The notes under the pieces were generated by a model. That model worked only from the letters and a program-made list of their open reading frames with translations. It was not told the origin of the DNA and searched no databases. A stretch of 64,000 nt of DNA, taken from Dehalococcoidia bacterium. Its GTDB lineage: Bacteria; Chloroflexota; Dehalococcoidia; Bin125. Of this stretch, positions 1-64,000 are shown piece by piece. Both the position numbers and the translations under genes were made by a program. The stretch spans positions 1,935,863 through 1,999,862 of the forward strand of contig OZ251457.1 in NCBI GenBank assembly GCA_965242565.1, in the 5' to 3' direction. The first letter of the stretch is position 1; every line of letters begins with the position of its first letter.

Positions 1-300
1 CAAATCTCGGAGCGGGTTAAGCAGCGCCGCCACCGCCAACTGATGACCCTGCTCGAAGCGATCGCCGCCGAGCGCAGCGCCGAGCAGGTCGGCCGCGAGC
101 TCGAAATCCTTGTCGAGTCCGAACCCGGCCAAACCACCGACGACGGCGCGCCCGTCTTCGCGGGCCGCAGCTACCGCGAAGCCCCCGAAGTCGACGGCCT
201 CGTCTTCTGCGACGGCATCGCCGCCCCCGGCGCAATGCCCACCGTCCGCATTACCCAGGCCCTCGGCCACGACCTCTGGGCCACCCCGCTCCACCCCTGA
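1..300 (+). CDS. Radical-SAM methylthiotransferase (RimO/MiaB family), 3' end only (C-terminal TRAM domain); 5'-partial at window edge
   Basis: Frame 1 is open from nt 1 (QISERVKQRRHRQLMTLLEAIAAE...EVDGLVFCDGIAAPGAMPTVRITQALGHDLW). The pattern is typical of the C-terminal TRAM domain of RimO/MiaB enzymes. Stop at 298-300. Confidence 0.55.
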   Translation, partial: QISERVKQRRHRQLMTLLEAIAAERSAEQVGRELEILVESEPGQTTDDGAPVFAGRSYREAPEVDGLVFCDGIAAPGAMPTVRITQALGHDLWATPLHP

Positions 301-560
301 CCCGCCCCCATCCCCCCGTCATTCCCGCCCCCATCCCCCCGTCATTCCCGCCACCCCTTTTCCCGTCATTCCCGCCACCGAGCGGGAATCGCCCCCATCC
401 CACCTCAAACACCCGTCAACCACCCCCTCCGTCGCCCCCGCGAACCACCCTTCCGTCGCCCCAGACTTGATCTGGGGCCCAAACCCAACCCCGTTCGCAG
501 CGCCGGAGACCCAAACCGCCCCCAACGCCCGTCCGCAGGACATCCAGGCACCTCGCCGCC
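300..560. repeat. Intergenic structured-repeat cluster: copies of 'gtcattcccgcc...gagcgggaatcg' hairpin module and a 'cagacttgatctggggcccaaacccaaccccgttcgcagcgc' module (459-510)
   Basis: The same modules recur at 3080-3340, 3757-3865, 6935-7085, 16478-16600, 27290-27545, 37120-37565, 44140-44560 and 62805-62965. Stems are perfect inverted repeats (ttcccgc/gcgggaa; ccccaga/tctgggg). Confidence 0.6.
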
Positions 561-570
561 CCGAACGCCC

Positions 571-867
571 CTACAAATGAATCGTCTCCGTCTCCACCGA
601 CCGCACCTCCGCGTCGATCGACAGCCCCTCCACGAACCGCTGAATGTGCTGCGCCGTCGCGTGGCTCCGCGCCTCAGCGTTGGACACCGTCGCAAACACC
701 AACTCCGCCCGCGTCGGATCATCCAGCTCGCCGACCTCGGCCACCGCGGCGTTGAACCGCTGCCGCACCCGATCCCGCACCCGTCGCACCACCGCCCGCT
801 TCTCCTTCAGCGACGCCGACTCAAACAGCGCCAGCTCCAGCCGCAACACGCAAACCGCGGCGCTCAC
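571..867 (-). CDS. DUF503 (YlxP-like) family protein
   Basis: 98-aa ORF MSAAVCVLRLELALFESASLKEKRAVVRRVRDRV... matches the DUF503 signature (hydrophobic-x-L-x-L-x-L...SLKEKR). It overlaps the scpB stop by 4 nt (operon). Confidence 0.65.
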   Translation of the reverse strand: MSAAVCVLRLELALFESASLKEKRAVVRRVRDRVRQRFNAAVAEVGELDDPTRAELVFATVSNAEARSHATAQHIQRFVEGLSIDAEVRSVETETIHL

Positions 868-1511
868 TCCGACGACCCCTCGACCGGTTCCCCAGCTGGT
901 TCCACAACCGGCTCTTCAACCGCCTCCGACGCCTCCAGCGGCAGCGACGCCTGCTCGGCCGGCGGCGGCACATCCTCCAGCGGCGGCAGCTCCGCCAGAC
1001 CGCTCAGCGCGAAATGATCCAGAAAACGCGGCGTCACGCTCCACAACAGCGGCTGCCCGGGCGCCTCCAGACGCCCCACCGGCTCGATCAAATCCCGCGC
1101 CCGCAGCGTGCGCAGCGCCCCGTCCGCGCCTACCCCGCGCGTCTGCTCGATCGCCCCCCGCGTGATCGGCTGCCGATAGGCGATGATCGCCAGCGTCTCC
1201 AGCGCCGCGCGCGACAGCCGATTCGGCGCCTCCAGCCCCAGCAACCGCTCCACCCAGGGCGCCGCCTCGGGCGCGCTGACCAGCGCCACCGTCGCCCCGT
1301 GCCGCCGCAGCCGGGCGCCCCGCCCCGCCCGCGCTCCCAGCTCCGCCAGCGCCTCCTCCACCGCGTCCGACGAAACCCCGCAGACCCGCGCCAGCAACTG
1401 AATCGTCGGCGGCTGCTCGGCCACCAACAACAGCGCCTCCAGCACCAGCGGCAAATCGTCGGGCCGCTGCGCGCCGGCCGCCGCCGCCGCGGATTCGGTC
1501 GCGTCGCTCAT
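864..1511 (-). CDS. scpB: Segregation and condensation protein B (ScpB)
   Basis: 215 aa with two winged-helix ScpB motifs (LEALLLVAEQPPTIQLLARVCGVS..., LETLAIIAYRQPITRGAIEQTRGV) and an acidic C-terminus. It overlaps the upstream MTTase stop (1508-1511). Confidence 0.8.
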   Translation of the reverse strand: MSDATESAAAAAGAQRPDDLPLVLEALLLVAEQPPTIQLLARVCGVSSDAVEEALAELGARAGRGARLRRHGATVALVSAPEAAPWVERLLGLEAPNRLSRAALETLAIIAYRQPITRGAIEQTRGVGADGALRTLRARDLIEPVGRLEAPGQPLLWSVTPRFLDHFALSGLAELPPLEDVPPPAEQASLPLEASEAVEEPVVEPAGEPVEGSSE

Positions 1512-2875
1512 CGCCCCGCCAACTTCCCAAGCGCGGCCGGCGCGCCCTCCCCGTCCGATGCCAGCCCCACGATCTCCACCGCCGTCAGCCAGTTCAGCGG
1601 CGGCGCTTCCCCCTCCCCGTCCACCAGCCGGTCCGCCAGCCCGTCCACCGGCCAGTCCACCAGCACCGGCGCGTAGGTGTCCGTCAGACCGTGCAGACGC
1701 GCCCCATCGAACGACTCGAAAAGCACCGGCAGCGTCTCGCCCGCCAGCTGCCCGCGAAACCGCGTCGCCTGTTCCACGGCCAGCTCGCGCAGCCGACGCG
1801 CCCGCTCGCGTTTGACCGGCGGCGCGACATCATCCTCCAGCAGCGCCGCGCCGGTGCGCGGGCGCGGCGAGTAAGGGAAAACGTGCATATCGGCGAACGC
1901 CGCCTCGCGGCAGAGCGCGTAGGTCCGCTCGAAATCCTCCTCCGTTTCGCCCGGAAACCCCACAATCACATCCGTCGTGATCGCCGCGCCCGGCGCAGCC
2001 AGTCGAATCCGCTCCAGCGCCTCCAGAAACTGCGCCGCGCTGTAGCGCCGCCGCATCCGACCCAGCACCGCGTCCGACCCGCTCTGCAGCGCCAGATGAA
2101 AATGACGGCAGAGCCGCGCATCGTCCCAGCAGGCCAGCAGCTCGGGCGTGATGTCCTGCGGCTGAATCGACGAATAGCGCAACCGCGGCGCGTCGGTCTC
2201 GCTTAACAGCGTCTCGAGCAGCCGCGCCGCGTTCGTCCCGTCGCCGCGATCGCGCCCATACGCGCCCGGCTGCGTGCCGGTCAGCACCACCTCCTGCACG
2301 CCCTCCGCCACCCGCTCCCGCACCTCCGCCGCCACCTCCGCAATCGGAACCGCGCGCTCCCGCCCCCGCACGCTGGGCACGATGCAGAAGGCGCACACAT
2401 CGTCGCAGCCCTCCTGAATCTTCACGAACGCCCGCGTCCGTCCGCCCGCTCGCCCTGATCCCTCCGCTCGTCCTGCCGCCCCGTTGCCGTCGGCCCGTCC
2501 CAACGCGCGCAGCACCGCCTCCGCCGCGCGCGCCTTCTCCGCATTCGGCACCACCGCAGCCACGCCCAGCTCGACCGCCAGCGCGCCGCCCGCATGCTCC
2601 GTGTAGCAGCCCGTCACCACCACCGGCGCGTTCGGCGTCAACCGCCGCGCCAGACGAATCAGCCGCCGCGCCTTGCGATCCGCCGTATGCGTCACGCTGC
2701 ACGTGTTGATCAGCCAGGCGTCGGCCTCGGCCGGGCGATCCACCGTCACGCAGCCCGCGCCCCGCAGCGCGCGCGCGGCCGCCTCGGTTTCCGCCTGGTT
2801 CAGCTTGCAACCCAGCGTCAGCGCGGCGACGACGGGCGCGCGCCGCTCCGGCGCGCCGCTGCGGAGATCTGCCAC
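1508..2875 (-). CDS. MiaB-like tRNA methylthiotransferase (MtaB-type radical SAM enzyme)
   Basis: N-terminal MTTase domain (LTLGCKLNQAETEAA...INTCSVTHTADRKAR). Radical-SAM CxxxCxxC (EGCDDVCAFCIVP). C-terminal TRAM-like region. The ORF-track N-terminal extension to 3478 runs through a repeat cluster. The likely start is GTG around 2875, possibly further in at about 2833. Confidence 0.7.
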   Translation of the reverse strand: MADLRSGAPERRAPVVAALTLGCKLNQAETEAAARALRGAGCVTVDRPAEADAWLINTCSVTHTADRKARRLIRLARRLTPNAPVVVTGCYTEHAGGALAVELGVAAVVPNAEKARAAEAVLRALGRADGNGAAGRAEGSGRAGGRTRAFVKIQEGCDDVCAFCIVPSVRGRERAVPIAEVAAEVRERVAEGVQEVVLTGTQPGAYGRDRGDGTNAARLLETLLSETDAPRLRYSSIQPQDITPELLACWDDARLCRHFHLALQSGSDAVLGRMRRRYSAAQFLEALERIRLAAPGAAITTDVIVGFPGETEEDFERTYALCREAAFADMHVFPYSPRPRTGAALLEDDVAPPVKRERARRLRELAVEQATRFRGQLAGETLPVLFESFDGARLHGLTDTYAPVLVDWPVDGLADRLVDGEGEAPPLNWLTAVEIVGLASDGEGAPAALGKLAGR

Positions 2876-2949
2876 ATACCGCTCCTTCGCCGCTACGATA
2901 TATCGCAGCCGCGGGCGCGCCGCCCGCGCCCACCGGAAAGCAGCGCCCC

Positions 2950-3076
2950 CATGGTTGAAGTCGGCCTCGCCATCCTCTTTATCGCCATCCTGGTCGGCGC
3001 CGACCGCCGCCGCTACGAGCGCCTCGGCGAGCGCATGCGCGAAGTCGTCGACTGGCTCGACCGCCCCGAGCAATAG
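2950..3076 (+). CDS. Small hypothetical membrane protein (41 aa)
   Basis: ATG at 2950; MVEVGLAILFIAILVGADRRRYERLGERMREVVDWLDRPEQ has one TM helix plus a charged tail. No homology call possible. Confidence 0.3.
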
Positions 3077-3077
3077 C

Positions 3078-3340
3078 CCCACCCACCGCACACCTCCCCC
3101 CGTCGCCCCGCCCTTCCCCGTCACTCCCGCTCCTCCCGTCGCCCCTGCTCCTGTCCGTCTCGCCCCTGTCCCCATTCCACGCCCCGTCCCCGTCCGTCGT
3201 CCCCGCCCCTGTCCGTTGCCCTCGCCCCCGTCCGTTGCCTTCGCCCCCGTCCGTTGCCCCCGACTTGATCGGGGGCCAAACCCAACTCCGTTCGCAGCGC
3301 AAGAGGTCCGAGCCATCCTCCAACGCTCATTCGCAGAGCG
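3078..3340. repeat. Intergenic structured-repeat cluster (pyrimidine-rich degenerate direct repeats 'ccgtccgttgcc' x3 plus the hairpin module 'cccccgacttgatcgggggccaaacccaactccgttcgcagcgc' at 3258-3300)
   Basis: Same repeat family as 300-560. The hairpin stem carries compensatory changes relative to other copies (cccccga/tcggggg versus ccccaga/tctgggg). Confidence 0.6.
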
Positions 3341-3462
3341 CCCGACACGCCGCGCCGCTGGCAATCGCTGTCTGGATTCCTGTGTTCCAGCCGGAGCCAA
3401 ACCACAACCTCGCCACCGCCGCCGCCGCGCACCGCCCCCCACAGCAGCCATAACGACGCCGC

Positions 3463-3492
3463 TTGACAAGCACAGCACTCACGTTCTATGAT
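3463..3492 (+). promoter_or_regulatory. Sigma70-like promoter candidate (TTGACA-18 nt-TATGAT)
   Basis: cTTGACAagcacagcactcacgttcTATGATcgc is followed by gagg and an ATG at 3523. It is a rare AT-rich consensus in a 70% GC context. Confidence 0.3.
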
Positions 3493-3522
3493 CGCACCAC
3501 AACGCTCAGAGAGCGAGGTGCG

Positions 3523-3753
3523 CAAATGACGCTCTCCACCCACACCCGAGGCATCCAGCTGGCGCTCGCGGCCCACCGGCCCCGCCCCGAGCGCGGGCGC
3601 GGCCTTGTCCACCCTCCCTGCCCCGTCTGCGCCGGCCCCACCGCGAGGCATGGGCGCCGCGTCGTCTGCGTCATCTGCGGCCACGGCGCGCAGGAACGCC
3701 CCCGCCAGCCCACTCGCCAACCCGCCCATCACCCCCGCCGCCACCCCAACTGA
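3523..3753 (+). CDS. Small hypothetical zinc-ribbon protein (about 76 aa)
   Basis: MTLSTHTRGIQLALAAHRPRPERGRGLVHPPCPVCAGPTARHGRRVVCVICGHGA... has a CPxC...CxxCGH pattern. It lies downstream of the promoter-like element. Coding status is uncertain. Confidence 0.3.
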   Translation, partial: QMTLSTHTRGIQLALAAHRPRPERGRGLVHPPCPVCAGPTARHGRRVVCVICGHGAQERPRQPTRQPAHHPRRHPN

Positions 3754-3756
3754 TAG

Positions 3757-3865
3757 CCCCACTCCCCACCGCCGTCCGCCATTCCCGCCCCCTTCCGTCA
3801 TTCCCCGCCCCCTTCCGTCATTCCCGCCCCCGAGCGGGAACCCAGACCCGCCCACAGCGCAAGAG
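3757..3865. repeat. Repeat cluster ('ccttccgtcattccc(c)gcc' x3 plus 'cccgagcgggaac' hairpin)
   Basis: Same family as 300-560. Confidence 0.55.
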
Positions 3866-3934
3866 GCGGCAATCCGCCCCAACGGGCGTTCGCCGGAAGC
3901 CCGCCCCAGTGCAGCGCCTTACCCCGACCAAACC

Positions 3935-4080
3935 CGACCACTCCCGAACAAACCCGAACAACGCCGACCAAACCTGACCACGACCGACCACCGCCGGCCA
4001 GGGAAAACACGAAGATCGCCGGAGCACACCACCTGACCACTCCCGAACAAACCCGAACAACGCCGACCAAACCTGACCAC
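3935..4080. repeat. 46-bp perfect direct repeat 'gaccactcccgaacaaacccgaacaacgccgaccaaacctgaccac' (3935-3980 and 4034-4080)
   Basis: Two identical copies about 53 bp apart, ending about 65 bp upstream of the PBP start codon. The related motif 'aaacctgaccac/ctctgaccaac' recurs at 27480-27540 upstream of the RM gene. Confidence 0.6.
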
Positions 4081-4145
4081 CCCCTGCTGTGGCGCACGGC
4101 GCGCGGGCGCGGTACCGTAAGGACGGCGGGTGCGCAGGCATTGCC

Positions 4146-6476
4146 ATGCGAGTTGGTTGGGCGGCGCGGCGAGCAGCACTGCTCGCCGCATTCCTCGCGG
4201 CGCTGATCTCGAGCGCGTGCATCTTCGGCGGCGAGTCGGAGCGCGACCTCTCCGAGTACTTTCCGCAAGCCCAGCAGCAGGCGCAGCAGCAGCCCGACCA
4301 ACCAGCCGCCCCCGCCGCGCAGCAGCAAACCCAGCCCGGCTCAGCGCTGCCGCCGCTGGAGCGGCTCGAAGACACCTCGCGCGCGCCGGTCAGCGCGCTC
4401 GAAGCCGTCCAGCGCTTCTTCCACCTGCTCGCCACCGACCGCCTCGCCGAGGCTTGGACCACCATCAGCGTCGAGGGCAAAGAGCGCTACGACGCGGAGC
4501 GCTTCGCGCAGCGCTACCGCGACATCTGGGCCGAGGCGACGATCCGCGGCTTCAGCTGGGAGATCGTCGAGGGCGACGACGTCAACGCGCCCGCCTTCGA
4601 CGTGATTCTGCGCTACCAGACGACCTTTTTCGGCGAGATCGAGGAGCGCGTCTTCGCTCCCGTCCTGCGCCAGCCTCACTGGGTCGTCGACTGGTCGCCC
4701 AATCTGATCTTCGACGGCCTCGGACCCGAGGGCTTCCTGATCCACACGCTGGTCGAAGTGCCCGAGCGCGGCCGCATCCTCGACCGCAACGGCGAGGTGC
4801 TGGCGGGCGAGGCGCAGGTGGCGATTGTGGGCGTGCATTGGGACGTGGTGACGGACGAGGATTTCGTGATCGATTTCTTCGTGGAGCGGCTGGGCATGGA
4901 TGAGGCGGTGGTGCGCTCGCTGATCTACCAGGACGTTCCGAGTTATCAGTTTCTGCCGGTGGCGGAGTTGCCGATCGGCACGCCCGAGGAGCTGATTGCG
5001 GAGTACGACCAGCTTTCCGAGCACGGCATTCTGGTCAGCCGCGACACGCGGCGCTGGTATCCCCACGGCGAGCTGGCCTCGCATGTCGTCGGCTACCTCC
5101 AGGAGATCAACGCCGAGGAACTGGAGCAGCGCTTCACCGAGGGCTACCGCGCGGGCGACCGGATCGGGCGCGACGGCATCGAGCACTCGTTCGAGAACGC
5201 GCTGGCCGGGCGGCGCGGCGGCTCGCTGGTGATCCTCGACGCGAGCGGGCGGCCGATCCGCGAGATCACCGTCCGCCCCGCCGTGCCCGGCTCCGATGTC
5301 CGCCTCACGCTCGATCTGCGCGTGCAGCAGCTGGCCGAGGCCGCGCTCGGCGAGCAGCCCGGCGCCGCCGTCGCGCTCGATCCCCGCAACGGCCAGATCA
5401 TCGCCATGGCTTCCTATCCGCGCATCGACCCCAACGCCATCACCGACGGCTTCACCCAGGCGGAAGTCGATCTCTACTTCAACGACGAGCGCCAGCCGTT
5501 CATCAACCGCGCGGTCGAACAGGTCTACGCGCCCGGCTCGACCTTCAAGTCGATCACCCTCGCCGCCGCACTCGAAGAAGGCGGCTACGAGGTCAGCGAC
5601 CGGCTCGATTGCCCGGTCTCCTGGATGGGCGTGGGCGACCAGCCGCTGCGCAACTGGAAAGACACCGACCAGGGCTTGATCAGTCTGGCGCGCGCTCTGG
5701 CCGAGTCCTGCAACACCGTCTTCTACGAAATCGGCCTCCAGCTGGACCGCCGCGACGACCGTTTGCTGCCCTCGATCGCGGCCGGTTTCGGCTTCGGCGC
5801 GCCCACCGGCGTGGTCGGGCTGGCCGAGGAATCCGGCGTCAACCCGTCGCCCGCCTGGAAGCGCGCCGCGCTCAACGAGCCCTGGTACACCGGCGACACG
5901 CTCAACACCAGCATCGGCCAGGGCTTCGTCGCCGTCACCCCGCTGCAAATGGCCAACGCCTACGCCGCGCTCGCCACCAGCGGCGTGCTCTTCACGCCCG
6001 TCATCGTCCACTCGATCGAGCCGCGCGGCGCGCCGCCGGAGCCGATCGAGCGCCGCGCGATCAACGTGCTGCCCGTCTCCGCCGAAACACTGAGCCAGCT
6101 CAAGGCCGCCCTGCGCGGGGTCGTCTCCCAGCCCTTCGGCACGGGTTGGGGACCGTTCAACGGCAGCGCCCTGCGTGTCGCCGGCAAGTCGGGCACCGCC
6201 GAAGATCAGGTGATTGACGCCGAAACGATCGCCACCGTCGACGAAGCGCAGCAGGCCGCCCAACAGCAGGCCGGCCAGCAGTCGGAGCAGGAACAGCCGC
6301 CCGAGCAGGTCGGCCCCTTCTTCACCCACGCCTGGTTCGCCGCCTGGGCCAACTACGACGACCCCAGACTGGTCGTGGCGATCGTGCTCGACGACGGCAA
6401 GTCGGGCGCGGACGACGCCGGACCGATCGCCCGTCGCGTGCTGGAAGGCGCAATCCTCACCGGCGCGGTACCGTGA
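4146..6476 (+). CDS. Class B penicillin-binding protein (PBP2-like transpeptidase) with NTF2-like N-terminal domain
   Basis: Signal/TM segment MRVGWAARRAALLAAFLAALISSACIF. Transpeptidase motifs STFK (APGSTFKSITL), SxN (LNTSIGQG) and KSG (GKSGTAE). Q-rich low-complexity linkers. Start ATG 4146 is preferred over 4089. Confidence 0.85.
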   Translation: MRVGWAARRAALLAAFLAALISSACIFGGESERDLSEYFPQAQQQAQQQPDQPAAPAAQQQTQPGSALPPLERLEDTSRAPVSALEAVQRFFHLLATDRLAEAWTTISVEGKERYDAERFAQRYRDIWAEATIRGFSWEIVEGDDVNAPAFDVILRYQTTFFGEIEERVFAPVLRQPHWVVDWSPNLIFDGLGPEGFLIHTLVEVPERGRILDRNGEVLAGEAQVAIVGVHWDVVTDEDFVIDFFVERLGMDEAVVRSLIYQDVPSYQFLPVAELPIGTPEELIAEYDQLSEHGILVSRDTRRWYPHGELASHVVGYLQEINAEELEQRFTEGYRAGDRIGRDGIEHSFENALAGRRGGSLVILDASGRPIREITVRPAVPGSDVRLTLDLRVQQLAEAALGEQPGAAVALDPRNGQIIAMASYPRIDPNAITDGFTQAEVDLYFNDERQPFINRAVEQVYAPGSTFKSITLAAALEEGGYEVSDRLDCPVSWMGVGDQPLRNWKDTDQGLISLARALAESCNTVFYEIGLQLDRRDDRLLPSIAAGFGFGAPTGVVGLAEESGVNPSPAWKRAALNEPWYTGDTLNTSIGQGFVAVTPLQMANAYAALATSGVLFTPVIVHSIEPRGAPPEPIERRAINVLPVSAETLSQLKAALRGVVSQPFGTGWGPFNGSALRVAGKSGTAEDQVIDAETIATVDEAQQAAQQQAGQQSEQEQPPEQVGPFFTHAWFAAWANYDDPRLVVAIVLDDGKSGADDAGPIARRVLEGAILTGAVP

Positions 6477-6480
6477 GCGG

Positions 6481-6906
6481 ATGCAACGCGCACGCTTCCG
6501 CCGCCTGGTCGCCCAGGCGCTCGACGAAATCCCCGACGCGCTCGCCGAGCGGATGGAAAACGTCGTGATCCTCGTTCGCGGCCGTCCCGAGCCCGAAGAC
6601 CTGGCGCTGGTCGGCCTCGGCCCGCGCGACCTGCTGCTCGGCCTCTACAGCGGCCGACCGCTCACCAGCCGCGGCAACTACGGCGAGGTGCTGCCGGACC
6701 GCATCTACATCTACCAGGAGCCGATCGAGACCATCTGCCATTCCGAGCAGGAGATCGTCGAGCAGGTGCGCGAAACCGTGCTGCACGAGGTCGCCCACCA
6801 TTTCGGCATCGACGACGATCGCCTCGACGAAATCGGCATCGCCCCCCGCCAGGACGCCCACATCCAGCCCGAACCAACCCATCCCCGCTACGCCCCGTTC
6901 CTCTAG
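6481..6906 (+). CDS. DUF1025-type zinc metallopeptidase family protein
   Basis: 141-aa product MQRARFRRLVAQALDEIPDALAERMENVVILV... with an HExxH motif (LHEVAHHFGIDDDRLDE). The start is 5 nt after the PBP stop. Confidence 0.65.
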   Translation: MQRARFRRLVAQALDEIPDALAERMENVVILVRGRPEPEDLALVGLGPRDLLLGLYSGRPLTSRGNYGEVLPDRIYIYQEPIETICHSEQEIVEQVRETVLHEVAHHFGIDDDRLDEIGIAPRQDAHIQPEPTHPRYAPFL

Positions 6907-6934
6907 CGCCCGCCGCCCCGCGAGATCGCCGCCA

Positions 6935-7085
6935 CCCCGTGCTCCACCACTGCCACACCCACGCTCCACCACCGTCACACCCGCGCCCCACCTCCGCCAT
7001 GCCCACGCGCCCCACCTCCGTCATGCCCACGCTCACCATTTCCGTCATACCCGCGCTTGCCGCGGGTATCTCGACGCAACCGCCT
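6935..7085. repeat. Repeat cluster: degenerate tandem copies of 'tccaccNccgNcaNacccgcgc' ending in the intact palindromic module 'tccgtcatacccgcgcttgccgcgggtatctcgacgc'
   Basis: Perfect hairpin tacccgcg-cttg-ccgcgggta. The same module occurs at 27340-27375, 37240-37300, 37420-37455, 44275-44310 and 62840-62880. Confidence 0.6.
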
Positions 7086-7103
7086 CAAACGCCGTCTCCT
7101 CGC

Positions 7104-7373
7104 TCAGTCTCGCTCGGGCGCCGCCCGCTCGTAGCCCTCGTAGGCGATCGGTCGCGGTCGCACGCGAATGATCCGGATCTCGCGGCTCTCCCGATCCACC
7201 TCATACAGGACGCGCAAACTGCCCACGCGAATTCGCCACACATCCTCGTACCCCTGAAGCGGCGCGCCGCCCAACACACTGGCTCCGTTGCTCAGCGCGC
7301 GTCGTACTCGCTTCACCTCGCGTCGAGGTCTGGGGCTGAGCTGAGCGAGCTCGCGGTCCGCCTCCTCCGTCAC
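7104..7373 (-). CDS. Type II toxin, RelE/ParE family
   Basis: 89 aa; ...GYEDVWRIRVGSLRVLYEVDRESREIRIIRVRPR is the canonical RelE/ParE C-terminal signature. Confidence 0.75.
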   Translation of the reverse strand: MTEEADRELAQLSPRPRREVKRVRRALSNGASVLGGAPLQGYEDVWRIRVGSLRVLYEVDRESREIRIIRVRPRPIAYEGYERAAPERD

Positions 7374-7402
7374 AACGACGCGCCAGAGCCGATGCTGAGC
7401 CG

Positions 7403-7840
7403 CTATCGTTCTGCCCTGAAGAAATAGTCGGCCCCGAGCAGGTCGTCCATGTCCTCGGGGAACTCCTTATGGACCATGAAGAAGAACTCGCGGCTCTCCG
7501 GCGTGTAAGGGTCGAACACGAAGCGATCCATCTTTTCCAACGCGCCGGGGAGCTTCGCCTCGAGCGCGCGGTTCCACGCCTCTTCCTCCGCATCTTCCAC
7601 TTCCCAGCGGGCTTCAATTTCCTCGGCCGGAATGATCCTGGCGGTTGCCCGCCGCTCGGCCGCCACACGCGCGTCCTCGGCGTCCCATTCCGGCGTGAGG
7701 TCCTCGTCGAAGCCGACCACCTTCATCCACTCGGCGAACTCGTGCTCGCCGATCTTGATGGCGAGCTCAACCCGCTGCCGGCGATCCAGCCCCCGCCACG
7801 CCTCATGCATCAGCTGCTGCGCCTGCTCGTTGGTGACCAT
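7403..7840 (-). CDS. Putative antitoxin partner of RelE (addiction-module-like segment with an acidic C-terminal extension); atypical
   Basis: It ends 30 nt upstream of the RelE start on the same strand. The internal segment EWDAEDARVAAERRATARIIPAEEIEARW resembles the C-terminus of TIGR02574-type addiction-module components. The protein is 145 aa, much longer than usual. Assignment is tentative. Confidence 0.4.
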   Translation of the reverse strand: MVTNEQAQQLMHEAWRGLDRRQRVELAIKIGEHEFAEWMKVVGFDEDLTPEWDAEDARVAAERRATARIIPAEEIEARWEVEDAEEEAWNRALEAKLPGALEKMDRFVFDPYTPESREFFFMVHKEFPEDMDDLLGADYFFRAER

Positions 7841-7870
7841 GCCCGGCTCCTGTTCCCTGCTGCGCCCAAT

Positions 7871-8980
7871 CTATCGCAACAGCGCCCGCCCGACCGCCTC
7901 GGCGACCAGCTCGGGCGCACGCGCCATCGCCTCCTCTACGGGCATCCCCGATGGCGTGGACTGCTCGCCGGACGTCAGGCCCGGCAGCCGCCCGTCGCCC
8001 TCGATCAGACCGCAGACGGCGATGCACGGCTTGCCCGCCGCCTGCGCCAGCAGCGCCACCCCGGCGACCGACTTGCCCCATGCAGATTGCGTGTCCAGCC
8101 GCCCCTCCCCAGTCAGCACCAAATCCGACCGTGCGACCCGCTCGGCCAGCCCGATTGCGTTCGCCACCGCGTCGAAGCCGGAAACGAGTAGCGCCCCGCA
8201 AAACGCGGACAGCCCCGCGGCCAGCCCGCCCGCCGCGCCCCCGCCCGGCAGTTCCGCGATACGCACGCCCAGATCGCGCTCCACGATCCCCGCGTAGTTG
8301 GCCAGCGCGCGATCCAGGTCCGCCACCGCCGCCGCACCCGCGCCCTTCTGCGGCCCGTAGACCGCGCTCGCGCCGTCCGGCCCGATGAGCGGATTCTGCA
8401 CATCGCAGAGCACCGCGATTTCCGTCGCGGCGAGGCGCGAGTCCAATGCCGAGACATCGATCCGCGCCAGCCGCGCCAGCGCCGCGCCGCCAGGCGCGAG
8501 CGGACGCCCCACGTCGTCGAAGAACCGCGCGCCCAGCGCTGCCGCCGCGCCCGCTCCGCCGTCATTCGTCGCGCTGCCGCCCACCCCAATCAGCATCCGC
8601 TCCACCCGCGCCTCCAGCGCGTGCCCGATCAGCTCGCCCACGCCGTGCGTGGAGGCGCGGCGCGGATCCAGCTGCTCCGCACCCAGCAGCGTCAGCCCGG
8701 CCGCCGCCGCCATCTCGATTACCGCCGTGCGACCGTCGTCGATCCGCCCCCAACGCGCGTCAACCGGCGCGCCCAGCGGTCCGGAAACGCGGGCGATCGA
8801 GGTGCGCCCCCGCGCCGCCCGCACGATCGCCTCCACCGTGCCCGGCCCGCCGTCGGCGATCGGCGCGAGATCGAGCTCCGCGGCGGGATGCGCGCTGTGC
8901 GCGGCGTCGGCGAAACAGTCCGTCGCCTCCACCGCCGTCAGGCTGCCCTTGAACTCCTGCGGCGCGATGAGAATCCGCAT
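7871..8980 (-). CDS. glxK: Glycerate kinase
   Basis: MRILIAPQEFKGSLTAVEA... N-terminus, a Gly-rich nucleotide loop, and length 369 aa are typical of GlxK/GarK. Confidence 0.85.
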   Translation of the reverse strand: MRILIAPQEFKGSLTAVEATDCFADAAHSAHPAAELDLAPIADGGPGTVEAIVRAARGRTSIARVSGPLGAPVDARWGRIDDGRTAVIEMAAAAGLTLLGAEQLDPRRASTHGVGELIGHALEARVERMLIGVGGSATNDGGAGAAAALGARFFDDVGRPLAPGGAALARLARIDVSALDSRLAATEIAVLCDVQNPLIGPDGASAVYGPQKGAGAAAVADLDRALANYAGIVERDLGVRIAELPGGGAAGGLAAGLSAFCGALLVSGFDAVANAIGLAERVARSDLVLTGEGRLDTQSAWGKSVAGVALLAQAAGKPCIAVCGLIEGDGRLPGLTSGEQSTPSGMPVEEAMARAPELVAEAVGRALLR

Positions 8981-8996
8981 ACCGACCTCCCGGCGC

Positions 8997-9173
8997 TCAG
9001 CCGAGACCGAGGATGCGGATCCCGCCGATCACGATGATCGCCGCCGCCCAAAGCAGCGCCACCAGCCGAATGCGGCGGTAGAGCGACGTAATCCCGCCCA
9101 GCTTGATGTAGCCGCCCGCCCACAACACGGAGAGCACCAGCACCGCCACCACGAAGATCAGCCCCGCGCTCAT
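8997..9173 (-). CDS. Small hypothetical membrane protein (58 aa)
   Basis: MSAGLIFVVAVLVLSVLWAGGYIKLGGITSLYRRIRLVALLWAAAIIVIGGIRILGLG has two TM helices. It is absent from the ORF track because it is under 60 aa. Confidence 0.3.
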   Translation of the reverse strand: MSAGLIFVVAVLVLSVLWAGGYIKLGGITSLYRRIRLVALLWAAAIIVIGGIRILGLG

Positions 9174-9271
9174 ACCACCCCATCCTACCCGTCGGCCGGT
9201 GCGTGCCGCCGCGCTTGCCTCAACCCCGCATGCTGGCTAGCTTGCGCGTCGCGGGTGCGAACGGCGGCGGC

Positions 9272-12200
9272 ATGATCCACATCACCACGGAACGAGCCCG
9301 CCGCCTGATCGCGCTGGCGATGCTCTGCGCGCTGGCGGCGGTCGTCGCCCTCGCCCTCTCCGGACGCACGGATCCGCTCTATCGGCTGGTCGGCGCGGTT
9401 GACGCGCACGCCTCCGTGACCGTGACAGCCGAAGACGCCGCCGCAATCACCATCCCGCCCAACCCCGACGACGCGGGCGCCGCGATCAGCGCGCGCGTCG
9501 TGCCGCAGCAGGAGCTGCCGCCCGCGCCGGCGCAGTTCCCGGACTACCTGGGGGCGTGGGAGTTCAGCATTGAGGGCGGCATCGATGGTGCGGCGACGCT
9601 GCGCGCGCCGGCACCCGATGTGGACGGCGCATGGACTGTGGTTGTCTGGGTCGACGGCGAGTGGCAGCTCACACCGTTCGCCGTCGAGGGCGGAACGATC
9701 GTCGCTCCGCTCGTACCGCCCGACCTCAATCTCGGGCGGATTAGCCGATGGGCTGGCGCCGTCGTAGGGTGCTTCGGCGATCCGATCAAGTGCGCCGGGG
9801 ACCTGGCGGGCGTCGCGTCCGATTGCATCGCAAACGTCGCGAAATGCACAGTCGCCAGGATCACGGCGCATTGGGAACTGACCAACGCCTTCTGGGAAGC
9901 CGCCGTTGAGGGCACCCGGATCGTGGTCGGTGAGGACTCGGTCGTCTACTCCATCGTCAAAGGTTCAGTTGGCACACTCGTCGAGATCAGCGATGCAGCG
10001 AAAGAGAAGTTCAGGGAGGCCACGACCGATCTGCTGAGCTTCGTGTTAGGCCAGCCTACGCCGATCCGCTGCCGACCCGATGACCGATCGATTATCTACA
10101 CGCCGAGTGCCTGGCAGGAGGTGCTCGACGGCTGCGCCCAGCAGACCTCCGACGGCTCGCTGCTGCGGGTCAAGAACATGCGCCGCTTCTGGGTGCAAGT
10201 CTGCCCCTCCAACACGCGCAATGTCGAGCGACGCGGCGCATTCGATCTTTTCGGTCCGCTCTCCAACTGCCGCGGCGTTGAGGGCGGCACAATGCTCGGC
10301 CCGAGCGCCGAAGCCGCCTGGGATGCTGACGACAACGCCGCGCTCAACGTCAACGCCTACTTCACGCCCCGCGCCGCCCTGATCACGCTCACCGACTGGA
10401 TCCTCTCCGCCGTGGGCATCGGCGACTTCGGCGGCAAGGTCGGCATGCTGCTCAGCGTGCTCGAGTCGCTGCGCTCGATCGACGAAGTCCAGAACGTCAT
10501 CCAGGCGGTCGAGCAGGGCCGGATCGCGGATGCCTTCGAGCGCTTCGCCGCATTGATCCGCAACGAAGTCGCCCGCGGGCGCGTGATCGAACTGCTGGCC
10601 AAATCCGGGATCGTCCAGACACTCGGCGTACATCTCTCGGCCGACGCAATCAAGGCCGCCGTTGGTTGGGCCGCAGTGGTTGAGCTGAGTCTTGATGTCG
10701 CCAACCTTGCAACCCTCCGAACCCGCTCCAACGGCTACGCCGGCTCCGTCTCGTTCCGTTCGCTTCGCGCCGCGACTCCACGCGCCGAACAGGTGCGGCA
10801 GGCGGGCGGCGAAATGGAGCGCGTCGAGCAAACGCGCCGCGCCAGCGACCGCACCGCTGTCGAACCGCCCACCACCGAGCGCGCCGCGCCCGATCACGTG
10901 CTGATCCGGGAGGTTGGCACAATCGACGTCTTCCTCACCCGAATCGCCGCCGGCAAACGCTTCAAGCGCCTGCTGCTCAACCCGGCGGTCTTCGAGAGCT
11001 ACGGCTTCGACTGGCAGTCGGTGCGCGATGTGAGCGCCGAGGAAATTGGCCGCTGGGCGCACAGCAGCCTCGTACGGCTGGAAGGCGATTACCGGGTCTG
11101 GCAGCTCTTCCCCGACGGCGACGAAGGCGAGCGGCGCTGGCTCGACATCACCGCCGAACAGTTCGTCGCAGCCGGCTTCGACTGGGACTCCGTGGCGGAG
11201 ATCAACCGCACCGAGTTCGAGGCCTACGACGAAGGCCGCCCGGTCACCGCCGCCGAACTCGGCCTGGCCGGCGCGCCGCCCACCGCCGGCGGCGCGCTGC
11301 GGTTCGTCGCCGATGTCGGCGACCGCACCCTCACCATCGGGGAGCACTCCGGCAATGTCATCCTCCCCGCGGCCGTCGGCGGTCGCGCGCCCTACACCTA
11401 CCGGCTCTCGCCGCCCTCCGGGATGAGCTTCAACCCCGCAACGCGCCGGTTCGGCGGCATCCCCAACGGGCCCGCCGGCGATCACACGCTCAGCTACCGC
11501 GCAACCGACGGCGTCGGAAATGAGGTTCGCGCCGATTTCGCCATCTCCATCGTCTCAGACTTGCAGCGCGATCCGTCTCCTTCGGCGGGTGGCAGTCGCG
11601 CGCAAGCAGTCACGGTCGGTGATCATCATGCCTGCGCGCTGCTCGACTCGGGCGCGATCGAGTGCTGGGGACGCAACTACTACGGCCAGGCGGACGCGCC
11701 GGGCGGGTCGTTCAGCGCCGTCAGCGCGGGCGGGAGGCACACCTGCGGGCTGCGCACGAGCGGCGCGGTCGAGTGCTGGGGAGACAACTACTACGGCCAG
11801 GCGGACGCGCCGGGCGGGTCGTTCAGCGCCGTTAGCGCGGGCGACTGGCACACCTGCGGGCTGCGCACGAGCGGCGCGGTTGAGTGCTGGGGAAACAACG
11901 ACTCCGGCCAGGCGGACGCGCCGGGCGGGTCGTTCAACGCCGTCAGCGCGGGCGAGTGGCACACCTGCGGGCTGCGCGCGAGCGGCGCGGTCGAGTGCTG
12001 GGGATGGAACCGCTACGGCCGGACGGACGCGCCGGGCGGGTCGTTCAGCGCCGTTAGCGCGGGCGGGTTGCACACCTGCGGGCTGCGCGCGAACGGTGAG
12101 ATCGAGTGCTGGGGATGGAACGACGATGGCCAGACGAACGCGCCGGGCGGAGCGTTCAGCGCCGTCAGCGCGGGCGGGAGCCACACCTGCGGGCTGCGCA

Positions 12201-13306
12201 CCAGCGGCGCGATCGAGTGCTGGGGATACAACGGCTCCGGCCAGGCGGACGCGCCGGGCGGGTCGTTCAGCGCCGTCAGCGCAGGCGGGGACCACACCTG
12301 CGGGCTGCGCGCGAGCGGCGCGATCGAGTGCTGGGGAGACAACGACGACGGCCAGACGGACGCGCCGGGCGGGTCGTTCAACGCCGTCAGCGCGGGTTGG
12401 TGGCACACCTGCGGGCTGCGCACGAGCGGCGCGGTCGAGTGCTGGGGAGACAACTACTACGGCCAGGCGGACGCGCCGGGCGGGTCGTTCAGCGCCGTCA
12501 GCGCGGGCGCGAACCACACCTGCGGGCTGCGCGCGAGCGGCGCGATCGAGTGCTGGGGGGACAACGGCTCCGGCCGGGCGGACGCGCCGGGCGGGTCGTT
12601 CAGCGCCGTCAGCGCGGGCGTGTTCCACACCTGCGGGCTGCGCACGAGCGGCGCGGTCGAGTGCTGGGGAGCCAACCGCTACGGCCAGGCGGACGCGCCG
12701 GGCGGGTCGTTCAGCGCCGTCAGCGCGGGCGAGTGGCACACCTGCGGGCTGCGCGCGAGCGGCGTGATCGAGTGCTGGGGCTACACGTTCGACGGCCAGG
12801 CGCAGCCGCCGGCGGGCAGACACACCGCGATCAGCTCCGGCGCCCACCACGCCTGCGCGCTGAGCGAGGACGGAACCGTCGCCTGCTGGATGATCTACAA
12901 CGGCGCGGCCGATGTCCCCGCCTGGCTGCGCGGAGTGGAGAGCGCCGACGGCGCGATACAGGCGTTCGAGACCGAGCCGGCGCGCGGGCGGATCATCGCC
13001 CGCCGCCTGCCGGATGGCCGCACTGAGTTCGGCTGGCTGCCCGTGGGCGCGGACGATCGCATTCTGCCGCGCTCCCGCTACTTCCCCACCGATGCGCAGC
13101 CCACCCGCTGGCTGCGCTCCAGCCCGATCGAGGTGAGCGGCATCGTGATCGGCCGGATCAGCGCCCGCCTGCTCGCCGACGGGCGAATCGAATTCGCCTT
13201 CACCCCGACCAGCGGCGAGCGCATTCTGCCGCCCTCGCGCTTCTTCCCGGCGGACGCGGCAGTCGGCCGCTGGCTGCGCAGCACGGAGATCGAGCTCAGC
13301 CGCTAG
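9272..13306 (+). CDS. Large secreted RCC1-repeat (beta-propeller-like) protein, paralog of 37604-41381
   Basis: Signal peptide (MIHITTERARRLIALAMLCALAAVVALALSG). Central domain shared with the paralog. About 11 tandem 37-aa repeats GGSFSAVSAGxxHTCGLRxSGAxECWGxNxxGQADAP. Two C-terminal about 50-aa repeats (GRIIARRLPDGRTEFGWLP...RWLRSSPIEVSG). Alternative start at 9203 or 9230. Confidence 0.65.
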   Translation: MIHITTERARRLIALAMLCALAAVVALALSGRTDPLYRLVGAVDAHASVTVTAEDAAAITIPPNPDDAGAAISARVVPQQELPPAPAQFPDYLGAWEFSIEGGIDGAATLRAPAPDVDGAWTVVVWVDGEWQLTPFAVEGGTIVAPLVPPDLNLGRISRWAGAVVGCFGDPIKCAGDLAGVASDCIANVAKCTVARITAHWELTNAFWEAAVEGTRIVVGEDSVVYSIVKGSVGTLVEISDAAKEKFREATTDLLSFVLGQPTPIRCRPDDRSIIYTPSAWQEVLDGCAQQTSDGSLLRVKNMRRFWVQVCPSNTRNVERRGAFDLFGPLSNCRGVEGGTMLGPSAEAAWDADDNAALNVNAYFTPRAALITLTDWILSAVGIGDFGGKVGMLLSVLESLRSIDEVQNVIQAVEQGRIADAFERFAALIRNEVARGRVIELLAKSGIVQTLGVHLSADAIKAAVGWAAVVELSLDVANLATLRTRSNGYAGSVSFRSLRAATPRAEQVRQAGGEMERVEQTRRASDRTAVEPPTTERAAPDHVLIREVGTIDVFLTRIAAGKRFKRLLLNPAVFESYGFDWQSVRDVSAEEIGRWAHSSLVRLEGDYRVWQLFPDGDEGERRWLDITAEQFVAAGFDWDSVAEINRTEFEAYDEGRPVTAAELGLAGAPPTAGGALRFVADVGDRTLTIGEHSGNVILPAAVGGRAPYTYRLSPPSGMSFNPATRRFGGIPNGPAGDHTLSYRATDGVGNEVRADFAISIVSDLQRDPSPSAGGSRAQAVTVGDHHACALLDSGAIECWGRNYYGQADAPGGSFSAVSAGGRHTCGLRTSGAVECWGDNYYGQADAPGGSFSAVSAGDWHTCGLRTSGAVECWGNNDSGQADAPGGSFNAVSAGEWHTCGLRASGAVECWGWNRYGRTDAPGGSFSAVSAGGLHTCGLRANGEIECWGWNDDGQTNAPGGAFSAVSAGGSHTCGLRTSGAIECWGYNGSGQADAPGGSFSAVSAGGDHTCGLRASGAIECWGDNDDGQTDAPGGSFNAVSAGWWHTCGLRTSGAVECWGDNYYGQADAPGGSFSAVSAGANHTCGLRASGAIECWGDNGSGRADAPGGSFSAVSAGVFHTCGLRTSGAVECWGANRYGQADAPGGSFSAVSAGEWHTCGLRASGVIECWGYTFDGQAQPPAGRHTAISSGAHHACALSEDGTVACWMIYNGAADVPAWLRGVESADGAIQAFETEPARGRIIARRLPDGRTEFGWLPVGADDRILPRSRYFPTDAQPTRWLRSSPIEVSGIVIGRISARLLADGRIEFAFTPTSGERILPPSRFFPADAAVGRWLRSTEIELSR
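11580..12790. repeat. Intragenic tandem repeat, period 111 nt x about 11 (encodes the RCC1-like 37-aa units)
   Basis: Near-identical units (...ggcgggtcgttcagcgccgtcagcgcgggcg...cacacctgcgggctgcgc...gagtgctgggg...). They are coding repeats, not a CRISPR array. Confidence 0.8.
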
Positions 13307-13344
13307 ACTGCGCACAAGCCGCGCAGCAGCTGAGAGGGCGCAAC

Positions 13345-14520
<1,176 letters not shown>

Positions 14521-14583
14521 CGCGCCCACCGCCGACGGAACCTTCGCGCGCCTCGCAGCGTTAAGGCGGGCAGGAGGTCCGAC

Positions 14584-16449
14584 ATGCGTTCATTCGTCAT
14601 CCGCCGTCGCAATGCGTTCACCGCGCTGGCGCTGGCCGCGCTCTGCGCCGCAGCGCTGATCCCGCCCCTCGCGCTCTCGCAAGGCCGCCAGGGCTGCAAC
14701 GACCTGCTCGCCTACTACCGCGAAGCCGCGCGCGCGCCGCAGATCTACTACGAAGAGGCCGTCGAGGAAGAGGAAGCAGCGGTGGCGGATGAGACGGAAG
14801 AGGCGGATTTCGGCTTTGCAGAAGACGCGATGTCAGGCGACGGTGCGATGCCGGCGAACGACGGTTTCGCCCTCCCGCAGTCAGACGGCGGCCCGCCCGC
14901 TGACCTTGGCGAGCGCTCCGAAACCGGCACCAACGTGCAGGTCGCCGGCGTTGACGAATCCGACATCGTCAAGACCAACGGCTCCGAAATCTTCGTCCTG
15001 CGCGACGACTCCCTGGTCGTCGTCTCCGTGCGAGAGGACCCGCCGCAGGTCATCGGCGGGCTGGCTCTCGACCGCGACGCGTCGACTTCTGCCGGCGAGC
15101 CGCGCGAAATGCTGTTGGCCGGTGAGCGCCTGCTGATCTTCCGCAACGTGATCTACGACAGCCGCTTCTGGTCGCAGCCGGGCGTGCAGATCATGGAAGT
15201 GGACGTGAGCGATCCGGCGAGCCCTCGCGCGCTGCGCACGCTCGACGCCTACGGCGAGTTTGTCACCGCGCGGTTGGCCGGCTCCGGCGTGCGAGTCGTG
15301 ATGAGCCACGACGGCGCCGACAGCCCCACGCTCACACCGCGGCCGGGCGAGACATGGGAGCAGCGGATCCGGCGGAGCGGACTCTCCACCTGGCTGCCCC
15401 TCTACACCCTGACCGATCGTGAAGGAGCGCGGAGCTGGGGCCTGCTCACCCCCTGCGACGCGGTGCAAATGCCGGCGACCGAGGACCGGCGCTACGGCAA
15501 CACGGAGACCACGCTGCTACTCAGCTTCAACCTCGCCGAAGGCATCGCCGACTGGAACGCGGCCGGCTTCGTCGGCTCGACCGACGCCGTCTACGCCGGC
15601 TCCAACTCGCTCTACATCGCCTCCTCGTTCGGCGGCTGGATCCCCAACACGCGCATTCACCGCTGGGACACGCCGCCCGGCGGCGCACCCGTCTACCAGG
15701 GCACCGCGGAGGTCGAGGGCTGGCTGATCAACCAGTTCGCAATGAGCGAATACCGCGGCAGGCTGCGCGTCGCCACCACCATCGAGGGCTCTTGGCCAAT
15801 CAGCAGCCGACTCACGATCTTCGACATCGGCGATGACGGCCTGACCGAACTCTCGAAGCTGGACGGGCTGGGCCCGTCCGAGCGGATCTACGCCGTCCGT
15901 TTCCTCGGCGAGCTCGGCTACGTCGTCACCTTCCGTCTGATCGACCCGCTCTACGTGCTCGATCTCTCCGATCCCGAAAACCCCGCCGTCGCCGGCGAGC
16001 TCAAAATCCCCGGCTTCTCTTCCTACCTGCACCCGCTCGGCGGCGGCCTGCTGCTCGGCGTGGGCCAGAACGCCGACCCGCACACCGGACAGCCGCTCGG
16101 ACTACAGGTCTCGCTCTTCGACGTCTCCGATCCCGCCGAACCGACGCGCCTGGACCAGGTCGATCTCTCGGCGGGTTCGCGCAACGTGACATTCGAGCAC
16201 CGCGCCTTCACCTACCACCAGGGCCGCGCCTACATCCCCGCCTCGCCCACCAACGACCTCTTCGCCGTGCGCGTCACGTCCGAAGCCCTGGAACTCGAAC
16301 GCCAAATCACCGCCCAGGACGAAGTGCTGCGCAGCCTGCCCGTCGGCGACCGCCTGCACCTCCTGCTCGAAGGTTCGCTCGCCACCCACGACCTGGCCAC
16401 CCTCGACCTGCTCAGCGGCGTCTACCTCGTCTCGCCGAGCAGCCGTTGA
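14584..16449 (+). CDS. Secreted beta-propeller domain protein (Beta_propel-like family)
   Basis: Signal peptide MRSFVIRRRNAFTALALAALCAAALIPPLALS. C-terminal motifs IYAVRFLGELGYVVTFRLIDPLYVLDLSDPENP...LGVGQNAD are typical of the 'beta propeller domain' family. Confidence 0.5.
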   Translation: MRSFVIRRRNAFTALALAALCAAALIPPLALSQGRQGCNDLLAYYREAARAPQIYYEEAVEEEEAAVADETEEADFGFAEDAMSGDGAMPANDGFALPQSDGGPPADLGERSETGTNVQVAGVDESDIVKTNGSEIFVLRDDSLVVVSVREDPPQVIGGLALDRDASTSAGEPREMLLAGERLLIFRNVIYDSRFWSQPGVQIMEVDVSDPASPRALRTLDAYGEFVTARLAGSGVRVVMSHDGADSPTLTPRPGETWEQRIRRSGLSTWLPLYTLTDREGARSWGLLTPCDAVQMPATEDRRYGNTETTLLLSFNLAEGIADWNAAGFVGSTDAVYAGSNSLYIASSFGGWIPNTRIHRWDTPPGGAPVYQGTAEVEGWLINQFAMSEYRGRLRVATTIEGSWPISSRLTIFDIGDDGLTELSKLDGLGPSERIYAVRFLGELGYVVTFRLIDPLYVLDLSDPENPAVAGELKIPGFSSYLHPLGGGLLLGVGQNADPHTGQPLGLQVSLFDVSDPAEPTRLDQVDLSAGSRNVTFEHRAFTYHQGRAYIPASPTNDLFAVRVTSEALELERQITAQDEVLRSLPVGDRLHLLLEGSLATHDLATLDLLSGVYLVSPSSR

Positions 16450-16477
16450 GGAAGCCCTCCGGCCTGTTCACATCTCC

Positions 16478-16600
16478 CGCCACACCCGCCGCCGCCTTCC
16501 GTCATTCCCGCCCCCGAGCGGGAATCGGCCCCGAACCCGCCTCCGCCGCCCCTTTCGCCGCAACGGCACACCCCACCAAGCCCGCCCAACTTGATAAGCG
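16478..16600. repeat. Repeat cluster ('ccttccgtcattcccgcccccgagcgggaatcggcccc' plus a degenerate 'cccaacttgataagcgcaaacgcagc' module)
   Basis: Same family as 300-560. Confidence 0.55.
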
Positions 16601-16662
16601 CAAACGCAGCCGGCGCGGACACCGGCGGCTCATATACTGCGGCAAGTGGACGGGAGACTTCG

Positions 16663-19110
16663 ATGACTGCTGTGTTCGACGACATCCGCGTGCTGGACCT
16701 CTCCAGCGGACCAGTCGGCGGGATCGCCACGATGGTGCTCGCGGACTTCGGCGCGGAGGTCGTGAAGCTGGAGCGCCCCGGCGGCGATCCGCTGCGCTCG
16801 CTCGCCGCCGCCCCGATGTGGCTGCGCGGCAAGCGCAGCGTCGAAGCCGACCTCAAGAGCGACGCCGGCCGCGCGCGCCTGCGCGAACTGAGCCGCGAAG
16901 CCGATGTCGTCGTGACCACCCTGCGCCCCGGCAACGCCGAGCGCCTCGGCGCGGACTACGCCGCGCTCGCCGCCGACAACCCGCGCCTGATCTACTGCTC
17001 AATCACCGGCTTCGGCCCGCGCGGGCCCTACGCCGATTACCCCGCCTACGAGGGTGTCGTCGCCGCCAAATCGGGGCGCATGCAGGGCTTCACCGGCCAA
17101 CGCAAGCGCGAAGGCCCCGGCTTCGCCGCCGTGCCCGTCGGCGCGCACGCCGCCTCGCAGGGCGCGGTCCACGGCATCGCCGCCGCCTTGATCGAGCGCG
17201 AGCGCTGCGGGCGCGGGCAGATCGTCGAAACCTCGCTGCTCCAGGGCATGCTGCCCTTCGACCTGCTCCAGCTGCTGCTCACCCAACTCCACGAGCGCGA
17301 GCCCGACGTATTCCCCGACATCCTCGTCATCGGCGGCGGCATGCCCACGCTCAACTACCACCCCGTGATGGCCGCCGACGGGCGCTGGATCCAGCTCGGC
17401 AACCTGCTCGAGCACCTCTTCTACGCCTTTATGGACGCCGCCGACCTGACCGAGCTGTTCGCCGAAGAGCAGTGGCAGGGCGGGCAAGCCGAGTGGAGCG
17501 AGCAGGCGGTGGAGGAGATGCGCGACCGCATCCTCGAGCGGATGCAGGAACGCAGCGCCGAAGAGTGGATGGACATCTTCCGCGCCTCCGGCAACGTCGC
17601 CGCCGAAATCTTCACGTCGACCAACGACGCGCTCGACAACCTCGACATGCAGGCCAACGGCGACGTCATCACGATCGAGGACCCAACGCTCGGCCCGGTG
17701 CGCCAGTTGGGGCCGATCGCCCAGCTCGACGAGACGCCCGCCGAGATCACGCGCCCCGCGCCCACCGTCGGCGAAGCCAACGGCCTGCGCTGGCAATCGC
17801 GCAACGGCGCATCGATCACTCCGCCCAACGGTGCCCGACCCAACACTCAGCCGAGCGGTAAGCCGCTCGACGGCCTCACCGTGCTCGAGTTCGCCACGAT
17901 CATCGCCACCCCGATCGGCGTCTCGATGCTCGCCGACCTCGGCGCGCGCGTGATCAAGGTCGAGCCGATCGGCGGCGATCCCTTCCGCGGCATGGGCGGC
18001 GGACCGCTCACCGGCCTGCTCGCCGCCAAAACCAACGCCGCCAAGGAGAGCATCTGCATCGACCTCAAGAGCGAAGCCGGGCAGGCGATCGTCGCCGACC
18101 TGATCAGGGGCGCCGACGCGATCGTCCACAACTACCGTCCGGGCGTGCCCGAGCGCCTGGGTATCGGCTACGAAACCGCCAGCACGCTGCGCCCCGGCAT
18201 CGTCTGGGTCTCGGCCAACGGCTACGGCGCGGATTCGCCCGGCGCGCGGCGTCCCTCCGCCCACCCCGTGCCCGGCGCAGCCGCGGGGGGCGCGCTCTAC
18301 CAGGCCGGCGCGGCGATGCCCCCTGCCGCCTGCGAGGGGCTGGACGAAATCCGCGAAGCCTCGCGCCAGCTGATGCGCGCCAACGAAGCCAACCCCGATC
18401 CCAACACCGGTGTGCTCGTCGCTTCCGCAACCCTGCTCGGCCTCTACGCGCAGCGGCGCTACGGCATCGGCCAGCGCATCTTCGTCAACATGCTCGCCGC
18501 CAACGCCTACGCCAACGCTGACGATTTCGTCGCCTACGAGGGCAAACCGCCGCGCCGCGAGGTGGACGCCGAGCTCTACGGCCTCTCCGCGCTCTACCGC
18601 CTCTACCCCACGGCGGAAGGCTGGGTCTTCCTCGCCGCCCCGCCCGACGCTGAGTGGCGCGCCTTCTGCGAGATCGCCACGCCCGCGCTGGCCGATGACC
18701 CGCGTTTCGCCGACGCCCCAAGCCGCGACGCGCACGACGCGGAGCTCGCCGCCGCCCTCGCCGCCGTCTTCGCAACCCGCCCCGCCGCCGAGTGGGAAGC
18801 TCTGCTCACTCCCCATCGCATCGGCTGCGTCGCCGCCGACGCCCAGAGCGCCGGTCAGTTCTTCGCCCACGACGAGCACATCAAAGCCAACGGCTTCGCC
18901 CCGGTCGCCGAGCACCAGCGCCACGGGGCCCTCCGCCGCTGGGGCCCGCTCACAGTGTGCGCCGGCGGCCGCGAGGACTACGCCCCCGGCGTCCTCGCCG
19001 GCGCCGAAACCGACGCCATCCTCACCGAAATCGGCCGCACAGACGCCGAAATCGCCGCCCTCCGCGCCGCCGGCACTGTCTGGTCCGAGCCTGTCCAGCT
19101 TTCGCACTGA
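16663..19110 (+). CDS. Tandem-fused double CoA-transferase family III (CaiB/BaiF) protein
   Basis: Two complete CaiB/BaiF-like halves. First: RVLDLSSGPVGGIATMVLADFGAEVVKLERP. Second: LTVLEFATIIATPIGVSMLADLGARVIKVEP. The product is 816 aa instead of the usual about 400. Confidence 0.7.
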   Translation: MTAVFDDIRVLDLSSGPVGGIATMVLADFGAEVVKLERPGGDPLRSLAAAPMWLRGKRSVEADLKSDAGRARLRELSREADVVVTTLRPGNAERLGADYAALAADNPRLIYCSITGFGPRGPYADYPAYEGVVAAKSGRMQGFTGQRKREGPGFAAVPVGAHAASQGAVHGIAAALIERERCGRGQIVETSLLQGMLPFDLLQLLLTQLHEREPDVFPDILVIGGGMPTLNYHPVMAADGRWIQLGNLLEHLFYAFMDAADLTELFAEEQWQGGQAEWSEQAVEEMRDRILERMQERSAEEWMDIFRASGNVAAEIFTSTNDALDNLDMQANGDVITIEDPTLGPVRQLGPIAQLDETPAEITRPAPTVGEANGLRWQSRNGASITPPNGARPNTQPSGKPLDGLTVLEFATIIATPIGVSMLADLGARVIKVEPIGGDPFRGMGGGPLTGLLAAKTNAAKESICIDLKSEAGQAIVADLIRGADAIVHNYRPGVPERLGIGYETASTLRPGIVWVSANGYGADSPGARRPSAHPVPGAAAGGALYQAGAAMPPAACEGLDEIREASRQLMRANEANPDPNTGVLVASATLLGLYAQRRYGIGQRIFVNMLAANAYANADDFVAYEGKPPRREVDAELYGLSALYRLYPTAEGWVFLAAPPDAEWRAFCEIATPALADDPRFADAPSRDAHDAELAAALAAVFATRPAAEWEALLTPHRIGCVAADAQSAGQFFAHDEHIKANGFAPVAEHQRHGALRRWGPLTVCAGGREDYAPGVLAGAETDAILTEIGRTDAEIAALRAAGTVWSEPVQLSH

Positions 19111-19176
19111 TGCCGGAACCCGCGATTGCCACGGCGGCGCTACAATCAAGACCGGGTGAGCAAGAAGCGGCGACCG

Positions 19177-21084
19177 ATGTTCAACGGTGCAACCAGAGCA
19201 CGCGCACTGTGCGCGACGCTGATCGCCTTGCTCCTCACTGCGATCGTATTGCTCAGCTCGTGCAGTGATTCGCCGACTGAGCGCCGGCAAACGACACCGA
19301 GCTCAGAGTTCGGCGCGTCGCGGGGCGTCCAACCGGAGCCGTCGCAAACGCCGCCGGCTGAGCCTGTGCTTGCAGCGCCGAGCGCCGGCGTTTCGGAGTC
19401 GCAAGCTTCGGCTGAAGGCGCCGGTGTGCTCGGGGAGGTCGGCGAAGGGGAAGCGGTGGAAGAGCAAGAGGCTGAATCTGATGGCCCACGCGCCGCCGCT
19501 GCGGAAACGAGGGAATTGCGGCTCGGCGCTGCGCTAGACAGCCTGACAGTCAAACTGTCGGAGGCAAAAGAGCCGGTAAACCTGTACGCCGGACCAGGCG
19601 TTGACTGGGCCGTCCGAAGAGTGATCCAGCCCCCTGAATCCATCACCGTTCTTGGTCGGGCGCCGTCAGTGTGGTACGGCCTCGCTGCAAAATGGCTAAA
19701 GGTCCGGCTCGCCGACGACACTGACGGCTGGGTGCGGTCCGACAACCTGGCAATCGATCCAACGCAACTTGACGGCTTGCGCGAGTTTCATCCGCACTCG
19801 ATGGATGCAATCGCCGTTGTCCATGGTGGCGCTTATCTCTACCAACAGCACGATATGGCATCGCCGGCATGTCAGATCCCTGCACCGATCGAGACGAAAG
19901 TCGGCGGCCGCAGTCTCGATCAACAATGGTTCCTTGTGGATTTCGATCGCGGTGTATGCACCGACTCGAACGACTACTGGGTCGGCAAGGGCTGGGTGCG
20001 CGCGAGGCAGATTGAGGCCGCGTCGATGCTAGCCGAGGTCCCGATCGTGCTCACCAGTGGACGTTGGTTGATCTCACCTGATCCGCAAGCGCATCCGATC
20101 GATGGGCTCGACACGAACGAGGCCAAGCCGTGGTGGGCTAGAGCCATCGACGGCCAAGAAGTCAAGGTTCTCCCGTCGCCGACCGGTGAGCACGTGCTCA
20201 CGCACGATCCCTTCGAGCATGGCCGCCCCGACAGCGGCGTCCTCGCGGTCATCAATCGTAGTGGCAGCCGTACCGAAATCGGGAAGCTCTACCTCTACAG
20301 CGAAAACAGCAGGCACCATCCCTTCGAAAGCCATGCACGCTGGTCACCCGACGGCCGTGCCATCGTCGTGATTGATATCCCAAGCTCTCGGTATGTCGCC
20401 TCCGATACACCGGACTTTTGGGTGTACCTCCTCGAAGAAGAGCGCAACGTCGATCTCCGGAGCAAGGGATCTTCCGTTTACGTCAATTACACCGACGCCC
20501 GCTTTCATCACGACGGGCAGTCGATCTACGTCGTCATGCAGGAAAACGCTCCACGGCGGCGCCTGTTGGTTCGACTGACGCTCGATGGCGATGACTGGCC
20601 AGGTTTCGAACCGATCCCGCTGGAACGAAATTTGCGCTACTTCACGTTGGCGCGAGACAACCTGATCATCACCGTCACGCCCGAGTCGGCCTTACTCTGG
20701 ACCGATCGAGGTGAACTGATTGGCGAGCGCCGCGGCACTCGATTTCACGTGCTTCCGGATGGCGAGCGTTTCGCATACTATGCGGAAAACGAATTCGTGG
20801 TCGAGCAATTCTGGAGCGCCGATCAAGTTCACCTCGCGTTGCCCGCGTCGCTCTTCGCCTATACGGACTTGCAGTGGTGGCCCGACGGGCGTCACTTCGC
20901 AATCATTTCGCACCTTCCCAGCCGGGATTCCCACGTATGGAGCTTGCGGCAGCTGCGGATCTACAACCTCGACGGCGAGCTGATCCGCGCGTATCGCACC
21001 TCCGGATGCGCTGCCATCTCACGGCTGCCGCAACACCACCGACTGGTCGTCGTGAACTCGCCTGCGCGCTGTGCAGTTCCGTAG
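19177..21084 (+). CDS. Hypothetical lipoprotein with SH3b-like and WD40/TolB-like beta-propeller segments
   Basis: Lipobox-containing signal (MFNGATRARALCATLIALLLTAIVLLSSCSD). Q/P/E-rich linker. The segment PVNLYAGPGVDWAVRRVI...WLKVRLADDTDGWVRSDNL resembles a bacterial SH3 domain. Confidence 0.45.
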   Translation: MFNGATRARALCATLIALLLTAIVLLSSCSDSPTERRQTTPSSEFGASRGVQPEPSQTPPAEPVLAAPSAGVSESQASAEGAGVLGEVGEGEAVEEQEAESDGPRAAAAETRELRLGAALDSLTVKLSEAKEPVNLYAGPGVDWAVRRVIQPPESITVLGRAPSVWYGLAAKWLKVRLADDTDGWVRSDNLAIDPTQLDGLREFHPHSMDAIAVVHGGAYLYQQHDMASPACQIPAPIETKVGGRSLDQQWFLVDFDRGVCTDSNDYWVGKGWVRARQIEAASMLAEVPIVLTSGRWLISPDPQAHPIDGLDTNEAKPWWARAIDGQEVKVLPSPTGEHVLTHDPFEHGRPDSGVLAVINRSGSRTEIGKLYLYSENSRHHPFESHARWSPDGRAIVVIDIPSSRYVASDTPDFWVYLLEEERNVDLRSKGSSVYVNYTDARFHHDGQSIYVVMQENAPRRRLLVRLTLDGDDWPGFEPIPLERNLRYFTLARDNLIITVTPESALLWTDRGELIGERRGTRFHVLPDGERFAYYAENEFVVEQFWSADQVHLALPASLFAYTDLQWWPDGRHFAIISHLPSRDSHVWSLRQLRIYNLDGELIRAYRTSGCAAISRLPQHHRLVVVNSPARCAVP

Positions 21085-21165
21085 GAGCTGCCGGCCGGCT
21101 GTTGCTCGTGCGTCAACGCTCGATGCGCGCGTAGAATGATCGTCTAAGCCGATTGGAGCCCAACC

Positions 21166-22368
21166 ATGCCCGGACTCACAGGAAACGCAGCAATCGTCGG
21201 CATCGCCGAGTGGAAGCCCGAACGCCGACCCACCGCCCCGCCCATCTTCACCCTTGAACAGTGGGCCCAACTCACCCGCGAGGCGCTCGACGACGCCGGC
21301 CTCTCCCCCGCCGACGTCGACGGCATCTGCGCCACCAACATCCGCGAATCCGACTCCTTCGTGCCCTCCACGATCACCGAATATCTCGGCCTGGAGGTCA
21401 ACTTCGCCGAAGTGGTCGACCTCGGCGGCGCGAGCTGCGCCGCGATGGTCTGGCGCGCCGCCGCCGCCATCGAACTCGGCGTCGCCAACGTGGTCGTGAT
21501 CGCCGCGCCCTCTTGGCCCTCGCCGCGCCCGCCCAATCCGCCGGCCGGGCCGAACAGCTGGCGCTTCGGCGCATCCAGCGCCAACTACGGCTCGCCCCAG
21601 GCCGAGTTCGACATCCCCTACGGCAACGTCGCGCAGAACTGCGGCTACGCGCAGATCGCCACCCGCTACGGCGCGCAGTACGGCTACGACCCCGAAGCTC
21701 TCGCCAAGATCGCCGTTGACCAGCGCGTCAGCGCCAATCACAACCCCGCCGCCGTTTTCCACGACAACCCGATCACCGTCGAAGACGTGATCAACTCGCC
21801 GATGATCGCCGACCCGCTCCACATGCTGGAGATCGTGATGCCCTGCTTCGGCGGCGCGGCGCTGATCGTGGCGAGCAAAGAGGTCGCGCAGCGCTCCTCC
21901 AACCGCCCCATCTGGATCACCGGTTTCGGCGAGCGCGTGCTGCACAAGACGCCCACCTACGCCGCCGACCTGCTCGAAACCGCGCTCCTGCCCGCCGCCG
22001 AGTCCGCCTTCCAAATGTCCGGCCGCAGCCGCGCCGATGTGGACCTGATCGATGTCTACGACTGCTACACGATCACGGTGCTGATGACGATCGAGGACTC
22101 CGGCTTCTGCCCGCGCGGCGAAGGCCAACGGTTCGTGCGCGAGCACGACCTCAGCTACGCCGGCGACTTCCCCTGCAACCCCTACGGCGGCCAGCTCGGC
22201 TTCGGACAGGCCGGCCTGGCCGGCGGCATGTCGCACATCACCGACGCCGCCCGCCAACTGATGCGCCGCGCCGACACGCATCAGGTAGCCGACGCCGATG
22301 TCGCTTTTGTCACCGGCAACGGCGGGCTGATGAGCGAGCAGGTCGCGCTGATCCTGGAAGGCGACTAG
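21166..22368 (+). CDS. Thiolase-like protein (SCP-x/nonspecific lipid-transfer thiolase family)
   Basis: IVGIAEWKP...GICATNIRESDSF...GGASCAAMVWRAAAAIELG. C-terminal thiolase fold. Paired with the DUF35 gene immediately downstream. Confidence 0.75.
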   Translation: MPGLTGNAAIVGIAEWKPERRPTAPPIFTLEQWAQLTREALDDAGLSPADVDGICATNIRESDSFVPSTITEYLGLEVNFAEVVDLGGASCAAMVWRAAAAIELGVANVVVIAAPSWPSPRPPNPPAGPNSWRFGASSANYGSPQAEFDIPYGNVAQNCGYAQIATRYGAQYGYDPEALAKIAVDQRVSANHNPAAVFHDNPITVEDVINSPMIADPLHMLEIVMPCFGGAALIVASKEVAQRSSNRPIWITGFGERVLHKTPTYAADLLETALLPAAESAFQMSGRSRADVDLIDVYDCYTITVLMTIEDSGFCPRGEGQRFVREHDLSYAGDFPCNPYGGQLGFGQAGLAGGMSHITDAARQLMRRADTHQVADADVAFVTGNGGLMSEQVALILEGD

Positions 22369-22371
22369 CAG

Positions 22372-22797
22372 ATGAGCGACACACCGACTGATGGGCCGCA
22401 ACGCCCGCTGCCACAGCCAATCGAGCGCACCCGCCCCTTCTGGGACGGCCTGCGCGAGCGCAAGGTGCGCATCCAGTATTCGCCGTCGTCCGACCAGTGG
22501 GTCTTCTACCCGCGTTCGCACGCGCCGCTCACGCTGGCCGACGACCTCGAATGGCGCGAAATCGCCGGTACCGGCACGCTCTACACCTACACCATCGCCC
22601 GCCGCCCTACCGCCGCCGAATTCGTCGGCGAGGAACCGCAGATCATCGCCGTCGTCGAACTCGACGAAGGCCCGCGCCTGACCAGCACGCTGGTCAACGT
22701 GAAAGAAGACGCGATCACGGTCGGCATGCGCGTGCGGCCGGTCTTCGACGACATCGACGAGCAGATGACGCTGCTGCGCTACGAGCCGGCCGACTAG
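22372..22797 (+). CDS. DUF35 OB-fold/zinc-ribbon protein (thiolase partner)
   Basis: 141 aa; FWDGLRERKVRIQYSPSSDQWVFYPR...GTGTLYTYTIARRP...IIAVVELDEGPRLTSTLV matches the DUF35 family. It starts 1 nt after the thiolase stop. Confidence 0.7.
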   Translation: MSDTPTDGPQRPLPQPIERTRPFWDGLRERKVRIQYSPSSDQWVFYPRSHAPLTLADDLEWREIAGTGTLYTYTIARRPTAAEFVGEEPQIIAVVELDEGPRLTSTLVNVKEDAITVGMRVRPVFDDIDEQMTLLRYEPAD

Positions 22798-22800
22798 TCG

Positions 22801-24129
22801 ATGCGCGCCGTTGCGGCACTCCTACTGCTCGCCGCGTTCTGGCTGGCGCTCGCCGCCTGCGGCGGCGGGGCGGAGCCGGCGCCCACGGCTGCCGAGCCGC
22901 AGACGCAGCCCCAACAAAACGATGAGCAGCCTGCGCCGCCCGATCAGTCTGAAGAAGAGGCCGACCAGCCCAACCAGCCCGAACCGGCGGCGCAGCAAGC
23001 GGCCGGATCGCAGCAGACCCAGCCGCCCGACGAGCCTGAGCCGCAGGCCGCGCCCGCGGACCCGCCGCCGGAGATCGCCGAGTTTGTCGAAGCGCTCGGC
23101 GGGCGCGCGTTCGAGCAACCGATCGAGCTGCTCGCCTGGCCGGGCGGCGGACTGCTCGTCGCCGAGCAGCGCGGCGGCGTCTCCCTCTATCTCGGCGACG
23201 GCTCGGTGCGCGGCGTCCTCGACCTCAGCGAGCGGGTGATCTTCCGCGGCGAGCAGGGGCTGCTCAGCGTGGCGCTCGATCCCGAGTTCGTCGATCACCC
23301 CTTCCTCTACGTCTGGTACTCGCCGCGCGGAACGAACATCGCGCGGCTCTCCCGCTTCCCGGTGGAGGGCGCGCTGGCCGACGCCGAGCGCGAGCTGATC
23401 ATCATCGAAGTCGCGCAGCCCTTCCCCAACCACAACGGCGGCGCGGTGCGCTTCGGACCCGACGGCATGCTCTACCTCGGCATCGGCGACGGCGGCGCGG
23501 CCAACGATCCGCACGGACACGGACAGAACGCGCAAACGCTGCTGGGCGCAATCATCCGCATCGACGTGCGCGACGCCTCCACGCAATATCCCTACCGCGT
23601 GCCCGCCGACAACCCGCTGCTGGGCGTCGCCGGCGTCCGCCCCGAAATCTACGCCTGGGGCATGCGCAACCCCTGGCGCATGGCGTTCGATCCCGAAACC
23701 GGCGCACTCTGGTATGCCGATGTCGGGCAAAACCGCGTCGAAGAGGTGGGCATCATCGCGCCCGGCGGCAACCACGGCTGGAACGTCTTCGAAGGCACGG
23801 AATGCTTCGGGCGCGACGACGACTGCGCCGCGCTCGACCACATCCCGCCGCTCGCCGAGTACGGCCACGATCTGGGCTGCTCCGTCACCGGCGGCGTGGT
23901 CTACCGCGGCGCGGAATTGCCCTGGCTCGACGGCGCCTACCTCTTCGCCGACTACTGCTCGGGCCGCGTCTGGGCGCTCGAGCAGCTCGACGGCGCGTGG
24001 CAAATGCGCGAACTGGCGCAGCTCGACGCCCTGATCGCCTCCTTCGGCATCGACGCCGCAGGCGAGGTCTACCTGCTCACCTTCGACGGCCCCATCCTCC
24101 GCCTCAGCGCCGCCGCGGCGGGCGGGTAG
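22801..24129 (+). CDS. PQQ-dependent sugar (glucose/sorbosone) dehydrogenase family lipoprotein
   Basis: Lipoprotein signal (LAACGGG) with a Q/P/E-rich linker. GSDH beta-propeller motifs: ELLAWPGGGLLVAEQRG, HNGGAVRFGPDGMLYLGIGDGG, HGWNVFEG. Confidence 0.8.
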   Translation: MRAVAALLLLAAFWLALAACGGGAEPAPTAAEPQTQPQQNDEQPAPPDQSEEEADQPNQPEPAAQQAAGSQQTQPPDEPEPQAAPADPPPEIAEFVEALGGRAFEQPIELLAWPGGGLLVAEQRGGVSLYLGDGSVRGVLDLSERVIFRGEQGLLSVALDPEFVDHPFLYVWYSPRGTNIARLSRFPVEGALADAERELIIIEVAQPFPNHNGGAVRFGPDGMLYLGIGDGGAANDPHGHGQNAQTLLGAIIRIDVRDASTQYPYRVPADNPLLGVAGVRPEIYAWGMRNPWRMAFDPETGALWYADVGQNRVEEVGIIAPGGNHGWNVFEGTECFGRDDDCAALDHIPPLAEYGHDLGCSVTGGVVYRGAELPWLDGAYLFADYCSGRVWALEQLDGAWQMRELAQLDALIASFGIDAAGEVYLLTFDGPILRLSAAAAGG

Positions 24130-24168
24130 CATTGGGGCAACGGCCGGCGAACACTGAAGGAGGGCCAT

Positions 24169-25662
24169 GTGGCGCAATCGAGAGCATTCGGAACGACGCC
24201 GGCCCCGGAAATCCCCGACGGCCTCACCTGGCTTAACACCGGCCGCGACCTCACCATGGCCGACCTGCACGGGCGGCTCACCATCCTCCACTTCTGGACC
24301 TACGCTTGAATCAACTGCCTGCATGTGCTTCCGCAGTTGCGGAAGCTTGAGCGCCGCTACCCCGACACCGTCCAGGTCGTCTCCGTCCACTCGCCCAAAT
24401 TCCCCACCGAGCGCGAGACCGCCAACCTGCGCCAGGCCGTGCTGCGCCTGCGCATCGAGCACCCCGTGCTCAACGACGCCGACTTCCAGTTCTGGCAGCG
24501 CTACGGCGCGCGCGCCTGGCCCACCATCTTCTTCATCGACCCGCGCGGCAACGTGATCGGTCTGCACGAGGGCGAACTGACCGAGGACATGGCCGCCCCG
24601 CTGATCGACGGCTGGCTCGCCGAGTACCAACAGGAATCCGTGCTCGCTGGTGAGCCTCTCGCCCTGACCCGCGAAACCGGCGCAGAGAGCGCCCTCTCCT
24701 TCCCCGGCAAGGTCGCCTGGGACGACGCGAGCGGGCGGCTGATCGTCGCCGACACCAACAACGACCGCATCCTCGTCGCCGATCTCGAGGGCAACGTCTC
24801 GCTGGTCGTGGGCGGCGCGGGCGCGGGCTTCGAGGACGGTGGCGCGAGCGAGGCCAAGTTCAACCAGCCGCAAGGCGTCGCAATTGACGGCGACGCGATC
24901 TACGTCGCCGACAACGAAAACCACGCCATCCGCCGCATCGATCTGCCGTCGGGCGAAGTGCGAACCATCGCCGGCACCGGCGAGCAGGCGCGGATGATGC
25001 CCTCCGGCGCGCCCGCCGCCCAGACCGCGCTCAGCTCCCCCTGGGATGTCGCCGTGCGTGACGGACAGCTCTACATCGCCATGGCCGGCATCCACCAACT
25101 CTGGTCCATGGACCTGCGCGCCGGCGACTCCGCGACCGTCGCCCCTTGGGCCGGCAGCGGACGCGAGGGCATCGTCGACGGGCCCCGCGAGCAGGCCGAA
25201 CTCGCCCAGCCCAGCGGACTCGCCGTGGGCGAGTCGGGGTTGGCCTTCGCCGACAGCGAATCCAGCGGCGCGCGCGAGGTGACCTGGGACGGCCGCGTCG
25301 AAACCTTCATCGGCAAAATCGGCAGCCTCTTCCACTTCGGCGACGAAGACGGCGCCCGTGAGCGCGCCAAGCTCCAGCACCCGCTCGACCTCGCCTGGCT
25401 CGGCGACGAGCTCTACGTCGCTGACACCTTCAACCACAAAATCAAGCAGGTCTACCCGCGCATGCAGAGCGTCCAGACCGTCCTCGGCGGCCACGGCGAC
25501 GCCCTCGGCGCGTTCTCCGAAACCCAACTCAACGAGCCCGGCGGCCTCTGCGCCGGCCCCGACCGTTCCCTGATCGTCGCCGACACCAACAACCACCGCA
25601 TCGTCCAGCTCGACCTCGCCTCAGCCCGCTCCCGCGAAATCCCCCTCCGCCTCGATCGGTAG
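24169..25662 (+). CDS. Thioredoxin-fold (TlpA/redoxin-like) + NHL-repeat protein with in-frame UGA (Sec) at 24307-24309: candidate selenoprotein (UxxC)
   Basis: GTG 24169 lies 6 nt after the SD 'aaggagg'. The frame reads ...LTWLNTGRDLTMADLHGRLTILHFWTYA-[TGA]-INCLHVLPQLRKLERRYPDTVQVVSVHSP..., which is the WCxxC block of thioredoxin-fold oxidoreductases with TGA at the first Cys. Downstream are four NHL repeats (NNDRILVADLEGN, DNENHAIRRIDL, DTFNHKIKQV, DTNNHRIVQLDL). The ORF track split this gene into a wrong-frame piece (24167..) and 24325... Confidence 0.6.
24327..24346 (+). promoter_or_regulatory. SECIS-like RNA hairpin (8-bp perfect stem gcttccgc/gcggaagc, loop AGUU) starting 20 nt 3' of the UGA
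   Basis: Loop centre is about 28 nt from the UGA, with G-U in the apical loop. This fits bacterial SECIS spacing and loop criteria. Confidence 0.4.
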
Positions 25663-25690
25663 AGTGGGTGATCAGGGGAGGAGTCGAACG

Positions 25691-26719
25691 ATGTCGATCA
25701 GCGATCGCGCCGGCCAGCGGGGCGCGCCCTCGGGGACCGTGGAGGCGACGCCATCGGTGATTGCGTGGGCGCTCGCCGAGTCCGGTATGGACGCGGCGGA
25801 ACTCGCGCGGCGCGTCGGCGTGTCGGAGGGCGAGATCGGCAGCTGGATCGCGGCGGAGAGTCGGCCGCGACGCAACGAGTTTCGCAGGCTCGCCCAAGCG
25901 GTAGGCCGCCCCGAGGCCGTGTTCTTTCTGCCGTCGCCGCCCGCGGAATCGGGCATTCCCCAACAGTTTTGTTCGCTCGGCAAACCGGACCCGATGCTGG
26001 ACCGCCGGTTAGTGCTTGAGATCCGCCGCGCGCGGCGAATTCAGGAGCTGATCAGCTGGATACGCAAGGATGCGGGCCAGCGTCCGGCCTGCTCGTCATC
26101 CTTGCCGCGCCTGCGCGTTGGCGAGGATATCCCAACGGCGGCGGCGGAGCTGCGCCGCTGGCTTGGCCTGCCCGCTGCCGCGCAGGACGACCCGCCCGGT
26201 GCGCCGAATGAGTTTCGCTCGCTGCGCGAGGCATTGGAGCGCAGCGGAGTGATCGTGATGCAACGGCGAGTGGGGGACGAGCAGATTCGGGGTTTCGCCG
26301 TCGCCGACGACCGGGCGCCGCTGATCGTCGTCAACCTCGCGGAAGCCTCACATAAGCGCGCACTCACCCTGATCCACGAGTTGGCTCATCTCGCGTCGGA
26401 ATCTGTTTCGGTCTGCGTTGCGCCGAGCGTCGATCCCGAGCTGCGCGATATCGAAGAATGGTGCGATCTCGTCGCCGCCGACGTCCTGTCGTCTTACAAC
26501 GCGGGAGAGCAGCTGACGACCTCCGGCGACTTGGCTCCGAACGGCGCGGCGGCGCGTCGCATCCACGAGTTCGGCGCGCCGGTCATACAGGTGCTCCATC
26601 ACGCTGAGCAACGGGATCGAATTACGCTCCACGATGTGTTCGATCACCTCGAACTCAACAGCGATGAATGGGACGATCTGCTAAGCGAACTCAAACAGCC
26701 GGAGCACCCGCTTGCCTGA
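25691..26719 (+). CDS. HTH (XRE-like) + ImmA/IrrE family zinc metallopeptidase (DUF955) fusion protein
   Basis: N-terminal HTH (MDAAELARRVGVSEGEIGSWIAAES). C-terminal HExxH (LTLIHELAHLASE). SD ggggaggag 7 nt upstream of ATG 25691. Confidence 0.7.
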   Translation: MSISDRAGQRGAPSGTVEATPSVIAWALAESGMDAAELARRVGVSEGEIGSWIAAESRPRRNEFRRLAQAVGRPEAVFFLPSPPAESGIPQQFCSLGKPDPMLDRRLVLEIRRARRIQELISWIRKDAGQRPACSSSLPRLRVGEDIPTAAAELRRWLGLPAAAQDDPPGAPNEFRSLREALERSGVIVMQRRVGDEQIRGFAVADDRAPLIVVNLAEASHKRALTLIHELAHLASESVSVCVAPSVDPELRDIEEWCDLVAADVLSSYNAGEQLTTSGDLAPNGAAARRIHEFGAPVIQVLHHAEQRDRITLHDVFDHLELNSDEWDDLLSELKQPEHPLA

Positions 26720-27224
26720 TGTCTGGATCTTCGACAGCTCGGGCATTATCGACATCCGCCGTGAGATCCCCGATACGCGAGCAGCCATCCGCCGCGAACT
26801 CCTCGCTCGGATGGCCGCGATGGTGGACGCGGAGGCGCTCTGCTTTCCCCATCAGGTGTACAGCGAACTGACTGCGCAACCGACGGACGACATCTTCGCA
26901 GTGTGGGCGAAACAGGTCCGCCGGGGCATCCGCCGCCACTACGCGCCGCCCGAATCGATAGTGCGCGAAGTGCTTGCGCGACAGCCGCTGCTCGCCGACG
27001 CGAGAAAGCAGACCGTGGACGCGGATCCCTACGTCGTTGCTCAGGCGCTCGCGATTCGGCGAGATGGGTCAAGCGTCGCAATCGTCACCCGGGACTACGT
27101 CGACAGGTTGCCGCACACAACCTCGATCGCAACCGCGTGCGACGATCCGGCAATCGCCGTTCCACACATGCGTTTGCCTGAGTTCTGCGACGCCATCGGC
27201 TTCGATCTGGCGCGCGATCCATAA
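26712..27224 (+). CDS. DUF4411-like (PIN-like) protein, partner of the ImmA/IrrE gene
   Basis: MPDVWIFDSSGIIDIRREIP... The start overlaps the upstream stop by 8 nt. DUF4411 genes classically follow HTH-ImmA genes. The call is from N-terminal pattern and context. Confidence 0.5.
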   Translation: MPDVWIFDSSGIIDIRREIPDTRAAIRRELLARMAAMVDAEALCFPHQVYSELTAQPTDDIFAVWAKQVRRGIRRHYAPPESIVREVLARQPLLADARKQTVDADPYVVAQALAIRRDGSSVAIVTRDYVDRLPHTTSIATACDDPAIAVPHMRLPEFCDAIGFDLARDP

Positions 27225-27289
27225 ACGCTCGATTACCGTCTAGCGCCCAGCTGACGTTGACCGCTGTGAAGCTGTCTGCCTGATCCGCA

Positions 27290-27545
27290 GCCACTCCTCC
27301 CCGTCATACCCGCTCCCACACCTCCGCCCTACTCGCTCCCACCTCCGTCATACCCGCGCTTGCCGCGGGTATCTCGACGCAAACAGCACCATCGTCGCGC
27401 CTCACCACCCCCTCCGCCATCCACGCCCTCGACCAAATCGGCGCGACGGAGAGTTGGGCGACGGAGGCGAAGCGCTGCGCGACAACATACCCTGACCACC
27501 CCCTGCCAAACCTGACCAAAGCCAACCACCTCTGACCAACGCGGC
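27290..27545. repeat. Repeat cluster (palindromic 'tccgtcatacccgcgcttgccgcgggtatctcgacgc' module plus 'aaacctgaccaa/ctctgaccaac' motifs)
   Basis: Same family as 6935-7085 and 3935-4080. Confidence 0.55.
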
Positions 27546-27591
27546 GACTACCTCGAACGCCCGTTCCCTGACATCCGCTACACTGTCCCCC

Positions 27592-30500
27592 ATGCCCGCC
27601 CACGAACACACCATCAACACCGCCCTCGGCGAGGTCCTCCAGGAACTCCGACCCACCAGCTGGAACGTGCGCGCTGAAGAACGCGGAACGCTCCGGAACA
27701 GCGCAAAGCGCCCCGACATCCTGATCCTCGAACCCGCCGGTTGGCCCGTCGTGATCGAAGCCGAGCGCGAGAACTACGCCAGCGCCGAGCAAGACGCCCG
27801 CGCCCGCCTCGGCGAAACCGCCACAGGAGCCAGCGGCCGCATCGAAAGCGCCATCGCGCTCGTCTACCCGCCCGATGTCCGCGAGCAGACGGGCGGCAGA
27901 GCGATTCGCGCCGCGCTGAGAGCGACGGACGCTCTCGAGTACGCCCTCTACAGCGCCACCTCCGTCGATGCCGTCGAGCGCCTCCCCGAATCCGGCTGGC
28001 TGCGCGGCAACGTGCGCGACCTGGCGATGCTCGCCCAGCGCGCCGCCATTCCCGCCCAGCGCGTTGAGCGCCTGGTCGACGCGCTCGAATCCGGTGTGAG
28101 CGCGGCGGCGGGCGAGTTCAACCGCCGGCACCGCTCGCACGGCGTCGGCATCGGGGGAGCCGTCGCCGAGGTGTTGGGCCAGAGCGACGACCAGGCCGGG
28201 CAGACCCGCCTGATGGCGATGACCGTACTGATCAACGCGCTGATCTTCCACGAGTCGCTGGCGCAGGCCGGGCTGGCGCTGGACGACGAGCGGACCGTCG
28301 CGCTCGCGCAGCAGTTCAACTCAACCGCGTCGGGCTTCGATCAGCAGGCGATCATCGCGGAGTGGCGGGCGATCCTGGAGGTCAACTACTGGCCGATCTT
28401 CGCGACCGCCGGCGAGATTCTCCAGCGGCTCCCAATCGCGACCGCGAACGCCGTGCTGCAACCGCTCTGGGAAGCCGCCCGGCAGCTGATCCGCGGCGGC
28501 GTGACCAAGTCGCACGACCTGACCGGCGTGATCTTCCAGCGGTTGATCGCCGATCGCAAGTTTCTCGCCACCTACTACACGCGCCCGGCCGCCGCCGCGC
28601 TGCTGGCCGGCTTGGCGCTGCATCCGCGCGGCGCCTCCGACGGCGCGGGCTGGGGCGACGCGGAGGCGGTCGCCGGTCTCCAGATCGGCGATTTCGCCTG
28701 CGGCACGGGCACGTTGCTGGCGGCCGCCTACCAGCGCGTCTCGCTGCTGCACGAGCTGCACGGCGGCGACCCGCAGGCGCTGCACGCGCCGATGATGCGC
28801 GACGGCCTGGTCGGGCTGGATGTGCTCAACATCGCCGTGCATCTGACCGCCACGATGCTGGCCGGCAGCCATCCCGACACGCCGTTCGACGGCGACTGTC
28901 TGCTCACCATGCCCTACGGCACGCAGAACGGCGACTCGGTCGCGATCGGCTCGCTCGACCTGTTGGCCGCGGAGACGCAGGGCAACCTGATCGACGCCGC
29001 GGTGGCGATGACGGCGGGCGGCCACGCGCCCAAGGAGGTGCCGGACCTCGTCTCGCGGCTCGGACACGGCAAGTTCGACCTGGTGATCATGAATCCGCCG
29101 TTCACCCGCTACACCGGCAACGAGGGCTTCAAGATCGGCGCGGGCAATCCGGCCTTCGGCGCGTTCGAGACGACCGAGCACGACCGCGACCGCATGCGCC
29201 GCGCGTTGCAGCGCTCGCGCGGCGCCGGCACCTTGGGCGGCGGCAACGCCGGGCTGGCGGCGGATTTCCTGGACCTCGCGCTGCGCAAGCTGACCGAGCG
29301 CGGCGCACTGGCGCTGGTGCTGCCGCTGAGTGCGCTCAGCGGGGTGGACTGGCAGGCCGCGCGCGCCGCGCTGCGCAATCAGTTCGACGAGCTGACGGTC
29401 GTCACCGTGGCGGGCGCGAAGTCGGACGACTCGTCGTTCTCCGCCGACACGGGCATGGCCGACTGCCTGATCGTCGCCGCGCGGAGCGGCGCGCAGGCTG
29501 ATCGGCCGCGCGCGGAGCGGGCGCGGTTCATCGTGCTGGACGCGCGGCCGGGCTCCGCGCAGGAAGGCGCGCTGCTGGCCGCCGAGATCCTGCGGGCCGG
29601 CGCGAACGGATCGGTCGCGCGGCTGGAAGACCCGACCAGCAGCACGACGCTGCGGCTCGGCGGCGCGGCCTACGGCTCGATCGTCGACGCGCCGCTGCCG
29701 GACGAAGGCGGTTGGCCGATCGCCGGCGTCGCCGACCTGCAGCTGGCGGCGGCCGCGCACAACCTCGCCGGCTCCGGCGCGTTCCCGCTGCTCTTCCACG
29801 GCGACGACGGTGTGCGCATTCCGGTCGCGCCGCTGGGCGCAATCGCCGAACGCGGTCCGTATCACATGGACATCAAGGGCAAGAACAGCGACGGCACGGC
29901 GCGCGGCCCGTTCAGCATCACCCGCCCGCCGCGCGTGCCTGTGCCAACCTACCCGGTGCTCTGGAGGCACGACGCAAAGCGCGAGCGCACCTTGCAGATC
30001 GAGCCGGACACGCAGGGCGAGGTGATCAACGGCGCGACCGATGAAGAGCGGGCCGCCATTCTGCGCAAGACGCCCGAAGTCTGGGCCAGCGCCACCCGCG
30101 CCCACTACAACCGCGATCTACGGTTCAACTCGCAATCGCTGATCGCCGCGATGACGGAGCGGAAGTGCATCGGCGGGCGCGGCTGGCCGTCCGTGATCTT
30201 CGCGGACACCGCGCACGAGTACGCATTCGCGCTCTGGTGCAACTCCTCGATCGGCTTGCTGATCCACTGGTGGGTCAGCAACAAGACGCAGGCGGGGCGG
30301 GGCTCTACGCCGATCACGAGCATCCCCGCCATCCCAACGCTCGATACCCGCGCGCTGACCGATGCGCAGCACGCCGCCGCCCGCGAAGCGTTCGAAGCGA
30401 TGCGCGAACTCCGCTTCCTCCCGTTCGACCAGATCGACGAGGACCCGGCCCGCGCGGAGCTGGACCGCCGCCTGCTCGTCGACGTCCTCGGCCTGCCAGC

Positions 30501-30642
30501 TTCCCTCTGCGAGGAGGACGGCCCCATTGACCTGCTCCGCCACAAGCTCGCCAGAGAACCCCAAATCCACGGCGGCAAGAAATCCCGCGTCGTCTTCACC
30601 GAAGACGGCGAGAAAACCGAGCGCCGCACCGACCGCGATTAG
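27592..30642 (+). CDS. Fused restriction-modification enzyme, type IIG/IIL-like (N-terminal PD-(D/E)xK-like nuclease + gamma-class N6-adenine methyltransferase + C-terminal putative TRD)
   Basis: N-terminus RPDILILEPAGWPVVIEAERE (D...ExE/K-like). MTase motif I DFACGTGTLLAAAYQ precedes motif IV LVIMNPPFTRY (gamma order, as in MmeI/Eco57I-type enzymes). 1016 aa; no separate S or R gene nearby. Confidence 0.6.
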   Translation: MPAHEHTINTALGEVLQELRPTSWNVRAEERGTLRNSAKRPDILILEPAGWPVVIEAERENYASAEQDARARLGETATGASGRIESAIALVYPPDVREQTGGRAIRAALRATDALEYALYSATSVDAVERLPESGWLRGNVRDLAMLAQRAAIPAQRVERLVDALESGVSAAAGEFNRRHRSHGVGIGGAVAEVLGQSDDQAGQTRLMAMTVLINALIFHESLAQAGLALDDERTVALAQQFNSTASGFDQQAIIAEWRAILEVNYWPIFATAGEILQRLPIATANAVLQPLWEAARQLIRGGVTKSHDLTGVIFQRLIADRKFLATYYTRPAAAALLAGLALHPRGASDGAGWGDAEAVAGLQIGDFACGTGTLLAAAYQRVSLLHELHGGDPQALHAPMMRDGLVGLDVLNIAVHLTATMLAGSHPDTPFDGDCLLTMPYGTQNGDSVAIGSLDLLAAETQGNLIDAAVAMTAGGHAPKEVPDLVSRLGHGKFDLVIMNPPFTRYTGNEGFKIGAGNPAFGAFETTEHDRDRMRRALQRSRGAGTLGGGNAGLAADFLDLALRKLTERGALALVLPLSALSGVDWQAARAALRNQFDELTVVTVAGAKSDDSSFSADTGMADCLIVAARSGAQADRPRAERARFIVLDARPGSAQEGALLAAEILRAGANGSVARLEDPTSSTTLRLGGAAYGSIVDAPLPDEGGWPIAGVADLQLAAAAHNLAGSGAFPLLFHGDDGVRIPVAPLGAIAERGPYHMDIKGKNSDGTARGPFSITRPPRVPVPTYPVLWRHDAKRERTLQIEPDTQGEVINGATDEERAAILRKTPEVWASATRAHYNRDLRFNSQSLIAAMTERKCIGGRGWPSVIFADTAHEYAFALWCNSSIGLLIHWWVSNKTQAGRGSTPITSIPAIPTLDTRALTDAQHAAAREAFEAMRELRFLPFDQIDEDPARAELDRRLLVDVLGLPASLCEEDGPIDLLRHKLAREPQIHGGKKSRVVFTEDGEKTERRTDRD

Positions 30643-31868
30643 CGCGCTGCGTCACCCACAATCGGCGCGCCCGCCTGAATGACACAGGTCGGCGCGTCCA
30701 GCGCCCGGATATCCGCCGCAGGATTCCCCGCAAACGCCGCCAGGTCCGCAGTCTTGCCCCGCGCGATCGCCCCAACCTCGCCGCCGATCCCCAACGCCTC
30801 CGCCGTCTGCGCCGTCATCAGCCGAATCGCCTCCCACTCCGACAGGCCGACCTGCTCCACGAACGCCCAGGCCTCCGCCGTGGCGCGGTCGAAATCGGCG
30901 TAGGCCATCCCCATATCGAGGCCCGATGTGAAGCGCGCGCCCCGCGCGTACATATCGCGCAGCATCTCCAGCCGTTGCTCGCGCGGCGGCGCTTTGCCGC
31001 GCATCGAAGGGTTGCGGCGCGGCGATGCGTCGCCCCGCGCCCGCGCCTCCGCCGCGACCAGCCCCAAGCCGATCGTCGGATTGACCCAGACGCCCTCATC
31101 CACAATCCGCTCGGTCAGCTGCGGGTCGTAGTCGTAACCCCCGTCCGGATCCTCGTCCAGCCAGCTGCAATGGATCAGGTGGCGCACGCCGGCTTCAACC
31201 GCCGCGCGGATGCCGACCGTCGCGTGCGCGTGCGCCGCCACATCGAGCCCGGCCGCGTCGGCGGTCTCCACGATCCGCGCCAGTACTTCGGCCGGGTATT
31301 GCAGCGAGCGCGGGCTGGAGCTCGGCGTGAAGTTGCCGCCGCTGGCCATCACCTTGATCAGGTCCGCGCCCTCGTCGATGTGACGTCGCGCCATCGCCGC
31401 GACCTGCTCCGGGCTGTCCGCCTCGCCGCCCCAGAACCAGCAGTGGTCGCGCGTGCGCGTGATCGGCGCGCCCGCCGCCAGCAGCCGCGGCCCGGGGATC
31501 GTTCCGTCGGCGATCGCCTCGCGGATCGCGAACGCCACCTCGTTGCGCGCGCCAAGGTCGCGCATCGTCGTCACCCCGCTGCGCAGCGCCTGGCCGACCG
31601 CTGCCGCCGCGCGCAGCAGCCCCCGCTGCAACGGCTCCTCGCTGATGATGTCGAACGCATCGACGCGCGGCGGGCAGGGAATGTGCGAGTGCGCCTCGAT
31701 CAGCCCCGGCAGCAGCGACACATCGCCGAGGTTGGTTGTCCGCTCCGCCGGCGCCCGCTCCGCCGGCAGCACATCGCGGATCCGCCCGTCCTCAACCGCC
31801 ACTGCGTGGTCCGGCAGCCAGCCGTCCAGCCGCGCATTGGCAACCCGCGCCGCCCGCCAAAAGCGCAT
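30639..31868 (-). CDS. Amidohydrolase family metal-dependent hydrolase
   Basis: GLIEAHSHI (HxH metal site), ...HAHATVG..., and the aspartate-containing C-terminal region of the amidohydrolase fold. Confidence 0.7.
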   Translation of the reverse strand: MRFWRAARVANARLDGWLPDHAVAVEDGRIRDVLPAERAPAERTTNLGDVSLLPGLIEAHSHIPCPPRVDAFDIISEEPLQRGLLRAAAAVGQALRSGVTTMRDLGARNEVAFAIREAIADGTIPGPRLLAAGAPITRTRDHCWFWGGEADSPEQVAAMARRHIDEGADLIKVMASGGNFTPSSSPRSLQYPAEVLARIVETADAAGLDVAAHAHATVGIRAAVEAGVRHLIHCSWLDEDPDGGYDYDPQLTERIVDEGVWVNPTIGLGLVAAEARARGDASPRRNPSMRGKAPPREQRLEMLRDMYARGARFTSGLDMGMAYADFDRATAEAWAFVEQVGLSEWEAIRLMTAQTAEALGIGGEVGAIARGKTADLAAFAGNPAADIRALDAPTCVIQAGAPIVGDAAR

Positions 31869-31871
31869 CGC

Positions 31872-32639
31872 CTATTGCGCCCGCCACTCGGCGCGGCGCT
31901 TCTCGCGGAACGCCGCCGGGCCTTCTTTGGCGTCCGACGTCTCACGCGCCACCCGCCGCATCGTCTCGCCGAAGCGGATCGCCTGCACGAACGGCAGCTC
32001 CTGTCCGCGGTGCGCCACCTCCTTGGTCGCCCGCACCGCCAGCGGCGCGCCCTTGCAGAGCCGCTCGGCCAGCGCCCGCGCCTCATCCATCAGCCGCTCA
32101 TGCTCGACGACCGCCCAGACCAGCCCCATCTCCTTCGCCCGCTGCGCGTTCACCCGGTCGCCGATCAGCAGCAGCTCCATCGCGTGATGCCAGGCGACCT
32201 TCTTGGGCATCCGAATCGCGCCCTGGATGGTCGGCACGCCGATCTGCACCTCGGGGAAGCCGAACTCCGCGCGGTCGCTGGCGATCGCGAAGTCGCAGGC
32301 CGCGACCAGCGTCAGCGCGAAACCGAGCGCGTAGCCGTTGACCGCCGCGATGGTCGGCTTCCAGATTTCCATCCCGCTTTCCAGCGAGGTCAGCGAGGGC
32401 ACCTCCCAGAACGTGTGCTCTTCCGGCGGCGCCGGGCTGCGCAGGTCCGCGCCCGCCGAGAACGCGCGCCCCGCGCCGGTCACGATCGCCACCCAGGCGT
32501 CGTCGTCCTCGCGGAAGGCGCTCCAGGCCGCGTTGAGGTCCTCACGCAGCTCGTGGTTGATCGCGTTTAGCGCCTCGGGCCGGTTGTAGGTGATCGTGGC
32601 GATGCGTCCATCGCGCTCATAAAGGGCAGTGTCGGTCAT
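31872..32639 (-). CDS. Enoyl-CoA hydratase/isomerase (crotonase) family protein
   Basis: MTDTALYERDGRIATITYNRPEALNAINHELREDL...TGAGRAFSAGADL. Start at ATG 32639 rather than the ORF-track 32723. Confidence 0.8.
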   Translation of the reverse strand: MTDTALYERDGRIATITYNRPEALNAINHELREDLNAAWSAFREDDDAWVAIVTGAGRAFSAGADLRSPAPPEEHTFWEVPSLTSLESGMEIWKPTIAAVNGYALGFALTLVAACDFAIASDRAEFGFPEVQIGVPTIQGAIRMPKKVAWHHAMELLLIGDRVNAQRAKEMGLVWAVVEHERLMDEARALAERLCKGAPLAVRATKEVAHRGQELPFVQAIRFGETMRRVARETSDAKEGPAAFREKRRAEWRAQ

Positions 32640-32700
32640 GCGCGCCTCTCTGCGACAATCGGGGGTTGCCCGCACGATACCGCCCCACCAGAAGCGCCGC

Positions 32701-33861
32701 TCAGAGCGGCTCCGTCCCTTCACTCAGGATGTCCAGATACTCGCCGTAAGCGAAGAGCCGATTGCGGCGCTGGCCTGTGATCTCGCGCACAATGCCGAGC
32801 TCGGCGAGCAGCGCGGTCGCAACAGTGATGGTCGATGCAGCGATGCCTGCGTCCTCTTGAATCGCGGATGCGGAGAGAACGGGGCGTCGTATCAATGCAT
32901 CATGCACCCGCAGCGCCGCCATCGCGCGGCGTCCGGTCTGTTCGATCCGGCTGCGATCAGTGGCGAAGAGCGTCGAGAGTCGACGCGCGCTGCGCACTCC
33001 GTCTTCAGCGGTGATGCGTACGCCCCGGATGAAGAACTCGAGCCAACTCTCCCAATCTCCCAGGGTGCGCAGCTGGCTCAGATGATCGTAGTAGCGAGAT
33101 CGGAGTTCCTTGAAGTAGAGACTGAGGTAGAGGATCGGATCACTGAGGATGCCCGCATCGTGCAGCATCAGCACGATTAGGAGACGCCCGACCCGGCCGT
33201 TGCCGTCGAGGAACGGGTGGATGCTCTCAAACTGCGCGTGGACCAGGCCGGCGCGAACGAGCGCTGGTATACCGTCGTGCGTGTCGTGAATGAAGCGCTC
33301 GAGCGCAGCCATGCAGTCTTCGACTTCCGAGGCCGGCGGCGGCACATAGACAGCACGGCTCGGCCGTGGGCCGCCGATCCAGTTCTGCGAACGACGGAAT
33401 TCCCCCGGCAGCTTCTCGCTGCCCCGACCGGAGCGCAGAAGCACGCGATGCATCTCGCGGATCAGGCGATTGCTCAACGGCAGCCCCTCACGGAGAAGAC
33501 GCCGACCGTGCTCGAGCGCTGCGACGTAGTTGGACACCTCCGTCACATCGTCGATCTGCGCTTCCGGCGTGTGCCCAAGCTCGAACTGGAGGAAGTCGGT
33601 GAGCGACGACTGTGTGCCTTCGATCTGTGAAGAGAGGAGCGCTTCCCGACGCACGTAGGCGTAGAGGAAAAGGTCGCTGTTCGGCAGCTGCCGGGATTCT
33701 GCGTCGAGTCGTCCAAGCGCCACATGCGCCGCCTCCAGGGATTGCAGAAGCCAGTCGAACTCAAGCGGTGGATCCGGCGGCAGCGGTGGTGGAACGAACG
33801 CTCGCACCGTCTCGTCGGCGAAGGTCGTGACGACGTAACGACCCTTGTTCTCGCGTCGCAT
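32701..33861 (-). CDS. Fic family protein (canonical HPFxDGNGRxxR motif) with C-terminal winged-helix
   Basis: HPFLDGNGRVGRLLIVLML is the Fic active-site motif. N-terminal Fic_N-like region (LSSQIEGTQSSLTDFLQFE). Start ATG 33861 (MRRENKGRYVVT...). Confidence 0.75.
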   Translation of the reverse strand: MRRENKGRYVVTTFADETVRAFVPPPLPPDPPLEFDWLLQSLEAAHVALGRLDAESRQLPNSDLFLYAYVRREALLSSQIEGTQSSLTDFLQFELGHTPEAQIDDVTEVSNYVAALEHGRRLLREGLPLSNRLIREMHRVLLRSGRGSEKLPGEFRRSQNWIGGPRPSRAVYVPPPASEVEDCMAALERFIHDTHDGIPALVRAGLVHAQFESIHPFLDGNGRVGRLLIVLMLHDAGILSDPILYLSLYFKELRSRYYDHLSQLRTLGDWESWLEFFIRGVRITAEDGVRSARRLSTLFATDRSRIEQTGRRAMAALRVHDALIRRPVLSASAIQEDAGIAASTITVATALLAELGIVREITGQRRNRLFAYGEYLDILSEGTEPL

Positions 33862-33879
33862 GGCTGATTGCCTCTTTCG

Positions 33880-34060
33880 CGCGAACTTGGAATAGCGGGC
33901 CGCGCTATTTCGCCTACGTCGTGATCTTAGAATAGCACCACGGATTCGTAGGTCGCTATGAAAGAACTTGGAACAACGCGGAACAATGCCGCCCGCTGTT
34001 CCAAGTTTGTCACGTACTTGGAACAGCGGGCGGCATTGTTTTGAGTTGCGAACCTGGCGA
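33880..34060. promoter_or_regulatory. Operator-like repeats upstream of Fic gene
   Basis: '(g)aacttggaa(c/t)agcgggc' appears at 33884 and 34012. Inverted repeat 'cttggaaca-N21-tgttccaag' at 33960-34005. Confidence 0.35.
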
Positions 34061-34149
34061 CCTGTAGACGCCCTTGCTGGTCTGTAGAGCTGCCACGTTG
34101 GGCTACCTATGCCCTCGGTGTGGCAAGGCAACGGATGCGTTGCGCCCCA

Positions 34150-35037
34150 TCACGACACCTGCAGCGCCCCCAGATGCTCCGCCGCGAACTGCTGGAGCAG
34201 CGTCTCCGGATCCGGTGCCGCCGGGTGCAGATTGACGATCGCGTGGTCGAAGCCCAGCGCACGCATCTCGCCCAGACGCTCCGCCGCCTCGCCCAGCCGC
34301 CCCTCCTCCAGCGCCGCGATCCGGTTGATCCCCAGCCGCAGCGCCCCGGCGTCGCGCCCCGCGTCCGACGCCGCCTGACGCACCCGATCCCAGTCCGTCG
34401 CCAGCGTGTCGAGCATCGCCGGGTTGGCCAGATAGCCGTCGGCCAGCCGTCCGGCGCGGTCCAGCTGGCGCGGGTGGTTGCCGCCCAGCCAGATCGGCAC
34501 CCGCCGCGGCGGCTGCGGGCGGCTGTACCAGCCCTCGGTGTCGTAAAACTCCCCGCGGAACGAGCCCACCTCGTTCTCCCACAGGTCGCGCAGCACCGCC
34601 AGATACTCGTCCATCCGCGCCCCGCGACGGTCGAACGGCATCGAGAGTGCCTCGAACTCCTCCTTCCACCAGCCCACGCCCGCGCCCAGAATCACCCGCC
34701 CGCCGGCCAGATGATCGAGCGTCGCGATCAGCTTCGCGTGCAGCACCGGCGCTCGCATCGGCAGCACCAGCACCGCCGTGCCCAGCTCGACCCGCTCGGT
34801 CACCGCCGCCGCGTAGGTCAGCAGGGTCAGCGGCTCCAGGAACGCGCTGTCGGCCGGCACCAGAAAGCGCCCGTCCTCGCTGTAAGGGTAGTCGGAGCCC
34901 TGATCCGGCCGCAGCACCACGTGATCAAATGCCCAGAGCGAGTCGAAGCCCGCCGCCTCGACCGCGCGCGCCACCCGCACCACCTGCTGCGCCGTCGCCG
35001 CCGGACCGACCTGCGGAACGTAGACACCGACTTTCAT
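34150..35037 (-). CDS. LLM-class (luciferase-like) F420/flavin-dependent oxidoreductase
   Basis: MKVGVYVPQVGP...GFDSLWAFDHVV...ILGAGVGWWKEEFEALSMPFDRRGARMDEYL is a typical LLM-family pattern. Start at 35037. Confidence 0.7.
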   Translation of the reverse strand: MKVGVYVPQVGPAATAQQVVRVARAVEAAGFDSLWAFDHVVLRPDQGSDYPYSEDGRFLVPADSAFLEPLTLLTYAAAVTERVELGTAVLVLPMRAPVLHAKLIATLDHLAGGRVILGAGVGWWKEEFEALSMPFDRRGARMDEYLAVLRDLWENEVGSFRGEFYDTEGWYSRPQPPRRVPIWLGGNHPRQLDRAGRLADGYLANPAMLDTLATDWDRVRQAASDAGRDAGALRLGINRIAALEEGRLGEAAERLGEMRALGFDHAIVNLHPAAPDPETLLQQFAAEHLGALQVS

Positions 35038-35120
35038 TTCAGCCCTCCTCCGCTGCGCGGGCGGTAGCATCGCCCGATGCACCGCAGTATCGCGCACGCG
35101 CCGGCCCGCTGGTGAGCGGC

Positions 35121-36368
35121 ATGAGCGAGTCGGGCGATCGGCGGCGCTTCGAGCGCCCGCCTCTGCGCCGCGTCTTCGCGATCCGCGACTACCGCATGCT
35201 CTGGTCCGGCGCGCTGGCGATGATCATCGCCCAGCAACTCCGCTTCCTCGCGATCCCCCAGTGGGTGCTCGACGAAACCGGCGAGTTCGCCCAGATCGCG
35301 ATCATCGGCGCCATCCAGCTGCCGGTGCAGATCATCGCCGTGCTCTACGGCGGCGTGCTCGCCGACCGCTTCGACCGCCGCTGGCTGATGGCCGGCTCCA
35401 ACGCGATCGTCTTCCTCCTGCTGGTGCTGCTGGCCGCCGCGGCGACTGCGGACATATTGCTCGTCTGGCACACCTGGGTCGTGCTCGCCGTGTTGGCCGC
35501 CCTGGCCGTGTTCGTCGCCCCCGCCCGCGCCACGATCACCCCCCGCGTCGTGCCCGAGCGCTACCTCTCCACCGCCGTCACCATCGACACCGGCACTCAG
35601 AACGGCGGCTGGATCCTCGGCAACGTGCTCTTCACCGCGATCGTCTCCCTGATCGATGTCACCGCCGCGCTCTGGGCCGCCGCCGGCTTCGCCGCCGTCT
35701 CCACCCTGATGCCGATGCTGATCCGCACCTCCGCCCGAGCCGCCGGCGAGCGCGCCGGTGCGCTCGCCAGCGTCGTCGCCGGCGGACGCTTCGTCGCCCG
35801 CCACCCGATCCTGCCCGGCCTCTTCCTGCTCGATTGGGGCATCACCGTCGTCTCCTACTACCGCGAAATCCTGCCCGTGCTCTCCACCGGCCTCTTTATG
35901 GCTGGCGCGAGCGCCGCCGGCGGACTGGGCACGGCCAACGCAGTCGGCTCCGTCGGCGGCATGCTGCTCGCCCTCTTCCTCGTCCACGAGCGCGCCAAAG
36001 GGATGCTCGTGCTGATCGCCTCGCTGGTTTACGCCGCCCTGCTCTTCGCCATGGGCACAGCGCCCTGGCTCTGGCTCGGACTGATCGTGATCGCCATGCT
36101 CGGCGCAGCCGACGCCGTCACCGTCGCCGTGCGACAGTCCACCGTCCAACTGACCACGCCCGACGAAATGCGCGGCCGCGCCTTCTCCTTCATGGTGCTC
36201 GCCGCGCAGACCGCCAACAATGTCGGCATCATCTGGGTCGGTTTCTGGGCCGGCTCGATCGGCGCGCCCAACGCGATGCTGCTCGGCGGCGCGCTCGGCA
36301 TCGCCGCCACCCTGCTGATCGGCCTGCTGTGGAAATCCGTCCGCGCCTACCGCGCCCCGGCCGTCTGA
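35121..36368 (+). CDS. MFS transporter (EntS/YbdA-like)
   Basis: 12-TM hydrophobic profile. N-terminal motif GALAMIIAQQLRFLAIPQWVLDETG...LYGGVLADRFDRRWLM. Confidence 0.7.
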   Translation: MSESGDRRRFERPPLRRVFAIRDYRMLWSGALAMIIAQQLRFLAIPQWVLDETGEFAQIAIIGAIQLPVQIIAVLYGGVLADRFDRRWLMAGSNAIVFLLLVLLAAAATADILLVWHTWVVLAVLAALAVFVAPARATITPRVVPERYLSTAVTIDTGTQNGGWILGNVLFTAIVSLIDVTAALWAAAGFAAVSTLMPMLIRTSARAAGERAGALASVVAGGRFVARHPILPGLFLLDWGITVVSYYREILPVLSTGLFMAGASAAGGLGTANAVGSVGGMLLALFLVHERAKGMLVLIASLVYAALLFAMGTAPWLWLGLIVIAMLGAADAVTVAVRQSTVQLTTPDEMRGRAFSFMVLAAQTANNVGIIWVGFWAGSIGAPNAMLLGGALGIAATLLIGLLWKSVRAYRAPAV

Positions 36369-36422
36369 GTGGATACGCTCACTGCACGCACACACATCTA
36401 CGCCCACGGACGGAGGCCCACA

Positions 36423-37115
36423 ATGACCACCGCAGCGCAGGCCGGTTTCGGCCCCGAACTGTTCGACTTCCTCGAAGAGCTCGAGCTGAACAACCGCCGC
36501 GACTGGTTCGAGGCCAACCGCGAGCGCTACGAGTCCGACCTCCGCGAGCCCGCCTTCGAGCTGATTCGCGCCGTCCGCCCGCTGCTCGCCAAAATCTCGC
36601 CCGCGATCATCGCCCGCGACGCCAAAGTCGGCGGCTCGCTGATGCGCATCCACCGCGATGTCCGCTTCTCGCCCGACAAATCGCCCTACAAAACCAACGT
36701 CGGCATCCAATTCCGCCATCGCGCCGGCAAGGATGTCCACGCGCCCGGCTACTACATCCACCTCTCGCCCGACGACTGCTTCTTCGGCGCCGGCAGCTGG
36801 ATGCCCGACCGCGACGCGCTCGCCGCCTACCGCGAGGCCATCGCCGAACACCCCAAAGAGTGGAGCAAGCTCGCCCGCCGCTACCAGAAGTCCCCCTGGC
36901 GCATCGACGGCGACAAACTCAAGCGCCCGCCCAGAGGCTGGAGCGCCGACCACCCCATGATCGAAGAGCTCAAGCGCAAACACTTCATCGCCGTCCGCAA
37001 CTTCACCCACGAAGACGCCCTGAGCGACACCTTTCCCGTCCAAATCGCCGCCTGGTGCAAGGCAACAGCCCCCCTCATGGCCTTCCTTTGCACCGCCGCC
37101 GCCCTCGACTTCTAA
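36423..37115 (+). CDS. TIGR02453/DUF2461 family protein
   Basis: FLEELELNNRRDWFEANRERYE...HRDVRFSPDKSPYKTNVGIQF matches the DUF2461 signature. Confidence 0.7.
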   Translation: MTTAAQAGFGPELFDFLEELELNNRRDWFEANRERYESDLREPAFELIRAVRPLLAKISPAIIARDAKVGGSLMRIHRDVRFSPDKSPYKTNVGIQFRHRAGKDVHAPGYYIHLSPDDCFFGAGSWMPDRDALAAYREAIAEHPKEWSKLARRYQKSPWRIDGDKLKRPPRGWSADHPMIEELKRKHFIAVRNFTHEDALSDTFPVQIAAWCKATAPLMAFLCTAAALDF

Positions 37116-37119
37116 GCCC

Positions 37120-37565
37120 TGCTCACACTCCCGCCATTCCCGCCCACATCTCCGTCATACCCGCCGCCCCCTTTTCCCGTCATTCCCGCCCCCGAGCGGG
37201 AATCGGCCCCGATACGCCGCCGCCCCCTCCCGTCATACCCGCGCTTGCCGCGGAGCCTGCCCCTGGCTCGAACAGGGGTATCTCGACGCTAACGCACCAA
37301 ACGCCACGAACCGCCCTCACCTCCCCCGCTCCAGCGCCTCTCCATCGCTCACCCGCCCCTTTTCCCGTCATTCCCGCCCCTGAGCGGAAATCGGCCCCAA
37401 CACCCCACCACACCCCCTCCCGTCATACCCGCGCTTGCCGCGGGTATCCCGACGAGAACAGCACCAACGCCGCATCCCGCCACCTGTCCATCATTCCCGT
37501 CCCTTTTCTCACCATTCCCTTCCCCCCGAGCGAGAATCAGCCTCGGCCTGCGCCAGAGCAACGGC
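37120..37565. repeat. Large repeat cluster (several copies of 'catacccgcgcttgccgcgg...tatc(t/c)cgacg' and 'ttttcccgtcattcccgcccc(c/t)gagcgg(g/a)aatcggcccc' modules; one copy carries an inserted secondary hairpin gcccctggctcgaacagggg)
   Basis: Same family as 300-560 and 6935-7085. Confidence 0.6.
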
Positions 37566-37603
37566 ACTTAGCAGTGCTCGAATCAGTCCTTCTGCGCGCT
37601 GAA

Positions 37604-40600
37604 TTAACGAACCAGGAGCCCCCAACACCGGACAGTGCCGTCGTCGCGCAGCCCACAGGTGTGTCCGCCACCGGCGCTAACGGCGGCGAAGCGGTCGCTC
37701 GGCGCTTCCGTTTGGCCGGAGCCGTTCGTTCCCCAGCACTCGACAGCACCGCTCTCGCGCAGCCCGCAGGTGTGCCCGCGACCGGCGCTAACGGCGGCGA
37801 AGCGGTCGCTCGGCGCATCCGTTTGGCCGGAGCCGTTCGTTCCCCAGCACTCGACAGCACCGTTCTCGCGCAGCCCGCAGGTGTGCCAGCCACCGGCGCT
37901 AACGGCGGTGAAGCGGCCGCTCGGCGCATCCGTTTGGCCGGAGCCGTTCGTTCCCCAGCACTCGATGGCACCGCTCTCGCGCAGTCCGCAGGTATGGAAG
38001 CTGCCGGCGCTGACGGCGGTGAAGCGGCCGCTCGGCGCGTCAGCCTGTCCTCTATCGCCGGAAGCATAGGGGAGCTCCTCGGCTCCCCAGCACTCGACGG
38101 TGCCATCATAGCGCAGTCCGCAGGTGTGCTGGTCGCCTGCGGTAACGTCTCTGAAGCGTCCGCTAGGTGCGTCTATTTGGCCGAACTCACCGTATCCCCA
38201 GCATTCAACAGTGCCAGTTTCGCGCAGTCCGCAGGCGTGGCTGACAAGCTCGCTTCCATGGTACGAGCCAGTAGAACCAGTGCTGACGGCTATGAACCGC
38301 CCGTCAGGACTGCCGTATTGGGTGTATCCCCAACATTCGACGGTACCATCGTCGCGCAGCCCGCAGGTGCTGGTTGAGCTGGCGCTAATCGCGGAGAAGC
38401 GACGATTTTTAGGTGTGGACTCTCCGTATTCGTTCCGTCCCCAGCATTCGACGGTGCCGTCGTCGCGCAGCCCGCAGGTGTGATGCGTACCGGCGCTGAT
38501 GGCGGTAAACCGGCCACTAGGTGGGTCGGATGTGCCTCCCCAGCATTCGACAGTGCCGTTGTTGCGAAGCCCACAGGTGTGGGACCTACCAGCGCTGATG
38601 GCAGTAAACCGGCCGTTAGGTGAGTCGGATATGGTTCCCCAGCATTCGACAGTGCCGTCGTCGCGCAACCCACAAGTGTGAGAGCCACCCGTGCTGACGG
38701 CGGTGAATTGGCCACCGGGGTCATCGGACTGGCCTGCTCCGTTGCTCCCCCAACATTGAACGGTGCCATCATCGCGCAACCCACAGGTGTGGACGGAGGG
38801 GGTGTCGTCACTCCAAGTACCGGGCTGGCCCCAGCCGGCGCTAATCGCGGTAAATCGTCCTCTCGGCGCGTCGGACTGACCCAGATCGTTGTCTCCCCAG
38901 CATTCGACAGTGCCGTCGTCGCGCAGTCCGCAAGTGTGCCAGGCACCCGAGCTGATCGCGCTGAAGCGGCCGGCCGGAGCGTCGGCCCAGTCGCTGAAGT
39001 CACTTCCCCAGCATTCGACAGTACCGTCGTCGCGCAGTCCGCAAGTGTAGCCGCCGGCGCTGACGGCCTTAAAAGCACCAGGCTGCGGATGTCTCTGTCC
39101 AGAGCTGTTGTTTCCCCAACACTCGATTTCCCCGCTCACGCGCAGCCCGCAGGTGTGCCCACTGCCAGCGCTGACGGCCTGGAACACATCTTCGCCGCCC
39201 GCCAATTCCACACGCAGCTCGAACTCTCCGGTTTGCCCTGCACCGCGATTCGCCACCTCGATCGTGTACAGGCCGGCCTCCATCTCCGCGCGAGCCCAGT
39301 CCGACGCCTCCGTGAAGACGCGCACCGGCTTCGCCGTGCGACTCGTCTCCCGCGAGACGTAGACCGCGGAGCTCTGCTCCGAATCCAGCCCAAGAGTGGC
39401 CTCCTGCGCCTCATCCAGCTCGAACCGGTAGTAGCGCGCATAACTCCCGTCGAGCCGCTGCGACTGGCAGGCATGATTCCAGCGCCCCTTCACCGTGCCC
39501 TCGGTGATATCCCCGCCCCAGCACACCGACGGCGGCACGTCATATGCGACTGTGCCCAGACGCTCCTCGTCGTTGGCGATCAGCACCTTGAAGAACTCGA
39601 CACCACGCTGCACTCCATTCACGAGCTTCTCGCCCACCTTGTAGGCCCCGTACACTTTGATCAGCGCAGCCTTCTTAATCGTGACGCCAGCGTGCTGAGC
39701 GGCAGCGATTATCAGGTCGACCAGCGCTTCGCCCATCTCCGGCGTCAGGAGCACACCCGCCACCGTCTTCAGCGCCGCCTCACGGTTGCCGTTGTCCCAC
39801 TGGTTAAACGCTTGCACGAGGTCCTCGCTGCGCAGCAGTACTGATACCAGGTTGGTCAAGGCGGGTATCGGCACAGCGAAACCGATGACCTCTTCAACCA
39901 TCTCCTTGATCGGTTGGTAGAACACTGTCATGCCCGCCGCGGTCCAGGTCATCTCGGCATTCAACCGAACGGCCCCATCGCGCGTCGGCCGCCAGCTGCC
40001 GACTGCTCCCGGCGCGAGCAGGGTGCCCTCGTGATCGCTCAGCCACTTGTAGAGATCGACCGAAGTAGCGTGCTCAGGGTTGCCCTCAATCGGCCGCACT
40101 TCAAACCAGATGTGGCGCGGATTGCGCGCCAACAGCAGCGGCCCGTCGTCCGTCCGTTGAGCGCACCCTTTCAGGTACACGCCGACGATCCGATCGATGA
40201 GACTGCCGCCGGAGGGGTTGCGAACGGTCACGGTATCGTCGGGCTTCTCGCAGATGATCTGGTCTTTCAGCCCCAACTGCTCCGCTCCCCAATCCACCGT
40301 CCAGGTGATCCCGTCCCAGATGCCCTCCCCAATCGTCGTCACGCCTTCGACTATGTATCCGCCGATGTCTTCGAGGCCCTGGGCGACATCGCCGATCACC
40401 GGAAGACCCTTGACCTTCTTCCAGAAGCTCAGCGAGTCGGTTTGGACGATGATCTGATCGCCCTCGACCGTGAACGGTTCGAGAATCCAGTGTTCGCCGT
40501 TGTAGTGCGCCAGGAACCAGGTTTCGTCTTCGTCGGCCGGCGACGGCAGCGACAACGTCACCGTCCCGGTCAGCTCACCCTCCACCTCGAAGTCCCACGC

Positions 40601-41381
40601 GCCCAACGTCTCGGTTCCCCCGGCGGGCAAGGGCGGCAATTCTTCCTCGGAGACGACCCGAGCGGTGATCTTCGCGCCCACCGACGCCGCGCCGGGCGGC
40701 ACCGTGATCGCCGCTCCATCTTCCGCTACCGCGGTACCGCCGCCCGCGCCCACCTCGCCCTCCGTCGGCTCTGGCCGCTCCGCCGGCACGGCGATCAGGC
40801 TGCTGCGCAGCCACTTGCTCGCGCTGTTGTCAATCAGCCGCCGTGTCAGAAAGCGATTCGTCGGAAAAACATCGTCGCCCCCGCTCTGCTCCCCGCGCAC
40901 ATCCTCGCCCCAGCCCGGCCGGAAACCGAAGCCAATCCGCGTCAGCCGCCCGTTGTCGTCCACTTCGGCGCGGGCGATGATCCGCCCGCGCACGCCGTCC
41001 TCTGACCCGTCGGCGTCGGGAATCAGGATCTCGCTGCTGCGCAGCCAGCGCCCGGCGCTGCTCTCGATCAGCCGCTGCGTCAGGAAGCGGTTCGTCGGGA
41101 AGAGGTCGTCCGGCCCGTCGCCGCCTCCGCGCACATCCTCGCCCCAGGCCGGCCGAAAGCCGAACTCCACCCGCGTCAGCCGGCCGTCGTCGTCCACCCA
41201 CGGGGCCACTACGATCCGACCGTCGACGCTACTCACACTGTCATCCTGCGCATTCGCAGGCTGTGCCAAAACAAGCGCGGCGACGGCTGCGACAAGCGCC
41301 GCCAGCCCTATCAGCAGCGCCTTAGTGAGGGTTTTTACCCCCCCCCCCCCCGAGATCCATGCAAACGTGCAGACGCATGAG
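37604..41381 (-). CDS. Large secreted RCC1-repeat protein (paralog of 9272-13306, permuted domain order); reading frame disrupted or phase-shifted at a G14 tract near the 5' end
   Basis: Body frame: signal-peptide-like VKTLTKALLIGLAALVAAVAALVLAQPANAQDD. Two about 50-aa repeats (GRIIARAEVDDNGRLTRIGFGFRP...WLRSS). Central domain homologous to the paralog. About 18 RCC1-like 37-aa repeats at the C-terminal end. Candidate ATGs at 41381/41360 (SD gaggggaa) are +1 out of frame with the body because of the poly-G tract (14 G on the coding strand). Confidence 0.6.
41338..41351. repeat. Homopolymeric tract C14 (G14 on coding strand) between candidate start codon and signal-peptide coding region
   Basis: Direct count: 41338-41351 is all C. 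It is the only homopolymer of 10 nt or longer seen in the window. Confidence 0.9.
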
Positions 41382-41552
41382 CTGTTTCCCCTCTTGTCCG
41401 ACCTCCGCGATCCGGCGCACGGGCAGCAGACTACGGGCATGCGAACTGTTCGGTCAAACGAATGAGGGGACTTGGGCTGACGCGTCGCCAGTCCGCCGCT
41501 CAGAGGGAGGCGCGTACCCTGCCCCCAACCCTCGATCAGAAGGAGCACCCCA

Positions 41553-42044
41553 ATGACCCAGCGCGAACCCGCCAACATGCCTCCCGAAGCCCCCGCCCTC
41601 GACACCGAACCCATCCCCCCGCCCGACGACGCCCGCTTCGTCGTCAAGGCCGTCGCCGACATCCCCGAGACCGTCGGGCGCAACATCCACGCACGACGCA
41701 TGTTCACCGCCGCCGAGGGGCGCTTCGAGAGCTCGCTCTCCTTCGTCCTCTTCAACCGCCTGCCCGTCGGCGAGACCAACGTCCGCCACATCCACGAGGA
41801 CGTCGAGAAGGTCTACTACTTCCTGCGCGGCAACGCGGAGATCGACTGCGGCCCCTGGCGCGCCGCCGCCGCCGCCGGCGACTTCCTCTTCTTCCCCGCC
41901 GACATCGCCCACCAGATCCGCAGCCTCGGCCCCGACGACCTCGAATTCATCGTCTGCGCCGCCTCCACCGTCGGCGAGGCGCGCGGAATGTCCGACGGCG
42001 GCCTGCTCGACCAGCCGGCCGGCGACGGCGAGGACGCCTCATGA
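41553..42044 (+). CDS. Cupin domain protein
   Basis: RHIHEDVEKVYYFLRGNAEIDCG...AGDFLFFPADIAHQIRSLG is the cupin two-motif pattern. Confidence 0.6.
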   Translation: MTQREPANMPPEAPALDTEPIPPPDDARFVVKAVADIPETVGRNIHARRMFTAAEGRFESSLSFVLFNRLPVGETNVRHIHEDVEKVYYFLRGNAEIDCGPWRAAAAAGDFLFFPADIAHQIRSLGPDDLEFIVCAASTVGEARGMSDGGLLDQPAGDGEDAS

Positions 42045-43093
42045 CCGACATCGACGCCACCGAAATCCTCCCCCTCGAGCCGCTCCGCGACTTCGGCGAG
42101 GCCGTCTATCAGGCCTGCGGCGTGCCGCCCGCCGACGCCGCGCTGACCGTCGAAATCCAGCTCACCGCCGACCTGCGCGGCGTCGACACCCACGGCTTCC
42201 AGCGCCTGCCCTGGTACGCCGGACACCTGCGCGAGGGCCGCTACAACCCCACGCCCAGCCTGGCCGCAATCCGCGAGACGCCCGTCTCGCTGCTGGTCGA
42301 CGGCGACGGCGGCATCGGTCAGCTGGCCGTCGCCCGCACCATGCAGCGCACCATCGCAAAGGCGCGCGAAACCGGCCTCGCGCTGGGCGCGCTGCGCAAC
42401 TCCAACGACTGGGGCATGGGCGCTTACTACCCGATGCTGGCCGCCGCCGAAGGCTTCGTCTCCTTCTGCACCACCACCTCCGTGCCCACCCTCGCCCCGT
42501 TCGGCGCGCGCACCCGCATGACCGGCAACAACCCCATGGCCTTCGCCGCCCCGCGCACCTCCGGCCCGCCGATGGTGCTCGACATGGCGCTCACCCCCGT
42601 TGCGCTCGGCAAAGTGATGCGCGCCCGTGCCGAGGGCCGCGAGATTCCTGAAGAGTGGAGCTTCCTCGATCTGGAGGGCCAGCCCACCACCGATCCGCAA
42701 ACCGCGCTCGGCGGCATCATCCCCGCGCTCGGCGCGGTCAGCGCTTACAAGGGCAGCGGCCTCAGCCTCTTCATGAACCTGCTCGCCGGCGCGCTGCCCG
42801 GCAGCGCCCACTCCGCCGCCGTCGAAATCGGAAAGCGCGGACAGTTCCTGCTGGTCGTCTCCCCCGACCTCTTCGGCGAGGCCGCCGAGTTCGAGGCCGC
42901 CGTCGACGAAATCTGGCGCCAGGTCAAATCCGCCGACCCGCTGCCCGGCGTCCAGGAGGTGCTCGCCCCCGGCGAGCAAGAGCAGCGCACCCACGACGAA
43001 CGCAGCGCCGCCGGCCAAATCGCCTACCCCGCCTCCACCGTCCGCGACCTCCGCGACCTCTCCGCCGACCTGGGCATCCCCCTCGATGCGTAA
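42041..43093 (+). CDS. Ldh_2 family malate/L-lactate/sulfolactate-type dehydrogenase
   Basis: [22 protein letters not shown]..., [10 protein letters not shown], and [29 protein letters not shown] are Ldh_2 (YlbC/AllD-like) signatures. ATGA start/stop overlap with the cupin gene. Confidence 0.75.
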
Positions 43094-44132
43094 GCGCGCC
43101 GCGCTCGCCGTCGTCGTCGCGCTGCTGATCGGCGCATTCGCCGCGCTCGTCGGCTGCGCTGAAGACGATCCGCCGCCGCCCGCGCTGCAACAGGTCGAGC
43201 AGGAAGATCCGCAGCCGGCCAAGCAGGACGACGGCCCGCCGCAGGCCGCGCAAGCGCCGCCGCAAGAGCAGCAGGCGGAGCCGCAATCCGAACGACCTCA
43301 GCCTGAGCCGTCATCGAGCGATGGCCTGCCCTTCGCCGAGGACGCCGCGCTGCTCGCTCGCTTGCAGGTCGCGGACGAGTGGGACGGCGACGTCGACTAC
43401 GACCGCGATACTTACCTACCCGGCGGCTGGGGCGACGCCGACGGCGACGGCTGCAACACCCGCGAGGAGGTGCTGATCGCCGAAGCGCGCGCGATCACCA
43501 GCGTCAACCAGTGGTGCCGTCCCATCGACGGCATCTGGTGGTCCTGGTACGACGAAATCGAGTTCGACGATCCGGGCGAGATCGACATCGACCACATGGT
43601 GCCGCTTTTCGAGGCGCACCACTCCGGCGGCTGGCAGTGGTCCGGGCCTCGGCGCATCGCCTTCGCCAATGACCTGGACGAGCCGGCCGCGCTGACTGCC
43701 GTCTCATCTCGCAGCAACCGCGAAAAGAGCGCCGATGATCCCGCAGAGTGGCGTCCACCCGCGCGTTCGGCGTGGTGCCAATACGCGCGCGACTGGATCA
43801 CCGTCAAAGCGCGCTGGTACCTCACAGCCGACCAGGCCGAGGTCTCGGCGCTGCGAACAATGCTCGAAACCTGCGAAGCGCCGCCCGAATCTCGCCCGGC
43901 GGAACAGCTCGATCGCCCTGTCCGCCGCGTCGAAGTGGGCGAGCGGGAGAACGACCGACCAGCACCTCAGCCGACAGGCGAGCGAAAGGCTGTCTACGAC
44001 TCCTGCGACGAAGCCGAAGCCGCCGGCGAGCCGCGCATCCAGGGCGAGCGCGGTACAGGCCAAGGCTTCCCCGCCGCAAAAGTCCCCGCCGCCCGCGACG
44101 GCGACGAAGACGGCGTCGTTTGCGAGCGATAG
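43086..44132 (+). CDS. Secreted lipoprotein with DUF1524 (His-Me finger/HNH-like nuclease) domain and C-terminal Excalibur Ca-binding domain
   Basis: Lipobox [27 protein letters not shown]...[30 protein letters not shown] is the DUF1524 pattern. C-terminus [14 protein letters not shown] is Excalibur-like (DxDxDGxxCE). Confidence 0.55.
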
Positions 44133-44139
44133 TCGCGCC

Positions 44140-44560
44140 CCTCGCCCCTCGCCCCTCGCCCCTCGCTCGATCTACCCATCGCCTCAGTCATGCCCACGTT
44201 TGCGTCTCCGCCGTACCTGTGCCTGCGCTCCTGCGGTACCCGCACTTGCATCCCCGTCATACCCGCGCTTGCACTTCCGTCATACCCGCGCTTGCCGCGG
44301 GTATCTCGCCGTGAGTAGCGCCGATTTCCGTAGCGTCCCCTTATCCCGTCCGGCCCCGCACACACGCACCCACTCGTCGCGCCCGACTTGATCGGGCGCC
44401 CAAACCCGCCCCCGTCCGCAGCACAAGGGATCCGAACCATCCCCGACGTCTGTGCGAGGGCATCTCGGTACGCCGCCCCGCCAGCCGTCGTCGTATGGAT
44501 TCCCGCTCAAGGTGGGAATGACGGAGTGGGGAGGCATGACGGAATAACCATCTCCGCCGG
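44140..44560. repeat. Repeat cluster (palindromic 'ccgtcatacccgcgcttgc(a/c)...' modules and 'gcccgacttgatcgggcgcccaaacccgcccccgtccgcagcacaag' at 44379-44430)
   Basis: Same family. This copy of the hairpin module again has compensatory stem changes (gcgcccga/tcgggcgc). Confidence 0.6.
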
Positions 44561-44585
44561 CAACTGGAGTTTCGCTCTAGAACCC

Positions 44586-44942
44586 CTATGCAGGGGGACT
44601 GCCGCTTCCAGCGGTTGGGCGGTCGGCCGCCCCACCAGCAAGCGTCCTCTCGTGGCGCACCAGCGCCGCTGCCGCAACCGCGCCCGACAACCACGACGCC
44701 CCGATCAGCGCCCACAGACCCGCCTCCAACCCAACCAACCCCCAGACCGCCGCGAAGACCGCCACCGCTCCCTGCACCGCCAGCGCCTCCGCCCGACGCT
44801 CCACCAGCGACGCCGCCAGACAGACCGACAGCGCCAGCCCCGCCGCCGCCGACGCCCACCAGGCGCTCTCCAGCCACGCGACCGCCGCAACGATCGCAAC
44901 CACGGCGGACAGCGCCGCCCACGGACCGATTTGTTTCCACAT
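44586..44942 (-). CDS. Hypothetical membrane protein
   Basis: 118 aa with 3-4 predicted TM helices. No recognisable family; coding status uncertain in high-GC DNA. Confidence 0.3.
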   Translation of the reverse strand: MWKQIGPWAALSAVVAIVAAVAWLESAWWASAAAGLALSVCLAASLVERRAEALAVQGAVAVFAAVWGLVGLEAGLWALIGASWLSGAVAAAALVRHERTLAGGAADRPTAGSGSPPA

Positions 44943-45074
44943 GTCGCCGCCCCAATCGCCCGCAGACTACTCCCCCGCGTGCGCCGTCAAACCCTGCCGC
45001 GCGACAGAACACAGTTACGCGGCGGCTATCGTGCGCAGCGAAGGGGGACGCCGGTGGACGAACGCGAACAACGC

Positions 45075-45989
45075 ATGCGCCTCGCCGCATTCGCCCATGC
45101 CGAGCGGCTCAGCCGCGCCAACGGCGGACTGACCGGCGACCAGCTCAACGCCGGCTTCCCCTTTGAGGGCGAATACATCCCGCTCGTCCGCCGCCAACAG
45201 GGCATCGGCAAGGTCGCCGCCATGCCCCATCTGCTCTCGCTGCGCACCGCTTGGTTGAAGAGCAACTCGATCTACGACGACCAGGCTTTCGCGCACGATC
45301 AGATTGTCTCGAACGACGGAGAAATCACCTACGAATTCATGAAGGGCGGCCCCGACCACCCGCTGAACCAGCACCTCCTCGCCGCGTGCGATCTGGAAAT
45401 CCCCGTGATCTACTTCCTCGCCGTCGCCCAGGGCTTCTATCACGCCTTCATGCCCGTTTGGATCGTCGATTGGTTGCCCCACGCCGGCGAATACGGCCAA
45501 GTCCGTCTCGCTTTCGGGCTGCCCGGCGGCGATCGCCCCGTGCTCGCCGCCGAGCGCCGCGCCGGGCTGGTCGCCGCCCAACGCGGCCTGCGCGGCGCCC
45601 GTTTCCGCGAGCAGGTCGTCCACGCCTACCGCCAGCGCTGCGCCATCTCCGGCGAAGGCGGCGACAGAACCGCCGCCGATCGGCGGCGCGCCCGCCGCCT
45701 GCTCGGCGTCCTCGACCTCAACGGCGAGCGCGCCGAATCCCGCTCGCCCGCCCACGGCCTGCTGCTCGGCAAACTCCACCGCGCCGCCTTCGAGTCCAAT
45801 CTGATCGGCATCGACCCCGACTACCGCGTGCGCGCCTCCCAACGCCTGCTCGCAGAGACCGACGATCCCCTGACGGCCGCCCTGCGCGAGCTCGACGGCG
45901 CCCCGCTACGGCTGCCCAACTACCCTGAGCACCGCCCCGACCGCGACCTGCTCGCCGCCCACTACCACGACTTCCTCCACGCCGATTAG
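45075..45989 (+). CDS. HNH_2-like (restriction-endonuclease-like) domain protein
   Basis: ARFREQVVHAYRQRCAISGE...PAHGLLLGKLHRAAFESNLIGIDPDY resembles the HNH_2 family (F-R-x-x-V-x-x-A-Y...C-A-I-x-G ... L-H-x-A-F-D). The middle segment is atypical. Start ATG 45075 within the longer ORF-track frame. Confidence 0.45.
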   Translation: MRLAAFAHAERLSRANGGLTGDQLNAGFPFEGEYIPLVRRQQGIGKVAAMPHLLSLRTAWLKSNSIYDDQAFAHDQIVSNDGEITYEFMKGGPDHPLNQHLLAACDLEIPVIYFLAVAQGFYHAFMPVWIVDWLPHAGEYGQVRLAFGLPGGDRPVLAAERRAGLVAAQRGLRGARFREQVVHAYRQRCAISGEGGDRTAADRRRARRLLGVLDLNGERAESRSPAHGLLLGKLHRAAFESNLIGIDPDYRVRASQRLLAETDDPLTAALRELDGAPLRLPNYPEHRPDRDLLAAHYHDFLHAD

Positions 45990-46087
45990 CACGCCGATCA
46001 GCGCGCCGACTGACCCCGCGCGCCGACGCGCCCAGCGCTCTATCCTGTGCGCAACGCCCTGCGCAGGCGACGCGGAAGGATGAACCA

Positions 46088-47224
46088 ATGGCCAGCAGCA
46101 TCTACTACTCGTGCGACTCCCACGTGGTCGAAGCCCCCGAAGTCTTCGACGGACTCGTCGACCGCTTCGGCGACCGCGCCCCCCGCGTGGTCGACAAGTG
46201 GAAGGACCGCGAAGCCGTCTTCGTCGCCTGGCCCAGCATCGACTTCGCCATGTCCGTCGGACGCCTCGGCATCGCCGGCGCCAACCTCAACCTGCCCGAA
46301 ACCAAGGAGAAGATCGCCCGCGGCTGGGACCTGATCAACCCTGGCGTCAAAGACCCCGTCGCGCGCCTCTCCGAGCAGGAGCAGGACGGCATCGTCGGCG
46401 AGGTCATGTACCCCTCGATCAACATGCTCACCTACATGGTCGACGACGTCGAAGTCGTCAACGCCGTCTTCCAGCGCCACAACGACTGGATCCGCGACTA
46501 CTGCTCGCACGCCCCCGAACGGCTGATCGGCGTCGGCTGCGTCACCCTGCGCGACGTCGACCTCGCCATCGCCGAGCTCAAGCGCTGCGCCGACATGGGC
46601 ATCAAGGGCGTCGCCATCCCCTGCACCGCGCCCGCCGACAAGCCCTACTCCGCCCCCGACTACGAGCCCTTCTGGGAGGCCGCCGAAGACATCGGCCTGC
46701 CGCTCACCATGCATATCTTCTGCGGCTCCGAGCCCGGCATGAGCCTGCCCAAGGAGTGGGACCAGGTCGTCTCCTACACCCTCGCCCACGCCGCCGCCTG
46801 GAACACCGTCTCCAACCTCGTCACCTCCGGCGTCTGCGAGCGCCACCCCAACCTCCGCTTCGTCATGGCCGAGTGGGAAACCGGCTGGATCGCCCATGTC
46901 CTCCAGCGCTGGGACCACGCCTACTACCGCGCCCGCGCCGTCGACCAGACGCCCGAACTGCCGATGCTGCCCACCGAATACTTCCGCCGCAACTTCATGG
47001 TCACCTTCGAGGACGACGACATCGGCGTCCAAACCCGCGAGCAGATCGGCGTCGAAAACCTGCTCTGGGGCAACGACTACCCCCACCACGACGCGATCTG
47101 GCCCAACAGCCGCAAGATCCTCGACGAGATCATGGCCGGCGTCCCCGCCGAAGAGGAAGAGGCGATGGTCTGGGGCAACGTCCAAAAGCTCTACAACATC
47201 AACCGCGCCGCCCTCCCGGCCTGA
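46088..47224 (+). CDS. Amidohydrolase-2 (ACMSD-like metal-dependent hydrolase/decarboxylase) family protein
   Basis: YYSCDSHVVEAPEVF..., ...HIFCGSEPG..., NLLWGNDYPHHDAIWPNS are Amidohydro_2 signatures. Confidence 0.75.
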   Translation: MASSIYYSCDSHVVEAPEVFDGLVDRFGDRAPRVVDKWKDREAVFVAWPSIDFAMSVGRLGIAGANLNLPETKEKIARGWDLINPGVKDPVARLSEQEQDGIVGEVMYPSINMLTYMVDDVEVVNAVFQRHNDWIRDYCSHAPERLIGVGCVTLRDVDLAIAELKRCADMGIKGVAIPCTAPADKPYSAPDYEPFWEAAEDIGLPLTMHIFCGSEPGMSLPKEWDQVVSYTLAHAAAWNTVSNLVTSGVCERHPNLRFVMAEWETGWIAHVLQRWDHAYYRARAVDQTPELPMLPTEYFRRNFMVTFEDDDIGVQTREQIGVENLLWGNDYPHHDAIWPNSRKILDEIMAGVPAEEEEAMVWGNVQKLYNINRAALPA

Positions 47225-47251
47225 GGCCGGCCGCCATCGCTTTGAGATCAC

Positions 47252-47275
47252 GTGATCTCAAAGCGATTGTTGGGC
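47252..47275. terminator. 24-bp perfect palindrome (ctttgagatcacgtgatctcaaag) just 3' of the amidohydrolase gene; terminator or operator
   Basis: Perfect self-complementarity followed by gattgtt. It lies in a locally AT-richer segment (47230-47450). Confidence 0.4.
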
Positions 47276-47304
47276 CGGTGAAAAGGCTCATCGGATCGCT
47301 AAGA

Positions 47305-47440
47305 ACCTGTCAGTGTCAATGATTCTGACACTAAACTGACAGTTCCAGCGACGCCTGATGGCGATCTGGTAGCGTATGCCGCGCCGTCCTGATACTGTCA
47401 GTGTCAGCGAAATTGACACTCAACTGACAGTTCCGCAAAG
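47305..47440. promoter_or_regulatory. Two about 40-bp nested-palindrome operator-like sites (ctgtcagtgtcaNNgaNNNtgacactNaactgacagttcc) upstream of Fic gene 2
   Basis: Copies at 47309-47348 and 47395-47435 are nearly identical. Each contains ctgtcag...ctgacag and gtgtca...tgacac inverted pairs. Confidence 0.45.
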
Positions 47441-47449
47441 GGACGTCAT

Positions 47450-48799
47450 ATGCGGCTGCCTGAGCCCTCCCCACCCCTGCCGGCCCTGATGCGCGAGTTC
47501 CAGTCGCTCGATCCGGAGCGCCAGGTCCGCCTGATCGACGAGTCGGAAACGCTTGACTCCAAAGGCCGCTACCTGCATTGGGATCAAGTCCGCCGCCGTC
47601 CACCGCCGGACGGACTGTCGCACCGCGCCTGGTGGCTCGGATTTGTTCTCGCGCGTCGCACCGGGCGCCAACGACTGCCGCTGCTCGGCAAGGGCGGCCT
47701 GCCCTTCTGGTTCTGTCACGTTGCGCCGGTGCTGGCGCCGCTGCAACGCCTCGACCGCGAGATGGCGGGCCACATCCTGCTTGACGAGCGCGTCGTCGAC
47801 CGCAGCGATCGCGACCGTTACCTGGTGAGCTCGCTGATGGAGGAGTCGATCCGCTCCAGCCAGCTCGAGGGCGCCAACACGACGCGACTCGCCGCGCGGG
47901 AAATGCTCCGCTCCGGGCGTCGCCCGCGCGATCAGGGCGAGCGAATGATCTTCAACAACTTCGCCGCCATGACCACCGTGGAGCGCTGGGCTCAGGACAG
48001 CCGTGCCGTCACCCCCGACCGCCTGCTCACGCTGCACGAAATCGTGACCCGCGACACCCTCGGCGATCCCGCTGACTCGGGGCGGATCCAGCAGCCCGGC
48101 GAAGCCCGGGTCTCAGTCGTATCCGGCGACGGCTCTGTGGTGCATACGCCGCCGCCCGCTGAAGAGCTGCCGGAGCGGATCGAACGTCTCTGCGCGTTCG
48201 CCGCCGGCGACCTCGACGAGGGCTATCTCCACCCCGCCATCCGCGCCATCCTGCTCCACTTCATGATCGGCTACGACCACCCCTTCGTCGACGGCAACGG
48301 CCGCACCGCCCGCGCCCTCTTCTACTGGAGCCTGTTGCGCTCCGGCTACTGGCTCGCCTCTTATCTCTCGATCTCCAACCTGCTGCGCGCGGCGCCCAGC
48401 AGGTACTCCCGCGCCTATGAGTACGTCCACGCTGATGCCAACGATGCCACCTACTTCCTCATCCACCAGCTGAGCGTGATCGAGCGCGCCGCTGATCAGC
48501 TGCAGGAGTACATCGCCCGGCAGACGCGCCGCGCCGCCGCCGTCGCGCTGGCGCTCAAACAGATCCGCGGCCTCAACAAGCGGCAAGAATTCGTGCTTGA
48601 GCGGGCGCTGCGCCAGCCGGACGCGGAATTCACCGTCGCGGGACACGAGATCGAATATCGGGTCTCCTACGGCAGCGCCCGCTCCGACCTCACCGATCTG
48701 GTTGAGCGCGGCCTGCTGATCCGGCGGCGCAGCGGCAAAAAATTCGTCTTCCGCCCCGCCCCGGACCTCCCCGACCGCCTCGGCGGCGATGCGCGCTAG
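47450..48799 (+). CDS. Fic family protein (second copy; HPFVDGNGRTAR motif)
   Basis: HPFVDGNGRTARALFYWSLL is the Fic motif. N-terminal Fic_N region (SSQLEGANTTRLAAREM). C-terminal winged-helix-like tail. The start may instead be MREFQSL at about 47489. Confidence 0.75.
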   Translation: MRLPEPSPPLPALMREFQSLDPERQVRLIDESETLDSKGRYLHWDQVRRRPPPDGLSHRAWWLGFVLARRTGRQRLPLLGKGGLPFWFCHVAPVLAPLQRLDREMAGHILLDERVVDRSDRDRYLVSSLMEESIRSSQLEGANTTRLAAREMLRSGRRPRDQGERMIFNNFAAMTTVERWAQDSRAVTPDRLLTLHEIVTRDTLGDPADSGRIQQPGEARVSVVSGDGSVVHTPPPAEELPERIERLCAFAAGDLDEGYLHPAIRAILLHFMIGYDHPFVDGNGRTARALFYWSLLRSGYWLASYLSISNLLRAAPSRYSRAYEYVHADANDATYFLIHQLSVIERAADQLQEYIARQTRRAAAVALALKQIRGLNKRQEFVLERALRQPDAEFTVAGHEIEYRVSYGSARSDLTDLVERGLLIRRRSGKKFVFRPAPDLPDRLGGDAR

Positions 48800-48802
48800 C
48801 CT

Positions 48803-49717
48803 GTGGAGGAGGAGGCGCACATGCCGTCGGAACGCGAGGAAGCCGGGCTGCCGCACTATCCCGAACTGCGCTGGGTCACGTTGCAGGCGATGCGCGCCAT
48901 GCCGCTTCCGGCGTCGAACGCGGAGATCAACGAGGCCGTCGCCGACGCGCTTGGCCTGACCGACGAGCAGCGAGCCGTGATGCACTACCAAAGCTCCGGC
49001 ACTCGCCGGACGGAGTTGGAGTATCGCGTCGCTTGGGCGCGGACTGCTCTGCGGGTCGCGGGCGCAATCGACAGCGCCGGTCGCGCCGCGTGGACCGTGA
49101 CGGCTGAAGGCCGCCGAATTCGTCAGGATGTCATCAATCGGCGCTACGAGAGGCATTTGGCCGAACGCGCCGAACAACGCAGGCAGCAACAGGGAGTCGA
49201 CGCGCCAACGCCGCCCGTTGACAACGGGCCCGAATCGCCTGCTGATGTCGATTGGAAAGAGCAACTGCTCGCCCGGTTGGGCGAACTGTCGCCTGCCGGA
49301 TTCGAACGACTCGCTGGCCGTCTGCTCGTCGCGGCGGGATTCCACGATGTCGACGTACTCGGTCAGAGCGGCGACGGTGGGATCGACTGCGTCGGCATGT
49401 ACCGTCTGTCGTTGATCTCGTTCCCAACCTACGTTCAGTGCAAGCGCTATCAAGGATCGGTGAGCGCCGGCATGGTCCGTGATTTGCGCGGCGCGATGGT
49501 CGGTCGCGGAGATCGCGGTCTCCTGATCACCACCGGTACCTTCACCAAAGCCGCTCAATCCGAAGCGACACGCGACGGAGCGCCGCCAATCGAACTGATC
49601 AACGGCGAGGCGCTCTGCGACTTGCTCAAAGAATACGAACTCGGTGTCCGCGCCACGAAGCGCACCGTCGAAGACATCGATATCGAAGACGACTACTTCG
49701 AGAGGCTCGAACCATGA
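48803..49717 (+). CDS. mrr: Mrr-family type IV restriction endonuclease (Mrr_N winged helix + Mrr_cat PD-(D/E)xK)
   Basis: N-terminal Mrr_N-like segment (LRWVTLQAMRAM...INEAVADALGLTDEQRAV...SGTRRTELEYRVAWARTAL). Catalytic segment GQSGDGGIDCVG...YVQCKRYQG. Confidence 0.75.
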   Translation: MEEEAHMPSEREEAGLPHYPELRWVTLQAMRAMPLPASNAEINEAVADALGLTDEQRAVMHYQSSGTRRTELEYRVAWARTALRVAGAIDSAGRAAWTVTAEGRRIRQDVINRRYERHLAERAEQRRQQQGVDAPTPPVDNGPESPADVDWKEQLLARLGELSPAGFERLAGRLLVAAGFHDVDVLGQSGDGGIDCVGMYRLSLISFPTYVQCKRYQGSVSAGMVRDLRGAMVGRGDRGLLITTGTFTKAAQSEATRDGAPPIELINGEALCDLLKEYELGVRATKRTVEDIDIEDDYFERLEP

Positions 49718-50826
49718 CCAACCAACCCACCGTCGCCGTACTCCCCGGCGACGACGCCGCGCCCGAAGCGGTGCATGCCGTGATGACCGTGCTCCAGGCG
49801 ATGGTATTGCCCATCGAGTGGCGCATTCTGCCCGATGGCGAGGAGATCGCCCGCACGATGTCCCGCGAAGAGGGCGAAGCCTTGGTCCGCAACGCCGCCG
49901 ATGAGTGCGATACCGTGCTTTTCGGCTCCACCAATGGCCAGACGCCCGGCGTCGGTTACTTCCGCTGGGGCCGCGAAACATACGCCAACGTGCGGCCCAT
50001 TCGCTGGCGGTCCGGCTTTCGCTCGCCGCTTGCCGATCCCGAGGGCATCGACTACGTGATCGTGCGCGAAAACCTCGAAGACCTCTACGCCGGCATCGAG
50101 GGCGACCTCGCTGAGGTCGCGGCCTCCGGCATCGCCGACGGACCGCGCGTGGGCGGCGTCTCGCGCACGCCGATCGCGGGCGGCTTCCAACACTTCGCCG
50201 AGGCCGAAGGACGTTACGCCATCAAGTACTTCACCCGCGCCAACGTCGAGCGCGTCGCCCACTTCGCCTGCCGCCTCGCGCAGCGCCGCCGCGGGCAGGG
50301 GCATCCCGGCAAGCTCACCTGCTCCGCCAAAACAAACGTACTGCGCCGCAGCGACGGCTGGTTCGTCGAAATCGCCGGCGAGGTCGCCGCCGGCTACCCC
50401 GACATCGAATTCGAAACGTTTATCGCCGACGATTTCGCCCGCCGCCTCGTCGCCAGCCCGCACGACCTCGACGTCGTCCTGCTCCCCAACCTCTACGGCG
50501 ATATCTTCTCCGACGAGGGCGCGGGCACCATCGGCGGCCTCGGCCTCGCGCCCTCCGGCTGCTTTGGCGACGACTGGGCCTACTTCGAATCCGTCCACGG
50601 CACCGCGCCCGACATCGCCGGCCAGCACCGCATTAACCCCACCGCTACGATGCTCTCCGCCGCGATGATGCTCGACCACCTCGGCCTCTCCGAGCAGGGC
50701 GCCCAACTCGAGCGCGCCGTCGAAGCGACCTACGCCGCCGGCGACCGCCTCACCCCCGACCAGGGCGGCGACGCCACCACCGAGCAGTTCGCCGAAGCCG
50801 TCTTGGACGCGCTCGCCATATCCTGA
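49714..50826 (+). CDS. Isocitrate/isopropylmalate dehydrogenase family protein (tartrate/IPM dehydrogenase-like)
   Basis: NLYGDIFSDEGAGTIGGLGLAPSG and HGTAPDIAGQ...NPTATMLSAAMML are family signatures. ATGA overlap with mrr. Confidence 0.8.
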   Translation: MTNQPTVAVLPGDDAAPEAVHAVMTVLQAMVLPIEWRILPDGEEIARTMSREEGEALVRNAADECDTVLFGSTNGQTPGVGYFRWGRETYANVRPIRWRSGFRSPLADPEGIDYVIVRENLEDLYAGIEGDLAEVAASGIADGPRVGGVSRTPIAGGFQHFAEAEGRYAIKYFTRANVERVAHFACRLAQRRRGQGHPGKLTCSAKTNVLRRSDGWFVEIAGEVAAGYPDIEFETFIADDFARRLVASPHDLDVVLLPNLYGDIFSDEGAGTIGGLGLAPSGCFGDDWAYFESVHGTAPDIAGQHRINPTATMLSAAMMLDHLGLSEQGAQLERAVEATYAAGDRLTPDQGGDATTEQFAEAVLDALAIS

Positions 50827-50839
50827 TCACGGGTGTGGA

Positions 50840-50937
50840 TGGCGGGAGCGCATGGGAGTCGAACCCACCCGAGACGGCGCGGGCCGCCCCGCAACGGTTT
50901 TGAAGACCGGGAGGGCCACCGGGCCCCTTCCGCTCCC
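50840..50937 (-). tRNA. selC: tRNA-Sec (selC), anticodon UCA
   Basis: Minus-strand sequence GGGAGCGG-AA-GGGGCC-CGGT-GGCCCT-CCCGGT-CTTCAAA-ACCGTT-(24-nt extra arm GCGGGGCGGCCCGCGCCGTCTCGG)-GTGGG-TTCGACT-CCCAT-GCGCTCCC-G-CCA. D-stem 6 bp with 4-nt loop CGGT. Anticodon loop CU-UCA-AA. T-loop TTCGACT as in E. coli selC. 9-bp variable-arm stem. Discriminator G and encoded CCA. About 8-nt acceptor strands (one G-G mismatch at the last pair). Confidence 0.7.
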
Positions 50938-50967
50938 ACGCTCACTCTACCCGACCAGCCGCGCCGA

Positions 50968-51396
50968 CTAGCGATCGGGCACCGCGAGATGCATGTCCCC
51001 GGCGACGACGAGCTTCTGAAGCGCCCGCGACAGCCGCGGCGTTTCTCGATGTAGTCCACTGATCTCGCTGTGCGACGGGAAGCCGGCGAGCGGAGCATGC
51101 CTGATGTGCAAGAACTGCCCGGGCCGCAACCGTGCCGCATCTCTCGCCTGTCCCACGTTGATCACCGCGAATCGGCCGTTCCGTCGCAACCGCAGGTTCG
51201 CCCCAACCTCACGGCCCAGATCGTTGAATGTAGCCTCGTCCGCCACATCCCCAAAGTGCTCGACCCAAACGACCGATAAGGGCGCGTCGAGCGGTTCCGG
51301 CACGAACGCATCCAGCAGCGGCAGCCCGTCCACGACCATCCGTGGACTGCAATAGCGGGCGACGTGATCGGCGTCCGGTAGGTCGTCGCCCGTCAT
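50968..51396 (-). CDS. Hypothetical protein (142 aa), second gene of a two-gene cassette next to selC
   Basis: ORF with ATGA overlap with the upstream ORF. No family recognised. Confidence 0.35.
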   Translation of the reverse strand: MTGDDLPDADHVARYCSPRMVVDGLPLLDAFVPEPLDAPLSVVWVEHFGDVADEATFNDLGREVGANLRLRRNGRFAVINVGQARDAARLRPGQFLHIRHAPLAGFPSHSEISGLHRETPRLSRALQKLVVAGDMHLAVPDR

Positions 51397-51827
51397 CGAC
51401 GCAGCAGCCTGTCAATGAACGGTTGCATCGCAACCTCGGCCTCAGCCGGTGTCAGCGTGCTGTTGACGGGTGCGCAATTCGGCATGCGCTCGGGCTCGTC
51501 GAACGCTGCGTAGATGCGGATCAGACCGTCGGCCAGGAAGGTCAGCGCCACAATTCCGGGAGGATCGAGCAACCACTCGATCTGAACGAGCCCGTTGGGC
51601 TTTACGCCGATGCGCGGATCGGGCAGCGTGGAGCACCGTCGCAACAGCTCGGCGAACCGGCGCAGCGACTCGATGTTGATCGGCTCCTCGTCCGGATCGT
51701 CGCCGTCCAGGCTGAGCAGATACGTCACGCGCTCTGCCGCTGTGAAGCGTTGACGCGCCTCGAGCTCGCGCACGATCTCATCGGCGCGCGGGTCCGCCGG
51801 CGTCGACTGCTCCCGTAGTGTCGTCAT
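51393..51827 (-). CDS. Hypothetical protein (144 aa), first gene of two-gene cassette
   Basis: ORF only; no family recognised. Confidence 0.35.
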   Translation of the reverse strand: MTTLREQSTPADPRADEIVRELEARQRFTAAERVTYLLSLDGDDPDEEPINIESLRRFAELLRRCSTLPDPRIGVKPNGLVQIEWLLDPPGIVALTFLADGLIRIYAAFDEPERMPNCAPVNSTLTPAEAEVAMQPFIDRLLRR

Positions 51828-51910
51828 CCGGACATCCTCGCTCCATCCCGTGCCGGGAGCCGCCCGCTCATTCTAGCGCGCTCGACGGAGTCGGGCGCGA
51901 CAGAACTCGA

Positions 51911-52516
51911 TCACCCCAATTCCTCCGCCACGCCGTCCAGTAGGCGCCCCAGCATCGTCGCCGTCGCGCCGAAGATACGGTGTCCCTCGAACCAGTACTC
52001 CCGCATCCGAAACGTTGTGCCGTCCTCCCGCGTGCGCGTCTCATAGCGCGTATTCGCCGGATCCAGCAGATGCGAGAGCGGCGGCGTAATCACCTCCGCC
52101 ACCTCGATCTCCAGCGGCCGAAACCGATACGGCGCGCGGTCCAGCAACCCCACGAACGGAATCACGTGAAAATCCGTGATCGTGCGGTAGTGGCTCTGCT
52201 CGCCCAGAATCTCCACATGCTCGGAGAGGATGCCGACTTCCTCGTCGGCCTCGCGCAGCGCCGCCGCCAGCGGCGCCTCGCCCGCATCCAGCGCGCCGCC
52301 GGGGAACGATATCTCCCCCTTGTGATGCTCCACGTGCTGGCTGCGCACCGTCAGCACCACCTGCGGATCGTCATACGGCAGTACCGCGATCAGCACCGCC
52401 GCCGCCCAGCTGCCCGTGCCCTCCACCATCGTCTCCACGCTGTGCGCCGCCACCGCCCGTCGAATTGCCGCGATCATCGGCGGATCGGCCGCCTCTGCGC
52501 CTGTCGTATCGCTCAT
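51911..52516 (-). CDS. NUDIX hydrolase (CoA pyrophosphatase-like)
   Basis: Nudix box GEISFPGGALDAGEAPLAAALREADEEVGI. The upstream LTVRS...H pattern is typical of NudL-type CoA pyrophosphatases. Confidence 0.75.
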   Translation of the reverse strand: MSDTTGAEAADPPMIAAIRRAVAAHSVETMVEGTGSWAAAVLIAVLPYDDPQVVLTVRSQHVEHHKGEISFPGGALDAGEAPLAAALREADEEVGILSEHVEILGEQSHYRTITDFHVIPFVGLLDRAPYRFRPLEIEVAEVITPPLSHLLDPANTRYETRTREDGTTFRMREYWFEGHRIFGATATMLGRLLDGVAEELG

Positions 52517-52555
52517 CGTCGACCTCCTGTCTGTCCGTCTGTTCGCGCTGTTGAA

Positions 52556-53224
52556 TTACCCCACGTACAGCTCGGCCTGCGCCGGCGCGACCGCCTCACC
52601 GAGCGCCGACTGAAATTCCGCCCAGCGATCGTCGAAGCGCGACGAACGGAAACGCACGTGCAGACTCGTCGTCTCCGCATTCTGACTGCTGCTCTCGTGC
52701 CGCACTCCCTGTAGGTTGGCGTTGAGGAAATCGAGCAGCGCGCGCTCGTGCTCCGCGTAGTCTGCCGCCGCCATCGTCACGATCAAATCCCGTCCCGACG
52801 GCAGCAGCGAGCGCAGCGAGGACCCGCTCAGGAAGCGCTGCAACACCAGCACCGCGAGGGCGATCGCAAACAGCAGCCCGATCATCTCGTAGTTGTACGT
52901 CGCCGCGCTGATCGACGACGCGATCACCAGCAGCAGGTATCCGATCTCCGCCGGATCCTTCACCGGCGTGCGGAAGCGCACGAACGAGAGCGCTCCCAGC
53001 AGCCCCAGCGAGAGCGGCAGCGAGTTCTGAATCGCTACGAACAGCACCGTGATCGCCGGCCCCGCCAGCAGAAATGTGCGGTACACGCCCGCGCCGCGAT
53101 CCCAGTCGCGGTAGAAGATGATGTACATCGCCCACGCCGCCACCGACGCCGCGAGCGAAATCAGCATCGCCACCGCGAACGACGAGAACTCGATGTCGGA
53201 GATCGGTCCGAACCACTCGTCCAT
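52556..53224 (-). CDS. DUF4956 domain membrane protein
   Basis: VRFRTPVKDPAEIGYLLLVIASS is the DUF4956 signature. It forms the usual genomic partnership with the VTC-domain gene immediately upstream. Confidence 0.6.
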   Translation of the reverse strand: MDEWFGPISDIEFSSFAVAMLISLAASVAAWAMYIIFYRDWDRGAGVYRTFLLAGPAITVLFVAIQNSLPLSLGLLGALSFVRFRTPVKDPAEIGYLLLVIASSISAATYNYEMIGLLFAIALAVLVLQRFLSGSSLRSLLPSGRDLIVTMAAADYAEHERALLDFLNANLQGVRHESSSQNAETTSLHVRFRSSRFDDRWAEFQSALGEAVAPAQAELYVG

Positions 53225-53258
53225 TGCCCTGCTCCGATCCTGTTACCTGTTGTGCATG

Positions 53259-54014
53259 TTATGCCCCGCCGCGCCAGATGCGCGAGGAGATGCGCTCGAC
53301 CGCGATCGCGTACTTGGAGTGCGCCTCGCGCCGCAGCCCGAGCCGCTCCAGTCCGTTCAGCCGCGCCGGCAGCGGTCCCGCCGACTTCAGCTCCAGCACC
53401 GCGCCGTCGGCGATGCCGAGCCATGCCGCGCCGCGCCGCGGCTCGGCCGCCCGCACCCGCGCGTCGATCGAGACCCGCAGCCCGCTCGCTGCGTCCTCCC
53501 AGCGCCGCCGCGCGTAGCGCACCAGCACGGTCGGCTCCAGCGTCGGCGCAGCCGGCGCGCTCAGCTCGCGCAGCGCGTCGGCCAGCTGCCCGCGCGTCGG
53601 CAGCCGGATGCCCTCCGTCAGCGCCGCACCTTCCGCAGGGTCGAGCCGCAGCCGCAGCTTCCGTCCCGTCCAGCCCTCGCGCAGCTTCACTTCCAGCCAG
53701 CAGCCGTCCGCCGCGTCAACCGGCTCGCCGTACCAGCGCAGCCGCAGCTTCGCCTTGCCCCAGAAGCCGTCCGCCGCGCCCCAGTAGGCGTCCAGCGACG
53801 CGCTGTCGTAGTAGCACGACGTGATCACCCCGCGCGGGTAGGCCGGATCCGGCGCGACGCGCGCTCCGATCCACGCCGCCAGCAGCTCCACTCGCCCTTC
53901 CGCCAGCGGATACTTGCGCTCCTCGCGCGCTCCGCGATCAGGGCGATCAGGGCGATCGGGCTGCGCGGCGGGCGAATCGGCGGCGGACGGCGGCGACGGT
54001 GCTGAGTTGACCAT
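53259..54014 (-). CDS. VTC-domain (polyphosphate polymerase-like) protein
   Basis: RKYPLAEGRVELLAAWI...ITSCYYDS...WLEVKLREG...LELKSAG matches the bacterial VTC domain pattern. Adjacent to DUF4956 and divergent from CotH. Confidence 0.6.
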   Translation of the reverse strand: MVNSAPSPPSAADSPAAQPDRPDRPDRGAREERKYPLAEGRVELLAAWIGARVAPDPAYPRGVITSCYYDSASLDAYWGAADGFWGKAKLRLRWYGEPVDAADGCWLEVKLREGWTGRKLRLRLDPAEGAALTEGIRLPTRGQLADALRELSAPAAPTLEPTVLVRYARRRWEDAASGLRVSIDARVRAAEPRRGAAWLGIADGAVLELKSAGPLPARLNGLERLGLRREAHSKYAIAVERISSRIWRGGA

Positions 54015-54052
54015 TTTGAGATGTTAACATCGCGATCACGGAGGCGCTCGCC

Positions 54053-55552
54053 ATGATCCGACACGGCGCGAACCCGCGCATCCTCCTCGCCCTGCTCGCC
54101 GCCGCGGCCGTGCTCGCCGCCGCCGTCGGCATCGGCGCTTCCAACGACGACCTCTCTCCGCCGCCCGACCTCGCCGCCGATGTCGTCCGCTTCGGCGTCA
54201 ACCAGGCCCGCAGCGACCCGCGCGGCTACGTCTTCGACATCGAACAGGTGCGCACCTACTCCATCGAAATCGAGCCCGCCGAGTTCGAGCGCCTCCAGGC
54301 CGACCCCCGCGCCGAGCAGTTCGTCCGCGCCTCCGTTCGGCTCGGCGACGAACGCTGGGAAAACATCGGCCTCCGCTACAAGGGCTTCTTCGGCATCCTC
54401 TTCACCTGCTTCGACGATCAGGGCAATCAGCTTTGCCCCAAACTCGCCTACAAAATCAAGTTCAACGAGTACGAGCCGCGCCAGCGCTTCTACGGCATGA
54501 AGCGGCTCAACTTCCACCCCATGAAGGACGACGCCGCGCAGATGCGCGAGGTGCTTTCCTACGAACTCTTCCGCGAGTTCGGCGTCGCCGCGCCGCGCTC
54601 CGTCTACGCCCGCCTCGAACTCAACGGTAAACCGCTCGGACTCTTCACACTAACCGAGGACATCGACGACCGCTTCATGGCCGACCGCTTCCGCGACGGC
54701 GGCGCGGGCGTGCTCTACAAGGAAGTCTGGCCGACCAGCGCCCGCACCGCGGGCGAACTCGCCGAGTACCAGGGCCGCGCCGGCGTCAACGCGACCGCCG
54801 GCGCGCGCACCGCCGCGGCCGCGCCGGCCAACGCACGCCTGCCCGTCGGACTCGCCGAAGCCGTCGCCCGCAACCCCAACGACCGCCCCGCCACCGGCTT
54901 CCTCGACTTCGCCGCGGCGCTGCTCGCGCACGAGGACGACGACGCGGCGCGCCTCGCCGCGATCGAACGCAACCTCTCCGACATCGACGCCTTCTGGCGC
55001 TACCTCGCTGTCGATCGCTTGATTGACAACTGGGACGGCATCGTCGGCTGGTACTGCGTCCCCGTCTGCCAGAACCATAACTACTTCTGGTACGAAAACG
55101 CCAACGACGGCCGCTTTACCCTGATCCCCTGGGACCTCGAGCAAAGCTGGCGCGACCCCAGCCCGATCCGCACCTATTTCGATATGCCCGACTGGGATGA
55201 TCTGCACCGCAGCTGCCGCACCCGCAAGGTCTTCTGGAACCTCGACGCCGTCGCCCCTTTCTGCGATCCGCTGATCGGCGCAGCCGTGCGCGAGGGTTGG
55301 GGCCGATACATCGCCGCGTCGCGCGAGCTGATCGAAGAGCGATACTCGCTCGATGTCCTGCACCGGCGCATCGACGAGCTCGCCAAGATCGTCGAACCCC
55401 ACGTAACGACCGACGAGTTCGGCCCCGGCGAGCGCGAGTGGCGCCGCGCCGTCGAGCTGCTGCACAGTGAGGTCGAGGCGCGGTTCACTTACATCGCCGA
55501 CAAAATCGCAGCCTGGGACGCCAAACGGGAAGGGGCCGACGACGATGCCTGA
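54053..55552 (+). CDS. CotH kinase family protein (secreted)
   Basis: Signal peptide. CotH core YSIEIEPAEFERLQADP...ENIGLRYKGFFG...KLAYKIKFNEY...MKRLNFHPMKDDAAQMREVLSYELFREFGVAAP. Confidence 0.7.
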   Translation: MIRHGANPRILLALLAAAAVLAAAVGIGASNDDLSPPPDLAADVVRFGVNQARSDPRGYVFDIEQVRTYSIEIEPAEFERLQADPRAEQFVRASVRLGDERWENIGLRYKGFFGILFTCFDDQGNQLCPKLAYKIKFNEYEPRQRFYGMKRLNFHPMKDDAAQMREVLSYELFREFGVAAPRSVYARLELNGKPLGLFTLTEDIDDRFMADRFRDGGAGVLYKEVWPTSARTAGELAEYQGRAGVNATAGARTAAAAPANARLPVGLAEAVARNPNDRPATGFLDFAAALLAHEDDDAARLAAIERNLSDIDAFWRYLAVDRLIDNWDGIVGWYCVPVCQNHNYFWYENANDGRFTLIPWDLEQSWRDPSPIRTYFDMPDWDDLHRSCRTRKVFWNLDAVAPFCDPLIGAAVREGWGRYIAASRELIEERYSLDVLHRRIDELAKIVEPHVTTDEFGPGEREWRRAVELLHSEVEARFTYIADKIAAWDAKREGADDDA

Positions 55553-57131
55553 CCTGATCATTCGCGGCGCGCAACTGATTGACGGCAGCGGCGCCGACGC
55601 GCTCGGCGCCGATCTCGCCGTCGACGGCGACCGCATCAGCGCGATCGGCGACCTCAGCGGCCAAACCGCGGCGCGCGAGATCGACGCAACCGGCCTGACC
55701 GTAACGCCCGGCTTCATCGACACCCACGCCCACTCCGACGGCATCCTGCTGCGCGAACCGCAGCACGCAAGCGGTCTGCTGCAGGGCGTGACCACCGAAA
55801 TCATCACCCAGGACGGGCTCTCCTATGCTCCGCTCTCCGCCGAAAATCTGGCGTCCTACGGACGCTATCTGGCCGGACTACTCGGCCCGCCGCCGACCGA
55901 TCTCGACATGTCCAGCATCGCCGCGATGCGCGGGCATTACCAGGGCAAGGGCTGCAACGTCGCCGTGCTCGCGCCGCACGGACCGATCCGCCTCTCCAGC
56001 GTCGGCTTCCGCGATGTGCCGCTCGTCGGCGACGCGCTGGCCGAGGCGCAGCGGCTGATCGCCGAGAGCATCGAGCAGGGCGCGCTCGGCTTCTCCACCG
56101 GCCTCTCCTACTACCCCAACTCCTACAGCGATACCGAAGAACTGGTCGCGCTCAACCGGACCGTCGCCGCGTACGGCGGCGTCTACGTCGTACACGTCCG
56201 CAACCATAACGACGATCGCGCACCAGGCGGCACAGGCATCACCGAAGCCCTCGAAATCGGCCGCCGCACCGGCGTACCGGTTCATGTCTCCCACTACCGC
56301 ACCCATCCCAATAACGCCGGCCAGGTCGCGGAGCTGATGGCCGAGATCGACGAAGCCAAGGGCGACGGCGTCGACGTCACGCTCGAAACCTACCCCTACG
56401 CCGCTGCCGCCACCGTGCCCGGCTACTTTCTCGCCGGCGAATTCCACGAAGGCGGCGTAGACGCCTTGCTGGAGCGGCTCGCCGACACCGGACTCCGCCC
56501 CCGCCTGCTCGAATCGATGCGCACCCTCTTCCCCGGCGCGCTCGAGGGCTCTGCCTGGACCTGGATCGATCATCCGCGCCTGCGCCGCTTTGAGGGCGTG
56601 GCGATGGCGGACGCCGCCGCCTCGCAAGGCCTCAGCGTCGAAGAACACGTACTCGATGTGATGCTCGAATCCAGCCTCGCCTGCGGCTTCCGCTATCTCC
56701 CGCCCGCCAGCGTGACCGTCACCCGCCAGATCGAAGCCGACGTGATAGCGCTGCTGCGCCGCCCCGATTACACCGTCGGCAGCGACGGCATCCCCTTCAC
56801 CGACGGTATGCCGCACCCGCGCGCCTACGGCACTTTCCCGCGCATCCTTGGACGCCTGCGCCGACGCCACACCACGATCCCGGTCGAGCATCTCGTGCGC
56901 GGTATGACCGGCCTCTCAGCCGAGCGCTTCAAGATCACCGATCGTGGCCTGCTCCGCGAAGGCGCGTTCGCCGACATCGCCGTCTTCAACGCCGAAACGC
57001 TCGTCGACGGCGCGTCGTTCGAGGACCCCAAAGCGCCGCCCGCCGGTATGGAGTATGTGCTCGTCAACGGCCAGATCGCCGTCGAACGCGGCAAGGTCAC
57101 CGGCGCACTGGCCGGCCGCGCTGTGCCCTGA
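55545..57131 (+). CDS. D-aminoacylase (N-acyl-D-amino-acid deacylase) family amidohydrolase
   Basis: MPDLIIRGAQLIDGSGA...TPGFIDTHAHSDG is the N-terminus of the D-aminoacylase family. Start ATG 55545 overlaps the CotH stop. Confidence 0.75.
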   Translation: MPDLIIRGAQLIDGSGADALGADLAVDGDRISAIGDLSGQTAAREIDATGLTVTPGFIDTHAHSDGILLREPQHASGLLQGVTTEIITQDGLSYAPLSAENLASYGRYLAGLLGPPPTDLDMSSIAAMRGHYQGKGCNVAVLAPHGPIRLSSVGFRDVPLVGDALAEAQRLIAESIEQGALGFSTGLSYYPNSYSDTEELVALNRTVAAYGGVYVVHVRNHNDDRAPGGTGITEALEIGRRTGVPVHVSHYRTHPNNAGQVAELMAEIDEAKGDGVDVTLETYPYAAAATVPGYFLAGEFHEGGVDALLERLADTGLRPRLLESMRTLFPGALEGSAWTWIDHPRLRRFEGVAMADAAASQGLSVEEHVLDVMLESSLACGFRYLPPASVTVTRQIEADVIALLRRPDYTVGSDGIPFTDGMPHPRAYGTFPRILGRLRRRHTTIPVEHLVRGMTGLSAERFKITDRGLLREGAFADIAVFNAETLVDGASFEDPKAPPAGMEYVLVNGQIAVERGKVTGALAGRAVP

Positions 57132-57145
57132 GCACTACATGGGCG

Positions 57146-58384
57146 CTACTGAATCACGCCCTCGATCAGCAGCTCCGTAAATTCCTCCTCGCTGTAGCCC
57201 AGCAGCTCGCGGTAGACGTACTCGTTGTCCTGCCCCAGCAGCGGCGCGTGCGCGGGGCGCGGCGGCGGCGTCTCCGACAGCCGCCAGGCCGGGCTTTCGT
57301 AGCTCACCTCGCCGATCACCGGATGCTCGCTGCCCCACCAGTGCTCCCGATCCGCCAGCTGCGCATCCTCGTGCGCGTCCTGCATCGCCGACACTCGGTG
57401 CGCCGGCACGCCCATCGCTTGCAGCGCTTCCTCAACTTCTTCCACGCTGCGCGAGCAGGTCCACGCAGTAATTCGCGCCTCCAGCTCACCCTGCGCCGCC
57501 AACCGCCCTGCTACTGATGCGTAACGCGGATCAGCCGCCAGATTCTCGCCCTCGGATATCACATCCGCCAACGCCCGCCACTGCTCGTCGCTTGTCGCCG
57601 CAATCGCGCACCAGCGATCCTCGCCCGCGCAGCGGAACACCCCGTGCGGCGCATGCCGCAGATCGCGGTTGCCCAGCGGCGGCTGCACTCGCCCCGTATT
57701 GAGCGCGTCGATCAGCGTCGCATCCAGCACCAGCGACGACGCCTCCAGCTGCGATACGTCGATGTACTGCCCTTCGCCCGTGCGCCGCCGATGATCCAGC
57801 GCCGCCAGCAGCGCGATGATCGCCACGTGCGTCGCGATCCAGTCCGTGTACGCCACGCCCGTGCCGACCGGCTCGCGATCCGGCCAGCCCGTCAAACCAG
57901 TGACGCCCGCCGTCGCCTGCAACGTCAGCCCGAAGCCTCGAAAGCCCGCGTGCGGTCCCGTCTGCCCTTCCATCGACATTGAGGCCATAATCAAATCCGG
58001 CTTCACCGCCTGCAAATCTTCCCAGCCCAGCCCGATCCGATTGAGAAAGCCCGGCGCGAACGAATCGGTAACAATGTCCGACACCGCCACCAGCCGCTTG
58101 GCGACCTCGACCGCGCGCGGATGCTGCAAATTCAGCGCCATCCCCAGCTTGCCGCGGTTGAACTTCGCAAAGTACGCGCTTCCGTCAAGCGACGTTACGC
58201 CCGCCGGACGCGGTCCGCCCGCCCGAAACGTATCGGGCTTCAGCGACGACTCGATCCGCACCACCTCCGCGCCGTGAAACGCCATCTGCATCGTCGCGTT
58301 CGGCCCCACGCCGACCCACGCAAAATCGGCGATTCGTACTCCCTCGAACACGCGCAGCGCCGGCGGACGCTCCTCGCTGCTCAT
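57146..58384 (-). CDS. CoA-transferase family III (CaiB/BaiF) protein
   Basis: LRVFEGVRIADFAWVGVGPNATMQMAFHGAEVVRIES. Start ATG 58384 (MSSEERP); the ORF-track extension is Gly/Ala-rich junk. Confidence 0.75.
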   Translation of the reverse strand: MSSEERPPALRVFEGVRIADFAWVGVGPNATMQMAFHGAEVVRIESSLKPDTFRAGGPRPAGVTSLDGSAYFAKFNRGKLGMALNLQHPRAVEVAKRLVAVSDIVTDSFAPGFLNRIGLGWEDLQAVKPDLIMASMSMEGQTGPHAGFRGFGLTLQATAGVTGLTGWPDREPVGTGVAYTDWIATHVAIIALLAALDHRRRTGEGQYIDVSQLEASSLVLDATLIDALNTGRVQPPLGNRDLRHAPHGVFRCAGEDRWCAIAATSDEQWRALADVISEGENLAADPRYASVAGRLAAQGELEARITAWTCSRSVEEVEEALQAMGVPAHRVSAMQDAHEDAQLADREHWWGSEHPVIGEVSYESPAWRLSETPPPRPAHAPLLGQDNEYVYRELLGYSEEEFTELLIEGVIQ

Positions 58385-58389
58385 CACGC

Positions 58390-59184
58390 TCACCGCCCCA
58401 CGAAGCGCGGATCGCGCTTCTCGGCGAACGCTCGCGCGCCCTCGCGGTGATCCAGCGACTGCCGCAGCAGCGACTGATTCAGCTCCTCCAGCTGCGCCTG
58501 CGACCGCACATCCTGGTTCACCGCCGCGTAGATCGCCCGCTTCGTCAACCCCGCCGCGAACGGCGCGTTGCCCGCCAGCCGATCCGCCAGCGCCAGCGCC
58601 GCCGGCATCAGCTCCTCCTGCGGATGCACCTGATTCACGATGCCCAACTCCAGCGCCCGCTCCGCGCCGATCGGATCCGCCGTCCAGAAAATCTCCAGCG
58701 CCCGCGAGTGCCCCACCAGCCGCGTCAGCGTCCACGACGCCGCCCAGTCCGGCCCCAGTCCGCGCCGGATGAACGCCGGATGCAGCCGCGCCGCGTCCGA
58801 CATCAGCCGAATGTCGCAGGCCAGCGCGATCGCGAAGCCCGCACCCGCCGCCGCGCCGTTAATCGCCGCGATTACCGGTATCTCTAGCGCCTGCAGCTCC
58901 GCCGCGAAACCGTAACGCAGGTCCGTGCTCTGCAAGCCCGGCTCGGCTTCCGCCGCCAGCGCCGCGTCGCGGTTCGACATATCCGCGCCCGAGCAGAAAC
59001 CGCGCCCTGCGCCTGTGATCAGCAGCGCCCGCGCCTCGCGATCTGCGGTTAACTCCGCCGCCAGCTCGCGCAGACCGTCGCGCATCGCTCCGTCCAGCGC
59101 GTTCAGCTTCTCTGGGCGGTTCAGCGTAGCCATGACCACGCCGTTCCCGCGCCGCTCCACCAGTAGCGATTCGTTGCCGCTCAT
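58390..59184 (-). CDS. Enoyl-CoA hydratase/isomerase family protein
   Basis: VERRGNGVVMATLNRPEKLNALD...ITGAGRGFCSGADM. Confidence 0.8.
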   Translation of the reverse strand: MSGNESLLVERRGNGVVMATLNRPEKLNALDGAMRDGLRELAAELTADREARALLITGAGRGFCSGADMSNRDAALAAEAEPGLQSTDLRYGFAAELQALEIPVIAAINGAAAGAGFAIALACDIRLMSDAARLHPAFIRRGLGPDWAASWTLTRLVGHSRALEIFWTADPIGAERALELGIVNQVHPQEELMPAALALADRLAGNAPFAAGLTKRAIYAAVNQDVRSQAQLEELNQSLLRQSLDHREGARAFAEKRDPRFVGR

Positions 59185-59188
59185 ACCG

Positions 59189-60415
59189 TCAATTCCCTTC
59201 TGCGGCGATCAGCGCCGCGATTTCCTCGTTGTGCTGCCCGACAGTCGGCGCCGGACGCTCGCGCCACGGCGTACGCGACAGCACCGCTGGCGCGCCCGGC
59301 ATCCGCAGCCGCCCCAGCGCCGGATCCTCCACATCGCAGAAGAACGCCCGCGCCGCCAGCTGCGGACTCTCCGCCAAATCCTGCACCGTGTTCACCGGAC
59401 AGATCAGCACCCGGTGCCGCTGCCCCGACTCGTACAACTGCTGGCTCCCTCGCGCCGCGAAAAACGCCGCGATCTCCGCCTCCAACGCCGCCACCTCGTC
59501 GTCGCCCGGCAGCACCGAGCCGGCGATCGAGATGTTCGACCAATACTCCGCATCAAAGGTCGGTTCCACGCCTTCCGCCCGCATCCACGCCGCCAGATCC
59601 GTCATCCCGCGCGGTATCCGCACGAACGCGACGTAACCGTCCGCGCTCGGATACACAATCCGCGTCGCCCGATCCGCGAACGCACGCGCCCCGCCCGCCC
59701 GCTCCGTCTCGATCCCGTCCATCTCCCAGTACAGCCGCGCGTTGCCCAGCGTGTTCGCCATCGCCGCCTGCATCGACACATCCACATGCTGCCCGCGCCC
59801 CGTGACATGCCGCGCGTGCAGCGCGATCATCGCCGCCGAACCCGCGTTGAGCGCCGTCAGCGCGTAGGCCTGCTCCACGCTCGGACGCAGCGGCGCGCGA
59901 TCGCGGTCGCCGCAGAGCGACATCAGCCCGCCCGACGCCGCCCCGATCAGATCCGACGCCGCCCAGTGCGCCTTCGGCCCCGACTGCCCGAACGGCGTCA
60001 TCGAGACATAGATCAGCCGCGGCGCGCGCTCCCGCAGCTGCTCGTACCCCAGCCCGCGCGACGCCATCGCGCCCGGCGCGTCCGACTCGAAGAGAAAGTC
60101 CGACTCCCGCGCCAGCGCCCGCAGCCGCTCGCGGTCGCCCTCATCTTCCAGATCCAGCGTCACGCTCCGCTTCCCCGCATTCATCTGCGCCCAATAGAGC
60201 GAACCGGAGAGCGAGCCGCGCGGAGCGTCGGCGTCGTCAGCCAGAAACGGTCCGCGACGCCGCGACGGATGCCCGCCCGGCGGCTCCACCCGAATCACAT
60301 CCACCCCGAAGCCCGCCAGGATGCGCGAGGCCAACGCCCCGATCTCGGCGGTCAAATCCAGCGCCCGATACGGCGCGAGCGCAGCCGGTCCTTCTGCCAT
60401 TGTGTCTGCCGTCAT
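59189..60415 (-). CDS. CoA-transferase family III (CaiB/BaiF) protein
   Basis: YRALDLTAEIGALASRILAGFGVDVIRVEPPGG and the conserved Asp-containing middle region. Confidence 0.8.
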   Translation of the reverse strand: MTADTMAEGPAALAPYRALDLTAEIGALASRILAGFGVDVIRVEPPGGHPSRRRGPFLADDADAPRGSLSGSLYWAQMNAGKRSVTLDLEDEGDRERLRALARESDFLFESDAPGAMASRGLGYEQLRERAPRLIYVSMTPFGQSGPKAHWAASDLIGAASGGLMSLCGDRDRAPLRPSVEQAYALTALNAGSAAMIALHARHVTGRGQHVDVSMQAAMANTLGNARLYWEMDGIETERAGGARAFADRATRIVYPSADGYVAFVRIPRGMTDLAAWMRAEGVEPTFDAEYWSNISIAGSVLPGDDEVAALEAEIAAFFAARGSQQLYESGQRHRVLICPVNTVQDLAESPQLAARAFFCDVEDPALGRLRMPGAPAVLSRTPWRERPAPTVGQHNEEIAALIAAEGN

Positions 60416-60514
60416 ACGCGCAGGCTAACGACCGACCGACAGCAGCCGCCAACGCGCCCATCCGCTGTATGATCGCGCTTTGCCCCAGCCTTCCCGAAAC
60501 GAGGGAGAACCGCG

Positions 60515-61567
60515 ATGAGCCGCGTCATCCGCGCAGCGATCATCAACGCCACTGGCTACGTCGGCGCCGAACTCGCCCGCCTGCTCGCGCAGCACCCCAA
60601 CTTCGAGATCGCCTGCGTCACCGGCCGTTCCGAGGTCGGCAAGCGCCTGCCCCAGGTCTTCCCCCACCTTTGGTCCGTGGACCTGCCGATCGTCGCCGAC
60701 ATTGAGGGCGATGTGGACGTGATCTTCTCCGGCCTGCCCCACGCCGCCGCCGCCGAGCGGCTCGCCGTCTACGTGCGCGCCGGCGTGCCCGTCGTCGACG
60801 CCAGCGCCGACTTCCGGCTCTACGAGCTCGAACGCTACGAGCAGTGGTACGGCGAGCACCCCGCCCCCGAGCTGCTCGCCGACTCCGTCTACGGCCTGCC
60901 CGAACTGCACCGCGACGCGATCCGCGAAGCGCGCCTGGTCGGCGTGCCCGGCTGTTACCCCACCTCCGCGATCCTCGCCCTCGCCCCGCTCGCCGCGGCC
61001 GGCTGGCTTGAAGGCCGCACCGTCGTCGACGCCAAATCCGGCGTCTCCGGCGCAGGACGTGGGCTCAAGCTCACCTCCCACTTCTCCGAGGTCGACAGCT
61101 CGCTCAGCGCCTACGGACTGACCGGCCATCGCCACCACCCCGAGATGGTGCAGGAGCTTTCCGCGCTCCAGGACCCGGCCGCCGATGACGTGGAGGTCAC
61201 CTTCGTCCCCCACCTGATCCCGATGACCCGCGGCATCCTTGCCACCTGCTACCCCACCCTGCGCGAAGACGCGCTGCCGCCCGACCCCGACGCGCGCACG
61301 ACCGCCCTGCGCGAGCGCTACGACAAATTCTACGCCGATCACCCATTTGTCCACATCGCCGACGCACCGCCCGCCACCAAGCAGACGCTCGGCGCGAACG
61401 CCTGCCTCGTCTACCCAACCGTCGACGCCCCCACCGGCGAAGTCACCGTGATCAGCTGCATCGACAACCTCGTCAAAGGCGCGGCCGGCGGCGCGGTGCA
61501 GTGCGCCAACCTGATGTTCGGCCTGCCCGAAGACGCCGGCCTCTCCCGCATCGGCGTCTACCCCTAG
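60515..61567 (+). CDS. argC: N-acetyl-gamma-glutamyl-phosphate reductase
   Basis: AAIINATGYVGAELARLL N-terminal NAD motif. Active-site VGVPGCYPTSAILALAPL. Confidence 0.9.
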   Translation: MSRVIRAAIINATGYVGAELARLLAQHPNFEIACVTGRSEVGKRLPQVFPHLWSVDLPIVADIEGDVDVIFSGLPHAAAAERLAVYVRAGVPVVDASADFRLYELERYEQWYGEHPAPELLADSVYGLPELHRDAIREARLVGVPGCYPTSAILALAPLAAAGWLEGRTVVDAKSGVSGAGRGLKLTSHFSEVDSSLSAYGLTGHRHHPEMVQELSALQDPAADDVEVTFVPHLIPMTRGILATCYPTLREDALPPDPDARTTALRERYDKFYADHPFVHIADAPPATKQTLGANACLVYPTVDAPTGEVTVISCIDNLVKGAAGGAVQCANLMFGLPEDAGLSRIGVYP

Positions 61568-61576
61568 GAGGGATTG

Positions 61577-62803
61577 ATGAGCCAGTCCCACAGCATCGCC
61601 CACAGCCAGCTCCACAGCATCGGCGCGATCACCGCGCCGCAGGGCTTCAGCGCCGCCGCCTGCACCGCCGGGATCAAGGAGTCGGGATTGCCCGACCTCG
61701 CCCTGCTCGCCTCCGACCGCCCCGCCGCCGCCGCCGCCCTGTTCACCACCAACCAGACCCAAGCCGCCCCGCTCGGCGTCAGCCGCGACAATGTCGCCGA
61801 CGGCTCCCTGCGCGGCGCGATCATCAACTCCGGCAACGCCAACTGCGCCACCGGCCCGCGCGGCGTCGCCGACGCCCGAACCATGACCGAACTCGCCGCC
61901 GCCCAAATCGGCTGCGACGCCGACGAGATCTTCGTCAACAGCACCGGCATCATCGGCCACTTCCTGCCCATGGACCTGCTCCACGCCGCCGTCCCCAAAC
62001 TCGAGCCGCGCCCCAACGGCGGAGCCGACTTCGCCCGCGCGATCATGACCACCGACACCTTCCCCAAGGAAGCCGTCGCAACTTTCGAGGCCAATGGCCG
62101 CACCTACACGATCGGCGGCTGCGCCAAGGGCGCGGGCATGATCCACCCCAACATGGCCACCATGATCGCCCTCTGCACCACCGACGCCCCCATCGACCGT
62201 GCCCTGCTCGACGCCCGCTTCCGCCGCGCCATCGACCGCTCGATCAACATGGTCACCGTCGACGGCGACACCTCCACCAACGACACCGCCCTGATCCTCG
62301 CCAACGGTGCCGCAGGCGGCCCCACGATCACCGCCGCCGATGCCGCAGCCGTCGCCGCCTTCGACGAAGCGTTGGCCGCCGTCTGCGTCCCGCTCGCCAA
62401 AATGATCGCCACAGACGGCGAAGGCGCGACCAAGCGCATCGAAATGACCGTCATCGGCGCGCCCAGCTGGGAAAACGCCCGCGACATCGCACGCACCGTC
62501 GTCACCTCCCCGCTCGTCAAAGCCGCCCTCAGCAAAGCCGACCCCAACTGGGGCCGCGTCCTCATGGCGGCCGGCTACGCCGGCGTCCCCTACGAACTCG
62601 ACAAAATCAAAGTCTGGATCGGCGACCTGCTCGTCTTCGACGGCATCGCCACCGGCATCCCCGACGCCGAAGCCTCCAAACAAACCGTCGGCCCCGAAGT
62701 CCAAATCCGCCTCGACCTCGCCGCCGGAGACGCAGAAGCCACCGCCTGGGGCTGCGACCTCACCGAAGAATACGTCAGCTTCAACGCCGACTACGTCACC
62801 TGA
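61577..62803 (+). CDS. argJ: Bifunctional ornithine acetyltransferase/N-acetylglutamate synthase
   Basis: ATMIALCTTDAP autoprocessing site. SD aggagg 5 nt upstream of ATG 61577. It follows argC. Confidence 0.9.
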   Translation: MSQSHSIAHSQLHSIGAITAPQGFSAAACTAGIKESGLPDLALLASDRPAAAAALFTTNQTQAAPLGVSRDNVADGSLRGAIINSGNANCATGPRGVADARTMTELAAAQIGCDADEIFVNSTGIIGHFLPMDLLHAAVPKLEPRPNGGADFARAIMTTDTFPKEAVATFEANGRTYTIGGCAKGAGMIHPNMATMIALCTTDAPIDRALLDARFRRAIDRSINMVTVDGDTSTNDTALILANGAAGGPTITAADAAAVAAFDEALAAVCVPLAKMIATDGEGATKRIEMTVIGAPSWENARDIARTVVTSPLVKAALSKADPNWGRVLMAAGYAGVPYELDKIKVWIGDLLVFDGIATGIPDAEASKQTVGPEVQIRLDLAAGDAEATAWGCDLTEEYVSFNADYVT

Positions 62804-62804
62804 C

Positions 62805-62965
62805 CCTCTCCTCCCACCCTCACGTCATTCCCGCGCCGAAGAATCCGTCATACCCGCGCTTGCCGCGGGCATCTCGACGTGACCAGCACCCAACCCCCGC
62901 TCCCAAGATTCCGTCGCCCCAGACTTGATCTGGGGCCCAAACCTAACCCCCCTTCGCAGACCATC
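62805..62965. repeat. Repeat cluster ('cgtcattcccgcgcc', palindromic 'ccgtcatacccgcgcttgccgcgggcatctcgacg', and hairpin module 'ccccagacttgatctggggcccaaacctaacccc' at 62917-62962)
   Basis: Same family; sits in a convergent intergenic region. Confidence 0.6.
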
Positions 62966-62984
62966 CCGCCAGCGCCCTTAGGAA

Positions 62985-63974
62985 CTACTGCAACGGCAGC
63001 GGCGGCTGCCACCACGACGGACGCCCGCTCACCTCCACGCGCACGACCCACTTCACCCACCAATAGCCCCGACGCCCCGGCGCGACCAACCGCAGCGGCG
63101 CGCCGTGACCCGCGCTCAGACGCTCCCCGCCCACATGTGTCGCCAGCAGCAGCCCGCTCGCCTCTGCCGACGAGAAGCGCCGGCTGAAGCCCGTCGCCGA
63201 GCGCACCACCACGCTCTCCGCCTCCGCCGACGCCCCCGCCGCCTCCAGCAGCGACGCCAGCGAGACGCCCGACCAGTCCTGCTCCGTAAACCAGCCGCCC
63301 GTGCAATCCAGCGTCGCCCGCCGACTCGCCGCCGCCTCCAGATCCCCGTAGCCCAACCACAGCGGACGCTCCACCAGCCCGTCTACCGACAGCCGCCAGC
63401 GCTCAACGTCCAACCGCTGGCGATCGTCCGTCAGCCACTGCGTCACCGGAAAATCGTTCCCGCTCAGCGAGCCGCGCTCACGCGAGCCGGTGAAGCGCCG
63501 CGACTGCGCGACGGAATCCGCCCCTGCCCACAGCGCCAGCCCCGCTGTGCCCACCAGCCCCAGCCGCAGCGCATTGCGCCGGCTCGCAAAATCGCTCCGT
63601 CGCGGCCTCGACCAGCGCGCCGCCGCGTGCAGCAACAGCGGAATCGTCAGCCCCAGACCCAGCGCCGTATGCAGCACCAGCGGACGGATCGGCCCGTAGA
63701 GCGGCGCCCGAATCGGCCCGCTATCCGCCAGCATCCACCAGATACCCGTCCCCAGCGCGCCCAGAAACAGCCCCGCCAGCAGCAGCGGCGCAAACGCCCA
63801 AACCCCCGTCCCGCGCCGCCCGAACGACCGCGCGACAATCCGCCACTTCCACCCAATCAGCACCACCAGCGAAAACCCCGCCACCCCATGCACCCAGAAC
63901 ACCCACCGCCCCGAAGGCTCCCCCACCAAAAACCCGCCCAACCCCGAAAGAAGCTCAACCAACAGCAACCCCAA
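62985..63974 (-). CDS. Molybdopterin-dependent oxidoreductase (sulfite-oxidase family) with N-terminal transmembrane segment; the N-terminus may continue beyond the window
   Basis: LDCTGGWFTEQDWSGVSLASLL...LVAPGRRGYWWVKWVVRVEV matches the Oxidored_molyb catalytic domain. Hydrophobic N-terminal region. The frame is still open at the window edge. Confidence 0.6.
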   Translation of the reverse strand: MGLLLVELLSGLGGFLVGEPSGRWVFWVHGVAGFSLVVLIGWKWRIVARSFGRRGTGVWAFAPLLLAGLFLGALGTGIWWMLADSGPIRAPLYGPIRPLVLHTALGLGLTIPLLLHAAARWSRPRRSDFASRRNALRLGLVGTAGLALWAGADSVAQSRRFTGSRERGSLSGNDFPVTQWLTDDRQRLDVERWRLSVDGLVERPLWLGYGDLEAAASRRATLDCTGGWFTEQDWSGVSLASLLEAAGASAEAESVVVRSATGFSRRFSSAEASGLLLATHVGGERLSAGHGAPLRLVAPGRRGYWWVKWVVRVEVSGRPSWWQPPLPLQ

Positions 63975-64000
63975 AATCGCCAGATTCGTAGTCCGCGCCG

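Follow-up and report, generated by a model that had tools for sequence, protein, structure and literature searches.

Genes and features at the locus

The window, by which we mean the whole 64-kb stretch of DNA that was analyzed, comes from an uncultured member of the Chloroflexota. Because the genome is about 68% G+C, coding frames were chosen by their third-position G+C, and the genes were then named with Pfam. The flagged stretch is 98 bases long, lies at 50840 to 50937 on the minus strand, and is read here as a tRNA-Sec gene (selC) with the anticodon UCA, the bacterial 8/5 form, a G73 discriminator, and an encoded CCA, an assignment that draws on ARAGORN, Rfam, synteny, and covariation. ORF-based pipelines miss this tRNA.

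On the 3′ side of the tRNA, the genes are on the plus strand and convergent with it. The most distant is an Amidohydro_2 gene at 46088 to 47224, followed by a gene for a SoFic-like Fic protein at 47450 to 48799 (named by Pfam; PADLOC SoFic, 4.7e-36) and one for an Mrr type IV restriction enzyme with Mrr_N and Mrr_cat domains at 48803 to 49717 (Pfam; PADLOC mREase_IV, 4e-31). An Iso_dh-family dehydrogenase gene at 49714 to 50826 (Pfam PF00180, 1.9e-72) overlaps mrr and converges on the tRNA. All of the NCBIfam matches of the Iso_dh protein fall under the equivalog cutoffs. The gap between this gene and the tRNA 3′ end is 13 nucleotides (nt) in the window and 0 nt in relatives of the L001 type. 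The original prediction had the tRNA 3′ end abutting a block that carries Fic and Mrr; both are indeed nearby, but the abutting gene is that of the dehydrogenase, with Mrr and Fic lying upstream of it.

On the 5′ side are two minus-strand genes that we call c142 (50968 to 51396; 142 amino acids) and c144 (51393 to 51827; 144 amino acids), which overlap each other by an ATGA. The c142 stop codon is 30 nt upstream of the tRNA, as expected from the earlier description of selC as lying 30 nt downstream of a two-gene cassette. Neither protein had a match in Pfam, NCBIfam, or PADLOC, and an AlphaFold2 model of c142, built on a 14-sequence alignment, was unusable (mean pLDDT, 40.5). The c144/c142 pair, with the same ATGA overlap, is kept in distant members of the family that do not adjoin a tRNA-Sec. 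The pair is a self-contained module with no evident selenium link. Beyond c144 are NUDIX, DUF4956, and VTC genes on the same strand as the tRNA.

Structure of the tRNA

ARAGORN found exactly one tRNA in the 64-kb window, a tRNA-SeC with the anticodon tca at 50840 to 50937 on the minus strand. The sole Rfam match above threshold in the window was likewise to tRNA-Sec (RF01852), at 50844 to 50937 on the minus strand, with 69.7 bits (gathering score, 47), an E value of 3.5e-12, and a span of model positions 1 to 91 of 91. Rejection by tRNA-Sec models had been named beforehand as an outcome that would count against the call; the models instead scored the gene well above threshold.

The acceptor strands, GGGAGCGG and GCGCTCCC (the 3′ strand is also written GCGCUCCC), have 8 nt each and form seven Watson-Crick pairs plus one G-G apposition, G8-G. 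An AA linker leads into the D arm, GGGGCC-CGGU-GGCCCU, which has a 6-bp stem with one G-U pair and the 4-nt loop CGGU. In the 7-nt anticodon loop, CUUCAAA, the anticodon tca falls at position 35. Two C-U mismatches, marked by cmscan and absent from the original prediction, occupy the top of the anticodon stem, whose other four pairs are Watson-Crick. The extra arm is 24 nt long, with a 9-bp stem (two G-U pairs) and a 4-nt loop, the T arm is GUGGG-UUCGACU-CCCAU, and the 3′ end consists of the discriminator G and an encoded CCA. The original prediction had described the acceptor strands, the D stem and loop, the anticodon loop (CU-UCA-AA), the extra arm, and the 3′ end in the same terms. The elements were read from the DNA and the Rfam alignment, and each structural detail of that prediction is present at the coordinates it gave.

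The eight acceptor positions, seven of them Watson-Crick pairs and the last G8-G, together with the 5-bp T stem make a 13-bp branch in the 8/5 configuration. This length bears on whether the gene might be a look-alike, that is, an allo-tRNA or a selC*-type tRNA-Cys(UCA), which would insert serine or cysteine at UGA without SelA or SelB. Such tRNAs exist in bacteria, and the locus has no linked sel genes. An 8/4 form of tRNA-Sec has also been reported in Chloroflexi and Actinobacteria (PMC5389517). However, the allo-tRNAs and selC* tRNA-Cys described by Mukai et al. in 2016 have a 12-bp branch (8/4 or 9/3), with U73 in the case of selC* (PMC5389517), whereas the branch here has 13 bp and the discriminator is G. 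The full-length RF01852 match well above threshold also argues against a look-alike, as does the position of the closest homologous tRNAs among the matches listed, which directly adjoin selD, selA, and selB. A further argument comes from the conserved SECIS-type hairpin that follows the UGA of the client gene described below, a hallmark of SelB-dependent decoding. We therefore regard a look-alike as highly improbable and continue with the reading of the gene as a tRNA-Sec.

For comparison with Escherichia coli, we used a selC reference that was 100% identical to the annotated tRNA-Sec in 5,425 of 5,426 E. coli genomes. The E. coli gene shares the UCA anticodon, the 8-bp acceptor and 5-bp T stem, the 6-bp D stem with its CGGU loop, the long extra arm, G73, and the encoded CCA. 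The T loop UUCGACU is identical in the two genes, as had been claimed, and the T stem likewise opens with a G-U pair. Unlike E. coli selC, the window gene has G-G as its eighth acceptor pair, C-U/C-U at the top of the anticodon stem, and a 9-bp extra-arm stem, and it is without an integrated island. As far as sequence can test them, all of the defining features of a bacterial tRNA-Sec are present in the gene.

Covariation among homologous tRNAs

A pattern scan of species-representative genomes gave at least 120 tRNA-Sec loci, mostly from Chloroflexota, Acidobacteriota, and Poribacteria and with the window's own lineage not among them. The covariation set consisted of 110 distinct homologous tRNAs. 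These gave strong support to the bacterial 8/5 cloverleaf: 89% of cells were paired, versus 47 to 54% in slid controls; double changes occurred in 25 of 34 pairs, and none of 500 shuffles reached the observed covariation score. The acceptor (92% paired) and the T stem (99% paired) both showed compensatory changes, the D helix was 97% paired with four covarying pairs, and all nine pairs of the extra-arm stem covaried. The discriminator G was invariant in the 110 sequences.

The same set bears on whether the gene could be a relic, decaying without function in a genome that no longer decodes selenocysteine. Such a reading could draw on the G8-G acceptor mismatch, on the mismatches atop the anticodon stem, and on the absence of Sec machinery from the window and from 20-kb syntenic loci. 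Yet acceptor pair 8:90 is unpaired in 48 of the 110 homologues (44%), and the anticodon-stem pairs 27:45 and 28:44 are unpaired in 95 and 15 of them, respectively. Mismatches of this kind are thus common among the homologues, including those inside sel operons, and are therefore not signs of decay.

The nearest relatives of the tRNA among the matches listed, 84 to 87% identical, are from metagenome-assembled genomes (MAGs) of Limnocylindria-type Chloroflexota (e.g., L029, L064, L079, L089, L097, and L101) and of other Chloroflexota. In the Limnocylindria-type loci, the acceptor 3′ strand and T arm are identical to those of the window gene, G8-G included, and the extra-arm sequence differs. A difference is also seen in genomic context, since the Limnocylindria-type gene lies within a cluster arranged selD-selC-selA-selB, whereas the window gene lies in a different, lineage-specific neighborhood.

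Conservation in syntenic relatives

Closer relatives were found through the neighboring c142 protein, a member of a rare family with 13 clusters, by fetching the contexts of the family members. Six loci (L001, L002, L003, L009, L010, and L011) are syntenic with the window, and each has a tRNA-Sec at the same site. The common order is NUDIX, c144, c142, and tRNA-Sec, followed by the convergent genes Iso_dh, Mrr (lacking in one locus), Fic, and Amidohydro_2. The tRNA-Sec genes of these relatives score 66.5 to 71.3 bits with RF01852 and are 95 to 100% identical across the six loci, while the adjacent c142 protein falls to 61 to 64% identity. The flanking DNA is far more divergent than the tRNA; a 241-nt alignment that includes the tRNA has a mean column identity of 75%. 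The changes that do occur in the tRNA keep its pairing, with C-G exchanged for U-A at 55:60 in the extra arm and G-U for G-C in the D stem. This comparison shows selC to be conserved, evidently under selection. A tRNA that remains 95 to 100% conserved while its flanks diverge, and whose changes keep pairing, is not what a decaying relic would be expected to look like.

Conservation extends to a short element upstream of the gene. A −10-like TAnnnT box, TAGAGT, lies at 50945 to 50950 on the minus strand, 7 nt upstream of the mature tRNA 5′ end, and is a putative promoter. In the seven-locus alignment, the pattern T..A...T is invariant, L002 included, although the upstream gene differs there. 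The retention of a TAnnnT box 7 to 12 nt upstream in every locus, that of L002 too, suggests that selC has its own promoter, from which it would be transcribed. A simple scan around selC gave no full sigma-70 promoter and no terminator.

Gene turnover next to selC

In enterobacteria, selC serves as an attachment site for integrated islands, and the original prediction raised the same possibility here, with 47230 to 50830, the block holding Fic and Mrr, as an insertion next to selC. Some features of the region fit. Fic and Mrr score as defense genes in PADLOC, the third-position G+C of Mrr and of c144/c142 is 0.74 to 0.80 versus 0.84 to 0.94 in neighboring genes, and the region between genes upstream of Fic is less G+C rich. 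The relatives also differ in gene content near the tRNA. L001 lacks Mrr, the c144/c142 pair is flanked on either side, in L001 and L002, by a DUF4268 gene (PADLOC candidate system PDC-S11), and L010 and L011 have a PIN pair.

The marks of integration, however, were not found. No integrase or recombinase was detected by Pfam among the flanking genes. Searches of the window with the tRNA 3′ end (27 nt and 17 nt) and 5′ end (22 nt), allowing two to three mismatches, returned only self-matches, and a repeat scan of 43 to 56 kb gave only chance GC-rich repeats and no att repeat. The block itself holds the conserved, housekeeping-type Iso_dh gene, which has host-like codon usage and overlaps Mrr. 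In addition, Fic and Iso_dh occur in all of the syntenic relatives with a locus long enough to include them (that of L003 is cut off inside Fic), with the adjacent protein at identities as low as 61%. Lacking an integrase and end repeats, and with Fic and Iso_dh kept in relatives, the block is not supported as an insertion, and we consider an island integrated at selC very unlikely. The differences among relatives are single-gene insertions or deletions and therefore describe a small hot spot of defense gene turnover rather than an integrase-mediated island. The selC gene has a conserved dehydrogenase gene on one side and a small two-gene module on the other, at a site where, judging from the relatives compared, small defense genes appear to come and go.

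A gene in the window with an in-frame UGA

Evidence that the tRNA is used comes from a gene at 24169 to 25662 on the plus strand, 26 kb from selC. As called, this ORF ran from 24325 to 25662, and the Pfam Thioredoxin_8 match of its product began only at profile position 20, which pointed to a redox motif encoded 5′ of the called start. Translation of the upstream DNA gives LTILHFWTYA-TGA-INCLHVLPQL, with the TGA at 24307 to 24309 (plus strand) within a U-I-N-C motif. If the TGA is read through from a GTG start at 24169, which is preceded by the ribosome binding site AAGGAGG (24157 to 24163, plus strand), the gene has 497 codons and the 497-amino-acid product is predicted to have a thioredoxin-like domain followed by NHL repeats (Trx-NHL); only then is the Thioredoxin_8 domain complete. 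Residues 12 to 487 of the read-through product align with human NHLRC2 (PDB 6GC1; E value, 6.8e-107), on either side of the in-frame codon, and also with plant SOQ1; the codon itself coincides with the first cysteine of the C-I-N-C motif in these two proteins. No other in-frame TGA in the window is credible; a second candidate, at 48115 on the minus strand, was rejected as an antisense artifact inside the Fic gene.

Downstream of the TGA, RNA folding gives a SECIS-like hairpin at 24327 to 24346 on the plus strand, GCUUCCGC-AGUU-GCGGAAGC, with 8 bp and an AGUU loop; the stem begins 17 nt and the apical loop 25 nt after the UGA. In related metagenome loci, the TGA column holds TGA in 20 cases and a cysteine codon (TGC or TGT) in 31. 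A hairpin in the same register with an AGUU loop is present in all 13 distinct Sec forms, with compensatory C-G to U-A changes, and the 27 Cys forms show no hairpin at a conserved position. The curated SECIS families of Rfam gave no match at the hairpin, and a permissive scan gave chance matches only. In the 46 codons that precede the TGA, the reading frame is conserved and many of the changes are synonymous. Overall, the Trx-NHL gene bears, in its predicted reading frame and RNA fold, the pattern that is standard for selenoprotein genes of bacteria. The SECIS hairpin of the Sec forms is near-invariant, including its AGUU loop.

All of the approximately 95 closest public protein clusters (55 to 98% identity) are N-terminally truncated at about 445 amino acids, the length to expect where gene callers took the TGA for a stop codon, and more distant Trx-NHL homologs (45 to 51% identity) are full length. 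In a close relative represented by a syntenic 2.96-Mb contig (L210), the gene was called as ORFs of 46 and 443 amino acids. Some of the truncated clusters are named "alkyl hydroperoxide reductase [Chloroflexi bacterium]." The Sec form of Trx-NHL is widespread in soil Chloroflexota and marine metagenomes, and MAG records routinely misannotate it as a truncated "alkyl hydroperoxide reductase."

The UGA and hairpin signature of this gene requires a working tRNA-Sec in the lineage, and selC appears to be in use because the in-frame UGA of a gene in the same window needs it. On this evidence, the lineage very likely decodes selenocysteine. The gene with its UGA and hairpin is intact in the window, in L210, and in more distant Sec-form relatives, and the frame upstream of the UGA is conserved, which, with the tRNA conservation described above, makes a decaying relic highly improbable.

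Relationship to the selenocysteine machinery

Pfam found no gene for SelA, SelB, SelD, or formate dehydrogenase in the 64-kb window. To characterize the usual surroundings of a tRNA-Sec, the ORFs flanking the listed tRNA-Sec loci were clustered and representatives were scanned with Pfam. The commonest neighbors of the at least 120 loci listed were SelB (27 loci), SelA (22 loci), and SelD (14 loci). When proteins encoded next to tRNA-Sec genes were used as tblastn queries, nothing was found in the window or in loci L001 to L011, and the six syntenic loci have no gene for SelA, SelB, SelD, or formate dehydrogenase up to 10 kb from the tRNA. The synteny seen around the window's tRNA occurs in none of the tRNA-Sec matches listed. 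The best 120 SelA homologs listed were all of Limnocylindrales type, and none could be linked to this lineage. The gene is therefore unlinked from sel genes. As for the question of Sec machinery at the locus, none is linked to it, yet a Sec-dependent client gene is found at the distance given above. E. coli selC is likewise unlinked from selAB and selD, and the separation of selC from the sel genes is not unusual. Presumably, selA, selB, and selD are present elsewhere in the genome, outside the 64 kb.

In the expected pathway, SerRS would charge the tRNA-Sec with serine, for which the identity elements, G73 and a long extra arm, are present. SelA would then turn the serine into selenocysteine with selenophosphate from SelD, and SelB would carry the tRNA to those UGA codons that have a SECIS hairpin downstream. 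At least one predicted client is encoded in the window, the Trx-NHL oxidoreductase, in which a UGA takes the place of the first cysteine codon of the C-x-x-C redox motif. Serylation by SerRS, conversion by SelA, and binding by SelB are thus predicted steps, and the sequence holds nothing that speaks against them.

Taken together, the ARAGORN and RF01852 matches, synteny, covariation in 110 homologues, and the UGA/SECIS gene uphold the original prediction of a tRNA-Sec gene with the anticodon UCA on the minus strand. We put the probability that the flagged feature is a genuine, almost certainly functional selC of an uncultured member of the Chloroflexota at about 0.93. It is an ordinary, well-understood feature and no new kind of element.

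Implications of the predicted Trx-NHL selenoprotein gene

Human NHLRC2 (6GC1) and plant SOQ1 (PDB 7DJJ) have the same two-domain architecture as the predicted protein, a thioredoxin-like domain and an NHL beta-propeller. Their redox motif begins with cysteine, whereas the first cysteine position of the window protein is a UGA, predicted to encode selenocysteine, with the SECIS-like hairpin after it. NHLRC2 and SOQ1 also have a further C-terminal domain that is missing from the bacterial protein, which has 497 amino acids versus 579 to 667 in the solved chains.

A 2026 inventory of prokaryotic selenoproteins has UxxC entries named "thiol-disulfide isomerase-like (cd02966)" and "Redoxin family protein (PF08534)" (PMC13188914). 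Compared by description only, these entries share the thioredoxin fold with the window protein, and cysteine homologs of the Trx-NHL protein match PF08534, PF00578, and PF13905. The term "NHL" has no occurrence in that inventory, which mentions no NHL or NHLRC2-type architecture (PMC13188914). None of the NCBIfam selenoprotein models reached its cutoff with the Trx-NHL protein, and, among the papers searched, none links NHLRC2 to selenocysteine in bacteria. It is possible, though we hold this only tentatively and think the opposite likelier, that the Sec form of Trx-NHL is a selenoprotein family so far undescribed or uncurated, unless it is already covered under a generic name such as those of the inventory entries (PMC13188914).

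Beyond annotation, the finding of selC is textbook biology and opens no new question. Just two aspects are mildly notable, its distance from the sel operon in comparison with the nearest Chloroflexota and its client gene. The value of selC for annotation lies in the client gene, which ORF-based pipelines split or truncate, and in which the catalytic residue of an NHLRC2/SOQ1-type redox protein is restored. If the family does prove to be new, Trx-NHL would be a main reason why this lineage keeps a selC that is unlinked from a sel operon.

A selenoprotein gene and other genes of the window

A selenoprotein gene encoding a thioredoxin-like domain and NHL repeats lies at 24169-25662 on the plus strand, where it was overlooked by ORF logic. 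Its in-frame TGA is at 24307-24309, giving the product a U-I-N-C active site, and is followed by a conserved SECIS-like hairpin with an AGUU loop at 24327-24346. Human NHLRC2 and plant SOQ1 are homologues of the product. Both forms of the gene are found in metagenomes, selenocysteine at 20 loci and cysteine at 31, and the selenocysteine-form proteins are truncated at the N terminus in public records.

Three segments of the window are absent from the syntenic position of a relative's 2.96-Mb circular contig (L210): an SH3-domain ORF (19126-21084), a gene pair encoding HTH/IrrE-M78 and DUF4411 proteins (25664-27224), and a 1,016-amino-acid ORF without a Pfam match (27592-30642). The SH3 ORF and the HTH/M78-DUF4411 pair have low third-position G+C, and in place of the three segments L210 has a BglII-like endonuclease paired with a methylase. 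From this comparison, the differing segments are putative strain-specific insertions. The window also encodes two very large proteins of 1,367 and 1,395 amino acids with 12 to 13 RCC1 repeats (9203-13306, plus strand, and 37604-41791, minus strand).

There are two different Fic-domain genes, one at 32701-34131 on the minus strand, with Fic_N and HTH domains and a low third-position G+C of 0.70, and one at 47450-48799 on the plus strand. Upstream of the latter, two 40-nt direct repeats (47307-47346 and 47395-47434, plus strand) lie 88 nt apart; they share 85% identity, and both contain the interrupted palindrome CTGTCAGTGTCA...TGACACTnnACTGACAG. By their sequence the repeats look like operators, and four syntenic relatives (L001, L009, L010, and L011) keep a related motif, CTGTCAATGTCA...TTGACAC, upstream of Fic. 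Directly past the Amidohydro_2 stop codon is a near-perfect 28-nt palindrome, CGCTTTGAGATCACGTGATCTCAAAGCG (47241-47268, plus strand), which may form a terminator-like hairpin or serve as the binding site of a protein; another syntenic relative, L002, has a similar palindrome.

The surroundings and acceptor stem of tRNA-Sec

Beside tRNA-Sec is a minus-strand pair of ORFs of 144 and 142 amino acids (50968-51827) that overlap at ATGA and had no match in Pfam, NCBIfam, or PADLOC. The pair also occurs at five loci of distant relatives (L004 to L008), in unrelated gene contexts, and is a rare, self-contained module. Its conserved residues include DHVARYC, LSVxWxE, NGRFAV, and SH; an AF2 model was unusable (pLDDT of 40).

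On the other side, Iso_dh converges on tRNA-Sec with a 13-nt spacer (50826-50840), versus 0 nt in L001 (at 10569/10570) and L009 to L011, where the base right after the tRNA CCA end is the first base of the Iso_dh stop codon. No terminator was detectable at the junction, and therefore the convergent transcripts may overlap.

The eighth acceptor pair (8:90) is non-Watson-Crick, usually G-G, in 48 of the 110 tRNA-Sec sequences sampled in our alignment, including genes that are members of sel operons. On these aligned sequences, such a pair appears to be tolerated or selected in Chloroflexota-type tRNA-Sec.
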